From Candidatus Methylomirabilota bacterium (GTDB lineage Bacteria > Methylomirabilota > Methylomirabilia > Rokubacteriales > CSP1-6), in contig DATFUK010000259.1 of assembly GCA_035260865.1 (NCBI GenBank), forward strand, positions 1 through 35,413: DNA of 35,413 nucleotides. Reading direction: 5' to 3'. The notes beneath the pieces were generated by a model. The model was not told where the DNA came from. It searched no databases and saw only the letters and a program-made list of their open reading frames with translations. This document shows, one piece after another, positions 1 through 35,413 of this stretch; position 1 is the first letter of the stretch, and the number at the start of each line of letters is the position of its first letter. The translations under genes were made by a program, and so were the position numbers.

Positions 1-738
1 GAGGCGGCGGCGGATCTGGCCCGCTTCGACGTGGTCGTGCTCGATCCGCACGCCCACCCGCCGCTTCCCCTCGTCAAGCGGCACGGCTCGCTGCTGCTGA
101 CTTACGTGAGCCTGGGCGAGGTGAACACGAGCCATCCCGAGTTCGCCGCCGTCGCGAACGAGCCGTGGGTGCTCTCCGCCAACCCGCGCTGGCCCGATGC
201 GCGCCGCCTCGACGTGCGCGCCCCGGCCTACGAGCGGTGGCTGCTCGACCGGGTGGTGCCGGCCGCGCTGGCCGGTCCGGTGAACGGTCTCTTCCTCGAC
301 ACCGTGGACACCGCGCTCGATCTCGAGCAGACCGATCCACGGCGGTTCGCCGGCGCGGCTCACGCGCTCGAGCGCGTGCTCATGGAGCTCCGGCGCCGTC
401 ACCCGCGGGCGCTCCTGATGATCAACGGCGGCCTCCCCCTCGCGGAGCGGCTGCCGACGGTGCTGGACGCGGTCGCCCTCGAGTCCATCTGGACGGACTA
501 CGACTTCAAGGCCAAGGCCTATCGCGTGCGGCCGGCCGACGAGGCGGAGTCCCGGGCGCTCCTCCTCGCCCGGGTGGTCGCGCTGGGCCTGCCCGTGTTC
601 ACCATCGAGTACGCCGCGGCCGACCGCGGCGCGCCCTGGCCGGCCGAGCTGATCCGTCGCGCCCGCGCCCGCGGATTCGTCCCGTACGTCTCGACGATCG
701 GCCTCGACCAGGTCTCGACCCACACTCTGGCGCGGTGA
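1..738 (+). CDS. pelA: PelA-like glycoside hydrolase (GH114/TM1410-type TIM barrel, alpha-1,4-galactosaminidase-like); 5' end cut by the window edge
   Basis: Frame 1 is open from base 1 (EAAADLARFDVVVLDP...) to TGA 736-738, so the GTG at 31 in the ORF track is probably internal. Motifs DVVVLDP, LTYVSLGEV, GLFLDTVDT, LMINGG and ALESIW fit the (beta/alpha)8 hydrolase family that contains the PelA hydrolase domain. It is the first gene of a pelA-G-ordered cluster. Confidence 0.75.
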   Translation, partial: EAAADLARFDVVVLDPHAHPPLPLVKRHGSLLLTYVSLGEVNTSHPEFAAVANEPWVLSANPRWPDARRLDVRAPAYERWLLDRVVPAALAGPVNGLFLDTVDTALDLEQTDPRRFAGAAHALERVLMELRRRHPRALLMINGGLPLAERLPTVLDAVALESIWTDYDFKAKAYRVRPADEAESRALLLARVVALGLPVFTIEYAAADRGAPWPAELIRRARARGFVPYVSTIGLDQVSTHTLAR

Positions 739-2867
739 CCGCCGTGACCCGACAGCTCTCGCGCCGCGCCCTCCTCGGGGGCTCGGCCGCCGCGGCGGGG
801 GCGCTCGCGCTGGGGGCGGCCGGCCCTCGAGCCCTCGCGGCGCCGGCCGCGCCCGCGGCCGCCCCGGGGGAGCTGTCGCGCTACGTGCTGGCTCTGTACA
901 AGTCCAGCGAGTTCGCCAACGCGGTGGACGGCCGTCGTCCCAAGACCGCCACCCTCAACGAAATTCACAGCTGGGCCCAAATGCCGCTCAACTGGCTCGG
1001 CCTCATGGTCGAGTATCACGACATTGACCGGGGGCTGCCGGACGAGCGGACGATGTCGCGCTACCGCGGCGTCGTCACGTGGTTCCAGACCGAGGACATG
1101 GCCGCGCCGCTCGATTACCTGCACTGGCTGGGCGCGCAGATCCGGGCCGGTCGCCGGGTGGTGATCCTCGAGTACCTGGGCGCGCTGCGCGATCCCCGGA
1201 CCCTGCGGACCGTCGACCTGGCCGCGGCCAACGAGGCGCTGGCGCCGAGCGGGCTCGAGTTCCTGGGCAACTGGACGGGCAACCAGAAGGTGATCGAGCT
1301 CCGCCGCAAGGATCCGAAGATGATGGAGTTCGAGCGGTCGTTCCCGCCCGGCCTGCCCGCCTACCAGCAGGTCCGCGCGCGCCGGGCGGACTCCCGCACG
1401 CATCTCGTGCTGGCCCGGCGCGACCTGCCGGACTCCGAGAGCCAGGTGGTGGTGACCGGTCCGTGGGGCGGCTTCGCGGCGGCCGGGTACGTGCGCTTCC
1501 AGTTCCCGGGGGAATCGGGCGCGCAGTGGTGGCTCGATCCCTTCGCGTTCTTCCGGGAAGCGCTCGGGGTCGGGGACTGGCCGCGGCCGGACACCACCAC
1601 CCAGGGCGGGCGGCGGATCTGCTATTCGCACATCGACGGTGACGGGCTGCGCAACCGCTCGGAGGTCCGCGCGGGCGCGTCGAGCGGCCAGGTCCTGCTC
1701 GAGGAGATCCTCGCGCGCTACGGGCTGCCCACCAGCGTGTCGGTCGTGGTGGCGGAGGTGGAGCCGACGCTGCTCGGGTCGCCCGAGTTCCAGGAGCTGG
1801 CCCGCGCGATCTTCCGGCTGCCGAACGTCGAGGCGGGCAGCCACTCCTATACCCATCCGCTGGACTGGGAGAAGCGGACGCGAAGCTTCACGCTCGCCTC
1901 GATCCCGTACTCGGTGGAGATGGAGACCGCGGGCTCCATCCGGTACATCGAGGAGCGGCTCCTGCCGCCCGGGAAGCGGGTGCGGCTCTTCCAGTGGTCG
2001 GGGTCCACCCGGGTGAGCGAGGAGGCGATCGCGGTCCTCGCGCGGCTCGCGGTGCCCAACATCAACGGCGGCGACACCATGCGCGACCGCGAGTGGCCGA
2101 GCTACACCCGGGTCGCTCCGCTGATGCGGCAGGTGGGCCGGCAGTGGCAGACCTACACCTCCGCCTCCAACGAGAACCTCTACACCAACCTCTGGAGCGG
2201 GCCGTTCTACGGCTACCGCCACGTGGTGGAGACGTTCGAGAACACCGAGAAGCCGCGGCGCGTGGCGCCGGTCAACGTCTACTACCACTTCTACTCGGCC
2301 GAGCGCGTGGCCTCGCTCACCTCGCTGCGCCACGTGCACGACTGGGTCGCGCGGCAGCCGCTCGCGCGCCTCTTCACCAGCGAGTACCTCGCGATCGTGG
2401 CGGGCTTCCGGACCGCGCGCATCGCCCGCGCCGAGCCGGGCTGGCGCGTCTGGGACCACGGCGCGCTGCGCACCGTGCGCTTCGACGACACGCGCGCCGG
2501 GGTGGACCTGGCGCGCTCACGGGGAGTCCTCGGCTTCGTCCATCACCAGGGCGCGCTCTACGTGCACCTGGCGGGGCCCGAGCCCGCGCTGATCGTGCTC
2601 GGCGACCATGCGCCCCAGACCCCCTACCTCGTGCAGGCGAGCCATCGCGTCACCGCCTGGGCCCGCGAGGCCGCGCGCGTCGCGGTGTCGCTCTCGGGGA
2701 TGGGCCCGAAGCTGGTCGAGCTGGCCGGACTGCCCGCGGGTCGCGAGATCGCGGTGGAGATCCGCGACGGCGCCGGATCGCGACGCGAGCGGCCGCGGAC
2801 CGGACCGGACGGACACCTCACGATCCGCGCCGGCGAGGCCGCGGAGGTGGAGGTGCGACTCGGGTGA
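735..2867 (+). CDS. pelA: PelA-like polysaccharide deacetylase (CE4-type) with a twin-arginine signal peptide
   Basis: GTG 735 overlaps the upstream stop (GTGA). The N-terminus TRQLSRRALLGGSAAAAGALALGA looks like a Tat signal. HIDGDG and GSHSYTHP resemble the CE4 Asp and His metal/catalytic motifs. The 710 aa plus the upstream hydrolase roughly equal one full-length PelA. The ORF-track start at 165 lies in an alternate frame inside the previous gene and is rejected. Confidence 0.75.
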   Translation: MTAVTRQLSRRALLGGSAAAAGALALGAAGPRALAAPAAPAAAPGELSRYVLALYKSSEFANAVDGRRPKTATLNEIHSWAQMPLNWLGLMVEYHDIDRGLPDERTMSRYRGVVTWFQTEDMAAPLDYLHWLGAQIRAGRRVVILEYLGALRDPRTLRTVDLAAANEALAPSGLEFLGNWTGNQKVIELRRKDPKMMEFERSFPPGLPAYQQVRARRADSRTHLVLARRDLPDSESQVVVTGPWGGFAAAGYVRFQFPGESGAQWWLDPFAFFREALGVGDWPRPDTTTQGGRRICYSHIDGDGLRNRSEVRAGASSGQVLLEEILARYGLPTSVSVVVAEVEPTLLGSPEFQELARAIFRLPNVEAGSHSYTHPLDWEKRTRSFTLASIPYSVEMETAGSIRYIEERLLPPGKRVRLFQWSGSTRVSEEAIAVLARLAVPNINGGDTMRDREWPSYTRVAPLMRQVGRQWQTYTSASNENLYTNLWSGPFYGYRHVVETFENTEKPRRVAPVNVYYHFYSAERVASLTSLRHVHDWVARQPLARLFTSEYLAIVAGFRTARIARAEPGWRVWDHGALRTVRFDDTRAGVDLARSRGVLGFVHHQGALYVHLAGPEPALIVLGDHAPQTPYLVQASHRVTAWAREAARVAVSLSGMGPKLVELAGLPAGREIAVEIRDGAGSRRERPRTGPDGHLTIRAGEAAEVEVRLG

Positions 2868-5086
2868 AGATCGAGCGCTGGAAGCTTGGGCTCGGGGTGC
2901 TGCTCACCCTCGCGCTCCTCGTGCTGTCGATGCCGTGGGGCGGCGACCTGGGCTGGGCGTACCTGGCCGACCGGCAGTACACGCTGGCCCGGGACATGTT
3001 CACCGACGCGCTGCGCGGCGACACCACCGACGCGCATCTCTGGGTCGGGCTGGCCACCGCCTACGAGGCGCTCGGCGAGCCCGACCGGCAGATCGCGACG
3101 CTCGAGGACGCGGCGCGCAGCCTGCCGCGTCGCCGCGATCTCCTGCTGAGGCTGGCCGACGCGTATCAGGCCAACAAGGACCCCGCCGCGGCGGCCGCGG
3201 TGCTCGAGCGCCTGACCGTGACGCCGGGACCGGACGACGTCCCGCTGCTCGAGCGCCTGCTCACCGCGTACCTGTGGAAGGGCGACTACGAGCGCGAGGT
3301 CGCGGTGCTCCGCAAGCTGGTGGCGCTCAGCCCGACCGACTCCGGGATCGTCGGCGAGCTGGTTACCGCGGCGCGAAGCCTCAACCGGCAGCAGGAGGCC
3401 GCGACGGTGCTGGAAGCGTTCGTGCGGCGGCGCCCCGACGATCCCGAGCGCCGGCGGTGGCTCGCCCAGACCTACGACTCGCTCGGGGAGGGGGATCGCG
3501 CGATCGAGCACTGGAAGGTGCTGGCGCGGATCGCGCCGGGCGACGCCGAGGCCCGCGACCGCCTCCTCCCGGCTCCGGGCGGCGCGCCGCGGGTGGAGGA
3601 GATCGCGCTGCTCGAGCGCCAGCGCGCGGCCGATCCTCGCGACGAGGCCTCGCGCCGCCGGCTGGTGGAGCTCTACCGCGGCGCCGGTGACGGGCCCCGC
3701 GCGGTCGGCGCGCAGCGGGAGCTGGCCGGGCTCCGTCCCCGCGACCACGACACGCTGGCGCTGCTCGGCCGGCTGCTCGTCGAGCAAGACCGCGGCCCCG
3801 AGGCGATCGCCGCGTACGAGCGGGCGGTGGAGATCGCGCCGGACCGGCTCGACAGCGCGCTGGCCCTCGCCCAGCTCTACGAGTGGGGGAACGACCCGCG
3901 CCGCGCGCTGGCCCTGCTCGAGCGCGTGGCGAAGGCGCGCCCCGCGGATCGCGCGCTGCAGGAACGGGTGGCCACGCTCGCCCAGGGCACCGAGGATGGC
4001 GGGTCCGCGCTCGCGGCCCTGGACCGGCTCGCCGCGCTCTCCCCGCCGGACGCCCGTTACGCCCAGCAGGCGGTGGACGCGCTGGCCGCCGCGAATCGTC
4101 TTCCCGAGGCGATCGCGCGGCAGCGGCGAATCGTCGAGCAGAATCCGGGCGCGCCCGGCCCCGCGCTCCGGCTCGCCCAGCTCCACGAGTGGAACAACCA
4201 GGAGCGCGAGGCCATCTCCGTCTACGAGGGGCTCGATCGCGCGAGCGCGTTGCCGGACGCCTCGCTCCGGCGGCTCGCCGAGCTGTATCGCTTCCAGGAT
4301 CGTCCCGCGGACTTCCTGCGGGTGGCCGAGCGCCTGCTCGCCCGGCGTCCGGACGACTGGGCCCTGCGCGACGCGGCCGCTCAGGCCGCCGAGGGGCTCG
4401 GCCGATTCCCGGATTCGGCGCGCCTGATGCAGCCGATGGTGGAGCGGCGGCCTCTCGAGGAGGGCCAGGTGCTCCGGTACCTGAGCCTCACCGCGCAGGC
4501 CGGCCGCCTGGACGACGGGCTCCGCGTGCACCGCCGCTTCGCGGCCTCGGCGAGCCCCGCCTACCGGGCGAAGGCGGGCCGCATCCTGATGGATCTCGGC
4601 AAGTACCCGGACGCGGTCGCGGAGTACGAGGCGGTCCTCGCGGCGGCCCCGGGCGACGGCGACGACGCGGTGGCCGCGCGGCTGGCGCTGGCCCAGCTCT
4701 ACGACTGGACGGGGGCGGGCGAGCCCGCGCTCCGGCAGTGGGAGAGCCTCATGCGCGCGCGCCCGCGGGATCCGCGGGTGCTGCGCGAGGTCGGCCGGCG
4801 CAGCCTCGCGCTGTCGCGCAACGAGGTGGCCCTGCGCGCCTATCGCTCGCTGCTCGACGTGCAGCCCGACGACGCGGAGGCGCTCAAGCGGGCCGGGCAG
4901 CTCATGGCGTGGAGCCACGACGCGCGCGGGGCCCGGACCGCGCTCGAGCGCTTCAATCGCGTGAAGGGCGGCGACTACGAGGTGCACTACCTCCTGGGCG
5001 AGCTCTACGCGGCCGACCGGGATGAGGAGCGCGCGCGCCTCGAGTACGAGCGGGCCCTCCGGCTCCTGCCCGCCCGCCCCCGCTGA
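2864..5086 (+). CDS. pelB: PelB-like membrane-anchored tetratricopeptide-repeat protein (N-terminal part of a split PelB)
   Basis: GTG 2864 overlaps the upstream stop (GTGA). It has one N-terminal hydrophobic helix (LGLGVLLTLALLVLSMPW). About 700 aa of repeated A/L/Y/R-rich TPR-like units follow (e.g. LAQLYEWGNDPRRALALLERV, LAQLHEWNNQEREAISVYEGL, LAQLYDWTGAGEPALRQWESL). It occupies the pelB position in the cluster. Confidence 0.75.
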   Translation: MKIERWKLGLGVLLTLALLVLSMPWGGDLGWAYLADRQYTLARDMFTDALRGDTTDAHLWVGLATAYEALGEPDRQIATLEDAARSLPRRRDLLLRLADAYQANKDPAAAAAVLERLTVTPGPDDVPLLERLLTAYLWKGDYEREVAVLRKLVALSPTDSGIVGELVTAARSLNRQQEAATVLEAFVRRRPDDPERRRWLAQTYDSLGEGDRAIEHWKVLARIAPGDAEARDRLLPAPGGAPRVEEIALLERQRAADPRDEASRRRLVELYRGAGDGPRAVGAQRELAGLRPRDHDTLALLGRLLVEQDRGPEAIAAYERAVEIAPDRLDSALALAQLYEWGNDPRRALALLERVAKARPADRALQERVATLAQGTEDGGSALAALDRLAALSPPDARYAQQAVDALAAANRLPEAIARQRRIVEQNPGAPGPALRLAQLHEWNNQEREAISVYEGLDRASALPDASLRRLAELYRFQDRPADFLRVAERLLARRPDDWALRDAAAQAAEGLGRFPDSARLMQPMVERRPLEEGQVLRYLSLTAQAGRLDDGLRVHRRFAASASPAYRAKAGRILMDLGKYPDAVAEYEAVLAAAPGDGDDAVAARLALAQLYDWTGAGEPALRQWESLMRARPRDPRVLREVGRRSLALSRNEVALRAYRSLLDVQPDDAEALKRAGQLMAWSHDARGARTALERFNRVKGGDYEVHYLLGELYAADRDEERARLEYERALRLLPARPR

Positions 5087-5145
5087 CCTGGGGCGCCGCG
5101 CCCTCCTCCCTTGAACGCGGCGGACGCCGCCGCCATACTCCTTCG

Positions 5146-6585
5146 GTGACCCCGCTTCGCCTCGCGTGTGCCGTCTGGCTCCTGTGCCTGACCCTGGGTG
5201 CCCCGATCACCGTCGCGCGCGCCCAGGCGCCGCCCGAGGCCCCCGCCCCGTTCGAGGCCGAGATGATGCGGGCGCGCATCCTGGCGCGCCTGGGCATGAT
5301 CGAGGAAGCGCTCGCGGCGTATCGCGCGCTGCTCGAGCGCCACGGGGAGGATCGCGCCCTGCGCGAGGACTACGCGGAGCTCCTCGTGGACGCCGGGCAG
5401 CTCGACCAGGCCGGTCCGGTGGTGGATCGCTACCTGGCCGACGATCCCGCCTCCGCGCGGCTGCGCCGGTTGAAGGCCCGGCTCGACCTGGCCCGGGGCG
5501 CGCCCGCCGAGGCGGGCCGTCGCCTCGACGCGCTGGCGCGCGAGCAGCCGCGCGACGCCGGCCTCACCGCGGACCTGGCCGCCGCCGAGCTCGGCGCGGG
5601 CCGGTGGAGCCGGGCGCTCGATCTCTACGGGCGGATGCTGGATGCGGATCCGGAGAACCGCGAGGTCCTGGCCGCCTACCGCGAGATCCTCCTCGCCCAC
5701 GCCCCGCGCGTCGAGCTGATCCACTCCACGCTGCTCCAGACCGCGGCCACGCACCACGTGGAGGAGGCGGCGTGGCGCGGCTGGCTGGCCGACCGCTGGT
5801 GGCTGCGGGCCGGCGCCCGGTACGGCAGCTATCACCAGGACCCGGTGGTGGGCCGGTCCGCGTTCAGCGAGGAGGTGTGGACCGCGCTGGCCACGGTCGG
5901 CTTCCAGCCCACGCGCGCGCTCTCGCTCTGGGCCGGGCTCGAGGAGTCGCGGCGCCGCGAGGACATCTACCGCACCGTCGGGCGCCTCGGCGCCGCCTAC
6001 GACGACGCCAAGGCCACCAGCGCGACGGTGGACGTGGCGATCCGCGAGCTGCTCACCAATCCGGTGGCCGCGATTCCGCGGAACGGATCGACCGACCGGG
6101 TGACGGTGGACGTGGCCCGGCGCGTCCTGGTCCCGGTGGTGCTGGGCGCCCACTACGACTTCCGCCACTACCGCGTGTCCGGCGAGGAGCTGGGCGACCG
6201 CTGGGAGGCGGCGGGGCGGGCCGAGCTCGAGCTGGTGCGGAGCCGCGTGCAGGTGACGCTGATCCCGCAGGTATTTTTTGCCCGGTACACGCCGACCGCG
6301 GGCGATGCCCTGCGCGAGGCGGTCTCGTTCATCAAGCGCGAAGACGTCCTGGGCATCGGGACCGTGGTGGGCTGGGACGTGACGCCCGCGGTGCGCCTGC
6401 AGGCCGGCGCGGTCGGGCGCCGCGACCTGTTCCGCGCGATCACGTCGTGGGAGGTCAACGGGGAGGGCCGGTGGCGAATTCGCCCCTGGCTGGAGGGGCG
6501 CGTGCTCTATACTCGCAACACCGAGTCCACCACGGTGGGCGGCCAGGAAGAATTCTTCCTCGGCCGTCTCGACATCCTGTACTGA
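5146..6585 (+). CDS. pelB: PelB-like secreted TPR plus outer-membrane beta-barrel protein (C-terminal part of a split PelB)
   Basis: GTG 5146 is followed by a Sec-type signal peptide (MTPLRLACAVWLLCLTLGAPITVARA-QA). About 150 aa of TPR-like repeats come next. The last ~290 aa show alternating hydrophobic/polar strand patterns and end in an aromatic residue (GRLDILY), typical of outer-membrane barrels. Confidence 0.7.
   Translation: MTPLRLACAVWLLCLTLGAPITVARAQAPPEAPAPFEAEMMRARILARLGMIEEALAAYRALLERHGEDRALREDYAELLVDAGQLDQAGPVVDRYLADDPASARLRRLKARLDLARGAPAEAGRRLDALAREQPRDAGLTADLAAAELGAGRWSRALDLYGRMLDADPENREVLAAYREILLAHAPRVELIHSTLLQTAATHHVEEAAWRGWLADRWWLRAGARYGSYHQDPVVGRSAFSEEVWTALATVGFQPTRALSLWAGLEESRRREDIYRTVGRLGAAYDDAKATSATVDVAIRELLTNPVAAIPRNGSTDRVTVDVARRVLVPVVLGAHYDFRHYRVSGEELGDRWEAAGRAELELVRSRVQVTLIPQVFFARYTPTAGDALREAVSFIKREDVLGIGTVVGWDVTPAVRLQAGAVGRRDLFRAITSWEVNGEGRWRIRPWLEGRVLYTRNTESTTVGGQEEFFLGRLDILY
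6545..6560. repeat. Perfect 16-nt AT-rich palindrome AGGAAGAATTCTTCCT flanked by GGCC/GGCC, inside the last 40 nt of the porin gene
   Basis: Read directly from the sequence: 6545-6560 is its own reverse complement. GGCC at 6541-6544 and 6562-6565 could extend the stem with one bulged C. It lies 25 nt upstream of the pelC ATG. Confidence 0.6.
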
Positions 6586-7160
6586 TGACACCTACGTCGC
6601 GGCGTTCGAGGATCCTGCTGCTGGCGGCCGCGCTGCTGACCGCGTCCGGATGCGCGAGCGCGGTCCAGGAGTGGGTGAAGCCCGGCGCCGGTCGGGTCGG
6701 CCGCGTCGCGGTGCTCGCCTTCGAGAACCAGACCACCGCGCTGCGGGCCGGACAGGCCACCGCCGATCTCCTCGTCACCGAGCTGCTCGCCACCGGGGTG
6801 ATCGCGGTGATGGACCCGAGCGAGGCCGCCGACCTCCTCCGCCGCGAGAACCTGGACCCCGCCGACGCGGGCCGCCTGCCGTCCGCGCAGCGGATCGGCC
6901 GGCTCCTGCAGGTGAGCCACGTGCTGCAGGGCTCGGTGACCGAGTATCGTTACAAGCCCGGCCTCTCCGAGACGCCCGCGGTCGGCGTCACCGCGCGGCT
7001 CGTGGAGGTCGCCTCGGGGGAGGTGGTGTGGAGCGCGAGCCACGCCCGCCTCGGCTCCTCGTGGATCCGCGAGGACGGGCTCGCGCGCGTCGCGCAGCAG
7101 GTGGCCCACGACATGGCCGCCCATCTGACGGGCGCCCTGGGCGACGCCCGGGCGCGGTAA
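6585..7160 (+). CDS. pelC: PelC-like outer-membrane lipoprotein
   Basis: ATG 6585 overlaps the upstream stop (TGATG). Lipobox LLTASG-C follows a basic/hydrophobic signal peptide. The VAVLAFENQT core is typical of PelC/CsgG-like periplasmic ring lipoproteins. The size (191 aa) and position match pelC. Confidence 0.75.
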   Translation: MTPTSRRSRILLLAAALLTASGCASAVQEWVKPGAGRVGRVAVLAFENQTTALRAGQATADLLVTELLATGVIAVMDPSEAADLLRRENLDPADAGRLPSAQRIGRLLQVSHVLQGSVTEYRYKPGLSETPAVGVTARLVEVASGEVVWSASHARLGSSWIREDGLARVAQQVAHDMAAHLTGALGDARAR

Positions 7161-7167
7161 GCGCCGG

Positions 7168-8520
7168 GTGCTCGCCCGCCTCCGCCGCGGCCACCCCTAC
7201 CTGCTCGAGCTGGGCGGCGGGCTCCTCGTGCTCGCCGTCGTCAACCTGCTGCTGCGGCCAAAGGACCCGGGCTTCCTCGCGGTACAGCCGAACCCGGCCC
7301 TCCTGCTCGTCGCGGTGCTGGCCTGCCGTCACGGCCTGCGCGCCGGACTCGTGAGCGGGCTCGCGACCGCGGCCCTCGTCTCCGGGTGCATCGTGGCGCG
7401 TCTCGAGTACCTGACCTTCACCGAGCTGCGCACGCTCGGGCACTACCTGACGCCGCTCCTCCTGATCGGCACCGGCTTCGGGCTCGGCGCCCAGCGGGAG
7501 GCCCTGCGCCGCGCCGAGCGCGCGCGGGAGAGCCGCGTCGAGGCGCTCGAGCACGAGCTGGCCGACCAGGCGGTGCGCTTCATGGCCGCCACCGAAGCCA
7601 AGCACGAGCTGGAGCGGCGGGTGGCCGACGAGCGCGCGTCGCTCTCGAGCCTCTACACCGCGGCCCGCGCCCTCGAGACGCTCGACGCGGAGCGGCTCTA
7701 CCCGGCGATCGCGCTCACCGCGCGCCGGTTCCTGCAGGCCGACGCCTGCCAGTGCTACGTGCTGGAGGGCGAGCTGATGCGCCTGCGCGCCGCGGAAGGA
7801 CCCGCCCCCGCGCGGTCCGAAATCCCTCCCGACGACGGGCTGGTCGGCCTGGCCGTCCGCCTCGGCCGCCCGGTGAGCGTGCGCGACGCCACCGCCATCG
7901 GCTCCCTCGACGATCTCCACGGGGCGAGCCTGCTGATGGCGGCCCCCCTGCTGGGTCCGCAGGGCACCCTGCTCGGCTGCATCACGGTGACGTCGCTGCC
8001 CTTCCTGCGTCTCACCCCCGCGTCGCTCGATCGCCTCGGCCTGGTCGCGGACTGGGGCGCGCGGGTGCTCGCGAACGCGCGGACCCATCAGGAGACCCGG
8101 GCGCGCACCATCGAGGACGACCTGGTGGGCGCCTACACCTACGCGTACTACGAGCGCCGGCTCCACGAGGAAGAGGTGCGCGCCGACCGCTACGGCCGCC
8201 CGCTCGCGGTGGTCGTCTTCCGCGTCCACCGCTTCGGAGCGGTGGCGCCGGAGCGCCGCATCGAGCTGGGGCGCGTGCTCTCGCTCGTGTTCTCGCGCAC
8301 GCTGCGCGACGTGGACATCGTGTGCCGCTACGCCACCGAGGACTCCTTCGCGATCATCCTGCCCGAGACGCCGCCCGCGCACGCCGAGGTCGTCGTCGAG
8401 CGCCTGTCGCGCGAGATCGGCAACTTCCACTTCGCCCCCTACGCCGACGAGACGGAGGACCTCGAGTTCTCGGCCCGCGTCCTCGCGGTGCGCGAGCGTC
8501 CCGGGGGAGTGACGTCCTGA
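7168..8520 (+). CDS. pelD: PelD-like inner-membrane c-di-GMP receptor (TM helices, coiled coil, GAF, degenerate GGDEF)
   Basis: Hydrophobic N-terminal third, then a coiled-coil linker, then a GAF-like segment (GLVGLAVRLGRPVSVRD ... LLGCITVTSLPF). The C-terminal GGDEF fold reads RDVD-IVCRY-ATEDSF where active cyclases read RxxD-xxxRx-GG(D/E)EF. The I-site RxxD is therefore kept (8305-8316) and the active site is lost (8332-8346). Confidence 0.8.
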   Translation: MLARLRRGHPYLLELGGGLLVLAVVNLLLRPKDPGFLAVQPNPALLLVAVLACRHGLRAGLVSGLATAALVSGCIVARLEYLTFTELRTLGHYLTPLLLIGTGFGLGAQREALRRAERARESRVEALEHELADQAVRFMAATEAKHELERRVADERASLSSLYTAARALETLDAERLYPAIALTARRFLQADACQCYVLEGELMRLRAAEGPAPARSEIPPDDGLVGLAVRLGRPVSVRDATAIGSLDDLHGASLLMAAPLLGPQGTLLGCITVTSLPFLRLTPASLDRLGLVADWGARVLANARTHQETRARTIEDDLVGAYTYAYYERRLHEEEVRADRYGRPLAVVVFRVHRFGAVAPERRIELGRVLSLVFSRTLRDVDIVCRYATEDSFAIILPETPPAHAEVVVERLSREIGNFHFAPYADETEDLEFSARVLAVRERPGGVTS

Positions 8521-9482
8521 TCGCCGCGCTCCCGGCGGGCTGGCTCGCGGAGGCGATCGCGCTCGCGGTCGCGCTCGCGGGTCCCGCGTGGTGGCCCCTG
8601 GCCCTCGCCGTGCACGCGGCCGCGGCCTGGCTCGCCGGCCGCGGGCTGGGGGACGGGCGCCGCGACGCCCGGTTCCTCGCGGGCGCGCTCGTGCTCTCGC
8701 TGCCGGGCCTCGGCCTGGTCGGGCTCAGCGCGATCCGGTTCTGGCGCAGGCGCGCCGCGCCCTCCGGGATCTACGCGGGGGCCCACTCGGAGATGGCGGG
8801 CCTGCCCGGTCCCGGCCAGTCTCCCGAGCCGGTGGACCGCGTCCTCGACTGGCTGCAGGCCCAGGTCTCGGTGCAGCCGGTCGCGGATCTCATCCGCGCC
8901 GCCGACCCGCGCACGCAGCGCTGGGGCGTGGGGCTGCTCGCCAAGCGCGGAGACGGCGCCGCGGTGGAGCTCCTGCGTGAAGCTCTCGGTGCCGATGACC
9001 GCGACACGCAGATCGCGGCCTCCGGCGCGCTGCAGCGGGTGGAGGAGCGGCTGGTGGCGCGGATCGCACAGGCGCAGGAGCAGCTCCGGCTCGATCCGGA
9101 GTCGCCCGAGCGCCTCGTGGCGGTGGGCGACGCGTGCGTGGCCTACCACGAGAGCCGTCTCCTGGAGGCGGCGATGGGCCGCCACTGGCTCGGGGAGGCG
9201 GAAGCCGCCTACCGGGCGGCGCGCGCGCGCCGCCCGGAGTGGCCCGCGCCGGCCGCGGCGCTGGCCCGGGTGCGGCTGGCCCAGGGCGAGGTCGCGGAGG
9301 CGGAGGCGCTGGCCGCGGAGGCGCGCACGGCCGCGCCGTCCACCGAGGCGGACCTGCTCCTCTCGGAGATCTTCTTCGCCCAGGGCCGGTGGGCCGAGCT
9401 GCGGACGCTGTCGCGCGACGCGGTCGCGGCCGGCCGCGCCGACGACACGCTGCGCTGGTGGGCGGGGGAGCCCGCGGCGTGA
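8517..9482 (+). CDS. pelE: PelE-like inner-membrane TPR protein (start codon uncertain)
   Basis: The frame is open from the pelD stop. Two predicted TM helices (WLAEAIALAVALAGPAWWPLALAV and FLAGALVLSLPGLGLVGLSAI) precede a helical-repeat C-terminus, as in PelE. The first canonical start is GTG 8610, which would remove the first helix. CTG 8517 or ATC 8520 abutting the pelD stop would keep it. Confidence 0.6.
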   Translation: MIAALPAGWLAEAIALAVALAGPAWWPLALAVHAAAAWLAGRGLGDGRRDARFLAGALVLSLPGLGLVGLSAIRFWRRRAAPSGIYAGAHSEMAGLPGPGQSPEPVDRVLDWLQAQVSVQPVADLIRAADPRTQRWGVGLLAKRGDGAAVELLREALGADDRDTQIAASGALQRVEERLVARIAQAQEQLRLDPESPERLVAVGDACVAYHESRLLEAAMGRHWLGEAEAAYRAARARRPEWPAPAAALARVRLAQGEVAEAEALAAEARTAAPSTEADLLLSEIFFAQGRWAELRTLSRDAVAAGRADDTLRWWAGEPAA

Positions 9483-10981
9483 CCACCACGACCCCGCCCG
9501 CCGACGTCTGCCTGATCCTGGAGGGCACGTATCCGTACGTGACCGGCGGGGTGTCGGCGTGGATCCACCAGCTCGTCAACGCGCTCCCCGAGCTGCGCTT
9601 CGCGATCTTCCACATCTCGGCGACGAGCGGGGAGGTGCACGAGCCGCGCTACACGCTGCCGCCCAACGTGGTGAGTCTCGTGGACGTGGGCATCCACGGC
9701 GGTGACGAGCCGGCGGGCCAGAGCCACGCGATGGATCCCGCCTCGTGGGAGAAGATCTTCCAGTATCACGAGGAGCTCAAGGACGGCCGTGCCGACGGCC
9801 TCGGCGACCTCCTGAGCCGGATCTCGCCCCACCAGGGCGCCGGTCCGTCGGTCCACGACTACATCTACGGCAAGCCGTCCTGGGACATCGTGCGGCGCCT
9901 CTACGAGGGCCGGGCCTCCCACATCTCGTTCCTCGACTACTTCTGGACGTGGCGCTTCACCCACCTGCCGATATTCCGGCTGCTGCACGCGCCGGTGCCG
10001 GAGGCCGCCCTCTACCACACCGTCTCCACCGGGTGGGCCGGGCTGGTGGCCGCGACCCAGCGGGTCCGCCACGACCGGCCGATGCTGCTCACCGAGCACG
10101 GCATCTACTCGCGCGAGCGGCGCATGGAGATCGACCAGGCGGAGTGGATCTACGTGCAGCGCCAGGCGCCCATGACCCTGTCGGCCGGGCCCGGCTTCTT
10201 CAAGGAGCTGTGGACCCGGCTCTTCGAGCACCTCTCGCGCATCACCTACGCCCACGCCGACCGCATCGTCACGATCTTCGAGGGCAACCGCCAGGCCCAG
10301 ATCCGCGACGGGGCGGACCCGGCCAAGACGCTGGTGGTGCCCAACGGCATCAACATGGAGCCGCTCGCCGCGCTGCCGCGCGTGGAGGCCGCGCCGGGGG
10401 AGTTCCGCATCGGCTTCGTGGGACGCGTGGTCCCGATCAAGGACGTGAAGACGTTCATCCGGGCGGTCAAGATCGTGAGCGCGACGCTGCCGGGCGCGCG
10501 CGCGGTGATCGCGGGGCCCGGCGACGAGGACCCGCAGTACCTCGACGAGTGCCGCGTGCTCGCCGCGACCCTCGGGGTGGCCGAGCGCGTGGAGTTCACC
10601 GGCCGCGTGGACGTCAAGGAGATCTATCCGCGGATCGACGTGCTCGTGCTCACCAGCATCTCGGAGGGGCTGCCGCTGGTGATCCTGGAGGCGGCCGCCG
10701 CCGGCATCCCGGTGGTCTCCACCGACGTGGGCGCGTGCCGCGAGCTCCTCGAGGGCAGCCAGCCCGCGGACCGCGCGCTCGGAGCGAGCGGGCTGGTGAC
10801 CGGCCTCGCCGACCCGGGCTCCACCGCCCAGGCCATCCTGAGCCTGGCCCGAGACCCGGGCCTGCGCGAGGAGATGGGCCGGGCCGCGCGCAACCGGGTG
10901 CGGGCCCACTACCAGGAGTCCGACCTGATCCGTCGCTACCGGGAGATCTACACCGACATGATCGGCCCGCGGGCGCGCTAG
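9479..10981 (+). CDS. pelF: PelF-like family-4 glycosyltransferase
   Basis: GTG 9479 overlaps the upstream stop (GTGA). The N-terminal CLILEGTYPYVTGGVSAWIHQL block is characteristic of PelF-type enzymes. The C-terminal GT-B domain carries the E-x7-E motif (SEGLPLVILEAAAAG). Confidence 0.85.
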   Translation: MTTTTPPADVCLILEGTYPYVTGGVSAWIHQLVNALPELRFAIFHISATSGEVHEPRYTLPPNVVSLVDVGIHGGDEPAGQSHAMDPASWEKIFQYHEELKDGRADGLGDLLSRISPHQGAGPSVHDYIYGKPSWDIVRRLYEGRASHISFLDYFWTWRFTHLPIFRLLHAPVPEAALYHTVSTGWAGLVAATQRVRHDRPMLLTEHGIYSRERRMEIDQAEWIYVQRQAPMTLSAGPGFFKELWTRLFEHLSRITYAHADRIVTIFEGNRQAQIRDGADPAKTLVVPNGINMEPLAALPRVEAAPGEFRIGFVGRVVPIKDVKTFIRAVKIVSATLPGARAVIAGPGDEDPQYLDECRVLAATLGVAERVEFTGRVDVKEIYPRIDVLVLTSISEGLPLVILEAAAAGIPVVSTDVGACRELLEGSQPADRALGASGLVTGLADPGSTAQAILSLARDPGLREEMGRAARNRVRAHYQESDLIRRYREIYTDMIGPRAR

Positions 10982-10985
10982 GGCG

Positions 10986-12401
10986 ATGGCGGGCATCGGC
11001 TTCCGGCTCAAGCGCCTCATCGTCGAGGACAGCAGCAGCGGCTGGCTGCGCGCGCACCTCTACGGCGCGGTCCTCTCGGCGGGCCCGTGGCTGCTCTCGA
11101 TCTGCACGCTCGGCACGCTCGCCCTCTTCTCCCGGGACCTGATCGGCGAGGCCGCGCACGCGCGCTTCCAGGCGATCGTGGTCTACACCTACACGTTCTC
11201 CCTGATCACCACCGGCGCCGCGCACATGGTGGTGACGCGCCAGCTCGCCGACGAGCTCTACGTGGGCCGCATCGGGAGCCTGGTCGTCTCCTACCGATTC
11301 ACGGTGGGATGGACCGCGCTGGCGCACCTCGGGCTCGGCGGCCTGTTCTACGCGCTGGCGCCCGGGCTCGATCCCGCGCTGCGCGTGTTCGGGGTCATGC
11401 TGCTGGTGGTGGTGTCGTGCACCTGGATGGTGATGATCTACCTGGGCGCGGCCCAGGACTACGCGAGCGTGGTGACCGCGTTCTTCGCGGGCAACCTGGT
11501 GAGCCTGCTCGCCGCGCTGGCCCTCGGCCGCTGGCTCGGCACCACCGGACACCTGGGCGGGTTCCTGCTCGGGCAGGCCGGTATCCTCTTCGTGCTCTGC
11601 GCCCGGGTGGAGCGCGAGCTCGCCGCGGTGCGCGTGCCCGAGACGGTGGATCTCACCGGGGCCTTCGTCCGCTACCCGGATCTGATCGCGGCGGGGCTCC
11701 TCTACAACGCGGCCATCGCGGTGGACCGCATCGCGTTCTGGATCGCGCCGACCGGCCGCACCATCGCGGGCTGGTTCCACGCCTCGCTCTACGACACCCC
11801 GATCTTCCTGTGCTACCTTTCGGTGGTGCCGTCGCTCGCCATTTTCCTCGTCAGCGTCGAGACCGACTTCTACGATCGCTACCGGGAGTACTACGGGGTG
11901 GCGACCAAGCACGGCACGCTGCGGCAGGTGCTCGAGGCCAAGCGGGCCATGACCGCGTGCCTGCGCGACGGCCTGCGCCGGGTGATGGTGGTCCAGGGCC
12001 CACTGACCCTGCTCCTGATGGTGCTGGCGCCGTGGATCGCGGCCGAGCTCATGCTCGACGGGCTTCAGCTCGGGATCATGCGCTGCGGCCTCGTGGGCGC
12101 GCTCCTGCACGTGCTGTGTCTGTTCGGGGGCATCGTGCTGCTCTACTTCGACCGGCGGCGGGCGGCCGCCGAGGTCGCGGGCGTCTTCCTGGCCGCCAAC
12201 CTGATCCTGACCGTGATCACGCTGCTGGTGGGCCCGCGCAGCTACGGGCTCGGGTACCCGCTCGCCGCGCTGCTCGGGTGCGCGTGGGCCTACCATCGCC
12301 TCGAGCAGACCCTGGACGATCTGGAGTACCTGACGTTCGCGGCGCAGCCGATGGCGCCCGAGGCGTCGGCCGTCGAGTCGAGCCCGACCGCATCCGCCTG
12401 A
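10986..12401 (+). CDS. pelG: PelG-like polytopic membrane protein (polysaccharide exporter/flippase-like)
   Basis: 471 aa that are hydrophobic throughout, with about 12 predicted helices. The N-terminal GIGFRLKRL and the position after pelF fit PelG. Confidence 0.75.
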   Translation: MAGIGFRLKRLIVEDSSSGWLRAHLYGAVLSAGPWLLSICTLGTLALFSRDLIGEAAHARFQAIVVYTYTFSLITTGAAHMVVTRQLADELYVGRIGSLVVSYRFTVGWTALAHLGLGGLFYALAPGLDPALRVFGVMLLVVVSCTWMVMIYLGAAQDYASVVTAFFAGNLVSLLAALALGRWLGTTGHLGGFLLGQAGILFVLCARVERELAAVRVPETVDLTGAFVRYPDLIAAGLLYNAAIAVDRIAFWIAPTGRTIAGWFHASLYDTPIFLCYLSVVPSLAIFLVSVETDFYDRYREYYGVATKHGTLRQVLEAKRAMTACLRDGLRRVMVVQGPLTLLLMVLAPWIAAELMLDGLQLGIMRCGLVGALLHVLCLFGGIVLLYFDRRRAAAEVAGVFLAANLILTVITLLVGPRSYGLGYPLAALLGCAWAYHRLEQTLDDLEYLTFAAQPMAPEASAVESSPTASA

Positions 12402-14071
12402 TGGCACATCGCTCGGCGGGCGAGGCCACGCTGGTGGCGGCCCTGCTCGCCCTGCTCGCGGCGGTCATCGTCTACCCGCTGCTCCAGGTGCTGTCGGTCG
12501 CGTTTCTCGAGGACGGGGTGCCGACGCTGCGGCCCCTGCTGGCCTTCTTCGCGCGGCCGCTCTTCCGCGAAGCGTTCGGGAACACGCTGCTGGCCGGAGT
12601 GCTGGCGGTGGCGATCGGCACCGTGATCGCGGTGCCGCTGGCCCTGCTCACCGTGCGCTACCGCTTTCCGGGTCGGACCCTGGTCACGGTGCTGGGCGTG
12701 CTCCCGCTCGTGATCCCGCCCTTCGTGGGCGCGGTGGCCTTCCAGCAGATCTTGGGGCGGAGCGGGGCGGTGAACCTGCTGCTGCGCGAGCACGCGGGCT
12801 TCACGATCCCGTTCATGGAGGGGCTGACCGGGGTCGTGCTGGTGCAGAGTCTCCACTACTTCCCGTTCATCCTGCTGAACACCGCGGCCGCGCTGGCCGG
12901 CCTCGACCGCTCGCTCGAGGAGGCGGCCCAGAACCTGGGCAGCTCGGGACTGCGCCTCTTCCGTCGCGTGCTGCTGCCGCTGGCGCTGCCGGGCTACGCG
13001 GCGGGCGCCCTCCTCACGTTCATCCGCGTGATCGACGACCTGGGCACGCCGCTCATGCTGAACTACACCAAGCTGCTGGCGCCGCAGGCCTACGTGCGGG
13101 TCACCACGATCGGCCTCACGGACGTGGACGGCTACGTGATCTGCGTGATCCTGGTGGCGCTGTCGCTCGGCGCCCTCGCCCTTTCCAAGGTGGTCCTGGC
13201 CCGCGGCGAGTTCGCGGCGCTCGGCCGGGGCGGGGACGCGCCGCCGGTGGCGCTGGGCCCGCGCGGGGCGCTGGTGGCATGGGGGCTCGTGGCGCTGCTG
13301 CTGGGGCCGGCCCTGCTCCCGCACGCGGGCATCCTGCTGCTCTCGGTCTCCCGGGTCTGGAGTCTCTCGCCGCTGCCGAGTGTCTACACCCTCGGCAACT
13401 ACGAGGAGATCCTGGTCCGCTCGCCCCAGTTCATCGCCAACACGGTGCGCTACGCGGGGCTCGCCGCGCTGCTCGACGTGGCCCTGGGCGCGGTGATCGC
13501 CTGGCTCCTGCTCCGCGGCCGGGTGCGCGGGCGGCAGTGGCTCGACACGATCTCGACGGTGCCGCTGGCGATTCCCGGCGTGGTGATCGCGGTCGGCTAC
13601 CTGCGCGCCTTCGGGGCCTTCCGCGTGCCCGGCCTGGGCGAGCCGCTCACCTCGACCTGGCTCATCCTGGTGATCGTGTACGCGGTGCGGCGGCTGCCCT
13701 ACGCGGTGCGCGGGGCCTACGCGGCGCTCCAGCAGCTCTCGCCCGCGCTGGAGGAGGCGGCCCAGAACCTCGGGGCCAACCGGGCGCGGACCTTCCGGCG
13801 CATCACGCTGCCGCTGATGATGCGCGGGCTCCTGGCCGGCGGCCTGCTCGCCTTCATCACCTCCGCGGTGGATCTCTCCTCCACGATCTTGCTGGTGCCG
13901 CGGGTCGAGCTGGGGCCGCTCTCCTACGGCATCTACCTCTACATGCAGTCGGCGGTGGGCCGCGGCCCCGGGGCGGCGCTCGGGGTCGTCGCCATCGTGC
14001 TGGTGGCGGCCGGGACCTGGGCCGCCACCGCGCTGGCGCGGCGCTCCGGGGCCGCGCTCTTCCGGAGCTGA
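12401..14071 (+). CDS. ABC transporter permease with two fused transmembrane domains (FbpB/ThiP-like)
   Basis: ATG 12401 shares its A with the pelG stop (TGATG). There are two copies of the EAA loop signature: EEAAQNLGSSGLRLFRRVLLPLALPG and EEAAQNLGANRARTFRRITLPLMMRG. The protein is 556 aa. Confidence 0.85.
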   Translation: MAHRSAGEATLVAALLALLAAVIVYPLLQVLSVAFLEDGVPTLRPLLAFFARPLFREAFGNTLLAGVLAVAIGTVIAVPLALLTVRYRFPGRTLVTVLGVLPLVIPPFVGAVAFQQILGRSGAVNLLLREHAGFTIPFMEGLTGVVLVQSLHYFPFILLNTAAALAGLDRSLEEAAQNLGSSGLRLFRRVLLPLALPGYAAGALLTFIRVIDDLGTPLMLNYTKLLAPQAYVRVTTIGLTDVDGYVICVILVALSLGALALSKVVLARGEFAALGRGGDAPPVALGPRGALVAWGLVALLLGPALLPHAGILLLSVSRVWSLSPLPSVYTLGNYEEILVRSPQFIANTVRYAGLAALLDVALGAVIAWLLLRGRVRGRQWLDTISTVPLAIPGVVIAVGYLRAFGAFRVPGLGEPLTSTWLILVIVYAVRRLPYAVRGAYAALQQLSPALEEAAQNLGANRARTFRRITLPLMMRGLLAGGLLAFITSAVDLSSTILLVPRVELGPLSYGIYLYMQSAVGRGPGAALGVVAIVLVAAGTWAATALARRSGAALFRS

Positions 14072-14073
14072 CG

Positions 14074-15246
14074 ATGGCGCCGCGCGTCCGGACCGAGTGG
14101 GTGCTGCCGGCCTCGATGCTGCTCGGGACCTTCGCGTGGTCGTTCGTCTACGTGAGCCTGCCGTTCCACATCCAGAAGATGTCGACGCTGGACCCGGGGG
14201 CGACCCTGCGCTGGACCGGCTGGATCCTCGGCATCAGCCCACTGATCACCGTGATCACCGCGCCGATCTCCGGACGCATCGGCGAGCACATCGATCCCAA
14301 GCGCGGCTTCATCGCGGTGCAGGCCTTCCAGGGGCTGGGCTTCCTCGGGATGGCGCTCGCGCGCACGCTGCCCGAGATGCTCGTGGCCCGCGTGCTCCTG
14401 GGGCTGATGGGCGCGGTGTCCACGTTCGCGTTCATCATGGTGGGACGCTCCGGCGGCGACGTGCGGCGCCAGGTCTCCTACATCCAGTCGGGCATGACCC
14501 TGGGGCAGGTGCTGGGACCCGCGGTGGGGGCGGTGGTGGCGGCGCGGCTCGGGTTCCGGCTGTCCTTCATCCTGGGCGGCGTCATGCTGTGGGCCTGCTC
14601 GGCTCTCGTGGCCTGGGGCGTGCCGCCCGGCAAGCCGCGCGACGCCAAGGCCGCGGGCGACCGGCGCACGCCGCCGCGGGAGCTGATCACCGCGTGCCTG
14701 GTCGTGCTCACCGGCTCGACCCAGATCTTCTTCCTGGCCGCGATCCTCCCGCAGATCCTCCCGCGGCTGGGCGTGTCGGGGGACTCCACGCTCGAGGTCA
14801 GCGGCTTTCTCCTTCTGATCACCGGGCTGGCCGCCGCGCTCGGCGCGATGGCCGCCCCGCGCCTCGCCGAGGTCGTCGGCGACCGGCGCGCGTTGATCTG
14901 GTTCCTCCTGGGCTCCTCGGTGCTGGTAGCCGGGCTCGGGGTCGCGGGCAACGTGTGGAGCTTCGGGGCGCTGCGCTTCCTGCAGGTGCTGTGTATCGCG
15001 CCGATCTTTCCGCTCTCGGTGGCCGCGATCGCGCAGCGGGCGTCCGGGGAAGCCATCGGATTCGTCAACTCGGCGCGGATCGGGGCGGCCTTCATCGGGC
15101 CGGTCGTGGCGACGACGCTGCTGTCGTCGATGCCGCCCGCCGCCGTCTACCTGGTGCTGGCCGGCATGGGGCTGTCGGTGATCCCGCTCGTTGCGCGGCT
15201 CAATCGCCGCGCGCGGCCGTGGGACGAGGGAGGGGCGAGGGCGTGA
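14074..15246 (+). CDS. Major facilitator superfamily transporter
   Basis: ATG 14074 lies 2 nt after the permease stop. The 390 aa contain about 12 hydrophobic segments split by a charged central loop (PPGKPRDAKAAGDRRTPPRE). An MFS-like loop motif GRIGEHIDPKRG follows TM2. Confidence 0.8.
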   Translation: MAPRVRTEWVLPASMLLGTFAWSFVYVSLPFHIQKMSTLDPGATLRWTGWILGISPLITVITAPISGRIGEHIDPKRGFIAVQAFQGLGFLGMALARTLPEMLVARVLLGLMGAVSTFAFIMVGRSGGDVRRQVSYIQSGMTLGQVLGPAVGAVVAARLGFRLSFILGGVMLWACSALVAWGVPPGKPRDAKAAGDRRTPPRELITACLVVLTGSTQIFFLAAILPQILPRLGVSGDSTLEVSGFLLLITGLAAALGAMAAPRLAEVVGDRRALIWFLLGSSVLVAGLGVAGNVWSFGALRFLQVLCIAPIFPLSVAAIAQRASGEAIGFVNSARIGAAFIGPVVATTLLSSMPPAAVYLVLAGMGLSVIPLVARLNRRARPWDEGGARA

Positions 15247-16346
15247 GCCAGGATGAGCTGGTCCGGCTGTCGGAAGTGCGCATGGAGGGCGTGGGCAAGC
15301 GCTACGGCGACCACTGGGCGGTGCAGGACGTCTCGCTCTCGATCCGCCCCGGCGAGTTCTACACCCTGCTGGGACCGTCCGGATGCGGCAAGACGACGCT
15401 CCTCCGCCTGCTCGCGGGGTTCATCACCCCGGACACCGGCCGCATCGTCGTGGACGACGAGGCGATCGATCCGATCCCGCCGTGGAAGCGCAACCTCGGC
15501 ATGGTCTTCCAGCACTACGCGCTGTGGCCCCACCTCTCCGTGTTCGAGAATGTGGCCTTCGGGCTCCGCGAGCGCGGGGTCGGCGGCGAGGCCCTGACCG
15601 CGCGAGTGGCCGCCGCCCTCGGCCAGGTGGGGCTCGCCGGCTTCGAGACGCGCCGGCCGTCGCAGCTCTCGGGGGGCCAGCAGCAGCGGGTGGCGCTCGC
15701 CCGGACCCTGATCATCCAGCCCCGCCTGCTCCTGCTCGACGAGCCCCTCTCCAACCTGGACGCGGTGCTGCGGTCGCAGATGCGACTCGAGCTGGCGCGG
15801 CTGCACCGCGACGTGGGCATCACCACCATCTACGTCACCCACGACCAAGCGGAGGCGCTCGCGCTGTCCACGCGCATCGCGGTGCTGAGCCAGGGGCGGA
15901 TCGTCCAGGAGGGTAGGCCGGAGGAGATCTACTGGCGGCCCCGCAACCGGTTCGTGGCCGAGTTCGTGGGCGCCGCCAACCTGGTGGCGGTGCGGGTGCT
16001 CGAGGTGCGCGAGCTGGGCGTGGTGGTGGACACCACCGGTGGCTCGCGCATTCCGGTGGCGTCGGGCGGCCACACGTGGGCGGTCGGAGACCGCGGTCTC
16101 CTCTGCCTCCGGCCGGAGGCGCTGCGCCTCGAGGAGGCCGAGCGCGCGGCGGGGGGCATCCGCGGCAAGGTGGCCGGGCACGTCTTCGAGGGGGCGCGCC
16201 AGCTCTACGACGTCACGATCCCGGGCGGCACCGTGCGGGTGGAGATGATCACCTCCGCGCAGCAGGGCAAGAGCTTCAAGCCCGGCGACGACGTCAAGAT
16301 CGAGATCTCTCCTGAAACCAGTGTGCTCCTCCCCGCGGAGGTGTGA
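15243..16346 (+). CDS. ABC transporter ATP-binding protein (PotA/FbpC/CysA-like with a C-terminal TOBE-like domain)
   Basis: GTG 15243 overlaps the MFS stop (GTGA). It has Walker A GPSGCGKTT, signature LSGGQQQRV, Walker B LLLLDEP and an H-loop in VTHDQ. About 120 aa form a C-terminal regulatory-type extension. Confidence 0.9.
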   Translation: MSQDELVRLSEVRMEGVGKRYGDHWAVQDVSLSIRPGEFYTLLGPSGCGKTTLLRLLAGFITPDTGRIVVDDEAIDPIPPWKRNLGMVFQHYALWPHLSVFENVAFGLRERGVGGEALTARVAAALGQVGLAGFETRRPSQLSGGQQQRVALARTLIIQPRLLLLDEPLSNLDAVLRSQMRLELARLHRDVGITTIYVTHDQAEALALSTRIAVLSQGRIVQEGRPEEIYWRPRNRFVAEFVGAANLVAVRVLEVRELGVVVDTTGGSRIPVASGGHTWAVGDRGLLCLRPEALRLEEAERAAGGIRGKVAGHVFEGARQLYDVTIPGGTVRVEMITSAQQGKSFKPGDDVKIEISPETSVLLPAEV

Positions 16347-16370
16347 TCTGGACGTTCTGGCGCTGCGACG

Positions 16371-16446
16371 GTTTACTTCTTCAGGCTCTATTCAATGCGG
16401 GGGCCCAGACATGGCCCCCGCACTCCCCCAGTCTGCGGACGACCGT
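16371..16446 (+). repeat. Intergenic repeat element, copy A, containing a 10-bp GC hairpin (16396-16422)
   Basis: The 50-nt core 16397-16446 matches the reverse complement of 34971-35020 at 46 of 50 positions by hand alignment. The hairpin is TGCGGGGGCC-CAGACAT-GGCCCCCGCA. The 5' flank (GTTTACT...GCTCT) is more loosely conserved. Confidence 0.8.
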
Positions 16447-16463
16447 TTCGGCGCACGAACAAG

Positions 16464-16472
16464 TGGTGTAAT
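16464..16472 (+). promoter_or_regulatory. Possible extended -10 element (TGgTGTAAT) upstream of the rhodanese gene
   Basis: Motif read directly from the sequence, 24 nt upstream of ATG 16496. No convincing -35 element was found. GGGGGA at 16483-16488 could serve as the ribosome-binding site. Confidence 0.2.
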
Positions 16473-16495
16473 CTTCGCCCCCGGGGGAAATCGTC

Positions 16496-16810
16496 ATGAC
16501 TGATATCAGTCCGCAGGATCTGAAGACTCGGATCGATCGGCGGGATCCGCTCGTGCTGCTGGACGTGCGCGAGGACTGGGAGACCGCGCTGTGCCGGCTC
16601 GAGAACGCGACCCACATTCCGATCGAGGAGATCGAGTTCCGCACCACCGAGCTCGATCCCGCCGACGAGATCGTGGTGTACTGCCACCACGGCGTGCGCA
16701 GCGCCGCGGTCGCCAACTTCCTCCGCCAGCAGGGGTTCAAGGCGGTGAACCTCGCGGGCGGTCTGGACTCCTGGGCGCGCGCGATCGACCCGAAGATGAA
16801 GCGGTACTAG
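16496..16810 (+). CDS. Single-domain rhodanese-like sulfurtransferase
   Basis: 104 aa with the active-site loop CHHGVRS and the LLDVRE and NLAGGLDSW motifs typical of rhodanese domains. Confidence 0.85.
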   Translation: MTDISPQDLKTRIDRRDPLVLLDVREDWETALCRLENATHIPIEEIEFRTTELDPADEIVVYCHHGVRSAAVANFLRQQGFKAVNLAGGLDSWARAIDPKMKRY

Positions 16811-16867
16811 CTTGGCGAGGTGAGCCGCAGGCGAGCCGAGCGAATACGAGAGAGAAGCAAGGGAGAT

Positions 16868-17644
16868 ATGGCCACCAACGGAGGATTCGTCCGCCTCGAC
16901 CGCGACGGTGGCGTCGCCTGGGTCACCCTCGACCGGCCGCCGCTGAACCTGATCGTGCCCGAGATGGTCGAGGGGATCCGCGCCACGTTCGACGCGCTCC
17001 GGCGCGACGCGACGGTGCGGGCCGCGGTCATCACCGGCGCGGGGCGCGCCGCCACCGGGGGCATGCAGCTCCAGGTCCTGCGCGAGCTCGACCCGGGCAC
17101 CGCCCGCGCGTTCATCGCGAGCCTCCACGAGGCGATCAACTTGGTGCACGAGGCGCCCTTCCCCACCGTGTGCATGATCAACGGGGCGTGCCTGGGGGCG
17201 GGCTTCGAGCTGGCGATGGCCTGCGACCTGCGCACCGCGGCCGCGGGCGCCCTGCTGGGCCTGCCCGAGATCCGGGTGGGCATTCCGTCGGTGATCGAGG
17301 CGGCGCTCCTGCCCGGCATGGTCGGGCCGGGGCGGGCCGCGGAAATCTTGCTGACCGGCGATCCGATCACCGCGGAGCAGGCGCTCGCGTGGGGGCTCGT
17401 GAACCGGGTCGCGCCGCCCGCCGGGCTGCGCGCGGTGACCGCGGAGCTGGTCGGGCGCATCGTCGAGTGCGCGCCCACCGCGGTGCGCCTGCAGAAGGAG
17501 CTGATCGTGCGCTGGCGCAACACCGATCAGCGGACCGCGGTCGAGTACGGGATCAACGCGTTCGGCCAGTCCTTCACCACCGGCGAGCCCCGCGAGGCCA
17601 TGGACGCGTACCTCGGCAAGCGCAAGCCCCGCTTCGCTTCGTGA
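16868..17644 (+). CDS. Enoyl-CoA hydratase/isomerase (crotonase) family protein
   Basis: ATG 16868 is preceded by AGGGAGA. The crotonase fold motifs are GAGFELAMACDLR and LGLPEIRVGIP, with both catalytic Glu positions present. The ORF-track start at 16820 is probably too far upstream. Confidence 0.85.
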   Translation: MATNGGFVRLDRDGGVAWVTLDRPPLNLIVPEMVEGIRATFDALRRDATVRAAVITGAGRAATGGMQLQVLRELDPGTARAFIASLHEAINLVHEAPFPTVCMINGACLGAGFELAMACDLRTAAAGALLGLPEIRVGIPSVIEAALLPGMVGPGRAAEILLTGDPITAEQALAWGLVNRVAPPAGLRAVTAELVGRIVECAPTAVRLQKELIVRWRNTDQRTAVEYGINAFGQSFTTGEPREAMDAYLGKRKPRFAS

Positions 17645-18396
17645 TTCGCCTCGTCACGTTCGACTTCTGGGACACCCTCGTCACCGATTCCCCCGAGAAC
17701 CTCCGGGCCCAGCGCGCCCTGCGCGTGGCCGCGATCCGGCGCGCGCTGGACGACGCGGGCGCCCCGGTGAGCGAGACGGAGGCGGAGGACATCCACGAGC
17801 GCTCGGGCATGGCCCTAACCGAGCGCTTCTGGAGCCGGAACCGCGACCCGAGCCCCGAGGAGCAGCTCCGGATCGTGCTGGATGTCGGGCGGGCCGGCGT
17901 GGCGGCGCGGCTCGATCCGGACGCGTTCGCGGCGGCGCTCCACCGCTACATCAGCCCGGTGCTGGCGTATCCCCCCGACCTCTGCCCGGGCGTGGAGCGC
18001 GCGGTGCGGGAGCTGGCCGCGCGGGGCGTGAGCCTCGGCATCGTGTCGAACACCGGGCGCACCCCCGGGCTGATCCTGCGCCGGGTGCTCGAGCGACACG
18101 GGGTGCTGGGCTACTTCGGAGCCATCTCCTACTCCGACGAGGTCGGCTACCGCAAGCCGGAGGCGAAGATCTTCCACGTCACGCTGGAACGGGCCGGCGT
18201 GCGGCCGGACGAGGCGCTACACATCGGCGACAACCCGGACGCCGACGTGGTCGGGGCCCACGGGGTCGGCATGCTCGCCGCACACTACACGGCGGGCTTC
18301 CGCCGGCCGTCGGCCGAGGCCGATCTCCGGATCCCGGACCTCGCGATGCTCTCCGACGAGGTTTTTCGGATTGCGCCTCGGAAGCTCGGCGAGTAA
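17641..18396 (+). CDS. HAD-superfamily hydrolase
   Basis: GTG 17641 overlaps the upstream stop (GTGA). HAD motif I is FDFWDTL, motif II is VSNTG, and motifs III/IV are YRKP...GDNPDADV. Confidence 0.8.
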   Translation: MIRLVTFDFWDTLVTDSPENLRAQRALRVAAIRRALDDAGAPVSETEAEDIHERSGMALTERFWSRNRDPSPEEQLRIVLDVGRAGVAARLDPDAFAAALHRYISPVLAYPPDLCPGVERAVRELAARGVSLGIVSNTGRTPGLILRRVLERHGVLGYFGAISYSDEVGYRKPEAKIFHVTLERAGVRPDEALHIGDNPDADVVGAHGVGMLAAHYTAGFRRPSAEADLRIPDLAMLSDEVFRIAPRKLGE

Positions 18397-18397
18397 C

Positions 18398-18940
18398 ATG
18401 CCAGCCGCCATGGACGTCGATGAGCTCCGCGCAAAGATCCGCGACATCAAGGATTTCCCGACCGAGGGCATCCTCTTCAAGGACATCACCACGCTGCTCA
18501 AGGACGGGCCGGCCTGGGCGTCCGTGATCGACCACCTGGCGGCCCGCTACCACACCGCGCGGGTGGATCTCGTGGTGGGGGTGGAGTCGCGAGGCTTCAT
18601 CTTCGGGGGCGCGCTCGCGCACCAGCTCAAGGCCGGGTTCGTGCCGGTGCGCAAACGGGGCAAGCTGCCCGCGCCCACGATCGAGGAGGAGTACGAGCTC
18701 GAGTACGGGCGTGACGTCCTGGCCATCCACCAGGACGCGGTCAGAAAGGGCCAGCGCGTGCTGGTGGTGGACGACCTGCTCGCCACCGGGGGGACCATGG
18801 CCGCGACGTTCAAGCTGCTGACCCGTCTCGAGGCGACCGTGATCGGCGCTGCGTTCCTGATCGAGCTGGCCTTCCTCAAGGGACGGGCGCGGCTCGCCAG
18901 CGCCGGCCACCGGATCGACTCCTTGATCGTCTACGACTAG
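18398..18940 (+). CDS. apt: Adenine phosphoribosyltransferase
   Basis: IRDIKDFPTEGILFKDIT, VGVESRGFIFG and the PRPP-binding loop VLVVDDLLATGGT are canonical Apt motifs. ATG 18398 lies 1 nt after the HAD stop; ATG 18410 is an alternative start. Confidence 0.9.
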   Translation: MPAAMDVDELRAKIRDIKDFPTEGILFKDITTLLKDGPAWASVIDHLAARYHTARVDLVVGVESRGFIFGGALAHQLKAGFVPVRKRGKLPAPTIEEEYELEYGRDVLAIHQDAVRKGQRVLVVDDLLATGGTMAATFKLLTRLEATVIGAAFLIELAFLKGRARLASAGHRIDSLIVYD

Positions 18941-18981
18941 GCGGCCGCAAGTGGTTGTATGATGGGGCCCGGAGGCGATCC

Positions 18982-19329
18982 ATGACCGAGCGCACGTGGC
19001 TGGGAGCGATGGTGATGGTGGTGGCGGGCCTGGCGGTTCCCGCGGGTCTGGGGGCGGCCGAGCCCGAGCAGAAGGCGGCGGCGCCCCTCATCCTGAACCT
19101 GATGAACCGCCCCGTGGAGTCCCGCGAGCGGGCCTACACCGAGGACATCAAGCGTGACGCGCTGGCGCCCCGTCCGTCGGGCGTCGACGAGTGGGAGCCG
19201 CAGCCGGACGGCTCGATGCGCAACAAGAAGACCGGGATCAGCGTGAGGGTCATGAACCCGTGCCCGGCCGGCGACATCGACCACGAGTTCGCGCTGGCCG
19301 CGTACAACCGGTCGCGCTCCCGCCGCTGA
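18982..19329 (+). CDS. Small secreted protein of unknown function
   Basis: ATG 18982 is preceded by GGAGG (18971-18975). The signal peptide is MTERTWLGAMVMVVAGLAVPAGLGAAEP. The mature part is charged, with no motif I recognise. Its third-position GC bias resembles the neighbouring genes. Confidence 0.55.
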   Translation: MTERTWLGAMVMVVAGLAVPAGLGAAEPEQKAAAPLILNLMNRPVESRERAYTEDIKRDALAPRPSGVDEWEPQPDGSMRNKKTGISVRVMNPCPAGDIDHEFALAAYNRSRSRR

Positions 19330-19363
19330 TCGTCGAGCAGATCCCTACCATTCGAGGCTGACC

Positions 19364-19387
19364 CCGTCTCCGGGCGACCGGAGACGG
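19364..19387 (+). terminator. GC-rich hairpin with GNRA tetraloop (CCGTCTCCGG-GCGA-CCGGAGACGG); possible terminator or RNA-stability element
   Basis: A perfect 10-bp stem read directly from the sequence, 35 nt after the stop at 19329 and 22 nt before the hbd ATG. No U-tract follows it. Confidence 0.3.
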
Positions 19388-19409
19388 CCGTGATCGGGAG
19401 ACACCAGGC

Positions 19410-20264
19410 ATGGCCATACGGAACGTCGGGGTGCTGGGCTGTGGTCTGATGGGATCGGGCATCGTCCAGGTGGCCGCGCAGGCCGGCTTCCCGACGGTGG
19501 TGGCGGAGGCGACCCAGGAGCTGCTCGACCGCGGGCTCGGCGGACTCCGTAAGAATCTCGACGCGCTGGTGGCCAAGGCGCGCATGGACGAGAAGACCCG
19601 CGATGAGGTCCTCGGCCGGATCAAAGGCGTGGTGGGGCTCGAGGGCTTCCGCGACTGCGATCTCGTGATCGAGGCGATCACCGAGAACCAGCCGCTCAAG
19701 AACGAGACCTTCGCCAAGCTCGACCGCATCTGCCCGCCGCACGCGCTGCTGGCGTCCAACACGTCGTCCTGCAACATCACCGCGATGGCCGCGGCGACGA
19801 AGCGGCCCGGCCAGGTGCTGGGCCTGCACTTCTTCAACCCGGTCCCGCTCATGAAGCTGGTGGAGGTCGTCCAGACGATCCTCACCGACGAGAAGAGCGT
19901 GCTCGCGGCCTACGAGTGGGTGCAGGGGGTCGGCAAGGTCGCGGTGCGGGCCAAGGACTCGACCGCCTTCATCGTGAACCGCCTGCTCGTGCCCTACCTG
20001 CTCGACGCCATCCGCGTCTACGAGGGCGGCCTGGCCTCGCTGGAAGACATCGACCAGGCCATGAAGCTCGGCTGCGGCTACCCGATGGGCCCATTCACCC
20101 TGCTCGACCTGGTGGGCCTCGACACGACCATGTACGTGGCCGAGGTCATGTTCGACGAGTACCGGGAGCCCCGCTACGCGCCCCCACCGCTGCTGAAGCG
20201 GATGGTCATGGCCGGCCAGCTCGGGCGGAAATCCGGCAAGGGGTTCTACAGCTACTCGAAATGA
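19410..20264 (+). CDS. hbd: 3-hydroxybutyryl-CoA / 3-hydroxyacyl-CoA dehydrogenase (NAD-binding)
   Basis: N-terminal Rossmann motif VGVLGCGLMGSGI, plus SNTSS, HFFNPVPLMKLVE and the C-terminal GRKSGKGFY, typical of the Hbd/HADH family. Confidence 0.9.
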   Translation: MAIRNVGVLGCGLMGSGIVQVAAQAGFPTVVAEATQELLDRGLGGLRKNLDALVAKARMDEKTRDEVLGRIKGVVGLEGFRDCDLVIEAITENQPLKNETFAKLDRICPPHALLASNTSSCNITAMAAATKRPGQVLGLHFFNPVPLMKLVEVVQTILTDEKSVLAAYEWVQGVGKVAVRAKDSTAFIVNRLLVPYLLDAIRVYEGGLASLEDIDQAMKLGCGYPMGPFTLLDLVGLDTTMYVAEVMFDEYREPRYAPPPLLKRMVMAGQLGRKSGKGFYSYSK

Positions 20265-21412
20265 GCCAGCTCTACTACCTGACCGACGAGCAGCGGGCCG
20301 TCCGCGACCTCGCCCGGGAGATCGCGCGCGAGCGCATCGCCCCGCTCGCGGCCCACGTCGACGAGACCGGCGAGTACCCGCACGAGCAGCTCAAGCTCCT
20401 GGGCCAGCAGGGCTTGATGGGGCTGCACATCCCGGAGGCCTACGGCGGCACCGCGTCGGGCTCGCTCGCCTTCTGCCTGGCCGCCGAGGAGGTGGCCTGG
20501 GCCTGTGCGTCCACCGCCACCATCTTCCTGGTCCAGAACCTCGGCGGCTACCCGATCATCTTCGCGGGCAGCGAGGAGCAGAAGCGGCGCTACCTGCCGA
20601 AGCTGGCCAGCGGCGAGATGACCGCGGCCTTCTCGCTCTCGGAGCCCGGCGCGGGCTCCGACGCGGCGGCGATGACCTGCCGGGCCGTCCGCAAAGGCGA
20701 CCGCTACGTGCTGAACGGCGCCAAGATGTGGGTGACCAACGGCTCGCACGCCGGCGTCATCACCGTGTTCGTCACCACCGAGCCCGGCAAGCGGGCCAAG
20801 GGAGTGACCGCGCTGCTGATCGAGCCCGGCCTCAAGGGCTTCACGGTGGGCAAGCCGGAGCGCAAGCTCGGCATCCACGGCTCGCCCACGGTGGCGCTCC
20901 ACTTCACCGACTGCGAGGTCCCGGTGGAGAACCGCCTCGGGGCGGAAGGCGAGGGCTTCAAGGTCGCGATGAAGACCCTCGAGCAGTCGCGGCCCACCAT
21001 CGGGGCGCAGGCGGTCGGCATCGCCCAGGCCGCGCTCGACGCCTCGGTGGCCTACGCCAAGGAGCGGCGCGCCTTCGATCGGCCGATCGCCGCGTTCCAG
21101 GGCATCCAGTTCATGCTCGCCGACATGGCGATCGCGGTGCACGCCTCGCGCCTCGTGGTCCACCACGCGGCCGCGCTGATCGATCACGGGATCACCGGCG
21201 CCGCGCTCGAGTCCTCGGCGGCCAAGTGCCTGGCCTCGGACACCGCGATGAAGGCGGCCACCGACGCGGTGCAGATCCTGGGCGGCTACGGCTACACCCG
21301 GGAATTTCCGGTGGAGCGCTTCATGCGCGACGCCAAGATCACCCAGATCTACGAGGGCACGAACCAGATCCAGCGGGTGGTCATCGCCCAGCAGCTCCTG
21401 GGCAAGTCCTGA
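20261..21412 (+). CDS. Acyl-CoA dehydrogenase (short/medium-chain type)
   Basis: ATG 20261 overlaps the hbd stop (ATGA). Motifs are AFSLSEPGAGSD, KMWVTNG, QILGGYGYTREFPVERFMRDAKITQIYEGTNQIQ, with the catalytic Glu in YEGT. Confidence 0.9.
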   Translation: MSQLYYLTDEQRAVRDLAREIARERIAPLAAHVDETGEYPHEQLKLLGQQGLMGLHIPEAYGGTASGSLAFCLAAEEVAWACASTATIFLVQNLGGYPIIFAGSEEQKRRYLPKLASGEMTAAFSLSEPGAGSDAAAMTCRAVRKGDRYVLNGAKMWVTNGSHAGVITVFVTTEPGKRAKGVTALLIEPGLKGFTVGKPERKLGIHGSPTVALHFTDCEVPVENRLGAEGEGFKVAMKTLEQSRPTIGAQAVGIAQAALDASVAYAKERRAFDRPIAAFQGIQFMLADMAIAVHASRLVVHHAAALIDHGITGAALESSAAKCLASDTAMKAATDAVQILGGYGYTREFPVERFMRDAKITQIYEGTNQIQRVVIAQQLLGKS

Positions 21413-21455
21413 GACGTCAATTCGGCCCCATGGGCCAATCCAACGGGGGATCTCG

Positions 21456-22736
21456 ATGAGCGATCGTCGCCAGCCACGCGTGCATCGCCGCACCTTTCTC
21501 AAGGCCGCCGGGACCGCCGCGGGCGCCGCCGCGCTCGGCTTCCCCGCCGTGCTGCGCGCCCAGGCCCCGACGCTGAAGGTGGGCGTCGTGCACCCGATCA
21601 CGGGCCCGCTCGCCGAGCCCGGCCAGGCGTGCCGGCTCGGGGCGCAGATGGCCGCCGACGCCATCAACGCGGCGGGCGGCATCAAGTCGCTCAACGGGGT
21701 GAAGCTCGAGCTGGTCCTGGGGGACACCCAGACCAAGCCCGAGCTCGGGCGGACCGAGGCGGAGCGGGTGATCAACCAGGGCGCCCAGATGCTGATGGGT
21801 TCCTTCGACTCCGGCTCGACCGCATCGATGGTGCCGGTGGTCCAGCAGCGCCGGATCCCGTTCCTGGTGGACATCGCGGCCGCCGACCCGATCACCGCGA
21901 ACGTGGCCAACGCGGTGAAGGAGGGGAAGCAGAAGACCCAGTACGTGTACCGCAACTTCCCCACCGGCTCCTCGTTCGGGCGCAAGGCGGTGCAGTACTT
22001 CACCGAAGTCTTCCAGGAAGCGAAGGTGTCACCCAAGCGGGTGGTGCTGATGTACTGCAACGACCTCTTCGGCCAGAACAACGCCAAGGGGTTCCAGGCC
22101 GCGCACGCGGCGGCCAAGCCCTCGTGGGATATCGTGGACGTCATCCCGTGGCCCGAGCCCCCGCAGGATCTCTCCACCGAGGTTTCCCGCGCCAAGGCGG
22201 CCAAGCCCGACATCATCGCGCCGATCACGCGGCCGGCCAGCGCCCAGCTCCTCCTGCCCGAGATCCGCAAGCAGCGGGTGGAGGTGATGGGCATCGTCGG
22301 CCCGGGCAGCCCGGGGCTTTACGAGGCGGGGCAGCTCGCGGTCCTCAAGGAGGATCTCGACTACGTGATGAGCAGCCTGCCGTGGGCGAACTTCAAGAAC
22401 CCGCGCACGCAGGCGGTCGCCGCGGACTACCTGAAGCGGTCGAACGGCAAGACCTTCGACACCAACTCGGGCTACTCCTACGACGGCATGATGCTGATCG
22501 CGGACGTCCTCGAGCGCGCCAAGTCCACCGATCCCGACGCGATCGTGGAGGCCCTCCGCACGTCGAACTGGTCGGGCGGGCTCATGCAGTACGCGGGGCC
22601 GGTGGTGTTCAACGAGATCGGGGACAATCCGAACGCGGTCACCACCATGATCCAGATCCTCGCGGGCAAGCCGGTGGCGGTCTGGCCGCGGGAGGCCGCG
22701 GTCTCGAAGTTCGTCTTCCCGCGCCCCAAGGCATAG
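21456..22736 (+). CDS. ABC transporter substrate-binding protein, LivJ/HAAT family, Tat-type signal
   Basis: The RRTFLKAAGTAAGAAALGFPAVLRAQA signal carries the twin-arginine consensus. The mature start LKVGVVHPITGPLA is typical of type-I periplasmic binding proteins of the branched-chain amino acid family. Confidence 0.85.
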   Translation: MSDRRQPRVHRRTFLKAAGTAAGAAALGFPAVLRAQAPTLKVGVVHPITGPLAEPGQACRLGAQMAADAINAAGGIKSLNGVKLELVLGDTQTKPELGRTEAERVINQGAQMLMGSFDSGSTASMVPVVQQRRIPFLVDIAAADPITANVANAVKEGKQKTQYVYRNFPTGSSFGRKAVQYFTEVFQEAKVSPKRVVLMYCNDLFGQNNAKGFQAAHAAAKPSWDIVDVIPWPEPPQDLSTEVSRAKAAKPDIIAPITRPASAQLLLPEIRKQRVEVMGIVGPGSPGLYEAGQLAVLKEDLDYVMSSLPWANFKNPRTQAVAADYLKRSNGKTFDTNSGYSYDGMMLIADVLERAKSTDPDAIVEALRTSNWSGGLMQYAGPVVFNEIGDNPNAVTTMIQILAGKPVAVWPREAAVSKFVFPRPKA

Positions 22737-22742
22737 CGGCCC

Positions 22743-23615
22743 CTGGATCCGGCGCTCGTCGCCCAGGGCCTGCTGAGCGGCCTGCTGTTCGGAGGCGTCT
22801 ACAGCCTCATGGCGGTGGGACTCACCCTGATCTTCGGGGTGATGCGCGTGGTCAACTTCGCCCACGGCGACATGATGGTCTGGGGCATGTACCTGGCCTG
22901 GATCCTCTCCACCCGGGCCGGGATCGATCCCTACGTGGGTTTCGTCGCCTGCGCGGGCGCGCTCTTCCTGATGGGCTGGGTCACCCAGCGCCTGCTCGTG
23001 GACCGCATCGTGGACGCGCCCCACGAGATGCAGATCTTGTTGATGCTGGGCGTCGCCCTCGTGCTCGAGAACGCGGCCCTGATGGCCTTCGGGCCGGATC
23101 CCCAGCGGGTGCGCTCGCCGCTGCGGGCGGCCACCATCTGGCTCGGCCCGGTCTTCGTGGACGTGGCCCGGCTGGTGACCTTCGCGCTGGCCATGGTGCT
23201 CACCCTCGCGCTCTATCTCTTCCTCACCCGCACCGATCTCGGCCGCACCATGCGCGCGGCCGCCGACAATGCCTACGGCGCGCTCGTGATCGGCACCGAC
23301 GTGCGGCGGGTCTACGCGGCCGCCTTCGGTATCGGGGCCGCATGCGTGGGCGCGGCGGGCGCGCTCGTCTCGCCGATCCTGCCCTTCCAGCCCGCGGGCG
23401 GGCTCTCGCTGTCGGTGGCCTCGTTCAATATCGTGATCATCGGCGGCATGGGGAGCCTGCCCGGCGCGTTCCTCGGCGGCCTGCTGGTGTCGGTGGCCGA
23501 ATCGCTGGGCGCGGTGTTCCTGAGCCCGTCCATGAAGGAGCTGGTGAGCTTCTCGCTGCTGATCGTGATCCTCCTCTTCCGTCCGGCGGGGCTCTTCGGG
23601 AAGACCGCCGCGTGA
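22743..23615 (+). CDS. HAAT-family ABC permease (LivH-type); probable CTG start
   Basis: The conserved LivH N-terminus (ALVAQGLLSGLLFGGVYSLMAVGLTLIFGVMRVVNFAHGD) begins upstream of the first ATG (22809). The frame opens directly after the TAG stop of the binding-protein gene. The only start-like codon there is CTG 22743, with AAGG 12 nt upstream. Confidence 0.8.
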   Translation: MDPALVAQGLLSGLLFGGVYSLMAVGLTLIFGVMRVVNFAHGDMMVWGMYLAWILSTRAGIDPYVGFVACAGALFLMGWVTQRLLVDRIVDAPHEMQILLMLGVALVLENAALMAFGPDPQRVRSPLRAATIWLGPVFVDVARLVTFALAMVLTLALYLFLTRTDLGRTMRAAADNAYGALVIGTDVRRVYAAAFGIGAACVGAAGALVSPILPFQPAGGLSLSVASFNIVIIGGMGSLPGAFLGGLLVSVAESLGAVFLSPSMKELVSFSLLIVILLFRPAGLFGKTAA

Positions 23616-24559
23616 AGTGGCTCGCCGCCGCGGCGCTGCTCGTCCTCCTGCTGCTGCCCGCGGTGCTCAACTCCTACGCGGTCACCGTGTTCATCTTCAT
23701 CTTCTTCTACGCGTTCCTGGGCCAGGCGTGGAACATCGTCGGCGGCTATGCGGGGCAGCTCTCGGCCGGCCACGCCGCCTTCGTGGGGATCGGGGCCTAC
23801 GCCTCCGCGCTCCTGTCGGTGCAGGCCGGGCTCACCCCGTGGATCGGCATGCTGGTGGGGGGCCTCCTCTCGGCCGTCCTCGGCACCGTGGTCGGCTACC
23901 TGGGTTTCCGCTTCGGCCTGCGCGGCTTCTACTTCGTGCTGCTCACGGTGGCCTTCGCGGAGGTCTGCCGCATCGTGGCCCTCAACACCGACGCGGTGGG
24001 CGGGGCGCTCGGCTACTACATCACCTTCACGGGGGATCCGTGGCAGTTCCAGTTCCAGGACAACCGCGTCTATTACTATGTCGCGCTCGGGCTGATGCTG
24101 ATCGCCACCGGGATCGTGGCCGGCATCGAGCGGCGCCGCTTCGGCGCCTACCTGATCGCGATCCGCGAGGACGAGAGCGCCTGCGAGGCGCTCGGGGTGA
24201 ACACGTTTCGCTACAAGATGCTGGCGATGATCGTCTCGTCGTTCCTCACCGGGGTGGGCGGGACGTTCTACGCGTTCTACCTCTTCTCGCTGCAGCCCGG
24301 CGCGGTCTTCGGGATCCCGCTGTCGGTCGAGATCATCATCCGGCCCATCGTGGGCGGCGCGGGCACCGTGATGGGGCCGATCCTCGGCTCCTTCATCCTG
24401 AGCCCGCTCGCCGAGGCCTCGCGCGTCTACTTCGGGCAGGGAGGCTGGACCGGCGCGCACCTGATCGCCTACGGCCTCCTGCTGATCGCGGTGGTGCTCT
24501 TCCTCCCGCAGGGCGCCTACCCGGCCCTCCGCCGCCTCTGGGCCCGCGCGGCCCGATAG
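23612..24559 (+). CDS. HAAT-family ABC permease (LivM-type)
   Basis: GTG 23612 overlaps the upstream stop (GTGA). The protein is hydrophobic throughout, with GQAWNIVGGYAGQLSAGHAAF and IREDESACEALGVNT motifs typical of LivM. Confidence 0.9.
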   Translation: MKWLAAAALLVLLLLPAVLNSYAVTVFIFIFFYAFLGQAWNIVGGYAGQLSAGHAAFVGIGAYASALLSVQAGLTPWIGMLVGGLLSAVLGTVVGYLGFRFGLRGFYFVLLTVAFAEVCRIVALNTDAVGGALGYYITFTGDPWQFQFQDNRVYYYVALGLMLIATGIVAGIERRRFGAYLIAIREDESACEALGVNTFRYKMLAMIVSSFLTGVGGTFYAFYLFSLQPGAVFGIPLSVEIIIRPIVGGAGTVMGPILGSFILSPLAEASRVYFGQGGWTGAHLIAYGLLLIAVVLFLPQGAYPALRRLWARAAR

Positions 24560-24565
24560 CCCCCC

Positions 24566-25280
<715 letters not shown>

Positions 25281-25303
<23 letters not shown>

Positions 25304-25994
25304 CGGGATCGAGGTCGGCTACGGCGACCTGACCGCGGTCGGCGACGTCTCGCTCGAGGTGCGCGAGGGCGAGGCGGTGGCGCTGATCGGCGCCAACGGC
25401 GCGGGCAAGACCACCACGCTGCGCGCGGTCTCCGGCCTGCTGCCCCTCCGCCGGGGGCGCATCGAGTTCGAGGGCCAGCGGCTCGATGGGCTCACCTCCG
25501 CCCAGATCGTGGCCCGCGGCATCGCCCACGTGCCGGAGGGCCGCCAGCTCTTCCCGACGATGACCGTCCTGGAGAACCTCGAGCTGGGGGCCCGGACTCG
25601 GGCCGCGCGGTCGCGACGGGACGAGAGCCTCGGGCGGGTCTTCGACCTGTTTCCCCGGCTCCGGGAGCGGTCCGAGCAGCTGGCCGGGACCCTCTCGGGT
25701 GGCGAGCAGCAGATGTGCGCGATCGGCCGGGGGCTCATGGCCTGCCCGCGGCTACTGATGCTGGACGAGCCGAGCCTCGGCCTGGCCCCGGTCATGGTGA
25801 AGGCGATCTTTGAGGACCTCGGTCGTATTAACGTACAAGGACTGACTATTCTGCTGGTCGAGCAGAACGTCCTGCGATCCCTGCAGCTGGCCCACCGGGG
25901 CTACGTGCTCGAGAACGGCCGGGTGACCCGGTCGGGGACCGGGCCGGAGCTGCTCGCCAGCGGGCACATCAAGCAGGCGTACCTGGGGCTCTGA
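25281..25994 (+). CDS. HAAT-family ABC ATPase (LivF-type)
   Basis: ATG 25281 lies 23 nt inside the end of the previous gene and is preceded by GGCGAGGAG. Walker A is GANGAGKTT, signature LSGGEQQM, Walker B LLMLDEPSLGLAP, and the C-terminus is KQAYLGL. Confidence 0.9.
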
Positions 25995-26007
25995 GAGCGA
26001 AAACCCG

Positions 26008-26013
26008 TATAAT
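26008..26013 (+). promoter_or_regulatory. Perfect TATAAT hexamer in the 48-nt gap before the histidine kinase gene
   Basis: Read directly from the sequence, 30 nt upstream of GTG 26043. No good -35 element sits at 17 nt spacing, so this is only a candidate. Confidence 0.25.
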
Positions 26014-26042
26014 TCGTTCCGCTGCGGGCCGAGAATAGGATC

Positions 26043-29000
26043 GTGCGCCGCTTCATCAGGACCTTCCTCGCCCCCTTCCTGCTGCTGGCGATCCCGCTGG
26101 GGATTCTGGCCGGGCTCGGATTCGTCGCCGCCCACCGCCAGCTCGTCCGGACCCGCGAAGCCGCGGTCGGCCGGACCGTGGACGCGGTGACCGCGCTCGT
26201 CGCCGACTACCAGGAGTCATTGCGTCGCGAGACGATCCTCCTGGCCAGCGATCCCGCGGTGGTCGAGGGAACCGCGAGAGGGGACTGGGCGATCCTGGCG
26301 CGCGGCGCCTCCCCGCGGGTGCTGGCCGTCACGCGCGACGGGCTGGCCGACTTCATCACGATCCGCGACGCGCGCGGCACGCCGCTGGTGCAGGTGCCGG
26401 CGAGCCCGCCCCCGAGCCTCCCCGGGACGCCGGCGGTCAGCGAGCCGGTCCTGACCCTTCGGCTGGCGGGCGGTCAGCCGTACTTCCTGGTCACGGCGCC
26501 GGTGCAGAGCCCGGCCGGACGGGAGCCGGCCGGCGGCCCCGGCACGGTGGTGGCGGGCCGGCGCCTCGAGGGGCTCGGCGCTCTGCTGGACCGGCTCCCC
26601 GCCCGCCCGGCGGTCGTGTTCGTCGCGGGGGACCGGGTGCTCGCGGCCAGCCGGAGCGACCTGCCGGCGAGCGGCTGGTCCCGCGCGGCCACCGTCGGCG
26701 CCACCGAGGTGGGGGGCGAGCCCTTCGCGGTTCGCCGCCTGGCGGATCCCGTGGTGACGTCGCCCGACGGCGGCCTCTGGGTGACGCTGCCGGTCCTGGA
26801 GTTCGTGCGGGCCGAGCGCCGGCTCCTGCTCGAGTTCTTCGCCCTGCTCGGAGCCGGCGCCGTGGTGCTGGCGGGCGTGGTGCTGGCATTCCTGCCGGTG
26901 GCCCGCCGTCGACCGCGGCCGCCGGCCGGATCGGCGCCGCCCCCGGACGGCGCCCGGGTAGCGCTCGAGCGGCGCAACCGCGAGCTGGAAGCGCTGAACG
27001 CGGTGTTCTCGACGATGAGCGGCGGCGGCGACCTCGCGGCCACCGCCAGCGAGACGCTCGAGGTCGTGCGCGGCCTCGCGCGCATGGACGTCGGTGCGAT
27101 CTTCCGGCTGGACCACGACGGCGGCCGGCTCGTCCTGGAAGGTCAGAGCGGTCTCGATCCCCGCTACCTCGATCGCTCGCGCACCCGCCCGGTCGAGGGC
27201 TCCCACATGGGCGACGCCGTGCGCAGCGGCCAGATCCTGGTCACCCACCTGGACGCCTCGCCGCCCTCGGAAGCCCAGATCCGGGAGATGGCGGCCGAGC
27301 GGGCCCACCGGACGCAGCTCGCGCTGCCGATCCCGGTCGAGAACCGGACCTGGGGCGTGATGGCGCTCGTGTCCAAGGAGGAGCGCGAGTTCGCGCCGGA
27401 GGAGCTGGCGGTCCTCTCGGGCGTGGCCCAGCAGGTGGGCCTGGCGGTCGAGCGGGCCCAGCTCCGCGACACCGCGGCGGCGCGTCTGAACCGGCTCGAA
27501 GCCCAGCGCACCATCGAGCGGCACATCTCCGAGCAGCTCGAGACCGAGGAGCTCCTCGTGGTCATCGCGCGCTCCGCCCAGCGGCTGATCGGGGGGACGT
27601 TCTCGGCGCTGTACCTGCTGGAAGGCGACACCCTGCATCCGCGGGCCTGGTCGGATGTCCCGGACTGGATCCGGGACGTTCGATTCGAGATCGGCACCGG
27701 CGTGGCGGGCAGCGCGCTGGCCGCGGGCCGGGGGGCGCTCGTCAACGACTATGCGAGCGCGCCCGGCGCGCTGGCCGAGTTCATCCCGTTCACGAGCCGG
27801 CTGCTGGCCGCGCCCCTCATGGCGGGCGACCGTCCGCTGGGCGTGATGACCGCGGGGCGCGGGCCCGGCGCGCCCGCGTTCACCGAGGACGATCTCTCCA
27901 TCCTGGCCGACTTCGCCACGCAGGCCGCGGTGGCGATCGAGCACGCCCGCCTCTTCGACGAGGCCACGCGCAACGCGGCCCAGTACCAGGCGCTCCTCGA
28001 GGTGAGCGGTGCGGTCAGCTCGACCCTCGACGTGGAGCGGGTCCTGGACCTGGTGCTGGATCGGTGCCGGGCGCTGCTGGGGGTGGCCGCGGTCGGCGTC
28101 ATGCGGGTGGACCGGGAAACCGGGGTGGTGGCCTTCGAGCGCGGACGCGGTCTGTCGCCCGGGTTCATCGCCTCGCTGCGCATGCGTCCGGGTGAGGGCA
28201 CCGTCGGCCGGGCGATCGAGCAGCGCGTGCCGGTGTGGAGCGAGGACGTGCTGAACGATCCGGTGCTGGCGATCGGCGCGGAGACGCGCGAGCTGATCCA
28301 GCGCGAGGGATACCGCGCGGTCCTCTCCGTGCCCCTGCTCACCAAGGGCGATTCGCAGGGGGCGGTCGCCGCGTACTGGTGGGAGCCGCACACGCCGTCG
28401 GCTGAAGAGATCTCGATCATGACCGCGCTCGCCGGACAGGCGGCCACCGCGCTCGACAACGCGCGCCTCTTCGCGCAGGAGCGTGACCGGAAGGCCTCGC
28501 TCTCGTCGCTGCTCGAGATCAACAAGAAGATCGGGGCGCTCGCGGCGCCCGAGAGCCTGCTGACCTCCATCGCGGAAGAGGCGGCGCGGCTGCTCGGCGT
28601 CGACAACGCGGGCTTCCGGCTGCTCGAGGGCGAGGACCTGGTGGTGGCGGGCCTCGCGGGCACCGCGGCCCAGAGCATGCTGCGCCAGCGGATCAAGGTG
28701 GGCGAGAGCCTGACCGGCAAGGTGCTCGCCACCGGTCAGGCGCTCATGTGCGAGCTCGCGTCGAGCGGCATGCTGCCCGAGCACCTGGCCGCGGATCAGC
28801 AGCTGGGCTACACGCACTACCTCGGGGTGCCGCTCCTGGTCGGCGAGCGGGCCATCGGGGTGCTGACCTTCCGTGGGCGCCGGGCCTTCACCGCGCGCGA
28901 GCAGGAGCTGGGGGAGTCCTTCGCGGGCCAGGCCGCCATCGCCATCGATCACGCGCGCCTCTATCGCGAGGCCTCCGAGCAGGCGGATCGGATGCGGGTG

Positions 29001-31163
29001 GTGGCCGAGATGGGGCGCGTGCTGGTGTCCACGCTCGACGAGGCCCGGGTGCTCGAGATCGTCGCGACCCAAGCCCACGAATCACTCGGGAAGCTCGACA
29101 TCGCCATCTGGCTGCAGGAGGAGACCGACGGGCCGCTGCATATGGTGGCCGGCCAGGGGCCGTTCTCCGGCGCGCTCACCGGGCGCGCCCAGCCGCTCAA
29201 CGCCCACGAGGGCGTGGTCGGCCGGGCCCTCGAGGAGCGCGCCCCGGTGTGGACGACCGACGTGCTGCACGATCCCCGGATCCAGCTCCGCCCCGAGTCG
29301 CGGCGCTGGAACGAGGAGATCGGCGCGCGCTCCATCCTCGCGGTGCCCCTCATCCGGGAGCACCTCCGGGGCGCCCTCGTCGTGTATCGGCCCGCCGGCC
29401 AGTCATTCCTCAGCCGCGAGATCGAGTACCTCTCGGCGTTCACGAACCAGGTCGCGGTCGCGCTGGAGAACGCCCGGCTCTACCAGACCCTCGACATCAG
29501 GGTGCGGGAGCTCTCCGTCCTCCACGAGCTGTCCCGCGCGGTCACCGGCCAGCTCGACCAGGCCGGGATCCTGGACACCCTGCATCAGCAGGTGCCTCGC
29601 GTCCTGGACGTCCGGCACATGTCGGCCGTGCTGCTGGACGAGGAGCACGATCGGCTGAACGTGGTGCTGCGCGTGCGGGACGGGCGCCGGTGCGACGAGG
29701 AGGAGCCCCACTCCTACTCCCTCGACCAGGCCGGCCTCACCACGATCGTGCTCAAGAGCGGCCGGCCGATCCGGAGCTCGGACTACCTCGCCGAGTGCCG
29801 GCGACACGGGGTGGCGCCGGTCGCGAACGCGATGGACATGCCGCACGTCCTCATCGTTCCGATGACCGCGGGTGACCGCGCGATCGGGCTGATACTGCTG
29901 CGCAGCCAGGACCGCGCGTTCACCGAGGCGGACGAGCGGCTGCTCGTCAACATCGCCCAGCTCGTCGCCCTCATGCTGCGGAGCGCCCGTCTCTACGAGG
30001 AGCGCACGCGGGCCCTCGGCGAGCTCGGCGCGGCCCAGGACCAGCTCGTGCGCACCGAGAAGCTGCGCGCCCTCGGCGAGATGGCCTCGGGGGTGGCCCA
30101 CGACTTCAACAATCTGCTCGCCTCCATCCTGGGCCGCTCCCAGCTTCTGCTCGAGCGCGTCCAGGACGTCAAGCTGCGCCAGTGGCTCAAGGTCATCGAG
30201 CGGGCGGCGCTGGACGGCGCCCGCACCGTGCGCCGACTGCAGGACTTCACCGGGATCCGGCGCGACCAGCCGGCGGTCGAGGTGGACCTCAACCAGGTCG
30301 TCCAGCAGGTCCTCGAGACCACCGAGTCGATCTGGCGGCAGGACCGCCGCCGGACCGGGGGCGAGATCCAGGTGGAGACCGATCTGGCCGAGGGGCTGCC
30401 GCCGGTGGCGGGCGACCCGGCCGAGCTGCGCGAGGCCTTCACCAATCTCGTGCTCAATGCGGTCGACGCGATGCCGAAGGGCGGGACGCTGACCCTGCGG
30501 ACCGAGATCACCGACGGGCAGGTGCAGGTCGAGGTGCGGGACACCGGGATGGGCATTCCCGAGCACATTCGCGAGAAGATCTTCGACCCGTTCTTCACCA
30601 CCAAGGGGCCGAAGGGGACCGGTCTCGGCCTCTCGATGGCCTATGGTATTCTCCAGCGCCACAACGGGCGGATCACGGTCGAGAGCGAAGAGGGCCATGG
30701 CACGATCTTCCGCCTGCTGTTCCCGGTGGCGGTCTCGGGCTCGGTGAGCGAATCGGCCCCGCCGGTCGCGGCCGTCGCCGCCGCGCTGGTCTCGCGGCAC
30801 TGCCTGGTCGTGGACGACGAGCAGGAGGTGGGCGAGGTGGTGGCGGACATCCTGACCACCGCCGGCCACACCGCGGTGACGGTGCAGAGCGGGCAGGAGG
30901 CGGTGGGCCGGATCGAGGCCGAACGGTTCGACGTGGTCTTCACGGACCTGGCGATGCCCGGCATGACGGGCTGGCAGGTGGCGCGCGCGGTCAAGGACCG
31001 GGCGCCGGGAGTGCCGGTGGTGATGATGAGCGGATTCGGGGTGGAGGTGGCGCCGGGGGATCTGTCCACGCGCGGCGTGGACCTGGTCCTGGCCAAGCCG
31101 CTCCAGATCCAGGACGTCCTGCGCGCGCTGACCGCGCTCCAGCCGGGGCTCGGCCGGTCGTGA
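26043..31163 (+). CDS. Hybrid sensor histidine kinase: TM, ~240-aa extracytoplasmic domain, TM, six tandem GAF domains, HisKA, HATPase_c, receiver
   Basis: TM helices lie at aa ~8-30 and ~262-285. Six ~140-150-aa units each end in a variant of A-x-A-[IL]-[ED]-[NH]-A-R-L-[FY]: [60 protein letters not shown]. The H-box is [10 protein letters not shown] (His codon 30099-30101). The N and G boxes are [17 protein letters not shown] and GTGLGLS. The receiver reads CLVVDDE...[10 protein letters not shown]...KP (Asp codon 30945-30947). Confidence 0.9.
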
Positions 31164-32233
31164 CCAGCCCCATCATCACGGAGGCGGTGCGCGCGCTCGT
31201 CGATCGGCGCGATCTGAGCCGCCTCGAAGCCGCCGCCGCGATGGAGGCGATCATGTCGGGCGCAGCCACCAACGCCCAGATCGCCGCGTTCCTCACCGGG
31301 CTGCGCATGAAGGGCGAGACGTTCGAGGAGCTGATCGGCTTCGCCCAGGTGATGCGCCAGAAGGTGGTCAAGGTCCGGGCGAGCGGCGCGGATCTCGCCC
31401 AGACCGGCACGGACCGGGAGATGCTGATCGACACCTGCGGGACCGGGGGTGACGCGTCCGGCACGTTCAACGTCTCGACCGCGACCGCGTTCGTGGCCGC
31501 GGGCGCGGGGGTAAAGGTGGCCAAGCACGGCAACCGCTCGGTGTCCTCGCTCTGCGGGTCCGCCGACGTGGTGGAGGCCCTCGGGATCAACATCGAGCTG
31601 AGCCCCCCCAGGGTGGCGCGCTGCGTGGACGAGGTAGGCATCGGCTTCCTCTACGCGCCGCTGCTGCACACCGCGATGAAGCACGTGATGCCCGCGCGCC
31701 GCGAGATGGGGGTGCGCACCGTCTTCAACATGCTGGGGCCGCTCACCAATCCCGCGGGGGCCAACGCGCAGGTGATCGGGGTCTACGCGGCCGCGCTCAC
31801 CGAGTTGCTCGCCCACGCGCTCGCCGAGCTGGGCACCATCCGCGCTTTCGTGGTCCACGGCGCCGACGGGCTCGACGAGATCTCGAACACCGGCGAGAGC
31901 ACCATCGCCGAGGTGCACGAGGGGGTGGTGCGGACCACCCGCGTGCGCCCGGAGGACTTCGGCATGCCGCGGGCCGCCATCGGCGATCTGCAGGGCGGCG
32001 ACCGGCAGGAGAACGCCGATATCATCCGGCGCCTGCTCGGAGGAGAGCCGGGGCCGCGCCGCGACATCGTGCTGATGAACGCGGCAGCGGCGCTGGTCGC
32101 GGGTAGCAAGGCGCGCGACTTCAAGGAGGGGGTGGGGCTGGCCGCCCGGTCGATCGATTCGGGAGCCGCCGCCGGGAAGCTGGACGCGCTGATGACGCTC
32201 TCGCAGCGCCTGAGCGCCGAGGCTCCCGTCTAG
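31160..32233 (+). CDS. trpD: Anthranilate phosphoribosyltransferase
   Basis: GTG 31160 overlaps the kinase stop (GTGA). Canonical TrpD motifs are present: DTCGTGGDASGTFNVST, KHGNRSVSSLCGSADVVEALG and FNMLGPLTNPA. Confidence 0.9.
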   Translation: MTSPIITEAVRALVDRRDLSRLEAAAAMEAIMSGAATNAQIAAFLTGLRMKGETFEELIGFAQVMRQKVVKVRASGADLAQTGTDREMLIDTCGTGGDASGTFNVSTATAFVAAGAGVKVAKHGNRSVSSLCGSADVVEALGINIELSPPRVARCVDEVGIGFLYAPLLHTAMKHVMPARREMGVRTVFNMLGPLTNPAGANAQVIGVYAAALTELLAHALAELGTIRAFVVHGADGLDEISNTGESTIAEVHEGVVRTTRVRPEDFGMPRAAIGDLQGGDRQENADIIRRLLGGEPGPRRDIVLMNAAAALVAGSKARDFKEGVGLAARSIDSGAAAGKLDALMTLSQRLSAEAPV

Positions 32234-32261
32234 CCTCCCCGGAGGCGCCGTTTGGGCCCCA

Positions 32262-32291
32262 TTGACCCCATGAGGGCCGCCCGGGTACAAT
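32262..32291 (+). promoter_or_regulatory. Sigma70-like promoter candidate TTGACC-N18-TACAAT upstream of the GntR gene
   Basis: The -35 element is at 32262-32267 and the -10 element at 32286-32291, both read directly. It lies in a 169-nt gap of lower GC and would give a leader of about 100 nt. Confidence 0.4.
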
Positions 32292-32402
32292 GAGGCCGGT
32301 CGCAGTAACTACCTGTCGCGCCTGAATGAATCCCGATTCGATGCTCGACGAGGACGTTGAGCGGCCACAGGAGTTCTAGAACACTGAGCGTGGGGGCTCA
32401 CT

Positions 32403-33149
32403 TTGGCCAGTCGCGTGCCGCGGTATCACCAGATCGCTCAGGCGCTTCGCGAGCGAATCGCCACGTCGGGCCAGGGGCCCGGTGAGCGCCTGGACAATCA
32501 GCGCAGCCTCGCGCGGGAGTTCGGTGTCACCCTGATGACGCTCCGCCATGCGCTCGACCTGCTCGAGCGCGACGGCCTCATCGCCCGCCGGCACGGCCTC
32601 GGGACCTTCGTCGCGCGCCCCGCCATCGACTACGACATCCTGCAGCGCCGCGCGCTCGCCGGAGATCTCTCGGCCCTGGGCGAGGACGTGGCGACGCGGT
32701 TCCTCCGGAGCCACTTCGCGGCCGCCGACCGGCGCGTGGCCGAGGCGCTGGGGCTGGCGGAGCACGCGGACGTGTTCGTGCTCGAGCGGCTCCGGCTCGT
32801 GGACGGCGAGCCGGTGAGCTTCCAGACGTCGTACCTGCCCGCCGCGCTCGGCCGGGAAGTCTCCCGCGCCGACCTCGCGGTGACGCCGCTCCGCCAGGTG
32901 CTGACCTTCAAGCTCGGCCTCGAGATCACCGCCGCCCGCGAGACCGTCTCCGCGGTGCCGCTCGATCGTCGCGCCGCCCACGAGCTGGGCTGCCGTCCCG
33001 GCGTCGCCGCCTTCCGCTCCGACCGCGTCTCGGTGGGCCCGGACGGCACCCCGATCGTCTACGACCGCGTCTTCATCCCGGGCGACCGCTTCCGCATCAC
33101 CCGTAATATCAGATACGAGACTGAACTTTTCCAAGCTCAACCGCTATGA
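32403..33149 (+). CDS. GntR-family transcriptional regulator (HutC-like, UTRA effector domain)
   Basis: TTG 32403 is preceded by GGGGG (32392-32396); GTG 32415 is an alternative start. The N-terminal winged HTH reads YHQIAQALRERI...LDNQRSLAREFGVTLMTLRHALDLLERDGLIARRHGLGTFV. The C-terminal ~160 aa are consistent with a UTRA fold. Confidence 0.85.
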   Translation: MASRVPRYHQIAQALRERIATSGQGPGERLDNQRSLAREFGVTLMTLRHALDLLERDGLIARRHGLGTFVARPAIDYDILQRRALAGDLSALGEDVATRFLRSHFAAADRRVAEALGLAEHADVFVLERLRLVDGEPVSFQTSYLPAALGREVSRADLAVTPLRQVLTFKLGLEITAARETVSAVPLDRRAAHELGCRPGVAAFRSDRVSVGPDGTPIVYDRVFIPGDRFRITRNIRYETELFQAQPL

Positions 33150-33159
33150 AAGGCCAAGC

Positions 33160-33939
33160 ATGAAGATCCTCGTCATGATCAAGCAGGTTCCCGACACGGC
33201 GACGCAGGTGAAGATCGGCGGGGACGGGCGCGCCATCGACACCACCGGCATCACCTGGATCGTCTCCCCGTACGACGAGTTCGCGGTGGAGGAGGCGCTC
33301 CGGATCAAGGAGAAGCGCGGGCAGGGCGAGGTGGTCGCGGTCTCGCTCGGGCCCGACCGCGGCAAGGAGGCGCTGCGCTCGTGCCTGGCCATGGGCGCCG
33401 ACCGGGCCATCCACCTGAACGATCCGGCCTGGGCCGAGGCCGATACGCTGGCGACCGCGCGCGCGCTCGCGGGCGTGATCAAGCAGGAAGCACCCGCGCT
33501 GGCCCTCTTCGGCCGGCAGGCCATCGACGACGATATGGGCGCGGTGGCCGCGCAGGTCGCCGAGGTGCTGGGCTGGCCGTGTGCCTCCTGGATCATGGAA
33601 GAGGCGGTGGACGAGAGCGGCAAGACGATCCGGGTGGGACGCCAGGTGGAGGGCGGGCTCGAGATCTTCGATCTGCCTCTGCCCGCGGTGGCCTCCGCGC
33701 AGAAGGGGCTCAACGAGCCGCGCTATCCCACGCTGAAGGGGATCATGGGCGCCAAGAAGAAGGAGATCAAGGACGTGAAGGCCGCCGATCTCGGCCTCGC
33801 GGCCGAGCCGCCCGCGCTGAGCGTCGTCAAGCTCGAGAGCCTGCCGCCCCGCCCGCCCGGTCGCATCATCCAGGGTGAGCCCGCGGCCGCCGCCAAGGAA
33901 TTGGTCCGCGCCCTTCGAGAAGACTCCAAAGCCATCTAA
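33160..33939 (+). CDS. etfB: Electron transfer flavoprotein beta subunit
   Basis: MKILVMIKQVPD, SPYDEFAVEEALRIKE and the C-terminal recognition-loop region PRYPTLKGIMGAKKK are canonical EtfB features. Confidence 0.9.
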   Translation: MKILVMIKQVPDTATQVKIGGDGRAIDTTGITWIVSPYDEFAVEEALRIKEKRGQGEVVAVSLGPDRGKEALRSCLAMGADRAIHLNDPAWAEADTLATARALAGVIKQEAPALALFGRQAIDDDMGAVAAQVAEVLGWPCASWIMEEAVDESGKTIRVGRQVEGGLEIFDLPLPAVASAQKGLNEPRYPTLKGIMGAKKKEIKDVKAADLGLAAEPPALSVVKLESLPPRPPGRIIQGEPAAAAKELVRALREDSKAI

Positions 33940-33966
33940 CGTCGCACAACGATAAAGGGGATCGAG

Positions 33967-34953
33967 ATGCCCGGCGCGTACTGGAGCATGGTGGAGGACG
34001 ATCGGCAGGGCGCACCCAAGAAGGTGATGGCCGAGGTGCTGGGCGAAGCCTCGCGCCTGGCCGGCGCCGCGGGGGCGCAGGCCGAGGCGGTGTGGGTGAC
34101 CGACAAGGCCACGCCGGAGGGCTTGAAGCAGCTCGGGGAGTGGGGCGCCAGGCGCGTGTGGCTGTTCGAGAACGCGGCGTTCGCGCCGTACCGGGCTGAG
34201 GTCTGGACGCCGGTGGTGGCGGACCTGGTTGGCAAGGAGACGCCGCAGGCCATCTTCGCGCCAGTAACCACGCGGCAGCGCGAGTTCATGGCCCGGCTGG
34301 CCGCGCGCCTGGGCGCGGGGCTCGCCGCCGACTCCACCGTTCTGACCGCCGAGGGCGGCAAGCTGGTGGCGACCCGGCCGGTCTACGCGGGCAAGCTGCT
34401 CGCCAAGATGACGTGGGCCAAGACGCCGTGGATGGCGACGCTGCGGCCCAACGTGTTCCGCCCCGGCGACGGGGCGGGTGCCGCGGCGACGGTGGAGAAG
34501 CCCACCGCCAGCATCCCGACCGAGAGCATGAAGCTGGTCGAGCGCAAGCAGGAGGCGAACACCGGCCTGCCCGAGCTGACCGAGGCGGAGATCGTCGTCT
34601 CAGGCGGTCGTGGCCTCAAGGGTCCCGAGAACTTCGTCATCCTGGAAGAGCTCGCCAAGGTCATGGGCGCGGCGGTCGGCGCCTCCCGCGCCGCGGTGGA
34701 CGCGGGCTGGCGACCGCATCGCTTCCAGATCGGCCAGACCGGCCGCACGATCTCGCCCAAGCTCTACCTGGGCTTCGGCATCTCGGGGGCCATCCAGCAC
34801 CTGGCCGGCATGCGGACGTCGAAGGTGATCTGCGCGATCAACAAGGATCCGGAAGCTCCGATCTTCAAGATCGCGGACTACGGCATCGTCGGCGACCTCT
34901 TCGAGGTCGCCCCCCTGCTGACCAAGGAGTTCAAACAGCTCCTGGAGAAATAA
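33967..34953 (+). CDS. etfA: Electron transfer flavoprotein alpha subunit
   Basis: ATG 33967 is preceded by AAGGGGA. The FAD-binding C-terminal motifs are [48 protein letters not shown] and VICAINKD. Confidence 0.9.
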
Positions 34954-34970
34954 ACGCCAGGGAGATGTAG

Positions 34971-35047
34971 ACGGTTGTCCGCGGACTGGGGGAGTGCGGG
35001 GGCCATTTCTAGGCCCCCGCTTATGAAGAGCTTAAAAGGCAGTAAAC
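34971..35047 (-). repeat. Intergenic repeat element, copy B (inverted relative to copy A), hairpin 34996-35020
   Basis: The reverse complement aligns with 16371-16446. The hairpin is GCGGGGGCC-ATTTCTA-GGCCCCCGC, followed on the + strand by TTATGAAG. It starts 18 nt after the etfA stop and ends 14 nt before the next GTG start. Confidence 0.8.
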
Positions 35048-35060
35048 GGAAAGGAAGCCG

Positions 35061-35413
35061 GTGAACCTCGACCTCACGGAAGAGCAGGCCATGATCCGGG
35101 ACCTCACCCGCGATTTCGCGGAGAAAGAGGTGCGCCCGATCGCGGAGGCCATCGACCGTGAGGCGCGCTTCCCCCGGGAGACGGTGTCCCGCATGGCCGA
35201 GCTGGGCCTGATGGGCGTCGCGGTGCCGGAAGCCCACGGCGGCGCCGGGGGCGACACGGTGGGCTACGCGCTCGCCGTCGAGGAGCTGGCCCGGGCCTGC
35301 GCCTCCCACGCGGTCATCATGTCGGTCAACAACTCGCTCTACTGCGACCCGGTGTGCAAGCACGGCACCGAGGAGCAGAAGGCGCGCTTCCTGACCCCCT
35401 TCGCGTCCGGGCG
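35061..35413 (+). CDS. Acyl-CoA dehydrogenase, 3'-truncated by the window edge
   Basis: GTG 35061 is preceded by GGAAAGGAAG. The translation VNLDLTEEQAMIRDLTRDFAEKEVRPIAEAIDREARFPRETVSRMAELGLMGVAVPEAHGG... parallels the N-terminus of the dehydrogenase at 20261. The frame stays open to the end of the window. It is absent from the ORF track because no stop is reached. Confidence 0.85.
   Translation, partial: MNLDLTEEQAMIRDLTRDFAEKEVRPIAEAIDREARFPRETVSRMAELGLMGVAVPEAHGGAGGDTVGYALAVEELARACASHAVIMSVNNSLYCDPVCKHGTEEQKARFLTPFASG

Follow-up and report, generated by a model that had tools for sequence, protein, structure and literature searches.

A Pel polysaccharide locus of the Methylomirabilota with two proteins in place of PelA and two in place of PelB

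In Pseudomonas aeruginosa, the pelABCDEFG genes encode PelA and PelB as single polypeptides of 948 and 1193 aa, and models of Pel secretion have the one PelB polypeptide cross the periplasm, from an inner-membrane helix to an outer-membrane barrel. Within PaPelB, the inner-membrane helix (residues 1–36) is followed by TPR1–19 (69–726), an alpha-rich region (727–910) and the barrel (876–1193), and the roles of the PelA active-site residues have been described (PMC12022489). An engineered PelB(762–1193) with a heterologous signal peptide inserts into the outer membrane and assembles the PelC ring; the PelB barrel alone fails at outer-membrane insertion/PelC ring assembly (PMC12141448).

Gram-positives lack PelB and PelC. 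In Bacillus cereus, pelDEA(DA)FG is accompanied by a separate PelA_H, and deacetylase and alpha-1,4-N-acetylgalactosaminidase are thus separate proteins, as in the locus described here; the stand-alone hydrolase of Gram-positives is active and modulates the biofilm (PMC7112168, PMC13254593). A 'pelB fission' operon clade, in which some environmental bacteria make PelB from more than one gene, appears in Fig 5 iii of Bundalovic-Torma et al. 2020 (PMC7112194). It is mentioned in the figure legend, for 'aquatic thermophilic species'; the legend describes neither the species, the break point nor any signal peptides, and makes no connection to a split of PelA. Finally, Azospirillum thermophilum CFH 70021 (NZ_CP029356.1) and A. 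lipoferum 4B (NC_016585.1) carry plasmid pel loci with the identical nine-gene order reported below, PelA and PelB both being two genes; a literature search for papers describing these Azospirillum loci found none.

We analysed a window of 35,413 nt (contig DATFUK010000259.1 of assembly GCA_035260865.1) from an uncultured soil bacterium of the Methylomirabilota, an organism represented by metagenomes alone. The window's GC content of ~73% produces long ORFs in every frame, and a GC3 frame plot resolved one coding frame at a time, always on the + strand. Positions 1–12401 hold nine co-directional, closely packed pel genes (g1–g9), followed by three transporter genes, in this order:

g1, 1..738, + strand: PelA_H, a stand-alone endo-alpha-1,4-N-acetylgalactosaminidase-like hydrolase (PF03537 and 5tcb matches)
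g2, 735..2867, + strand: PelA_DA, the PelA deacetylase, equal to PelA minus its hydrolase domain (phmmer to PelA 9cgy)
g3, 2864..5086, + strand: PelB N-part, inner-membrane helix and TPR scaffold (TPR Pfam families, hydrophobic segment)
g4, 5146..6585, + strand: PelB C-part, helical region and beta-barrel porin (AlphaFold2 model, Foldseek match to PelB)
g5, 6585..7160, + strand: PelC outer-membrane lipoprotein (phmmer to PelC 9h80_C)
g6, 7168..8520, + strand: predicted PelD-like c-di-GMP receptor (architecture, weak profile matches)
g7, 8517..9482, start uncertain, + strand: PelE (iterated profile)
g8, 9479..10981, + strand: PelF GT4 glycosyltransferase, DUF3492 + GT1 (NF038011, PF11997)
g9, 10986..12401, + strand: PelG polytopic inner-membrane protein (PF16933)
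g10, 12401..14071, + strand: fused double ABC permease
g11, 14074..15246, + strand: MFS transporter
g12, 15243..16346, + strand: ABC ATPase with TOBE domain

The predicted functions and their order are those of P. aeruginosa pelABCDEFG. Successive junctions from g1 to g9 are −4, −4, +59, −1, +7, −4, −4 and +4 nt. A preliminary description of this DNA had placed gene starts at 7168, 8517 and 10986, which our gene calls reproduce, and its statement that all junctions overlap or span at most 59 nt is correct provided that g7 starts at 8517. It had also called the locus complete, which it is not: g1 is open at base 1, and a conserved upstream kinase-STAS gene is missing.

PelF, PelG and PelC, the last a small outer-membrane lipoprotein specific to Pel, are all present. 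The g8 product scores 507 bits against the NF038011 PelF equivalog (cutoff 100; E 7e-152), covering 1–489 of 489 positions, and matches PF11997 at E 4e-81. The g9 product, which has several hydrophobic segments, scores 394 bits against PF16933 PelG (cutoff 29; E 1e-117; 1–451 of 452). By phmmer, g5 matches PelC 9h80_C at E 5e-17 and 5t11/5t10 at E ~1e-15 (Paraburkholderia PelC 5t11, E 3e-15); it has a lipobox (..TASG↓C) with its Cys present, also matches the Pfam CsgG and LpoB folds, and its ATG overlaps the g4 stop by 1 nt. The earlier reading of a Pel-type synthase-dependent locus is borne out by the PelF and PelG scores, and that of a diderm host by the PelC lipoprotein, the 16-strand porin described below and relatives belonging to the Methylomirabilota. 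Overall, PelF, PelG, PelC and both PelA halves are identified by sequence, the PelB porin half by structure and PelE by profile. We are therefore highly confident that this is a genuine and probably functional Pel biofilm-polysaccharide cluster of a diderm from the Methylomirabilota ('Rokubacteria'), its two big periplasmic and outer-membrane components each made as two polypeptides. Searching the assembly collection for an exact copy of the window's PelG gave no match.

The domains for both enzymatic activities of PelA are encoded, on two polypeptides whose active sites appear intact. The g1 product matches PF03537 (E 4e-14) and 5tcb, the hydrolase domain of PelA (E 1e-23); on full-length PelA 9cgy its alignment covers chain residues 16–249. 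The catalytic Glu of PaPelA, E218, corresponds to E161 in g1, within 'ALESI'. There is no start for g1 in the window. Because full-length orthologues are 289–293 aa long, with a signal peptide and beginning VGLTRRLL..., ~45–48 codons including the signal peptide are missing. The g2 product (710 aa), whose GTG start overlaps the g1 stop by 4 nt, carries its own twin-arginine-type signal (SRRALLGG...ALA↓AP), followed by a mixed alpha/beta domain, a CE21 deacetylase domain and a beta-rich domain. It has no match in Pfam or NCBIfam. By phmmer, its residues 84–659 align to 282–856 of the PelA 9cgy chain (E 3e-83), and the active-site motifs H299-x-D301-x-D303, H370-xxx-H374 and YYH518 are kept. Some 90 g2 homologues of 650–776 aa are likewise without PF03537 (GH114). 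Where a CE4 deacetylase had been expected, the family is the PelA-type CE21 (PMC12022489). The B. cereus PelA_DA, in contrast, is a membrane-anchored CE26 enzyme with ~20% identity to the PaPelA CE21 domain; unlike it, g2 is a true CE21 PelA minus the hydrolase domain only.

PelB is likewise divided. The 740-aa g3 product has a hydrophobic inner-membrane helix at residues 3–27 and then a long TPR scaffold, matching 18 TPR-type Pfam families (best E 8e-34), a layout that corresponds to PaPelB 1–726 (inner-membrane helix and TPR1–19; PMC12022489). A 740-aa g3 gene recurs in relatives. Searches with g3 and g4 detected no sequence-level homology to PelB beyond the TPRs, and g3 is tied to PelB only by its TPR content, N-terminal helix, size and position. 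The g4 product (479 aa, C-terminus ...DILY) begins with a cleavable Sec signal peptide (..TVARA↓QAPP). Single-sequence phmmer searches of the PDB with g3, g4 and g7 returned only generic TPR or HEAT matches, and it took structure prediction to place g4 and an iterated profile to place g7. In the AlphaFold2 model of g4 (pLDDT 89.7), nine helices (36–184) precede a 16-strand beta-barrel (188–478); its top Foldseek match in the PDB is PelB 9h80_M of the PelBC complex (E 5e-19, TMt 0.65), followed by BcsC and PgaA. The TPR scaffold and 16-strand barrel of PelB are here supplied by g3 and g4 together. An hhalign comparison of the g4 family with Burkholderia PelB aligned TPR-like helices only, off register and with a probability of 8%, and was rejected as evidence. 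We found 83 g4 homologues, none of them fused; full-length ones have 429–522 aa, anything shorter being a fragment, and a separate g4 signal peptide is present in every clean relative.

Both breaks fall where experiments have placed module boundaries in PelA and PelB of P. aeruginosa. The engineered PelB(762–1193) (PMC12141448, PDB 9h80) is composed like g4, with a cleavable Sec signal, the last helical repeats and stalk, and a 16-strand barrel. That construct, with about three TPRs, was made by truncating a natively continuous PelB, whereas g4 is a natural, conserved gene that retains nine helices before its barrel. What the locus shares with P. aeruginosa are the catalytic residues of both PelA activities, the RxxD I-site and a 16-strand barrel after a helical region. 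What it does not encode are the single PelA and the single TM-TPR-porin PelB of the canonical seven-gene architecture; moreover, its PelD-like protein is highly divergent, and in this lineage the locus is flanked by a kinase-STAS gene upstream and transporter genes downstream. The notion of a natural dissection is reasonable, and it is sharpened by break points that fall on known module boundaries, although the word 'split' presumes an evolutionary direction.

The same layout recurs in a different phylum. The Azospirillum (Alphaproteobacteria) counterparts align end to end with g1, g2, g5, g6, g7, g8 and g9 (E 3e-5 to 1e-112), with a PelF identity of only 36–41%. A separate signal peptide is again present on their second TPR protein, their first TPR protein is longer (992–1018 aa), and neither a kinase-STAS nor an ABC/MFS gene neighbours their pel loci. 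With pelB fission and a stand-alone PelA hydrolase already published, and the nine-gene layout present in annotated Azospirillum genomes, the novelty is lower than first implied: the layout is not unique, and it is a natural variant rather than a new kind of system or machinery.

The extra gene boundaries could in principle be artefacts, produced by frameshifts in sequencing or assembly or left by a pseudogenised seven-gene operon. Pel loci from long-read metagenome-assembled genomes (MAGs; L001, L007, L009 and L016) do contain scattered frameshifts within pel genes, and the g3/g4 boundary of our window has a frame change and an ORF overlap zone (5026–5086). However, those long-read frameshifts differ in position locus by locus, whereas the boundaries keep the same positions across six short-read assemblies and the two finished Azospirillum replicons. 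The g1/g2 and g3/g4 splits recur in at least six short-read assemblies at 50–97% identity, with separate ORFs in the short-read loci L008, L011–L014 and L021 and in the 59%-identity locus L002; in those loci each half comes with a signal peptide, Tat motif or TM anchor of its own, and the gene sizes agree with those called independently by JGI. The downstream halves start with export signals (the g2 Tat motif and the g4 Sec signal peptide), which would be unexpected in a frameshifted internal segment, and the g3–g4 spacer ranges from −4 to +59 nt, varying like a real intergenic region. Based on the conserved boundaries, the halves' own export signals and the variable spacer, we rejected the frameshift explanation and give it next to no credence. 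Both splits are real, as first described. Because relatives conserve the separate ORFs together with their individual targeting signals, we regard the locus as a Pel system with a non-canonical architecture.

The direction of these events is a different matter. The two-gene states could be ancestral, with the canonical PelA and PelB of Beta- and Gammaproteobacteria arising as later fusions and our locus preserving a pre-fusion architecture. Consistent with that order, stand-alone GH114/GH166-type hydrolases occur beside pel loci over a broad but patchy range, including Gram-positives (PMC7112168), Rhodobacterales, Azospirillum, an alphaproteobacterial MAG with another gene order and the Methylomirabilota, and Bundalovic-Torma et al. 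inferred an analogous hydrolase–deacetylase fusion for Gram-negative PgaB (PMC7112194). The same source terms the PelB case a 'fission', full-length PelA is reported from 16 phyla (PMC12022489), and g2 stands equally close to its nearest fused relative (P0072, 41% identity) and to the split alphaproteobacterial forms. Fusion from an ancestral two-gene state is a serious contender, to which we assign somewhat less than an even chance. The PelF scan of genome contigs sampled close relatives and four unrelated GT4 loci (L017–L020) only, and no distant pel architectures; these were sampled through the plasmid collection. We do not claim a PelB split in the alphaproteobacterial MAG locus L003, where a second TPR protein of 579 aa matches the g4 profile in its helical part only.

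The regulatory and membrane components were identified with differing strength. The g9 product is clearly PelG, and g7 belongs to the PelE family as judged from profiles: it has 2–3 N-terminal TM helices and a HEAT/TPR-like cytoplasmic domain (weak HEAT/TPR matches), and a profile of g7 with 106 relatives retrieves the protein at the PelE position in the canonical pel operon of B. thailandensis (E 1e-26, over its TM and C-terminal parts) and that of Azospirillum (E 8e-48). The comparison is with PelE-position proteins, as no curated PelE model exists, and the cluster names of distant g7 relatives are uninformative ('HEAT repeat', 'hypothetical'). The g6 product matches PelD weakly, through its architecture and weak profile signals only. 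Its 450 aa comprise ~4 TM helices, a long coiled coil, a GAF domain (Pfam E 2e-7) and a GGDEF domain (E 1e-4) with a degenerate motif ('ATEDSF'). The I-site R380-D-V-D383 is intact, and R380 and D383 are invariant across 31 g6-family members. Because the GGDEF motif is degenerate, g6 is predicted to be a receptor and not a cyclase.

It is nevertheless conceivable that g6 is no PelD orthologue, and that a membrane GAF-GGDEF protein was recruited independently, as a degenerate ex-cyclase serving as receptor or as another regulator. Its GGDEF-like domain resembles active cyclases (6zxm, E 3e-14) more than PelD, and its top Foldseek match is Dcsbis, a GAF-GGDEF cyclase, with PelD 4dmz/4etx/4dn0 at ranks 4–14 (E ~4e-9). 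The family profile matches PDB PelD at E 2e-3 in the GAF domain only, Pfam and NCBIfam scans returned no PelD-specific family, and hmmsearch with that profile missed Burkholderia PelD. Single-sequence and profile searches did not retrieve PelD convincingly; a co-linear match came from hhalign only, against annotated Burkholderia PelD (E 5e-5, probability 67%, 354 columns). That alignment, however, spans everything from the TM region onwards and brings the RxxD motifs into register. The position of g6 between PelC and PelE, its size (450 versus 455–466 aa) and its domain order (TM, coiled coil, GAF, degenerate GGDEF) are those of PelD, its family keeps RxxD and has lost GG(D/E)EF, and JGI annotates several members as PelD. 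Independent recruitment is on these grounds unlikely, and we continue to treat g6 as a PelD-like protein. The preliminary description had staked its assignment on resemblance of the g6, g7 and g9 products to PelD, PelE and PelG, and it stands, for g6 by architecture and the weak co-linear match.

A working scheme can be assembled from the gene identities, separate ORFs and targeting signals, catalytic and I-site residues and g4 barrel fold computed here, to which we add inferred protein–protein contacts, product chemistry and regulation. At the inner membrane, PelF (g8) would polymerise the sugar together with PelG (g9), PelE (g7) and g6, which would turn the machine on upon binding c-di-GMP at its RxxD I-site. 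In the periplasm, the inner-membrane-anchored TPR scaffold g3 may dock the Tat-exported CE21 deacetylase g2, which carries exactly those PelA domains that bind PelB TPRs 9–19 in P. aeruginosa and would partially deacetylate the polymer. The separately secreted g1, equivalent to the PelA_H domain that does not bind PelB, would trim or regulate it. Export would proceed through g4, which would be Sec- and BAM-targeted and equivalent to PaPelB ~727–1193, capped by a ring of the lipoprotein PelC (g5). Thus g3 and g4, associating non-covalently if at all, would replace the covalent bridge from inner to outer membrane that has been proposed for canonical PelB. Judging from the PelA_H and CE21 active sites and PelF orthology, the product would be a cationic, partially de-N-acetylated alpha-1,4-GalNAc polymer. 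No UDP-GlcNAc 4-epimerase (PelX/GalE) gene is present in the window; one adjoins pel in more distant relatives.

We tentatively propose that this lineage and Azospirillum export Pel without a covalent PelB bridge, an inner-membrane TPR scaffold with a Tat-exported deacetylase passing the polymer to a free-standing porin–PelC unit, and that the kinase-STAS gene adds partner-switching over c-di-GMP; taken as a whole, this proposal has perhaps one chance in its favour for every two against. If it holds, Pel secretion can do without the trans-envelope continuity that has been proposed for P. aeruginosa PelB, and the PelA–PelB and PelB–PelC modules are separable units. The layout of this locus and of Azospirillum, with the same modules on four separate proteins cut at those boundaries, offers a ready-made test of which covalent links Pel needs. 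The question is open to genetics because A. lipoferum 4B and A. thermophilum are cultured, whereas it would be impossible in the uncultured Rokubacteria. A predicted capacity for Pel biofilms is also extended to the Methylomirabilota, an abundant soil phylum.

The locus had been read as one operon from its tight spacing; the operon limits are uncertain at both ends, and the chain of tight junctions continues to 16346. Past pelG, the junctions to g10, g11 and g12 are −1, +2 and −4 nt, with no terminator-like site found between pelG and g10, and g10–g12 are probably co-transcribed with the pel genes. A scan for promoters and terminators gave nothing promoter-like; its single terminator-like site lies inside pelG and does not exceed chance expectation, and the scan does not help to set the operon limits. 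Upstream, a fused HATPase_c_2-STAS gene ends ~10 nt inside the start of g1 in 9/9 close relatives that extend far enough. Together with the adjacency of pelG and the transporter genes in some ten close relatives (L007–L013, L015, L016 and L021), these features could mean that the transcription unit, and possibly the system, exceeds nine genes and runs from kinase-STAS to g10–g12, the transporters aiding Pel through, for example, precursor or metal supply. However, g10 is absent in L014, transporter genes are not adjacent to pel in the 59%-identity clade (L002) or in Azospirillum, and a shared transcript does not imply a shared function. We know of no role in Pel for fused-permease/TOBE ABC importers or MFS proteins, and consider such an enlarged system quite improbable.

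Separately, g7 lacks a canonical start codon where its tight junction with g6 requires one. Translation would start at CTG 8517 or ATC 8520, downstream of an SD sequence (GGGGGAG, 8503–8509), and GTG 8610 is the earliest canonical in-frame start beyond the g6 stop. The peptide encoded upstream of 8610 is conserved in the relatives L008 and L014, and more distant relatives have canonical starts at the equivalent place.

The Methylomirabilota locus is a real, intact and conserved Pel-type locus in which PelA and PelB are each made as two proteins, and the break points in both coincide with known functional module boundaries of the P. aeruginosa proteins. GC content is ~73% across the window, and mechanical ORF lists are consequently crowded with spurious long frames. 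We chose coding frames by third-position GC frame plot, which gave one frame per place, every one on the + strand.

Genes of the pel region and its 3′ neighbours.
1-738 (open at base 1), +: g1, PelA hydrolase domain
735-2867, +: g2, remainder of PelA
2864-5086, +: g3, putative TM helix and TPR part of PelB
5146-6585, +: g4, porin half of PelB
6585-7160, +: g5, PelC
7168-8520, +: g6, PelD-like receptor, probable
8517-9482, +: g7, PelE as judged by profile
9479-10981, +: g8, assigned to PelF
10986-12401, +: g9, assigned to PelG
directly after pelG (-1 nt), +: g10, fused double ABC permease
+2 nt after g10, +: g11, MFS transporter
-4 nt after g11, ending at 16346, +: g12, ABC ATPase with TOBE

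The junctions from g1 to g9 are, in order, -4, -4, +59, -1, +7, -4, -4 and +4 nt. These calls agree with the gene coordinates and spacing in the preliminary description, with a proviso on the g7 start at 8517. The codon there is CTG, and no ATG, GTG or TTG was found in the g7 frame between the g6 stop and a GTG at 8610. Because GGGGGAG (8503-8509), a strong Shine-Dalgarno sequence, sits at ideal spacing 7 nt 5′ of 8517, because the peptide from 8517-8610 is a transmembrane helix kept in two related loci that share this non-canonical situation (L008 and L014), and because canonical starts are present at the corresponding place in the more distant L011-L013, g7 likely begins at a non-canonical codon, at 8517 or adjoining it (the alternative being ATC at 8520).

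As judged from sequence, g8 and g9 are unambiguous as PelF and PelG: g8 scored 507 bits against the NCBIfam PelF equivalog (cutoff 100), and g9 matched Pfam PelG from end to end (E 1e-117). The g5 product is PelC: it carries a lipobox, and its matches include the PelC proteins of P. aeruginosa (9h80_C, E 5e-17) and of Paraburkholderia. In the g7 product, 2-3 hydrophobic segments at the N-terminus are combined with a HEAT/TPR-like domain, and an exhaustive HMMER search returned 273 relatives, mostly 320-360 aa, with end-to-end alignments. A g7-family profile (106 relatives) matched the PelE-position protein of the canonical Burkholderia thailandensis pel operon across its TM region and C-terminal domain (E 1e-26) and that of Azospirillum (E 8e-48), compared to only ~1e-8 for unrelated TPR proteins; by profile, g7 is assigned to PelE. 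The preliminary naming of the 8517 and 10986 products as PelE and PelG was borne out by these matches.

The assignment of g6 is the weakest of the nine. Its architecture (~4 TM helices, a long coiled coil, a GAF domain and a GGDEF-like domain with the degenerate signature ATEDSF) is the PelD layout, and its I-site RxxD (R380, D383) does not vary among 31 family members. There was no PelD-specific family among its Pfam and NCBIfam scan matches, and the g6-family profile scored better against ordinary GGDEF domains (E 3e-14) than against PelD, to which it aligned in the GAF domain only (E 2e-3). The top match of the predicted structure (pLDDT 80.5) was a GAF-GGDEF cyclase, with PelD crystal structures at ranks 4-14 (E ~4e-9). 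Such results leave room for an independently recruited receptor that is not a PelD orthologue, a reading that we consider rather unlikely. When g6 was compared by hhalign to an annotated Burkholderia PelD (E 5e-5, probability 67%, 354 columns), the two aligned co-linearly from the TM region through to the C-terminus, and their RxxD motifs fell in the same columns. We conclude that g6 is probably PelD-like in function and orthologous to PelD; the earlier reading of the 7168 product as PelD retains its architecture, motif and alignment and lacks a family match.

The g1 product matched the PelA hydrolase domain (5tcb, E 1e-23), aligned to residues 16-249 of the full-length PelA chain (9cgy), and carries the catalytic Glu of P. 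aeruginosa PelA, E218, as E161; it is the hydrolase domain. The g2 product had no match in Pfam or NCBIfam scans, aligned to 9cgy chain residues 282-856 (E 3e-83), and is the remainder of PelA, with its mixed alpha/beta, deacetylase and beta-rich domains. The deacetylase catalytic residues of P. aeruginosa PelA are H526/D528/D530, H600/H604 and H761 (PMC12022489), and the catalytic-residue motifs are kept in g2 as H299-I-D301-G-D303, H370-S-Y-T-H374 and Y-Y-H518. The preliminary description had proposed a comparison with CE4; the PelA esterase domain is now classed as CE21, not CE4 (PMC12022489). A search for g2 homologues gave 98 proteins, mostly from Methylomirabilota/'Rokubacteria' and some from Alphaproteobacteria. 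About 90 are 650-776 aa long without a GH114 domain, the GH114-less homologues ranging from 97% to 34% identity, and only 4 of the 98 are fusions, which carry PF03537, measure 925-969 aa and do not exceed 41% identity. The isolated PelA hydrolase domain does not bind PelB (PMC12022489), and by analogy the g1/g2 boundary would part exactly this hydrolase from the rest of PelA.

PelB is divided in a corresponding manner. The g3 product is a TPR protein of 740 aa whose N-terminus forms a hydrophobic helix (residues 3-27), and the g4 product carries what looks like a cleavable Sec signal (..TVARA|QAPP). In the AlphaFold2 model of g4 (41 homologues, pLDDT 89.7), nine helices (36-184) precede a barrel of 16 strands (188-478). 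Its best PDB structural match was PelB of the PelBC cryo-EM complex (9h80_M, E 5e-19, TM 0.65 on target), followed by BcsC and PgaA, and the model identifies g4 as the porin half of PelB. None of its 83 homologues is fused, and the full-length ones are 429-522 aa. In P. aeruginosa PelB, residues 1-36 form an inner-membrane helix, 69-726 form TPR1-19, 727-910 form an alpha-rich region of ten helices, and 876-1193 form the barrel (Van Loon et al., PMC12022489). By analogy, g3 (TM helix and TPRs) would correspond to residues 1-726 and g4 (nine helices and barrel, ~450 aa mature) to residues 727-1193. In the experiments of Benedens et al. (PMC12141448), residues 762-1193 of PelB, fused to a cleavable heterologous signal peptide, reached the outer membrane and assembled the ring of PelC, and the barrel by itself bound no PelC; these authors argue that full-length PelB may bridge both membranes. 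Compared to these engineered proteins, g4 appears to be a natural equivalent of the working 762-1193 construct, and a PelB bridge between the membranes cannot be covalent in the g3/g4 system.

Both splits are genuine. When the nine proteins were mapped onto related loci, the same gene boundaries were found in short-read MAG loci (L008, L011-L014), in a JGI contig (L021) and in a 59%-identity clade (L002). Each half has a targeting signal of its own in every clean relative: the g1 orthologues have the signal peptide VGLTRRLLAAALALGLGG..., g2 a twin-arginine motif (SRRALLG), g3 a TM helix and g4 a Sec signal peptide. The g3-g4 spacer ranges from -4 to +59 nt among relatives. Independent JGI calls agree, giving orthologues of 289-293, 700-710, 740 and 486-500 aa for g1-g4 and 188-191, 449-450, 292-319, 496-499 and 471-472 aa for g5-g9. 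These data uphold the preliminary account of PelA and PelB as two proteins each. Long-read MAG contigs (L001, L007, L009 and L016, from MFD and ERZ25039565 assemblies) contain multiple frameshifts within conserved pel genes, at differing places per locus; we rejected any relation of these assembly errors to the conserved g1/g2 and g3/g4 boundaries. Public gene calls of the long-read loci are fragmented (for example, PelG of 356 aa and PelD of 312 aa). Separately, 84-94%-identical Rokubacterial pel contigs (L008, L012, L014 and P0224) sit in MAGs that go under the names Acidoferrum, Nitrosotalea (archaeal), Limnocylindria and Bathyarchaeia, and these misplaced labels probably reflect binning contamination in public MAGs.

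The nine-gene layout is an architectural variant within a system that is already well known, and it is not unique; partial precedents are published. Gram-positive loci encode a deacetylase-only PelA_DA and a separate PelA_H (Whitfield et al., PMC7112168), and the B. cereus PelA_DA belongs to another esterase family, CE26, with ~20% identity to the P. aeruginosa domain (PMC13254593); the case is analogous, but it is not the same split as g1/g2. A PelF search of a plasmid collection found the same nine-gene order in Azospirillum thermophilum CFH 70021, and A. lipoferum 4B has it likewise; 7 of the 9 proteins align end to end with their counterparts in the window. Cultured Azospirillum carries an unremarked twin of the layout, and none of the papers covered by our literature search deals with pel in Azospirillum or Methylomirabilota. 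Burkholderia and Azonexus plasmids carry the canonical seven genes, and Rhodobacterales loci combine a stand-alone hydrolase with a Wza-like exporter. Stand-alone hydrolases are patchy across several phyla, which is compatible with two-gene states derived by fission as well as with ancestral ones, the canonical PelA and PelB then having arisen by fusion. The locus is of value as a natural test of whether the covalent links inside PelA, and those along the PelB scaffold that crosses the envelope, are needed.

Public annotation conceals the pel loci of B. thailandensis and A. thermophilum. On B. thailandensis plasmid NZ_CP013412.1, a canonical 914-aa PelA (L022 1259-4003) is labelled 'sugar ABC transporter' and PelC and PelE 'hypothetical protein'; the A. 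thermophilum PelA_DA, PelD-like and PelE genes are labelled 'hypothetical' or 'GAF domain-containing'. The plasmid pelF-pelG loci of Cereibacter azotoformans (L024) and Sulfitobacter (L025) include a stand-alone polygalactosaminidase, galE, an exporter annotated 'polysaccharide biosynthesis/export family protein' (Wza-like) and, in Cereibacter, glmS. No PelB- or PelC-like gene appears in their annotation, itself incomplete for plasmid records, and these loci may represent another Pel export solution in diderms.

The locus had been called complete, but the window cuts the first 45-48 codons off g1, whose full-length orthologue in L021 has 293 aa. Upstream lies a kinase-STAS gene (261-269 aa), an RsbW-like kinase domain (HATPase_c_2) fused to a STAS anti-sigma-antagonist domain, which stops ~10 nt within the g1 start in 9 of 9 close relatives reaching that far (L021 8323-9132; the left ends of L001, L007, L009, L011-L014 and L016). 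A response-regulator-PP2C (SpoIIE) gene was observed ~8 kb farther upstream. The conserved overlap, together with this PP2C gene, suggests that partner switching controls pel in this lineage. In the 59%-identity clade, the place of the fused kinase-STAS gene is taken by individual genes for kinase, STAS, NAD-epimerase (GalE/PelX-like) and STAS proteins.

The preliminary reading of a single operon fits the tight junctions of g1-g9, but tight spacing runs on through g12 to 16346, where the first real gap (149 nt) occurs. No terminator-like site was found at the pelG/g10 junction and no substrate-binding protein gene near g10-g12 (12401-16346). Because adjacency to pelG is confined to the close clade (absent in L002 and Azospirillum), we take g10-g12 to be neighbours, probably on the same transcript, rather than parts of the Pel machinery; L014 lacks g10. 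All ~31 genes of the window (1-35413) lie on the + strand. The pel and transporter genes are followed by genes for a rhodanese, enoyl-CoA hydratase, HAD hydrolase, phosphoribosyltransferase, 3-hydroxyacyl-CoA dehydrogenase and acyl-CoA dehydrogenase, and farther on by a Liv-type ABC transporter, GntR, ETF beta and alpha and a second acyl-CoA dehydrogenase. A 1706-aa hybrid histidine kinase (26043-31163) carries six or more GAF domains, followed by HisKA, HATPase_c and a receiver domain, and the first bases of trpD (31160-32233) overlap the stop codon of the kinase gene.

What the first reader, a model, noticed from the sequence alone, without database searches (positions are those of the whole stretch)
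12399..16346. Binding-protein-less ABC transporter interrupted by an MFS gene and fused to the end of the pel operon
The permease ATG shares a base with the pelG stop (TGATG). The MFS gene starts 2 nt after the permease stop, and the ATPase GTG overlaps the MFS stop (GTGA). Bases 1-16346 therefore look like one polycistron. The permease (two fused domains, two EAA loops) and the ATPase (PotA/FbpC-like with a TOBE-like tail) are importer-type parts, yet no substrate-binding protein gene is present. An unrelated secondary transporter sits between them. I do not know of this trio as a described accessory of Pel loci. It might recycle Pel-derived sugars or oligomers, supply a precursor, or be an unrelated hitch-hiker.
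Basis: partly seen in the sequence, partly recalled or inferred. Interest (0 to 1): 0.6.

Follow-up and report, generated by a model that had tools for sequence, protein, structure and literature searches.

The report
ABC importer parked behind pel operon
This is an ordinary binding-protein-dependent ABC nutrient importer whose binding-protein gene was pushed about 21 kb upstream when other genes, including the whole pel biofilm operon, came to lie between them; the only unusual part is an MFS transporter gene that stays paired with the ATPase gene across many relatives.

Summary
The gene calls and junctions are as described: pelG/permease TGATG, a 2-nt gap before the MFS gene, and GTGA at the MFS/ATPase junction. 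The transporter is not binding-protein-less. Orthologous permeases in 59 of 80 genomes from several phyla have a 435-480 aa SBP_bac_6 gene directly upstream. This genome has that ortholog intact on contig C433. A close relative's long contig shows that C433 abuts the window start, which puts the SBP about 21 kb upstream on the same strand. A caspase/FecR block, an RsbW-STAS gene and pelA-G lie between them.

Across 183 genomes of the order, 47 have the permease. PelG sits directly upstream in 18 of them, and 26 have no PelG at all, including members of the same genus. The Pel link is therefore positional. The overlapping junction still makes co-transcription likely.

The unexpected result concerns the MFS gene. 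MFS followed by this ATPase is a conserved pair in 86 genomes, most of which lack the permease. Where the permease is gone, the ATPase loses its LSGGQ and H-loop motifs yet stays under purifying selection.

The substrate is probably an organophosphate, not iron.

The parts
10986..12401 (+). pelG, the last gene of the pel operon. Its TGA overlaps the permease ATG.
   Evidence: Pfam PelG PF16933, E=1.1e-117. Junction sequence.
12401..14071 (+). Fused two-domain ABC importer permease (556 aa, P0001) with two EAA loops.
   Evidence: Two BPD_transp_1 stretches. Full-length but sub-threshold match to PhnU2 TIGR03262. Orthologs have an SBP gene directly upstream in 59 of 80 loci.
14074..15246 (+). 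DHA1-like MFS transporter (390 aa, P0002), tightly packed between the permease and ATPase genes.
   Evidence: MFS_1 1.7e-31. Weak match to MdtG. JGI names it a DHA1 family transporter. Homologs occur in 132 of 183 genomes of the order, and in 86 of them the MFS is immediately followed by the ATPase ortholog.
15243..16346 (+). ABC ATPase (367 aa, P0003) with a C-terminal TOBE_2 domain. All catalytic motifs are canonical.
   Evidence: ABC_tran 3e-39 and TOBE_2 6e-10. Motifs GPSGCGKT / Q / LSGGQQQR / LLLDEP / VTHDQ. It lies in one 100/99-supported clade with all MFS-linked ATPases.
16396..16422 (+). 10-bp G+C hairpin in the 150-nt ATPase-rhodanese spacer. It may be a transcript end or a repeat element; there is no T-run.
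Evidence: MFE fold (z = -1.9 for the 161-nt stretch). No consensus terminator was found.

Best explanation
Bases 12401-16346 encode the membrane and ATPase parts of a canonical type-I, binding-protein-dependent ABC importer. The importer has a fused permease, a homodimeric PotA/MalK-like ATPase with a TOBE regulatory domain, and a cognate periplasmic SBP (P0126, 442 aa, Sec signal peptide). The SBP gene sits about 21 kb upstream on the same strand, on contig C433.

The ancestral layout was SBP-permease-ATPase. In this family of Rokubacteriales, a DHA1-like MFS gene came to lie between the permease and ATPase genes. Regulatory genes, a TPR/caspase/YncE/FecR block and the pelA-G operon came to lie between the SBP and permease genes.

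The pel junction removed the permease's own upstream spacer. In this genome the permease, MFS and ATPase are therefore most likely transcribed by read-through from pel and translated by coupling (inferred, not shown). The SBP keeps its own expression signals.

The substrate is unrelated to Pel and is most likely an anionic organophosphate such as 2-phosphoglycerate, 3-phosphoglycerate, PEP or a sugar phosphate (inferred). The MFS protein is a long-standing neighbour of the ATPase. Its role is unknown, and it is most simply a co-expressed independent carrier.
For: Displaced SBP:
- An SBP ortholog (43-88% identity) lies directly upstream of the permease in 59 of 80 loci across phyla.
- This genome's ortholog is intact.
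- C433 is collinear with G097:C13 and ends about 67 bp before the window start.
- In four pel-carrying relatives with long contigs an intact SBP lies 14.7-22.7 kb upstream on the same strand; in a fifth, G083, only a pseudogene remnant sits there.

Pel link is positional:
- Of 47 permease-bearing genomes, 18 have PelG directly upstream and 26 have no PelG.
- Pel-less loci in the same genus have SBP or FecR upstream instead.
- The breakpoint lies within the first 3-4 codons of the permease. Pel-less relatives have a GTG start and a conserved spacer of about 55 nt.

Working parts:
- The ATPase motifs are canonical.
- dN/dS for the three genes is 0.12-0.24.

Substrate:
- The FbpA iron ligands Tyr-Tyr are replaced by Phe-Phe, while the 'SGT' anion site shared with AfuA and P5PA is kept. 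In AfuA, Thr150 and Ser37 bind phosphate (PMC4546632).
- All three parts match the PhnS2/PhnT2/PhnU2 models best.
- JGI labels the SBP cluster PgtC.
- Orthologous loci in Paracoccaceae and Alcaligenaceae carry a PgtC-like sensor SBP, a PgtB-like kinase and a PgtA-like regulator directly upstream. In Salmonella, PgtCBA senses PEP, 2-phosphoglycerate and 3-phosphoglycerate (PMC9306846).
Against: - No transcript data were available.
- 15 of 47 permease-bearing genomes have no SBP hit at 1e-100. These include G085 (about 100% complete) and G054 (95%). G083 has an SBP pseudogene, and contig L009 lacks the SBP at its syntenic place. The system may therefore work, or decay, without its SBP in some relatives.
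- The contig join between C433 and C259 is inferred from a relative, not assembled.
- The substrate assignment rests only on homology and on gene context in distant orthologs.
Confidence: 0.75

Rival explanations
1. The trio is a functional accessory of Pel. It would import or recycle Pel-derived GalN/GalNAc units or supply a precursor, and it would be kept behind pelG for that reason.
For: In this order, PelG lies directly upstream of the cluster in at least 18 of 24 PelG-bearing genomes from three genera. A 19th genome (G088) has pelG directly followed by the MFS gene. The overlapping TGATG junction is conserved in several pel-carrying loci.
Against: The same cluster is intact without pel in 26 genomes, including members of the same genus. 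The SBP-permease-ATPase family is widespread, with no pel gene within the fetched flanks in other phyla. The cluster is syntenic with the downstream rhodanese/ECH/HAD/apt block, not with pel. In pel-carrying lineages the importer is often being dismantled: SBP pseudogene in G083, permease deleted in G088, degenerate ATPase in L010 and G054. The SBP resembles organophosphate binders, not amino-sugar binders.
Confidence: 0.06
2. The MFS protein and the ABC ATPase form a functional unit. The NBD-TOBE protein would gate, regulate or energise the MFS carrier, much as E. coli TrkH depends on the ABC ATPase SapD. The ABC permease would then be a second client of the same ATPase.
For: The MFS gene is immediately followed by the ATPase gene on the same strand in 86 genomes, with 4-nt overlaps or gaps under 20 nt. 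The flanks have turned over completely. In G088 the permease was cleanly deleted but MFS-ATPase was kept. Permease-less ATPases remain under purifying selection, with dN/dS 0.09-0.12. A precedent exists in SapD/TrkE-TrkH (PMC9629497).
Against: All 86 pairs descend from one origin in one family, so the adjacency may be inherited synteny. The MFS gene has decayed or vanished in at least 8 sampled genomes while the ATPase persists, and 26 genomes have the ATPase without an MFS hit. Five permease-ATPase loci have no MFS gene (L009, L018, L020, G106, G134). No coupling-helix (EAA-like) motif was found in the MFS protein. No structural or biochemical test was possible.
Confidence: 0.12
3. The importer in this genome is a decaying remnant that no longer transports anything, left stranded by the insertions.
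For: Relatives show repeated independent erosion: loss or pseudogenisation of the SBP, deletion of the permease, and loss of ATPase catalytic motifs in at least 5 lineages.
Against: In this genome all four genes are intact. The ATPase motifs are canonical, the SBP keeps its signal peptide and is 94-95% identical to orthologs, and dN/dS is 0.12-0.24.
Confidence: 0.07

Closest known systems
AfuABC (hexose/heptose-phosphate importer) and the P5PA pyridoxal-phosphate importer of Actinobacillus and Citrobacter
   Same: These are among the best solved-structure matches of the SBP (4r72 at 9e-13, 6wce at 2e-12; the top hit, 8x1a at 3e-14, is an uncharacterised 'iron-compound-binding protein'). They share the 'SSGT/SGT' anion-binding helix start. 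Both were mis-annotated as iron transporters, have a fused permease and a PotA-like ATPase, and bind organophosphates (PMC4546632, PMC8427247).
   Different: Similarity is distant (E-values around 1e-13). The sugar-contacting His205 of AfuA aligns to Ile. The SBP here carries an extra helical C-terminal extension of about 110 aa. The operon is split and contains an MFS gene.
FbpABC / HitABC / FutABC ferric-iron importers (the label automatic annotation gives)
   Same: Same SBP cluster, same fused permease architecture, and an FbpC-like ATPase with a TOBE tail.
   Different: The iron-coordinating Tyr-Tyr pair is Phe-Phe here, so ferric-ion binding of the FbpA type is not expected.
PhnS2-PhnT2-PhnU2, the putative 2-aminoethylphosphonate ABC transporter (TIGR03261/03265/03262)
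   Same: Best NCBIfam match for all three parts. The permease and ATPase align over their full length.
   Different: All scores are far below the curated cut-offs (107 vs 393, 350 vs 458, 146 vs 593). No phosphonate catabolic genes lie nearby.
Salmonella PgtCBA-PgtP phosphoglycerate/PEP uptake system
   Same: JGI names the SBP cluster PgtC. Orthologous loci in Paracoccaceae and Alcaligenaceae carry a PgtC-like SBP, a PgtB-like kinase and a PgtA-like sigma-54 regulator upstream of the importer. An MFS carrier is also part of the Salmonella locus (PMC9306846).
   Different: In Salmonella, PgtC is a sensor, not a transport SBP, and the carrier PgtP is an OPA-family antiporter. Here the SBP feeds an ABC permease, and the MFS is DHA1-like with no OPA match. 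This genome has no PgtBA genes at the locus.
SapD (TrkE) and TrkH in E. coli: an ABC ATPase needed by a non-ABC transporter
   Same: It is a precedent for an ABC nucleotide-binding protein serving a carrier of another superfamily (PMC9629497). This resembles the conserved MFS-ATPase pair seen here.
   Different: No interaction has been shown here. The permease-less ATPases here have lost the LSGGQ motif and the H-loop histidine.

Membership tests
Type-I binding-protein-dependent ABC importer | Permease with a BPD_transp_1 fold and an EAA coupling loop in each half | tested here: met
   Two BPD_transp_1 stretches. Two EEAAQNLG...LP motifs in P0001.
Type-I binding-protein-dependent ABC importer | ATPase with Walker A, Q-loop, LSGGQ, Walker B and H-loop | tested here: met
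   GPSGCGKT, Q, LSGGQQQR, LLLDEP and VTHDQ are present.
Type-I binding-protein-dependent ABC importer | Cognate secreted substrate-binding protein encoded in the genome | tested here: met
   P0126 at G000:C433:8519-9847(-) has a signal peptide and an SBP_bac_6 domain. It is orthologous (73% identity) to the SBP next to the nearest SBP-linked permease, and the SBP lies next to the permease in 59 of 80 loci. Physical pairing was not tested.
FbpABC-type ferric iron transporter | SBP with the Tyr-Tyr (plus His/Glu) iron ligands | tested here: not met
   'NNYY' of the FbpA-type chain 7w3w aligns to 'IDFF' in P0126.
PhnS2/T2/U2 2-aminoethylphosphonate transporter (NCBIfam equivalogs) | Scores above the curated cut-offs for TIGR03261, TIGR03265 and TIGR03262 | tested here: not met
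   Scores were 107.1 against a cut-off of 392.75, 349.9 against 457.7, and 145.7 against 593.25.
Pel locus accessory gene set | Co-occurrence with pel beyond shared ancestry, and absence where pel is absent | tested here: not met
   26 of 47 permease-bearing genomes of the order lack PelG. Orthologs in other phyla have no pel gene within the fetched flanks.
Pel locus accessory gene set | Co-transcription with pelA-G | not testable with these tools
Only the overlapping junction and the lost spacer argue for it.
OPA-family organophosphate:Pi antiporter (PgtP/UhpT/GlpT) for the MFS | Match to OPA family models | tested here: not met
   NCBIfam hits for P0002 are MdtG and DHA-type models only. No OPA model appears.

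The most novel reading that the evidence does not exclude
The real unit of conservation is not the ABC transporter but an MFS carrier plus an ABC-type NBD-TOBE protein. This pair persists for long evolutionary times without any ABC permease. The NBD has turned into a catalytically degenerate but strongly selected subunit that senses nucleotide or ligand and controls the MFS or another partner. If so, it would be a new kind of hybrid between the two largest transporter superfamilies. In the window, the same ATPase would serve both the permease and the MFS.
Probability: 0.12. Interest if true: 0.75.

Novelty: new variant of a known kind. Interest (0 to 1): 0.35.

Why it matters
This case shows how an apparently orphan, 'binding-protein-less' ABC transporter and an apparent new Pel accessory can both result from operon break-up by insertions. 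The missing partner was recovered by synteny across contigs.

It corrects the 'iron(III) transporter' label carried by hundreds of Rokubacteria proteins and points to organophosphate uptake, which bears on phosphorus scavenging by abundant soil bacteria.

The side result is new. A family-wide MFS-ATPase pair exists, and a degenerate ABC ATPase is retained under purifying selection after its permease is lost. This gives a concrete, testable lead on non-canonical roles of ABC nucleotide-binding proteins.

Tried and rejected
- Consensus scans found no sigma-70-like promoter. The only terminator-like site in 10500-17200 is a weak one inside pelG, no more than shuffles give. This is uninformative for a 72% G+C organism.
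- I first read the MFS gene as a simple insertion into the permease-ATPase operon. That reading became doubtful once MFS-ATPase pairs without a permease were found.
- I considered that the MFS might replace the SBP. I rejected this because MFS and an adjacent SBP coexist in G084, G114, G120, G050, G108, G109, G136 and G140.
- I considered a purine-related substrate, based on a phosphoribosyltransferase next to the SBP in the Binatia/delta clade, apt downstream here, and a xanthine/uracil permease in Bordetella. Each association is confined to one clade (3-5 loci), so I did not adopt it.
- Neighbours of MFS homologs in the sister family were a radical-SAM protein, an amidase, DctM and a TPR protein. 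They gave no substrate clue.
- Literature searches for Rokubacteria Pel and for MFS plus ABC-ATPase pairs found nothing relevant.
- Structure prediction and fold search were not run. They could not decide the open questions, because complexes cannot be modelled with the tool.
Full report
OBSERVATION. The window is contig C259 of a 4.9-Mb, 86%-complete MAG with 72% G+C. Its closest protein homologs are named Methylomirabilota or Rokubacteria. The pelG stop and the permease ATG overlap as TGATG, and the permease runs from 12401 to 14071. The MFS ATG at 14074 follows the permease TGA after 2 nt. The ATPase GTG at 15243 overlaps the MFS stop as GTGA, and the ATPase ends at 16346. Pfam confirms PelG (1e-117), a permease with two BPD_transp_1 domains and two EEAAQNLG loops, an MFS_1 protein, and an ABC_tran plus TOBE_2 ATPase. 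Downstream lie genes for rhodanese, enoyl-CoA hydratase, a HAD hydrolase, adenine phosphoribosyltransferase, 3-hydroxyacyl-CoA dehydrogenase and acyl-CoA dehydrogenase, followed by an unrelated Liv-type ABC system.

THE MISSING BINDING PROTEIN. A scan of species-representative genomes returned 80 loci with permease homologs of 51-94% identity. In 59 of them a 435-480 aa SBP_bac_6 gene lies directly upstream of the permease on the same strand. These loci come from Pseudomonadota, Binatia, Myxococcota, Poribacteria, Armatimonadota and other Rokubacteria. The family is therefore an ordinary SBP-permease-ATPase importer.

I searched the window's own genome with the SBP of the nearest SBP-linked relative. 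The search found one strong ortholog (73% identity, 8e-206) at C433:8519-9847 on the minus strand. It is an intact 442-aa protein with a Sec signal peptide and no permease beside it.

The 147-kb contig G097:C13 of a same-genus relative (94% permease identity) is collinear with C433 in reverse complement. After about 67 bp it continues collinear with base 1 of the window. The inferred layout in this genome is:
- GAF histidine kinase
- SBP
- TPR (-), caspase-like Peptidase_C14 (-), YncE-like propeller and FecR
- an RsbW-kinase/STAS fusion, which I call 'x276'
- pelA-G
- permease, MFS and ATPase
- rhodanese

The SBP lies about 21 kb upstream of the permease on the same strand.

HOW THE LAYOUT AROSE. 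Relatives show intermediate states:
- G084 has kinase-SBP, then 1.6 kb, then permease-MFS-ATPase.
- G050 has SBP, then x276, then permease-MFS-ATPase.
- G158 has SBP-x276-pel-permease, without the caspase block.
- G085 and contig L009 have FecR followed by the permease, without pel.

In same-genus relatives that lack pel, the permease starts with GTG behind a conserved spacer of about 55 nt. In pel-carrying loci that spacer is gone, and an ATG overlaps the pelG stop. The breakpoint lies within the first 3-4 codons of the permease. This is the best available argument that the permease is now expressed by read-through and translational coupling from pelG. A 10-bp G+C hairpin at 16396-16422 may mark the end of the unit.

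CO-OCCURRENCE WITH PEL. I searched all 183 genomes of the order.
- 47 genomes have the permease ortholog.
- 24 genomes have PelG.
- In 18 genomes PelG is directly upstream of the permease. These are most of the window's genus, plus G158 and three members of a second genus.
- 26 permease-bearing genomes have no PelG at all.
- In three genomes PelG lies on a different contig from the permease. In two of these (G079, G094) the placement is unresolved by contig breaks. In the third (G163) the SBP lies upstream of the permease, so pel is not adjacent.

On the permease tree, the pel-linked loci sit inside a 9-row subclade of a 16-row Rokubacteria clade. The block is syntenic with its downstream neighbours, not with pel. 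One old insertion with several deletions would explain this, as would spread by recombination among relatives. In either case the link is positional.

THE MFS GENE. The MFS gene is not a casual insertion.
- MFS homologs occur in 132 of 183 genomes.
- A single ATPase ortholog per genome occurs in 120 genomes. In this genome it is the window's ATPase.
- In 86 genomes the MFS gene is immediately followed by that ATPase gene on the same strand. Another 8 are interrupted by contig ends.

Most of these genomes have no permease. Examples are G119, G102 and G115, which have MFS-ATPase-rhodanese and the rest of the block. G068, G071, G135, G046 and G016 have MFS-ATPase with unrelated flanks and no ABC membrane gene. 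In G088, pelG is followed directly by MFS-ATPase, so the permease has been cleanly deleted.

The ATPase tree places all these proteins and the window's ATPase in one clade with 100/99 support. That clade is sister to canonical SBP-permease-linked ATPases.

Where the permease is gone, the ATPase loses catalytic motifs. LSGGQ becomes L[ST]L[EAD][QE] or similar, and the H-loop His becomes Arg, Ala or Pro. Sometimes the Q-loop Gln is also lost. Walker A, Walker B and the TOBE domain are kept. This happened independently at least five times. It also happened in two loci that still have a permease (L010 and G054). Even so, these degenerate ATPases have dN/dS of 0.09-0.12 in close pairs, the same as the canonical ATPase at 0.12.

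The MFS gene is itself dispensable for the ATPase. It is reduced to remnants or absent in 8 sampled loci that keep the ATPase. Five permease-ATPase loci lack an MFS gene. All four combinations therefore exist: permease-ATPase, permease-MFS-ATPase, MFS-ATPase and ATPase alone. Only the ATPase is universal.

All the pairs trace to one origin in one family, so inherited synteny cannot be separated from functional coupling with these data.

EROSION IN RELATIVES.
- G083 (about 100% complete) has an SBP pseudogene with an internal deletion of about 130 codons, a frameshift and a C-terminal deletion.
- L009 lacks the SBP between the kinase and TPR genes.
- 15 of 47 permease-bearing genomes have no SBP hit.
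- G054's permease is unusually diverged: 65% identity, against 79% in its pel-less genus-mate G050. Its ATPase is also degenerate.

In the window's genome, by contrast, all four genes are intact and canonical.

SUBSTRATE. The 'iron(III)' label is not supported. The Tyr-Tyr iron ligands of FbpA-type proteins align to Phe-Phe in P0126. Among the best solved-structure matches are AfuA, a sugar-phosphate binder, and P5PA, a pyridoxal-phosphate binder. The top hit is an uncharacterised protein labelled iron-compound-binding. The AfuA and P5PA matches share the SGT anion site (PMC4546632).

All three transporter parts match the putative 2-aminoethylphosphonate set PhnS2/T2/U2 best, but far below the cut-offs. 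JGI labels the SBP cluster PgtC. In orthologous loci of Paracoccaceae and Alcaligenaceae, three genes sit directly upstream of the importer:
- a paralogous sensor SBP
- a PgtB-like kinase (NF047794, 2e-48)
- a PgtA-like sigma-54 regulator (NF047793, 1e-83)

In Salmonella, PgtCBA senses PEP, 2-phosphoglycerate and 3-phosphoglycerate (PMC9306846). An organophosphate substrate is therefore my best guess, at roughly even odds. It is an inference only.

VERDICT. The sequence observation is correct. 'Binding-protein-less' and 'Pel accessory' are not supported, and 'hitch-hiker' is. The importer itself is a new, uncharacterised member of a known kind, with a scrambled operon. The conserved MFS-ATPase pairing and the selected, degenerate, permease-less ATPases are the part worth following up.

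Noticed in passing
G083:C189 = L109:1770-2525: The SBP ortholog in this roughly 100%-complete same-genus MAG is a pseudogene. The signal peptide is joined out of frame to residue 165, and there is a second deletion in the C-terminal extension. Its permease, MFS and ATPase are intact.
   Followed up: yes
G088:C50 = L112:10463-14200: pelG is followed after about 80 nt by the MFS gene and then the ATPase gene. The permease gene has been cleanly deleted, and the ATPase already shows LSGSQP and an H-loop His-to-Arg change.
   Followed up: yes
L120, L121, L123, L125-L134 (G068, G071, G135, G046, G016, G009, G033 and others): A second, syntenic locus type has this order: [MFS], a degenerate ATPase, a convergent 254-aa metallo-beta-lactamase/PDEase_II-like gene, a B12-binding protein and a homocysteine S-methyltransferase. 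The ATPase has lost LSGGQ and the H-loop His but has dN/dS of about 0.1. In several genomes the MFS gene is reduced to fragments.
   Followed up: partly
G000:C433:2267-8413 (L098), just upstream of the window: A four-gene block sits between the SBP and the pel operon: FecR-domain protein, YncE-like beta-propeller, 924-aa Peptidase_C14 (caspase-like) protein and 514-aa TPR protein. It is present in some relatives and absent in others (G084, G158). Its function was not examined.
   Followed up: no
G000:C433:56-886(-), directly upstream of pelA: A 276-aa fusion of an RsbW-like anti-sigma kinase and a STAS anti-sigma antagonist. In pel-less relatives it lies directly upstream of the permease, in some (L019, L034, G050, G158) as two separate ORFs. 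It may regulate whatever follows it.
   Followed up: partly
window 16396-16422: A perfect 10-bp G+C hairpin (GCGGGGGCC...GGCCCCCGC) lies in the ATPase-rhodanese spacer, with no T-run.
   Followed up: partly
L049, L052, L057, L066, L074, L077, L084, L086 (Paracoccaceae and Alcaligenaceae): Orthologous importers are preceded by a PgtC-like sensor SBP, a PgtB-like kinase and a PgtA-like sigma-54 regulator. This is a Pgt-type sensing module driving an ABC importer instead of the MFS carrier PgtP.
   Followed up: partly
L011 (labelled Verrucomicrobiia) and L021 (labelled Candidatus Nitrosocosmicus): These contigs carry the Rokubacteria-type locus at 84-89% identity, so they are probably mis-binned contigs in those MAGs.
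   Followed up: no
L017 / G097:C13 and G096:C40: The permease, MFS, pelD and pelG matches are split into pieces in these long-read MAGs. This is probably from assembly indels rather than real frameshifts.
   Followed up: no

Follow-up and report, generated by a model that had tools for sequence, protein, structure and literature searches.

A family of small dispersed hairpin repeats, probably mobile, in a genus of Rokubacteria and a few sister genera

For the REP/BIME-RAYT systems of Proteobacteria, comparison is possible with several published accounts (Nunvar 2010, PMC2817692; Bertels & Rainey 2011, PMC3116915; Di Nocera 2013, PMC3733652). These elements are short, G+C-rich palindromes of lineage-specific sequence that are present in tens to hundreds of copies and mostly extragenic; they are located by preference between co-directional or convergent genes rather than in divergent spacers, lie occasionally within genes, are embedded in mosaics of other short motifs and occur in genomes with a single-copy, vertically inherited RAYT-class gene. 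The repeat of Rokubacteria described here shares these traits. REP palindromes also carry an unpaired GTAG or CGTC tag at one end (Di Nocera 2013, PMC3733652), whereas no such tag stands beside the stem in Rokubacteria. The Rokubacteria units differ further in that they are mostly single or in head-to-tail tandems, not inverted REPIN doublets; in being asymmetric and longer in their conserved part (a core of ~45 nt, a unit of 73 nt); in having no copies beside the RAYT-class gene; and in their modest copy number (~40-60).

With MITEs such as Correia/NEMIS of Neisseria, ERIC/RU of enterobacteria and Nezha of cyanobacteria, the repeat shares a size of ~75-150 nt, presence/absence polymorphism, folding into a long hairpin (copy 1 of the window, see below), insertion near gene ends and possible co-transcription or translation. 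In contrast to these MITEs, its terminal repeats are direct in most copies, its target duplications have no fixed length, and the Y1 genes examined include none from a parent insertion sequence that shares its ends. Rickettsia palindromic elements (RPE) provide a parallel for palindromes that lie in frame within genes and add a peptide at a tolerant place, in the present case the linkers of MutL and of an ABC-F protein and the central loop of an MFS protein; unlike RPE, the Rokubacteria copies are mostly intergenic, unrelated in sequence and, at one place in mutL, translated in both orientations. PATE, which are derived from IS200/IS605, have subterminal hairpins at both ends, make no duplication and insert 3' of a fixed tetranucleotide. 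The Rokubacteria repeat resembles them in its conserved hairpin, in the lack of terminal inverted repeats from most copies, in a constant left junction (here CCGT|TTAC, which is common but not universal among 80 main-type copies) and in the presence of a Y1 HUH enzyme in the genome. It differs from PATE in that its main subfamily has one hairpin only, that a 12-nt end motif is duplicated and that at least two sites show apparent target duplications (~9 and ~27 nt).

Because the repeat has neither the GTAG/CGTC tag nor REPIN doublets, RAYT flanking, consistent inverted ends or a fixed target duplication, we place it outside both REP/BIME and MITE: it represents a new family of REP/BIME/MITE-like dispersed repeats, within the small-dispersed-repeat kind but a member of neither family. 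A literature search retrieved no paper that pairs Rokubacteria with REP elements, and a looser query including MITEs and intergenic repeats returned only general repeat papers in its top ten. We favour, and consider likely, a reading in which the element is one of many small mobile repeats, non-coding and non-autonomous, whose family is specific to the lineage and resembles REP/BIME and MITE in behaviour.

The Rokubacteria, uncultured bacteria that abound in soil, have large genomes. The window analysed here, a stretch of 35,413 nucleotides, is contig C259 of a Rokubacteria (Methylomirabilota) MAG (G000; 4.88 Mb, 709 contigs, 70.8% G+C, 86% complete), and it contains two copies of the repeat in opposite orientations (Table 1). 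Their 50-nt arms, 16397-16446 on the + strand and 34971-35020 on the - strand, are 92% complementary (46/50 identical) and outrank all other inverted pairs in the window, of which the next best reach 70-81%. A 35-nt core with up to three mismatches matches the window exactly twice, compared to 0.00 expected from 100 dinucleotide shuffles, and in BLAST the 76-nt query aligns with 34971-35047 (-) at 84%. The 9-nt hairpin arms, GCGGGGGCC/GGCCCCCGC, are the same in both copies, and the four differences are located in the loop (two; CAGACAT vs TAGAAAT) and in the TCTGCGGACGACCGT tail (two). Copy 1 follows a gene for an ABC ATPase with a TOBE domain (15243-16346; TGA 16344-16346) and precedes a rhodanese gene (ATG 16496); pelG and genes for an ABC permease and an MFS protein are situated further upstream. 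Copy 2 has etfA (33967-34953) on one side and the acyl-CoA dehydrogenase gene acd (GTG 35061) on the other. The preliminary description of this DNA, which had noted the inverted pair, a looser similarity beyond its 50-nt core, identical arms with two loop differences and + strand genes around both copies, is thus borne out in all of these points. The 76 nt that it had marked do hold the repeat unit, which aligns with 35 other copies; they fall short of the insert at copy 1, which comparison with empty orthologous sites extends to ~119 nt.

The whole copy-1 spacer (149 nt) folds at -63.5 kcal/mol (z = -2.8 vs shuffles), and on the - strand of the copy-2 spacer the hairpin is the sole structure of the centroid fold (-23.3 kcal/mol). 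Since both arms read the same sequence on both strands, the hairpin forms in transcripts of either strand.

Table 1. Coordinates of the repeat and its parts within the window.
Feature	Position	Strand	Remark
Whole copy-1 insert, ~119 nt	16347..16465	+	From the base after the ABC-ATPase stop to just before GTGTAATCTTCG; absent from the orthologous spacers of 12 congeners
Copy-1 repeat unit, 73-75 nt: TTACTTCTTCAGGCTCT-ATTCAAT, hairpin, ACTCCCCCAG, TCTGCGGACGACCGT	16373..16446	+	nhmmer profile match 16373-16447
Perfect 9-7-9 hairpin GCGGGGGCC-CAGACAT-GGCCCCCGC	16397..16421	.	Arms identical on either strand
Nearly invariant tail ACTCCCCCAG	16422..16431	+	Information content matches the stem (165 copies)
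Right end motif GCGGACGACCGTTTCGGCGC	16435..16454	+	At the 3' side of most copies
Left end GGCGCTGCGACGGT	16359..16372	+	Inverted match to the right end; pairs with 16441-16454 in the fold
Copy-2 repeat unit	34971..35047	-	Antisense to etfA and acd; hairpin 34996-35020

The conserved part of the family reads CTCT-N5-7-AT, GCGGGGGCC-N7-GGCCCCCGC, ACTCCCCCA and forms a core of ~45 nt. The stem has ...AT on one side and ACTCCCCCA on the other, and the reverse strand presents GGGGGAGT and then the stem. Most frequently, the repeat takes the form of a 73-nt unit with TTACTTCTTCAAGCTCT at its start and GCGGAC-NN-CCGT at its end, in the layout (GCGGAC-NN-CCGT), TTACTTCTTCAAGCTCT, 5-7 variable bases to AT, GCGGGGGCC-CAGAAAT-GGCCCCCGC, ACTCCCCCAG, TCC-GCGGAC-AA-CCGT-T(CCGGCGC). 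In 165 copies from G000 and other genomes, near-full information is reached in the stem and in the ACTCCCCCA tail, whereas the flanks are far more variable; 104 copies share the loop CAGAAAT and 38 have CAGACAT. An exact core pattern that includes the tail served to retrieve the copies from other genomes, whose cores are invariant by construction; the 36 copies of G000 itself, which come from a profile search, nevertheless agree with this picture, and their tail is almost unchanged. The sequence 5' of the core occurs in different versions: (i) module A, TTACTTCTTCAAGCTCT, is the majority version; (ii) module B, found in subfamily B only, is a second hairpin, GGGGCGG..GGATCCGCCCCTCT (GGGGCGG..CCGCCCC); (iii) the mutL copies have 'ccaccggaagcttCTCT'; and (iv) 'gggcaacccgctcttCT' is a further version. 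The 3' side consists of the GCGGAC..CCGTTCCGGCGC motif in some copies and of another module in others. The element is a mosaic of interchangeable flanking modules around an invariant core of ~45 nt.

The unit ends are direct repeats, because a second end motif usually sits just upstream of the unit. Among the left ends of 80 main-type copies, ~44 have the full GCGGAC-NN-CCGT directly before TTAC (direct-repeat form GCGGACnnCCGT), 8 more are of the CCGT type without the full motif, 8 have ACGGT (inverted) and the rest differ. Copy 1 of the window is of the inverted-end kind, GGCGCTGCGACGGT pairing with ACCGTTTCGGCGC, and in the composite element at C183 the inverted ends match at 12 of 14 positions. 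Head-to-tail tandems with one common end motif GCGGAC-NN-CCGT are frequent; together with the direct-repeat ends they indicate that the usual insert is motif-unit-motif, which also accounts for the solo motifs that remain after loss. Extra or solo right end motifs indeed occur near elements and also at emptied sites. As a stand-alone marker the end motif was discarded: GCGGAC-N3-5-CGT[TC] has 198 matches genome-wide, 172 of them far from elements, and is too common at 71% G+C. An inverted partial second copy within ~100 nt was seen at 2 of 34 sites only (C183, C399). The heterogeneity of the ends, direct in most copies and inverted in a minority, counts against a mobile repeat.

Iterated nhmmer searches converged on at least 36 copies in G000, and BLAST gives 40 matches. 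All 20 congeners carry the family (18-63 first-look candidates each), which is dispersed at ~40-60 copies per genome in one genus of Rokubacteria and a few sister genera. In the latter, 23 matches were obtained in g4, 3 in g5 and a single weak one in g3; other families of the order gave two weak matches only. When one genome per genus was taken from 31 genera of the family, the repeat was present in 6 (g1, g4, g5, g26, g29, g36), and in G052, a member of another genus, the core is 100% identical over 34-37 nt. A search with the exact core pattern in one genome per GTDB species returned at least 113 stretches. Among the matches listed, most records are titled Candidatus Rokubacteria, Rokuibacteriota, Methylomirabilota or Methylomirabilia, and several core-bearing MAG records are named otherwise (e.g., Nitrosotalea, Acidoferrum, Deferrimicrobiaceae, Verrucomicrobiia); since the contigs concerned have 68-74% G+C, it is these names that look wrong rather than the repeat. 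The exact core pattern has no match in the viral contigs of IMG/VR, and there is thus no sign of a phage vehicle. The proposed genome search for further copies was hence productive in G000 and in its relatives alike, and the suggestion of a REP/MITE-like dispersed repeat gains further support from the orthologous sites, which exist in filled and empty form.

At the site of copy 1 (locus 1), 12 of 20 congeners are empty, one retains a remnant, six are filled in the orientation of the window and one in reverse. The empty form is a spacer of 30-45 nt, 'tga CATGCTATCTTCGCCCC...atg' or 'tga CATGCTATCTTCGCCCCGGGAGA..atg' (12 congeners). The filled congeners include G012 with an extra half copy and G014 with a second copy, of subfamily B; G016 is the one in opposite orientation, and G001 has only 13 nt of end motif. 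At the site of copy 2 (locus 2), 13 of 19 congeners are filled, all in one orientation, and six are empty with spacers of 2-22 nt. The core is almost unchanged across 14 species at this site, whereas loop and flanks vary; as the empty sites include those of G013 and G005, which belong to the closest clade of the window, the element at locus 2 looks old and later cleanly lost. Comparison of 25 further G000 sites with those of the five nearest congeners reveals at least 10 that stand empty in at least one of these five genomes. For C15, G015, G012 and G013 have the empty form cAGTATA|GAGTACt, where G000 carries a 92-nt insert with ACGG(T/C)TGTCCGC at both ends and a target duplication that is either none or TA. 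C393 has no copy in G012 and G013, one in G015 and G020 and two head-to-tail in G000; C170:10838 has none in G012 and G013, one in G020 and two in G000, each unit being bounded by a ~27-nt duplication of host sequence. C170:6331 is empty in G015 and G020, and its filled form is flanked by an imperfect ~9-nt duplication (GCATTTGAA / GCAT--GAAG). Empty spacers of 7-8 nt or similarly short were found for C183, C192 and C423 in G015 and/or G013, vs inserts of 110-150 nt in G000, and the 'empty' forms of C37 in G012 and G015 retain one degenerate end motif. C609, which gap arithmetic had suggested as an empty site, proved filled upon alignment and was dropped.

Thus, the element enters and leaves sites on the time scale of species divergence. 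Occupants of one site in opposite orientations are seen at locus 1 (G016), C185 (G014), C79 (G020) and mutL; at C185 the boundaries differ between the orientations, and the occupant therefore looks like an independent insertion. The apparent target duplications have no fixed length (~2, ~9 or ~27 nt, or unresolvable at other sites). This variability matches no standard transposition chemistry and counts against a mobile repeat as well.

With respect to genes, 28 of the G000 copies lie between co-directional genes (19 antisense, 9 sense), one is convergent, one divergent and six are at contig edges; divergent spacers make up 34% of all spacer bases in G000. Among 113 loci in other genomes, 86 lie between co-directional genes (49 being antisense and 37 sense), as against 13 between convergent and 3 between divergent ones; a further 35 overlap crude gene calls, which were made with an in-house codon-bias caller and need care in single cases. 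About 29 of the 36 G000 copies do not overlap a called gene, and six of these 29 are at contig ends. Several copies lie less than 300 nt from contig ends. A strict orientation rule relative to flanking genes was not found (68 anti, 46 same in G000 and other genomes combined). Genic copies lie in frame in the central loop of an MFS protein (C185), in the linkers of an ABC-F protein (C129) and of MutL (C372) and in an ArnT-like membrane protein (C635), and two proteins have C-terminal tails that end within the element (C340, C546). The element is tolerated in spacers and in protein linkers, and insertion takes place mostly between co-directional or convergent genes.

This distribution bears on two functions that had been proposed for the window copies. 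The perfect palindrome with its 7-nt centre, situated upstream of two metabolic genes in the window, could be a 9-N7-9 operator for a dimeric regulator, with the neighbouring genes as its regulon. This is most improbable: at least 36 sites lie beside functionally unrelated genes, many of them downstream of or inside genes, presence and absence differ between close species, and the conserved asymmetric tail ACTCCCCCA and CTCT-N-AT head would be unexpected for a symmetric operator. A bidirectional intrinsic terminator, which would end the pel-ABC and other transcripts, is suggested by the perfect 9-bp G+C stem 50 nt past the stop codon, whose symmetric arms allow it to form on both strands, but it too is very unlikely. 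No T-run follows the stem on either strand, a scan of 16000-16900 finds no terminator-like site, and copy 2 resides within the tight operon spacer between etfA and acd, which has only 2-22 nt when empty. Moreover, the mutL copies are read through in frame in 19 of the 20 genomes compared, further in-frame copies lie in the MFS and ABC-F genes, and at C393 a canonical hairpin-plus-T-run terminator is located just upstream of the element, which indicates that G000 uses ordinary terminators. With 12 of the 20 congeners empty at locus 1 and a thirteenth reduced to its remnant, copy 1 cannot be a conserved end signal of the pel-ABC transcript, as had been proposed.

On account of the copy-1 spacer, which folds better than its shuffles, the family might be taken for small RNA genes or for a cis-regulatory RNA (e.g., an attenuator), yet of the readings discussed here this is the least credible one. 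Rfam gives no match at gathering thresholds, and an E-value filter yields noise (a snoRNA at 19.5 bits and Yfr1 at 17.6 bits, for gathering scores of 51 and 38); a consensus scan around copy 1 finds no promoter-like site, the copies take both orientations relative to flanking genes, and the rhodanese leader is devoid of the element in the 12 congeners that are empty at locus 1. In diverged copies, stem variants consist of unpaired changes or G-T pairs, without compensatory changes, for which reason covariation neither supports nor rejects an RNA structure.

Somewhat different considerations apply to the copy in the linker between the two domains of MutL, where the element or its remains are found in all 19 congeners with a mutL match and 19 of 20 genomes, G000 included, carry a copy. 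It is forward in 13 congeners and G000 (read as ..GSFSIESGGPEMAPALPQSAD..) and reversed in G015, G013, G010, G017 and G011 (read as ..ADWGSAGAMSGPPH..), whereas in G005 a 54-nt in-frame deletion removed most of it. The element segment is in frame in 18 of 20 genomes; the frame is broken in G008 and G013, two assemblies of 30-40 contigs that are probably long-read, and an error in a G/C run is a possible cause. The reversed form is scattered over the genus, and an 8-nt inverted repeat, GCGTCAGG...CCTGACGC, encloses the cassette in G014. Judging from these sequences, recurrent inversion in place at mutL seems plausible. In the 14 forward orthologues, hairpin and tail are 97.5% identical on average, compared to 72% at codon position 3 and 96% at position 2 of the N-terminal domain and 58-69% in the neighbouring linker. 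Purely selfish, decaying DNA without gene conversion or selection does not predict such conservation of old copies (97.5% vs 72%); gene conversion among copies or selection could each account for it.

Two readings build on this conservation. The first is that the core exceeds selfish DNA and is a maintained, invertible cassette under selection or strong gene conversion; it might be a recombination module capable of flipping in place or of re-entering there, or else a DNA or RNA structure selected by the host. The identity of 97.5% vs 72%, the mutL copy in 19 of 20 genomes in either orientation, the 8-nt inverted repeat and the three other sites with opposite orientations speak for it, and we regard it as possible, although unlikely. 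The second is a host-selected structural element, with mobility secondary or ancient: it might, for instance, protect the 3' ends of mRNA, terminate transcription in part or bind a protein of the nucleoid or topoisomerase type, roles that have been proposed for the REP/BIME of E. coli. It could draw on the mutL orthologues, on the almost unchanged core at locus 2, on the identical core in G052, on the avoidance of divergent (promoter-only) spacers and on a hairpin that is stable in either orientation. On the other hand, close relatives are cleanly empty at the same sites without replacement, which means that no individual copy is needed; a U-tract is lacking, copies lie within genes and tight operons, stem changes in diverged copies are unpaired and never compensatory, and gene conversion among ~50 copies could equally explain the conservation. 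We therefore consider host selection of this kind improbable.

For a non-autonomous mobile repeat, an enzyme acting in trans would have to be sought elsewhere in the genome. A search for a RAYT/IS200-type transposase, which had been recommended, reveals one such gene in G000, but it adjoins no copy of the repeat. This Y1_Tnp gene (C482:359-1258, - strand) encodes 299 aa with HYHLL and YIVLNP motifs and a C-terminal helix-turn-helix, scores 88 bits against NCBIfam NF047646 (REP-associated tyrosine transposase; cut-off 80) and is wedged between its neighbours with spacers of 33 and 89 nt. Homologues occupy one locus each in 12 of 20 congeners (62-79% identity), G013 having only a 49-residue fragment, and three of the congener versions contain internal stop codons; in the other 8 of 20, many repeat copies are present and no RAYT homologue is detectable. 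No repeat copy lies within ~1.5 kb of 30 Y1/RAYT loci (23 RAYT, profile E<=10, and 7 further Y1 in the family). These absences count against a mobile repeat. Across the 31 genera, Y1 and repeat coincide more often than expected by chance (4 genera with both, 2 with the repeat only, 3 with Y1 only and 22 with neither; hypergeometric p ~0.014, uncorrected for relatedness). A PDB sequence search with the RAYT-class protein gave no match at E<=0.01, so that sequence does not tie it to the solved RAYT of E. coli. Membership of the RAYT class does not by itself settle the link to the repeat either, since only two RAYT groups are REP-associated (Bertels et al. 2017, PMC5581495). Neither a parent insertion sequence with the ends of the unit (the transposases examined being the Y1 genes) nor a full-length element bearing tnpA or tnpB was seen. 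The connection between RAYT and repeat is a lead, nothing more.

The mobile repeat could operate in the following manner: The invariant hairpin and tail would serve as the handle for a trans-acting enzyme, for which the likeliest candidate may be a hairpin-recognising HUH/Y1 single-strand DNA transposase, e.g., the single-copy RAYT-class gene of the genus. The element might be lost when its terminal direct repeats recombine or when slippage occurs between them. Once transcribed, it would presumably act as a passive, stable hairpin (~-23 kcal/mol in either orientation), which could slow 3' exonucleases but would not end transcription.

The family accounts for many odd hairpins, "leaders" and tiny ORFs (such as MAPALPQSAD) that are prone to over-interpretation in annotation, and it may add to the fragmentation of Rokubacteria MAGs. 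The repeat is also a sharp sequence marker for the lineage, which flags MAG records whose names are at odds with repeat-bearing contigs of ~70% G+C. With their direct terminal repeats, in-frame genic copies and unusually well-conserved core, these repeats could help to show how such elements move and why they persist.

The core of the Rokubacteria hairpin repeat (a perfect 9-7-9 hairpin with a conserved tail) lies within the linker of mutL in 19 of the 20 genomes compared in the genus. In this linker, the core is found in forward (14 genomes; ..GGPEMAPALPQSAD..) or reversed (five genomes; ..ADWGSAGAMSGPPH..) orientation, and the cassette of congener G014 is bounded by GCGTCAGG/CCTGACGC. The reading frame is kept across the core in 18 genomes and broken in G008 and G013, both probably long-read assemblies. 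In G005, a 54-nt in-frame deletion has left mere remains of the core; G006 gave no mutL match. The peptide MAPALPQSAD, which the preliminary description put down to conservation of the repeat alone and so treated as in effect spurious, is in fact translated within the mutL linker.

Five further in-frame copies reside in genes of G000, the MAG containing the window. One sits in the central loop of an MFS transporter (C185), one in the linker of an ABC-F protein (C129) and one in an ArnT-like membrane protein (C635); in the remaining two genes (C340 and C546) the repeat provides the C-terminal residues and the stop codon. Such genic copies resemble Rickettsia palindromic elements.

Features located in G000, the window and other MAG records
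Feature	Location	Strand	Locus or remark
Repeat core, mutL linker	G000 C372:2132-2189		L274; orthologues L275-L293
Repeat, in frame in genes	G000 C185:3452-3523, C129:2701-2770, C635:1343-1404, C340:942-1003, C546:8358-8414		
RAYT-class Y1 transposase gene	G000 C482:359-1258	-	L031; single
Second hairpin repeat, example copies	G000 C79:1300, C15:13612, C56:7272 and 7671, C97:1307 and 1346, C330:6337 and 6371		
Diverged internal repeats	window 27399-29484		inside 5.1-kb gene 26043-31163
Repeat in other-named MAG records			L044, L047, L051, L068, L069, L073, L115, L118, L120

The RAYT-class gene of G000, a candidate for mobilizing the repeat, encodes a protein with a C-terminal helix-turn-helix and is flanked by a typA-like and a VOC/glyoxalase-like gene; its homologues in three congeners (G008, G009 and G010) carry internal stops. 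G052, from another genus, has a single IS200-like Y1 gene, the flank of which is unreadable at an N stretch ~460 nt away (L296, contig C7, locus positions about 984-1042).

A second, unrelated hairpin repeat, (CCCCTCACCCTG)CCCTCTCCCC-N2-6-GGGGAGAGGG(CAGGGTGAGGGG), is dispersed in G000 with 50 perfect-core copies in both orientations, at times adjoining the first family (at C79, and in G012 at the C170:6331 site). At the C37 site of G020 (L249), one first-family copy has ~45 nt of other sequence in place of the 7-nt loop; its stem arms are intact and a normal second copy adjoins.

The internal repeats of the long window gene are 40-95-nt stretches, 63-81% identical and spaced about 490-1010 nt; their recurrence points to a ~1700-residue protein with a run of repeated domains.

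Contigs of 68-74% G+C bearing the Rokubacteria repeat are also present in MAG records whose titles read Nitrosotalea, Acidoferrum, Deferrimicrobiaceae, Verrucomicrobiia, Dormiibacterota, Limnocylindria and Eisenbacteria. Either these titles or the bins themselves are probably wrong, and the repeat could act as a lineage marker when MAG names and bins are checked.
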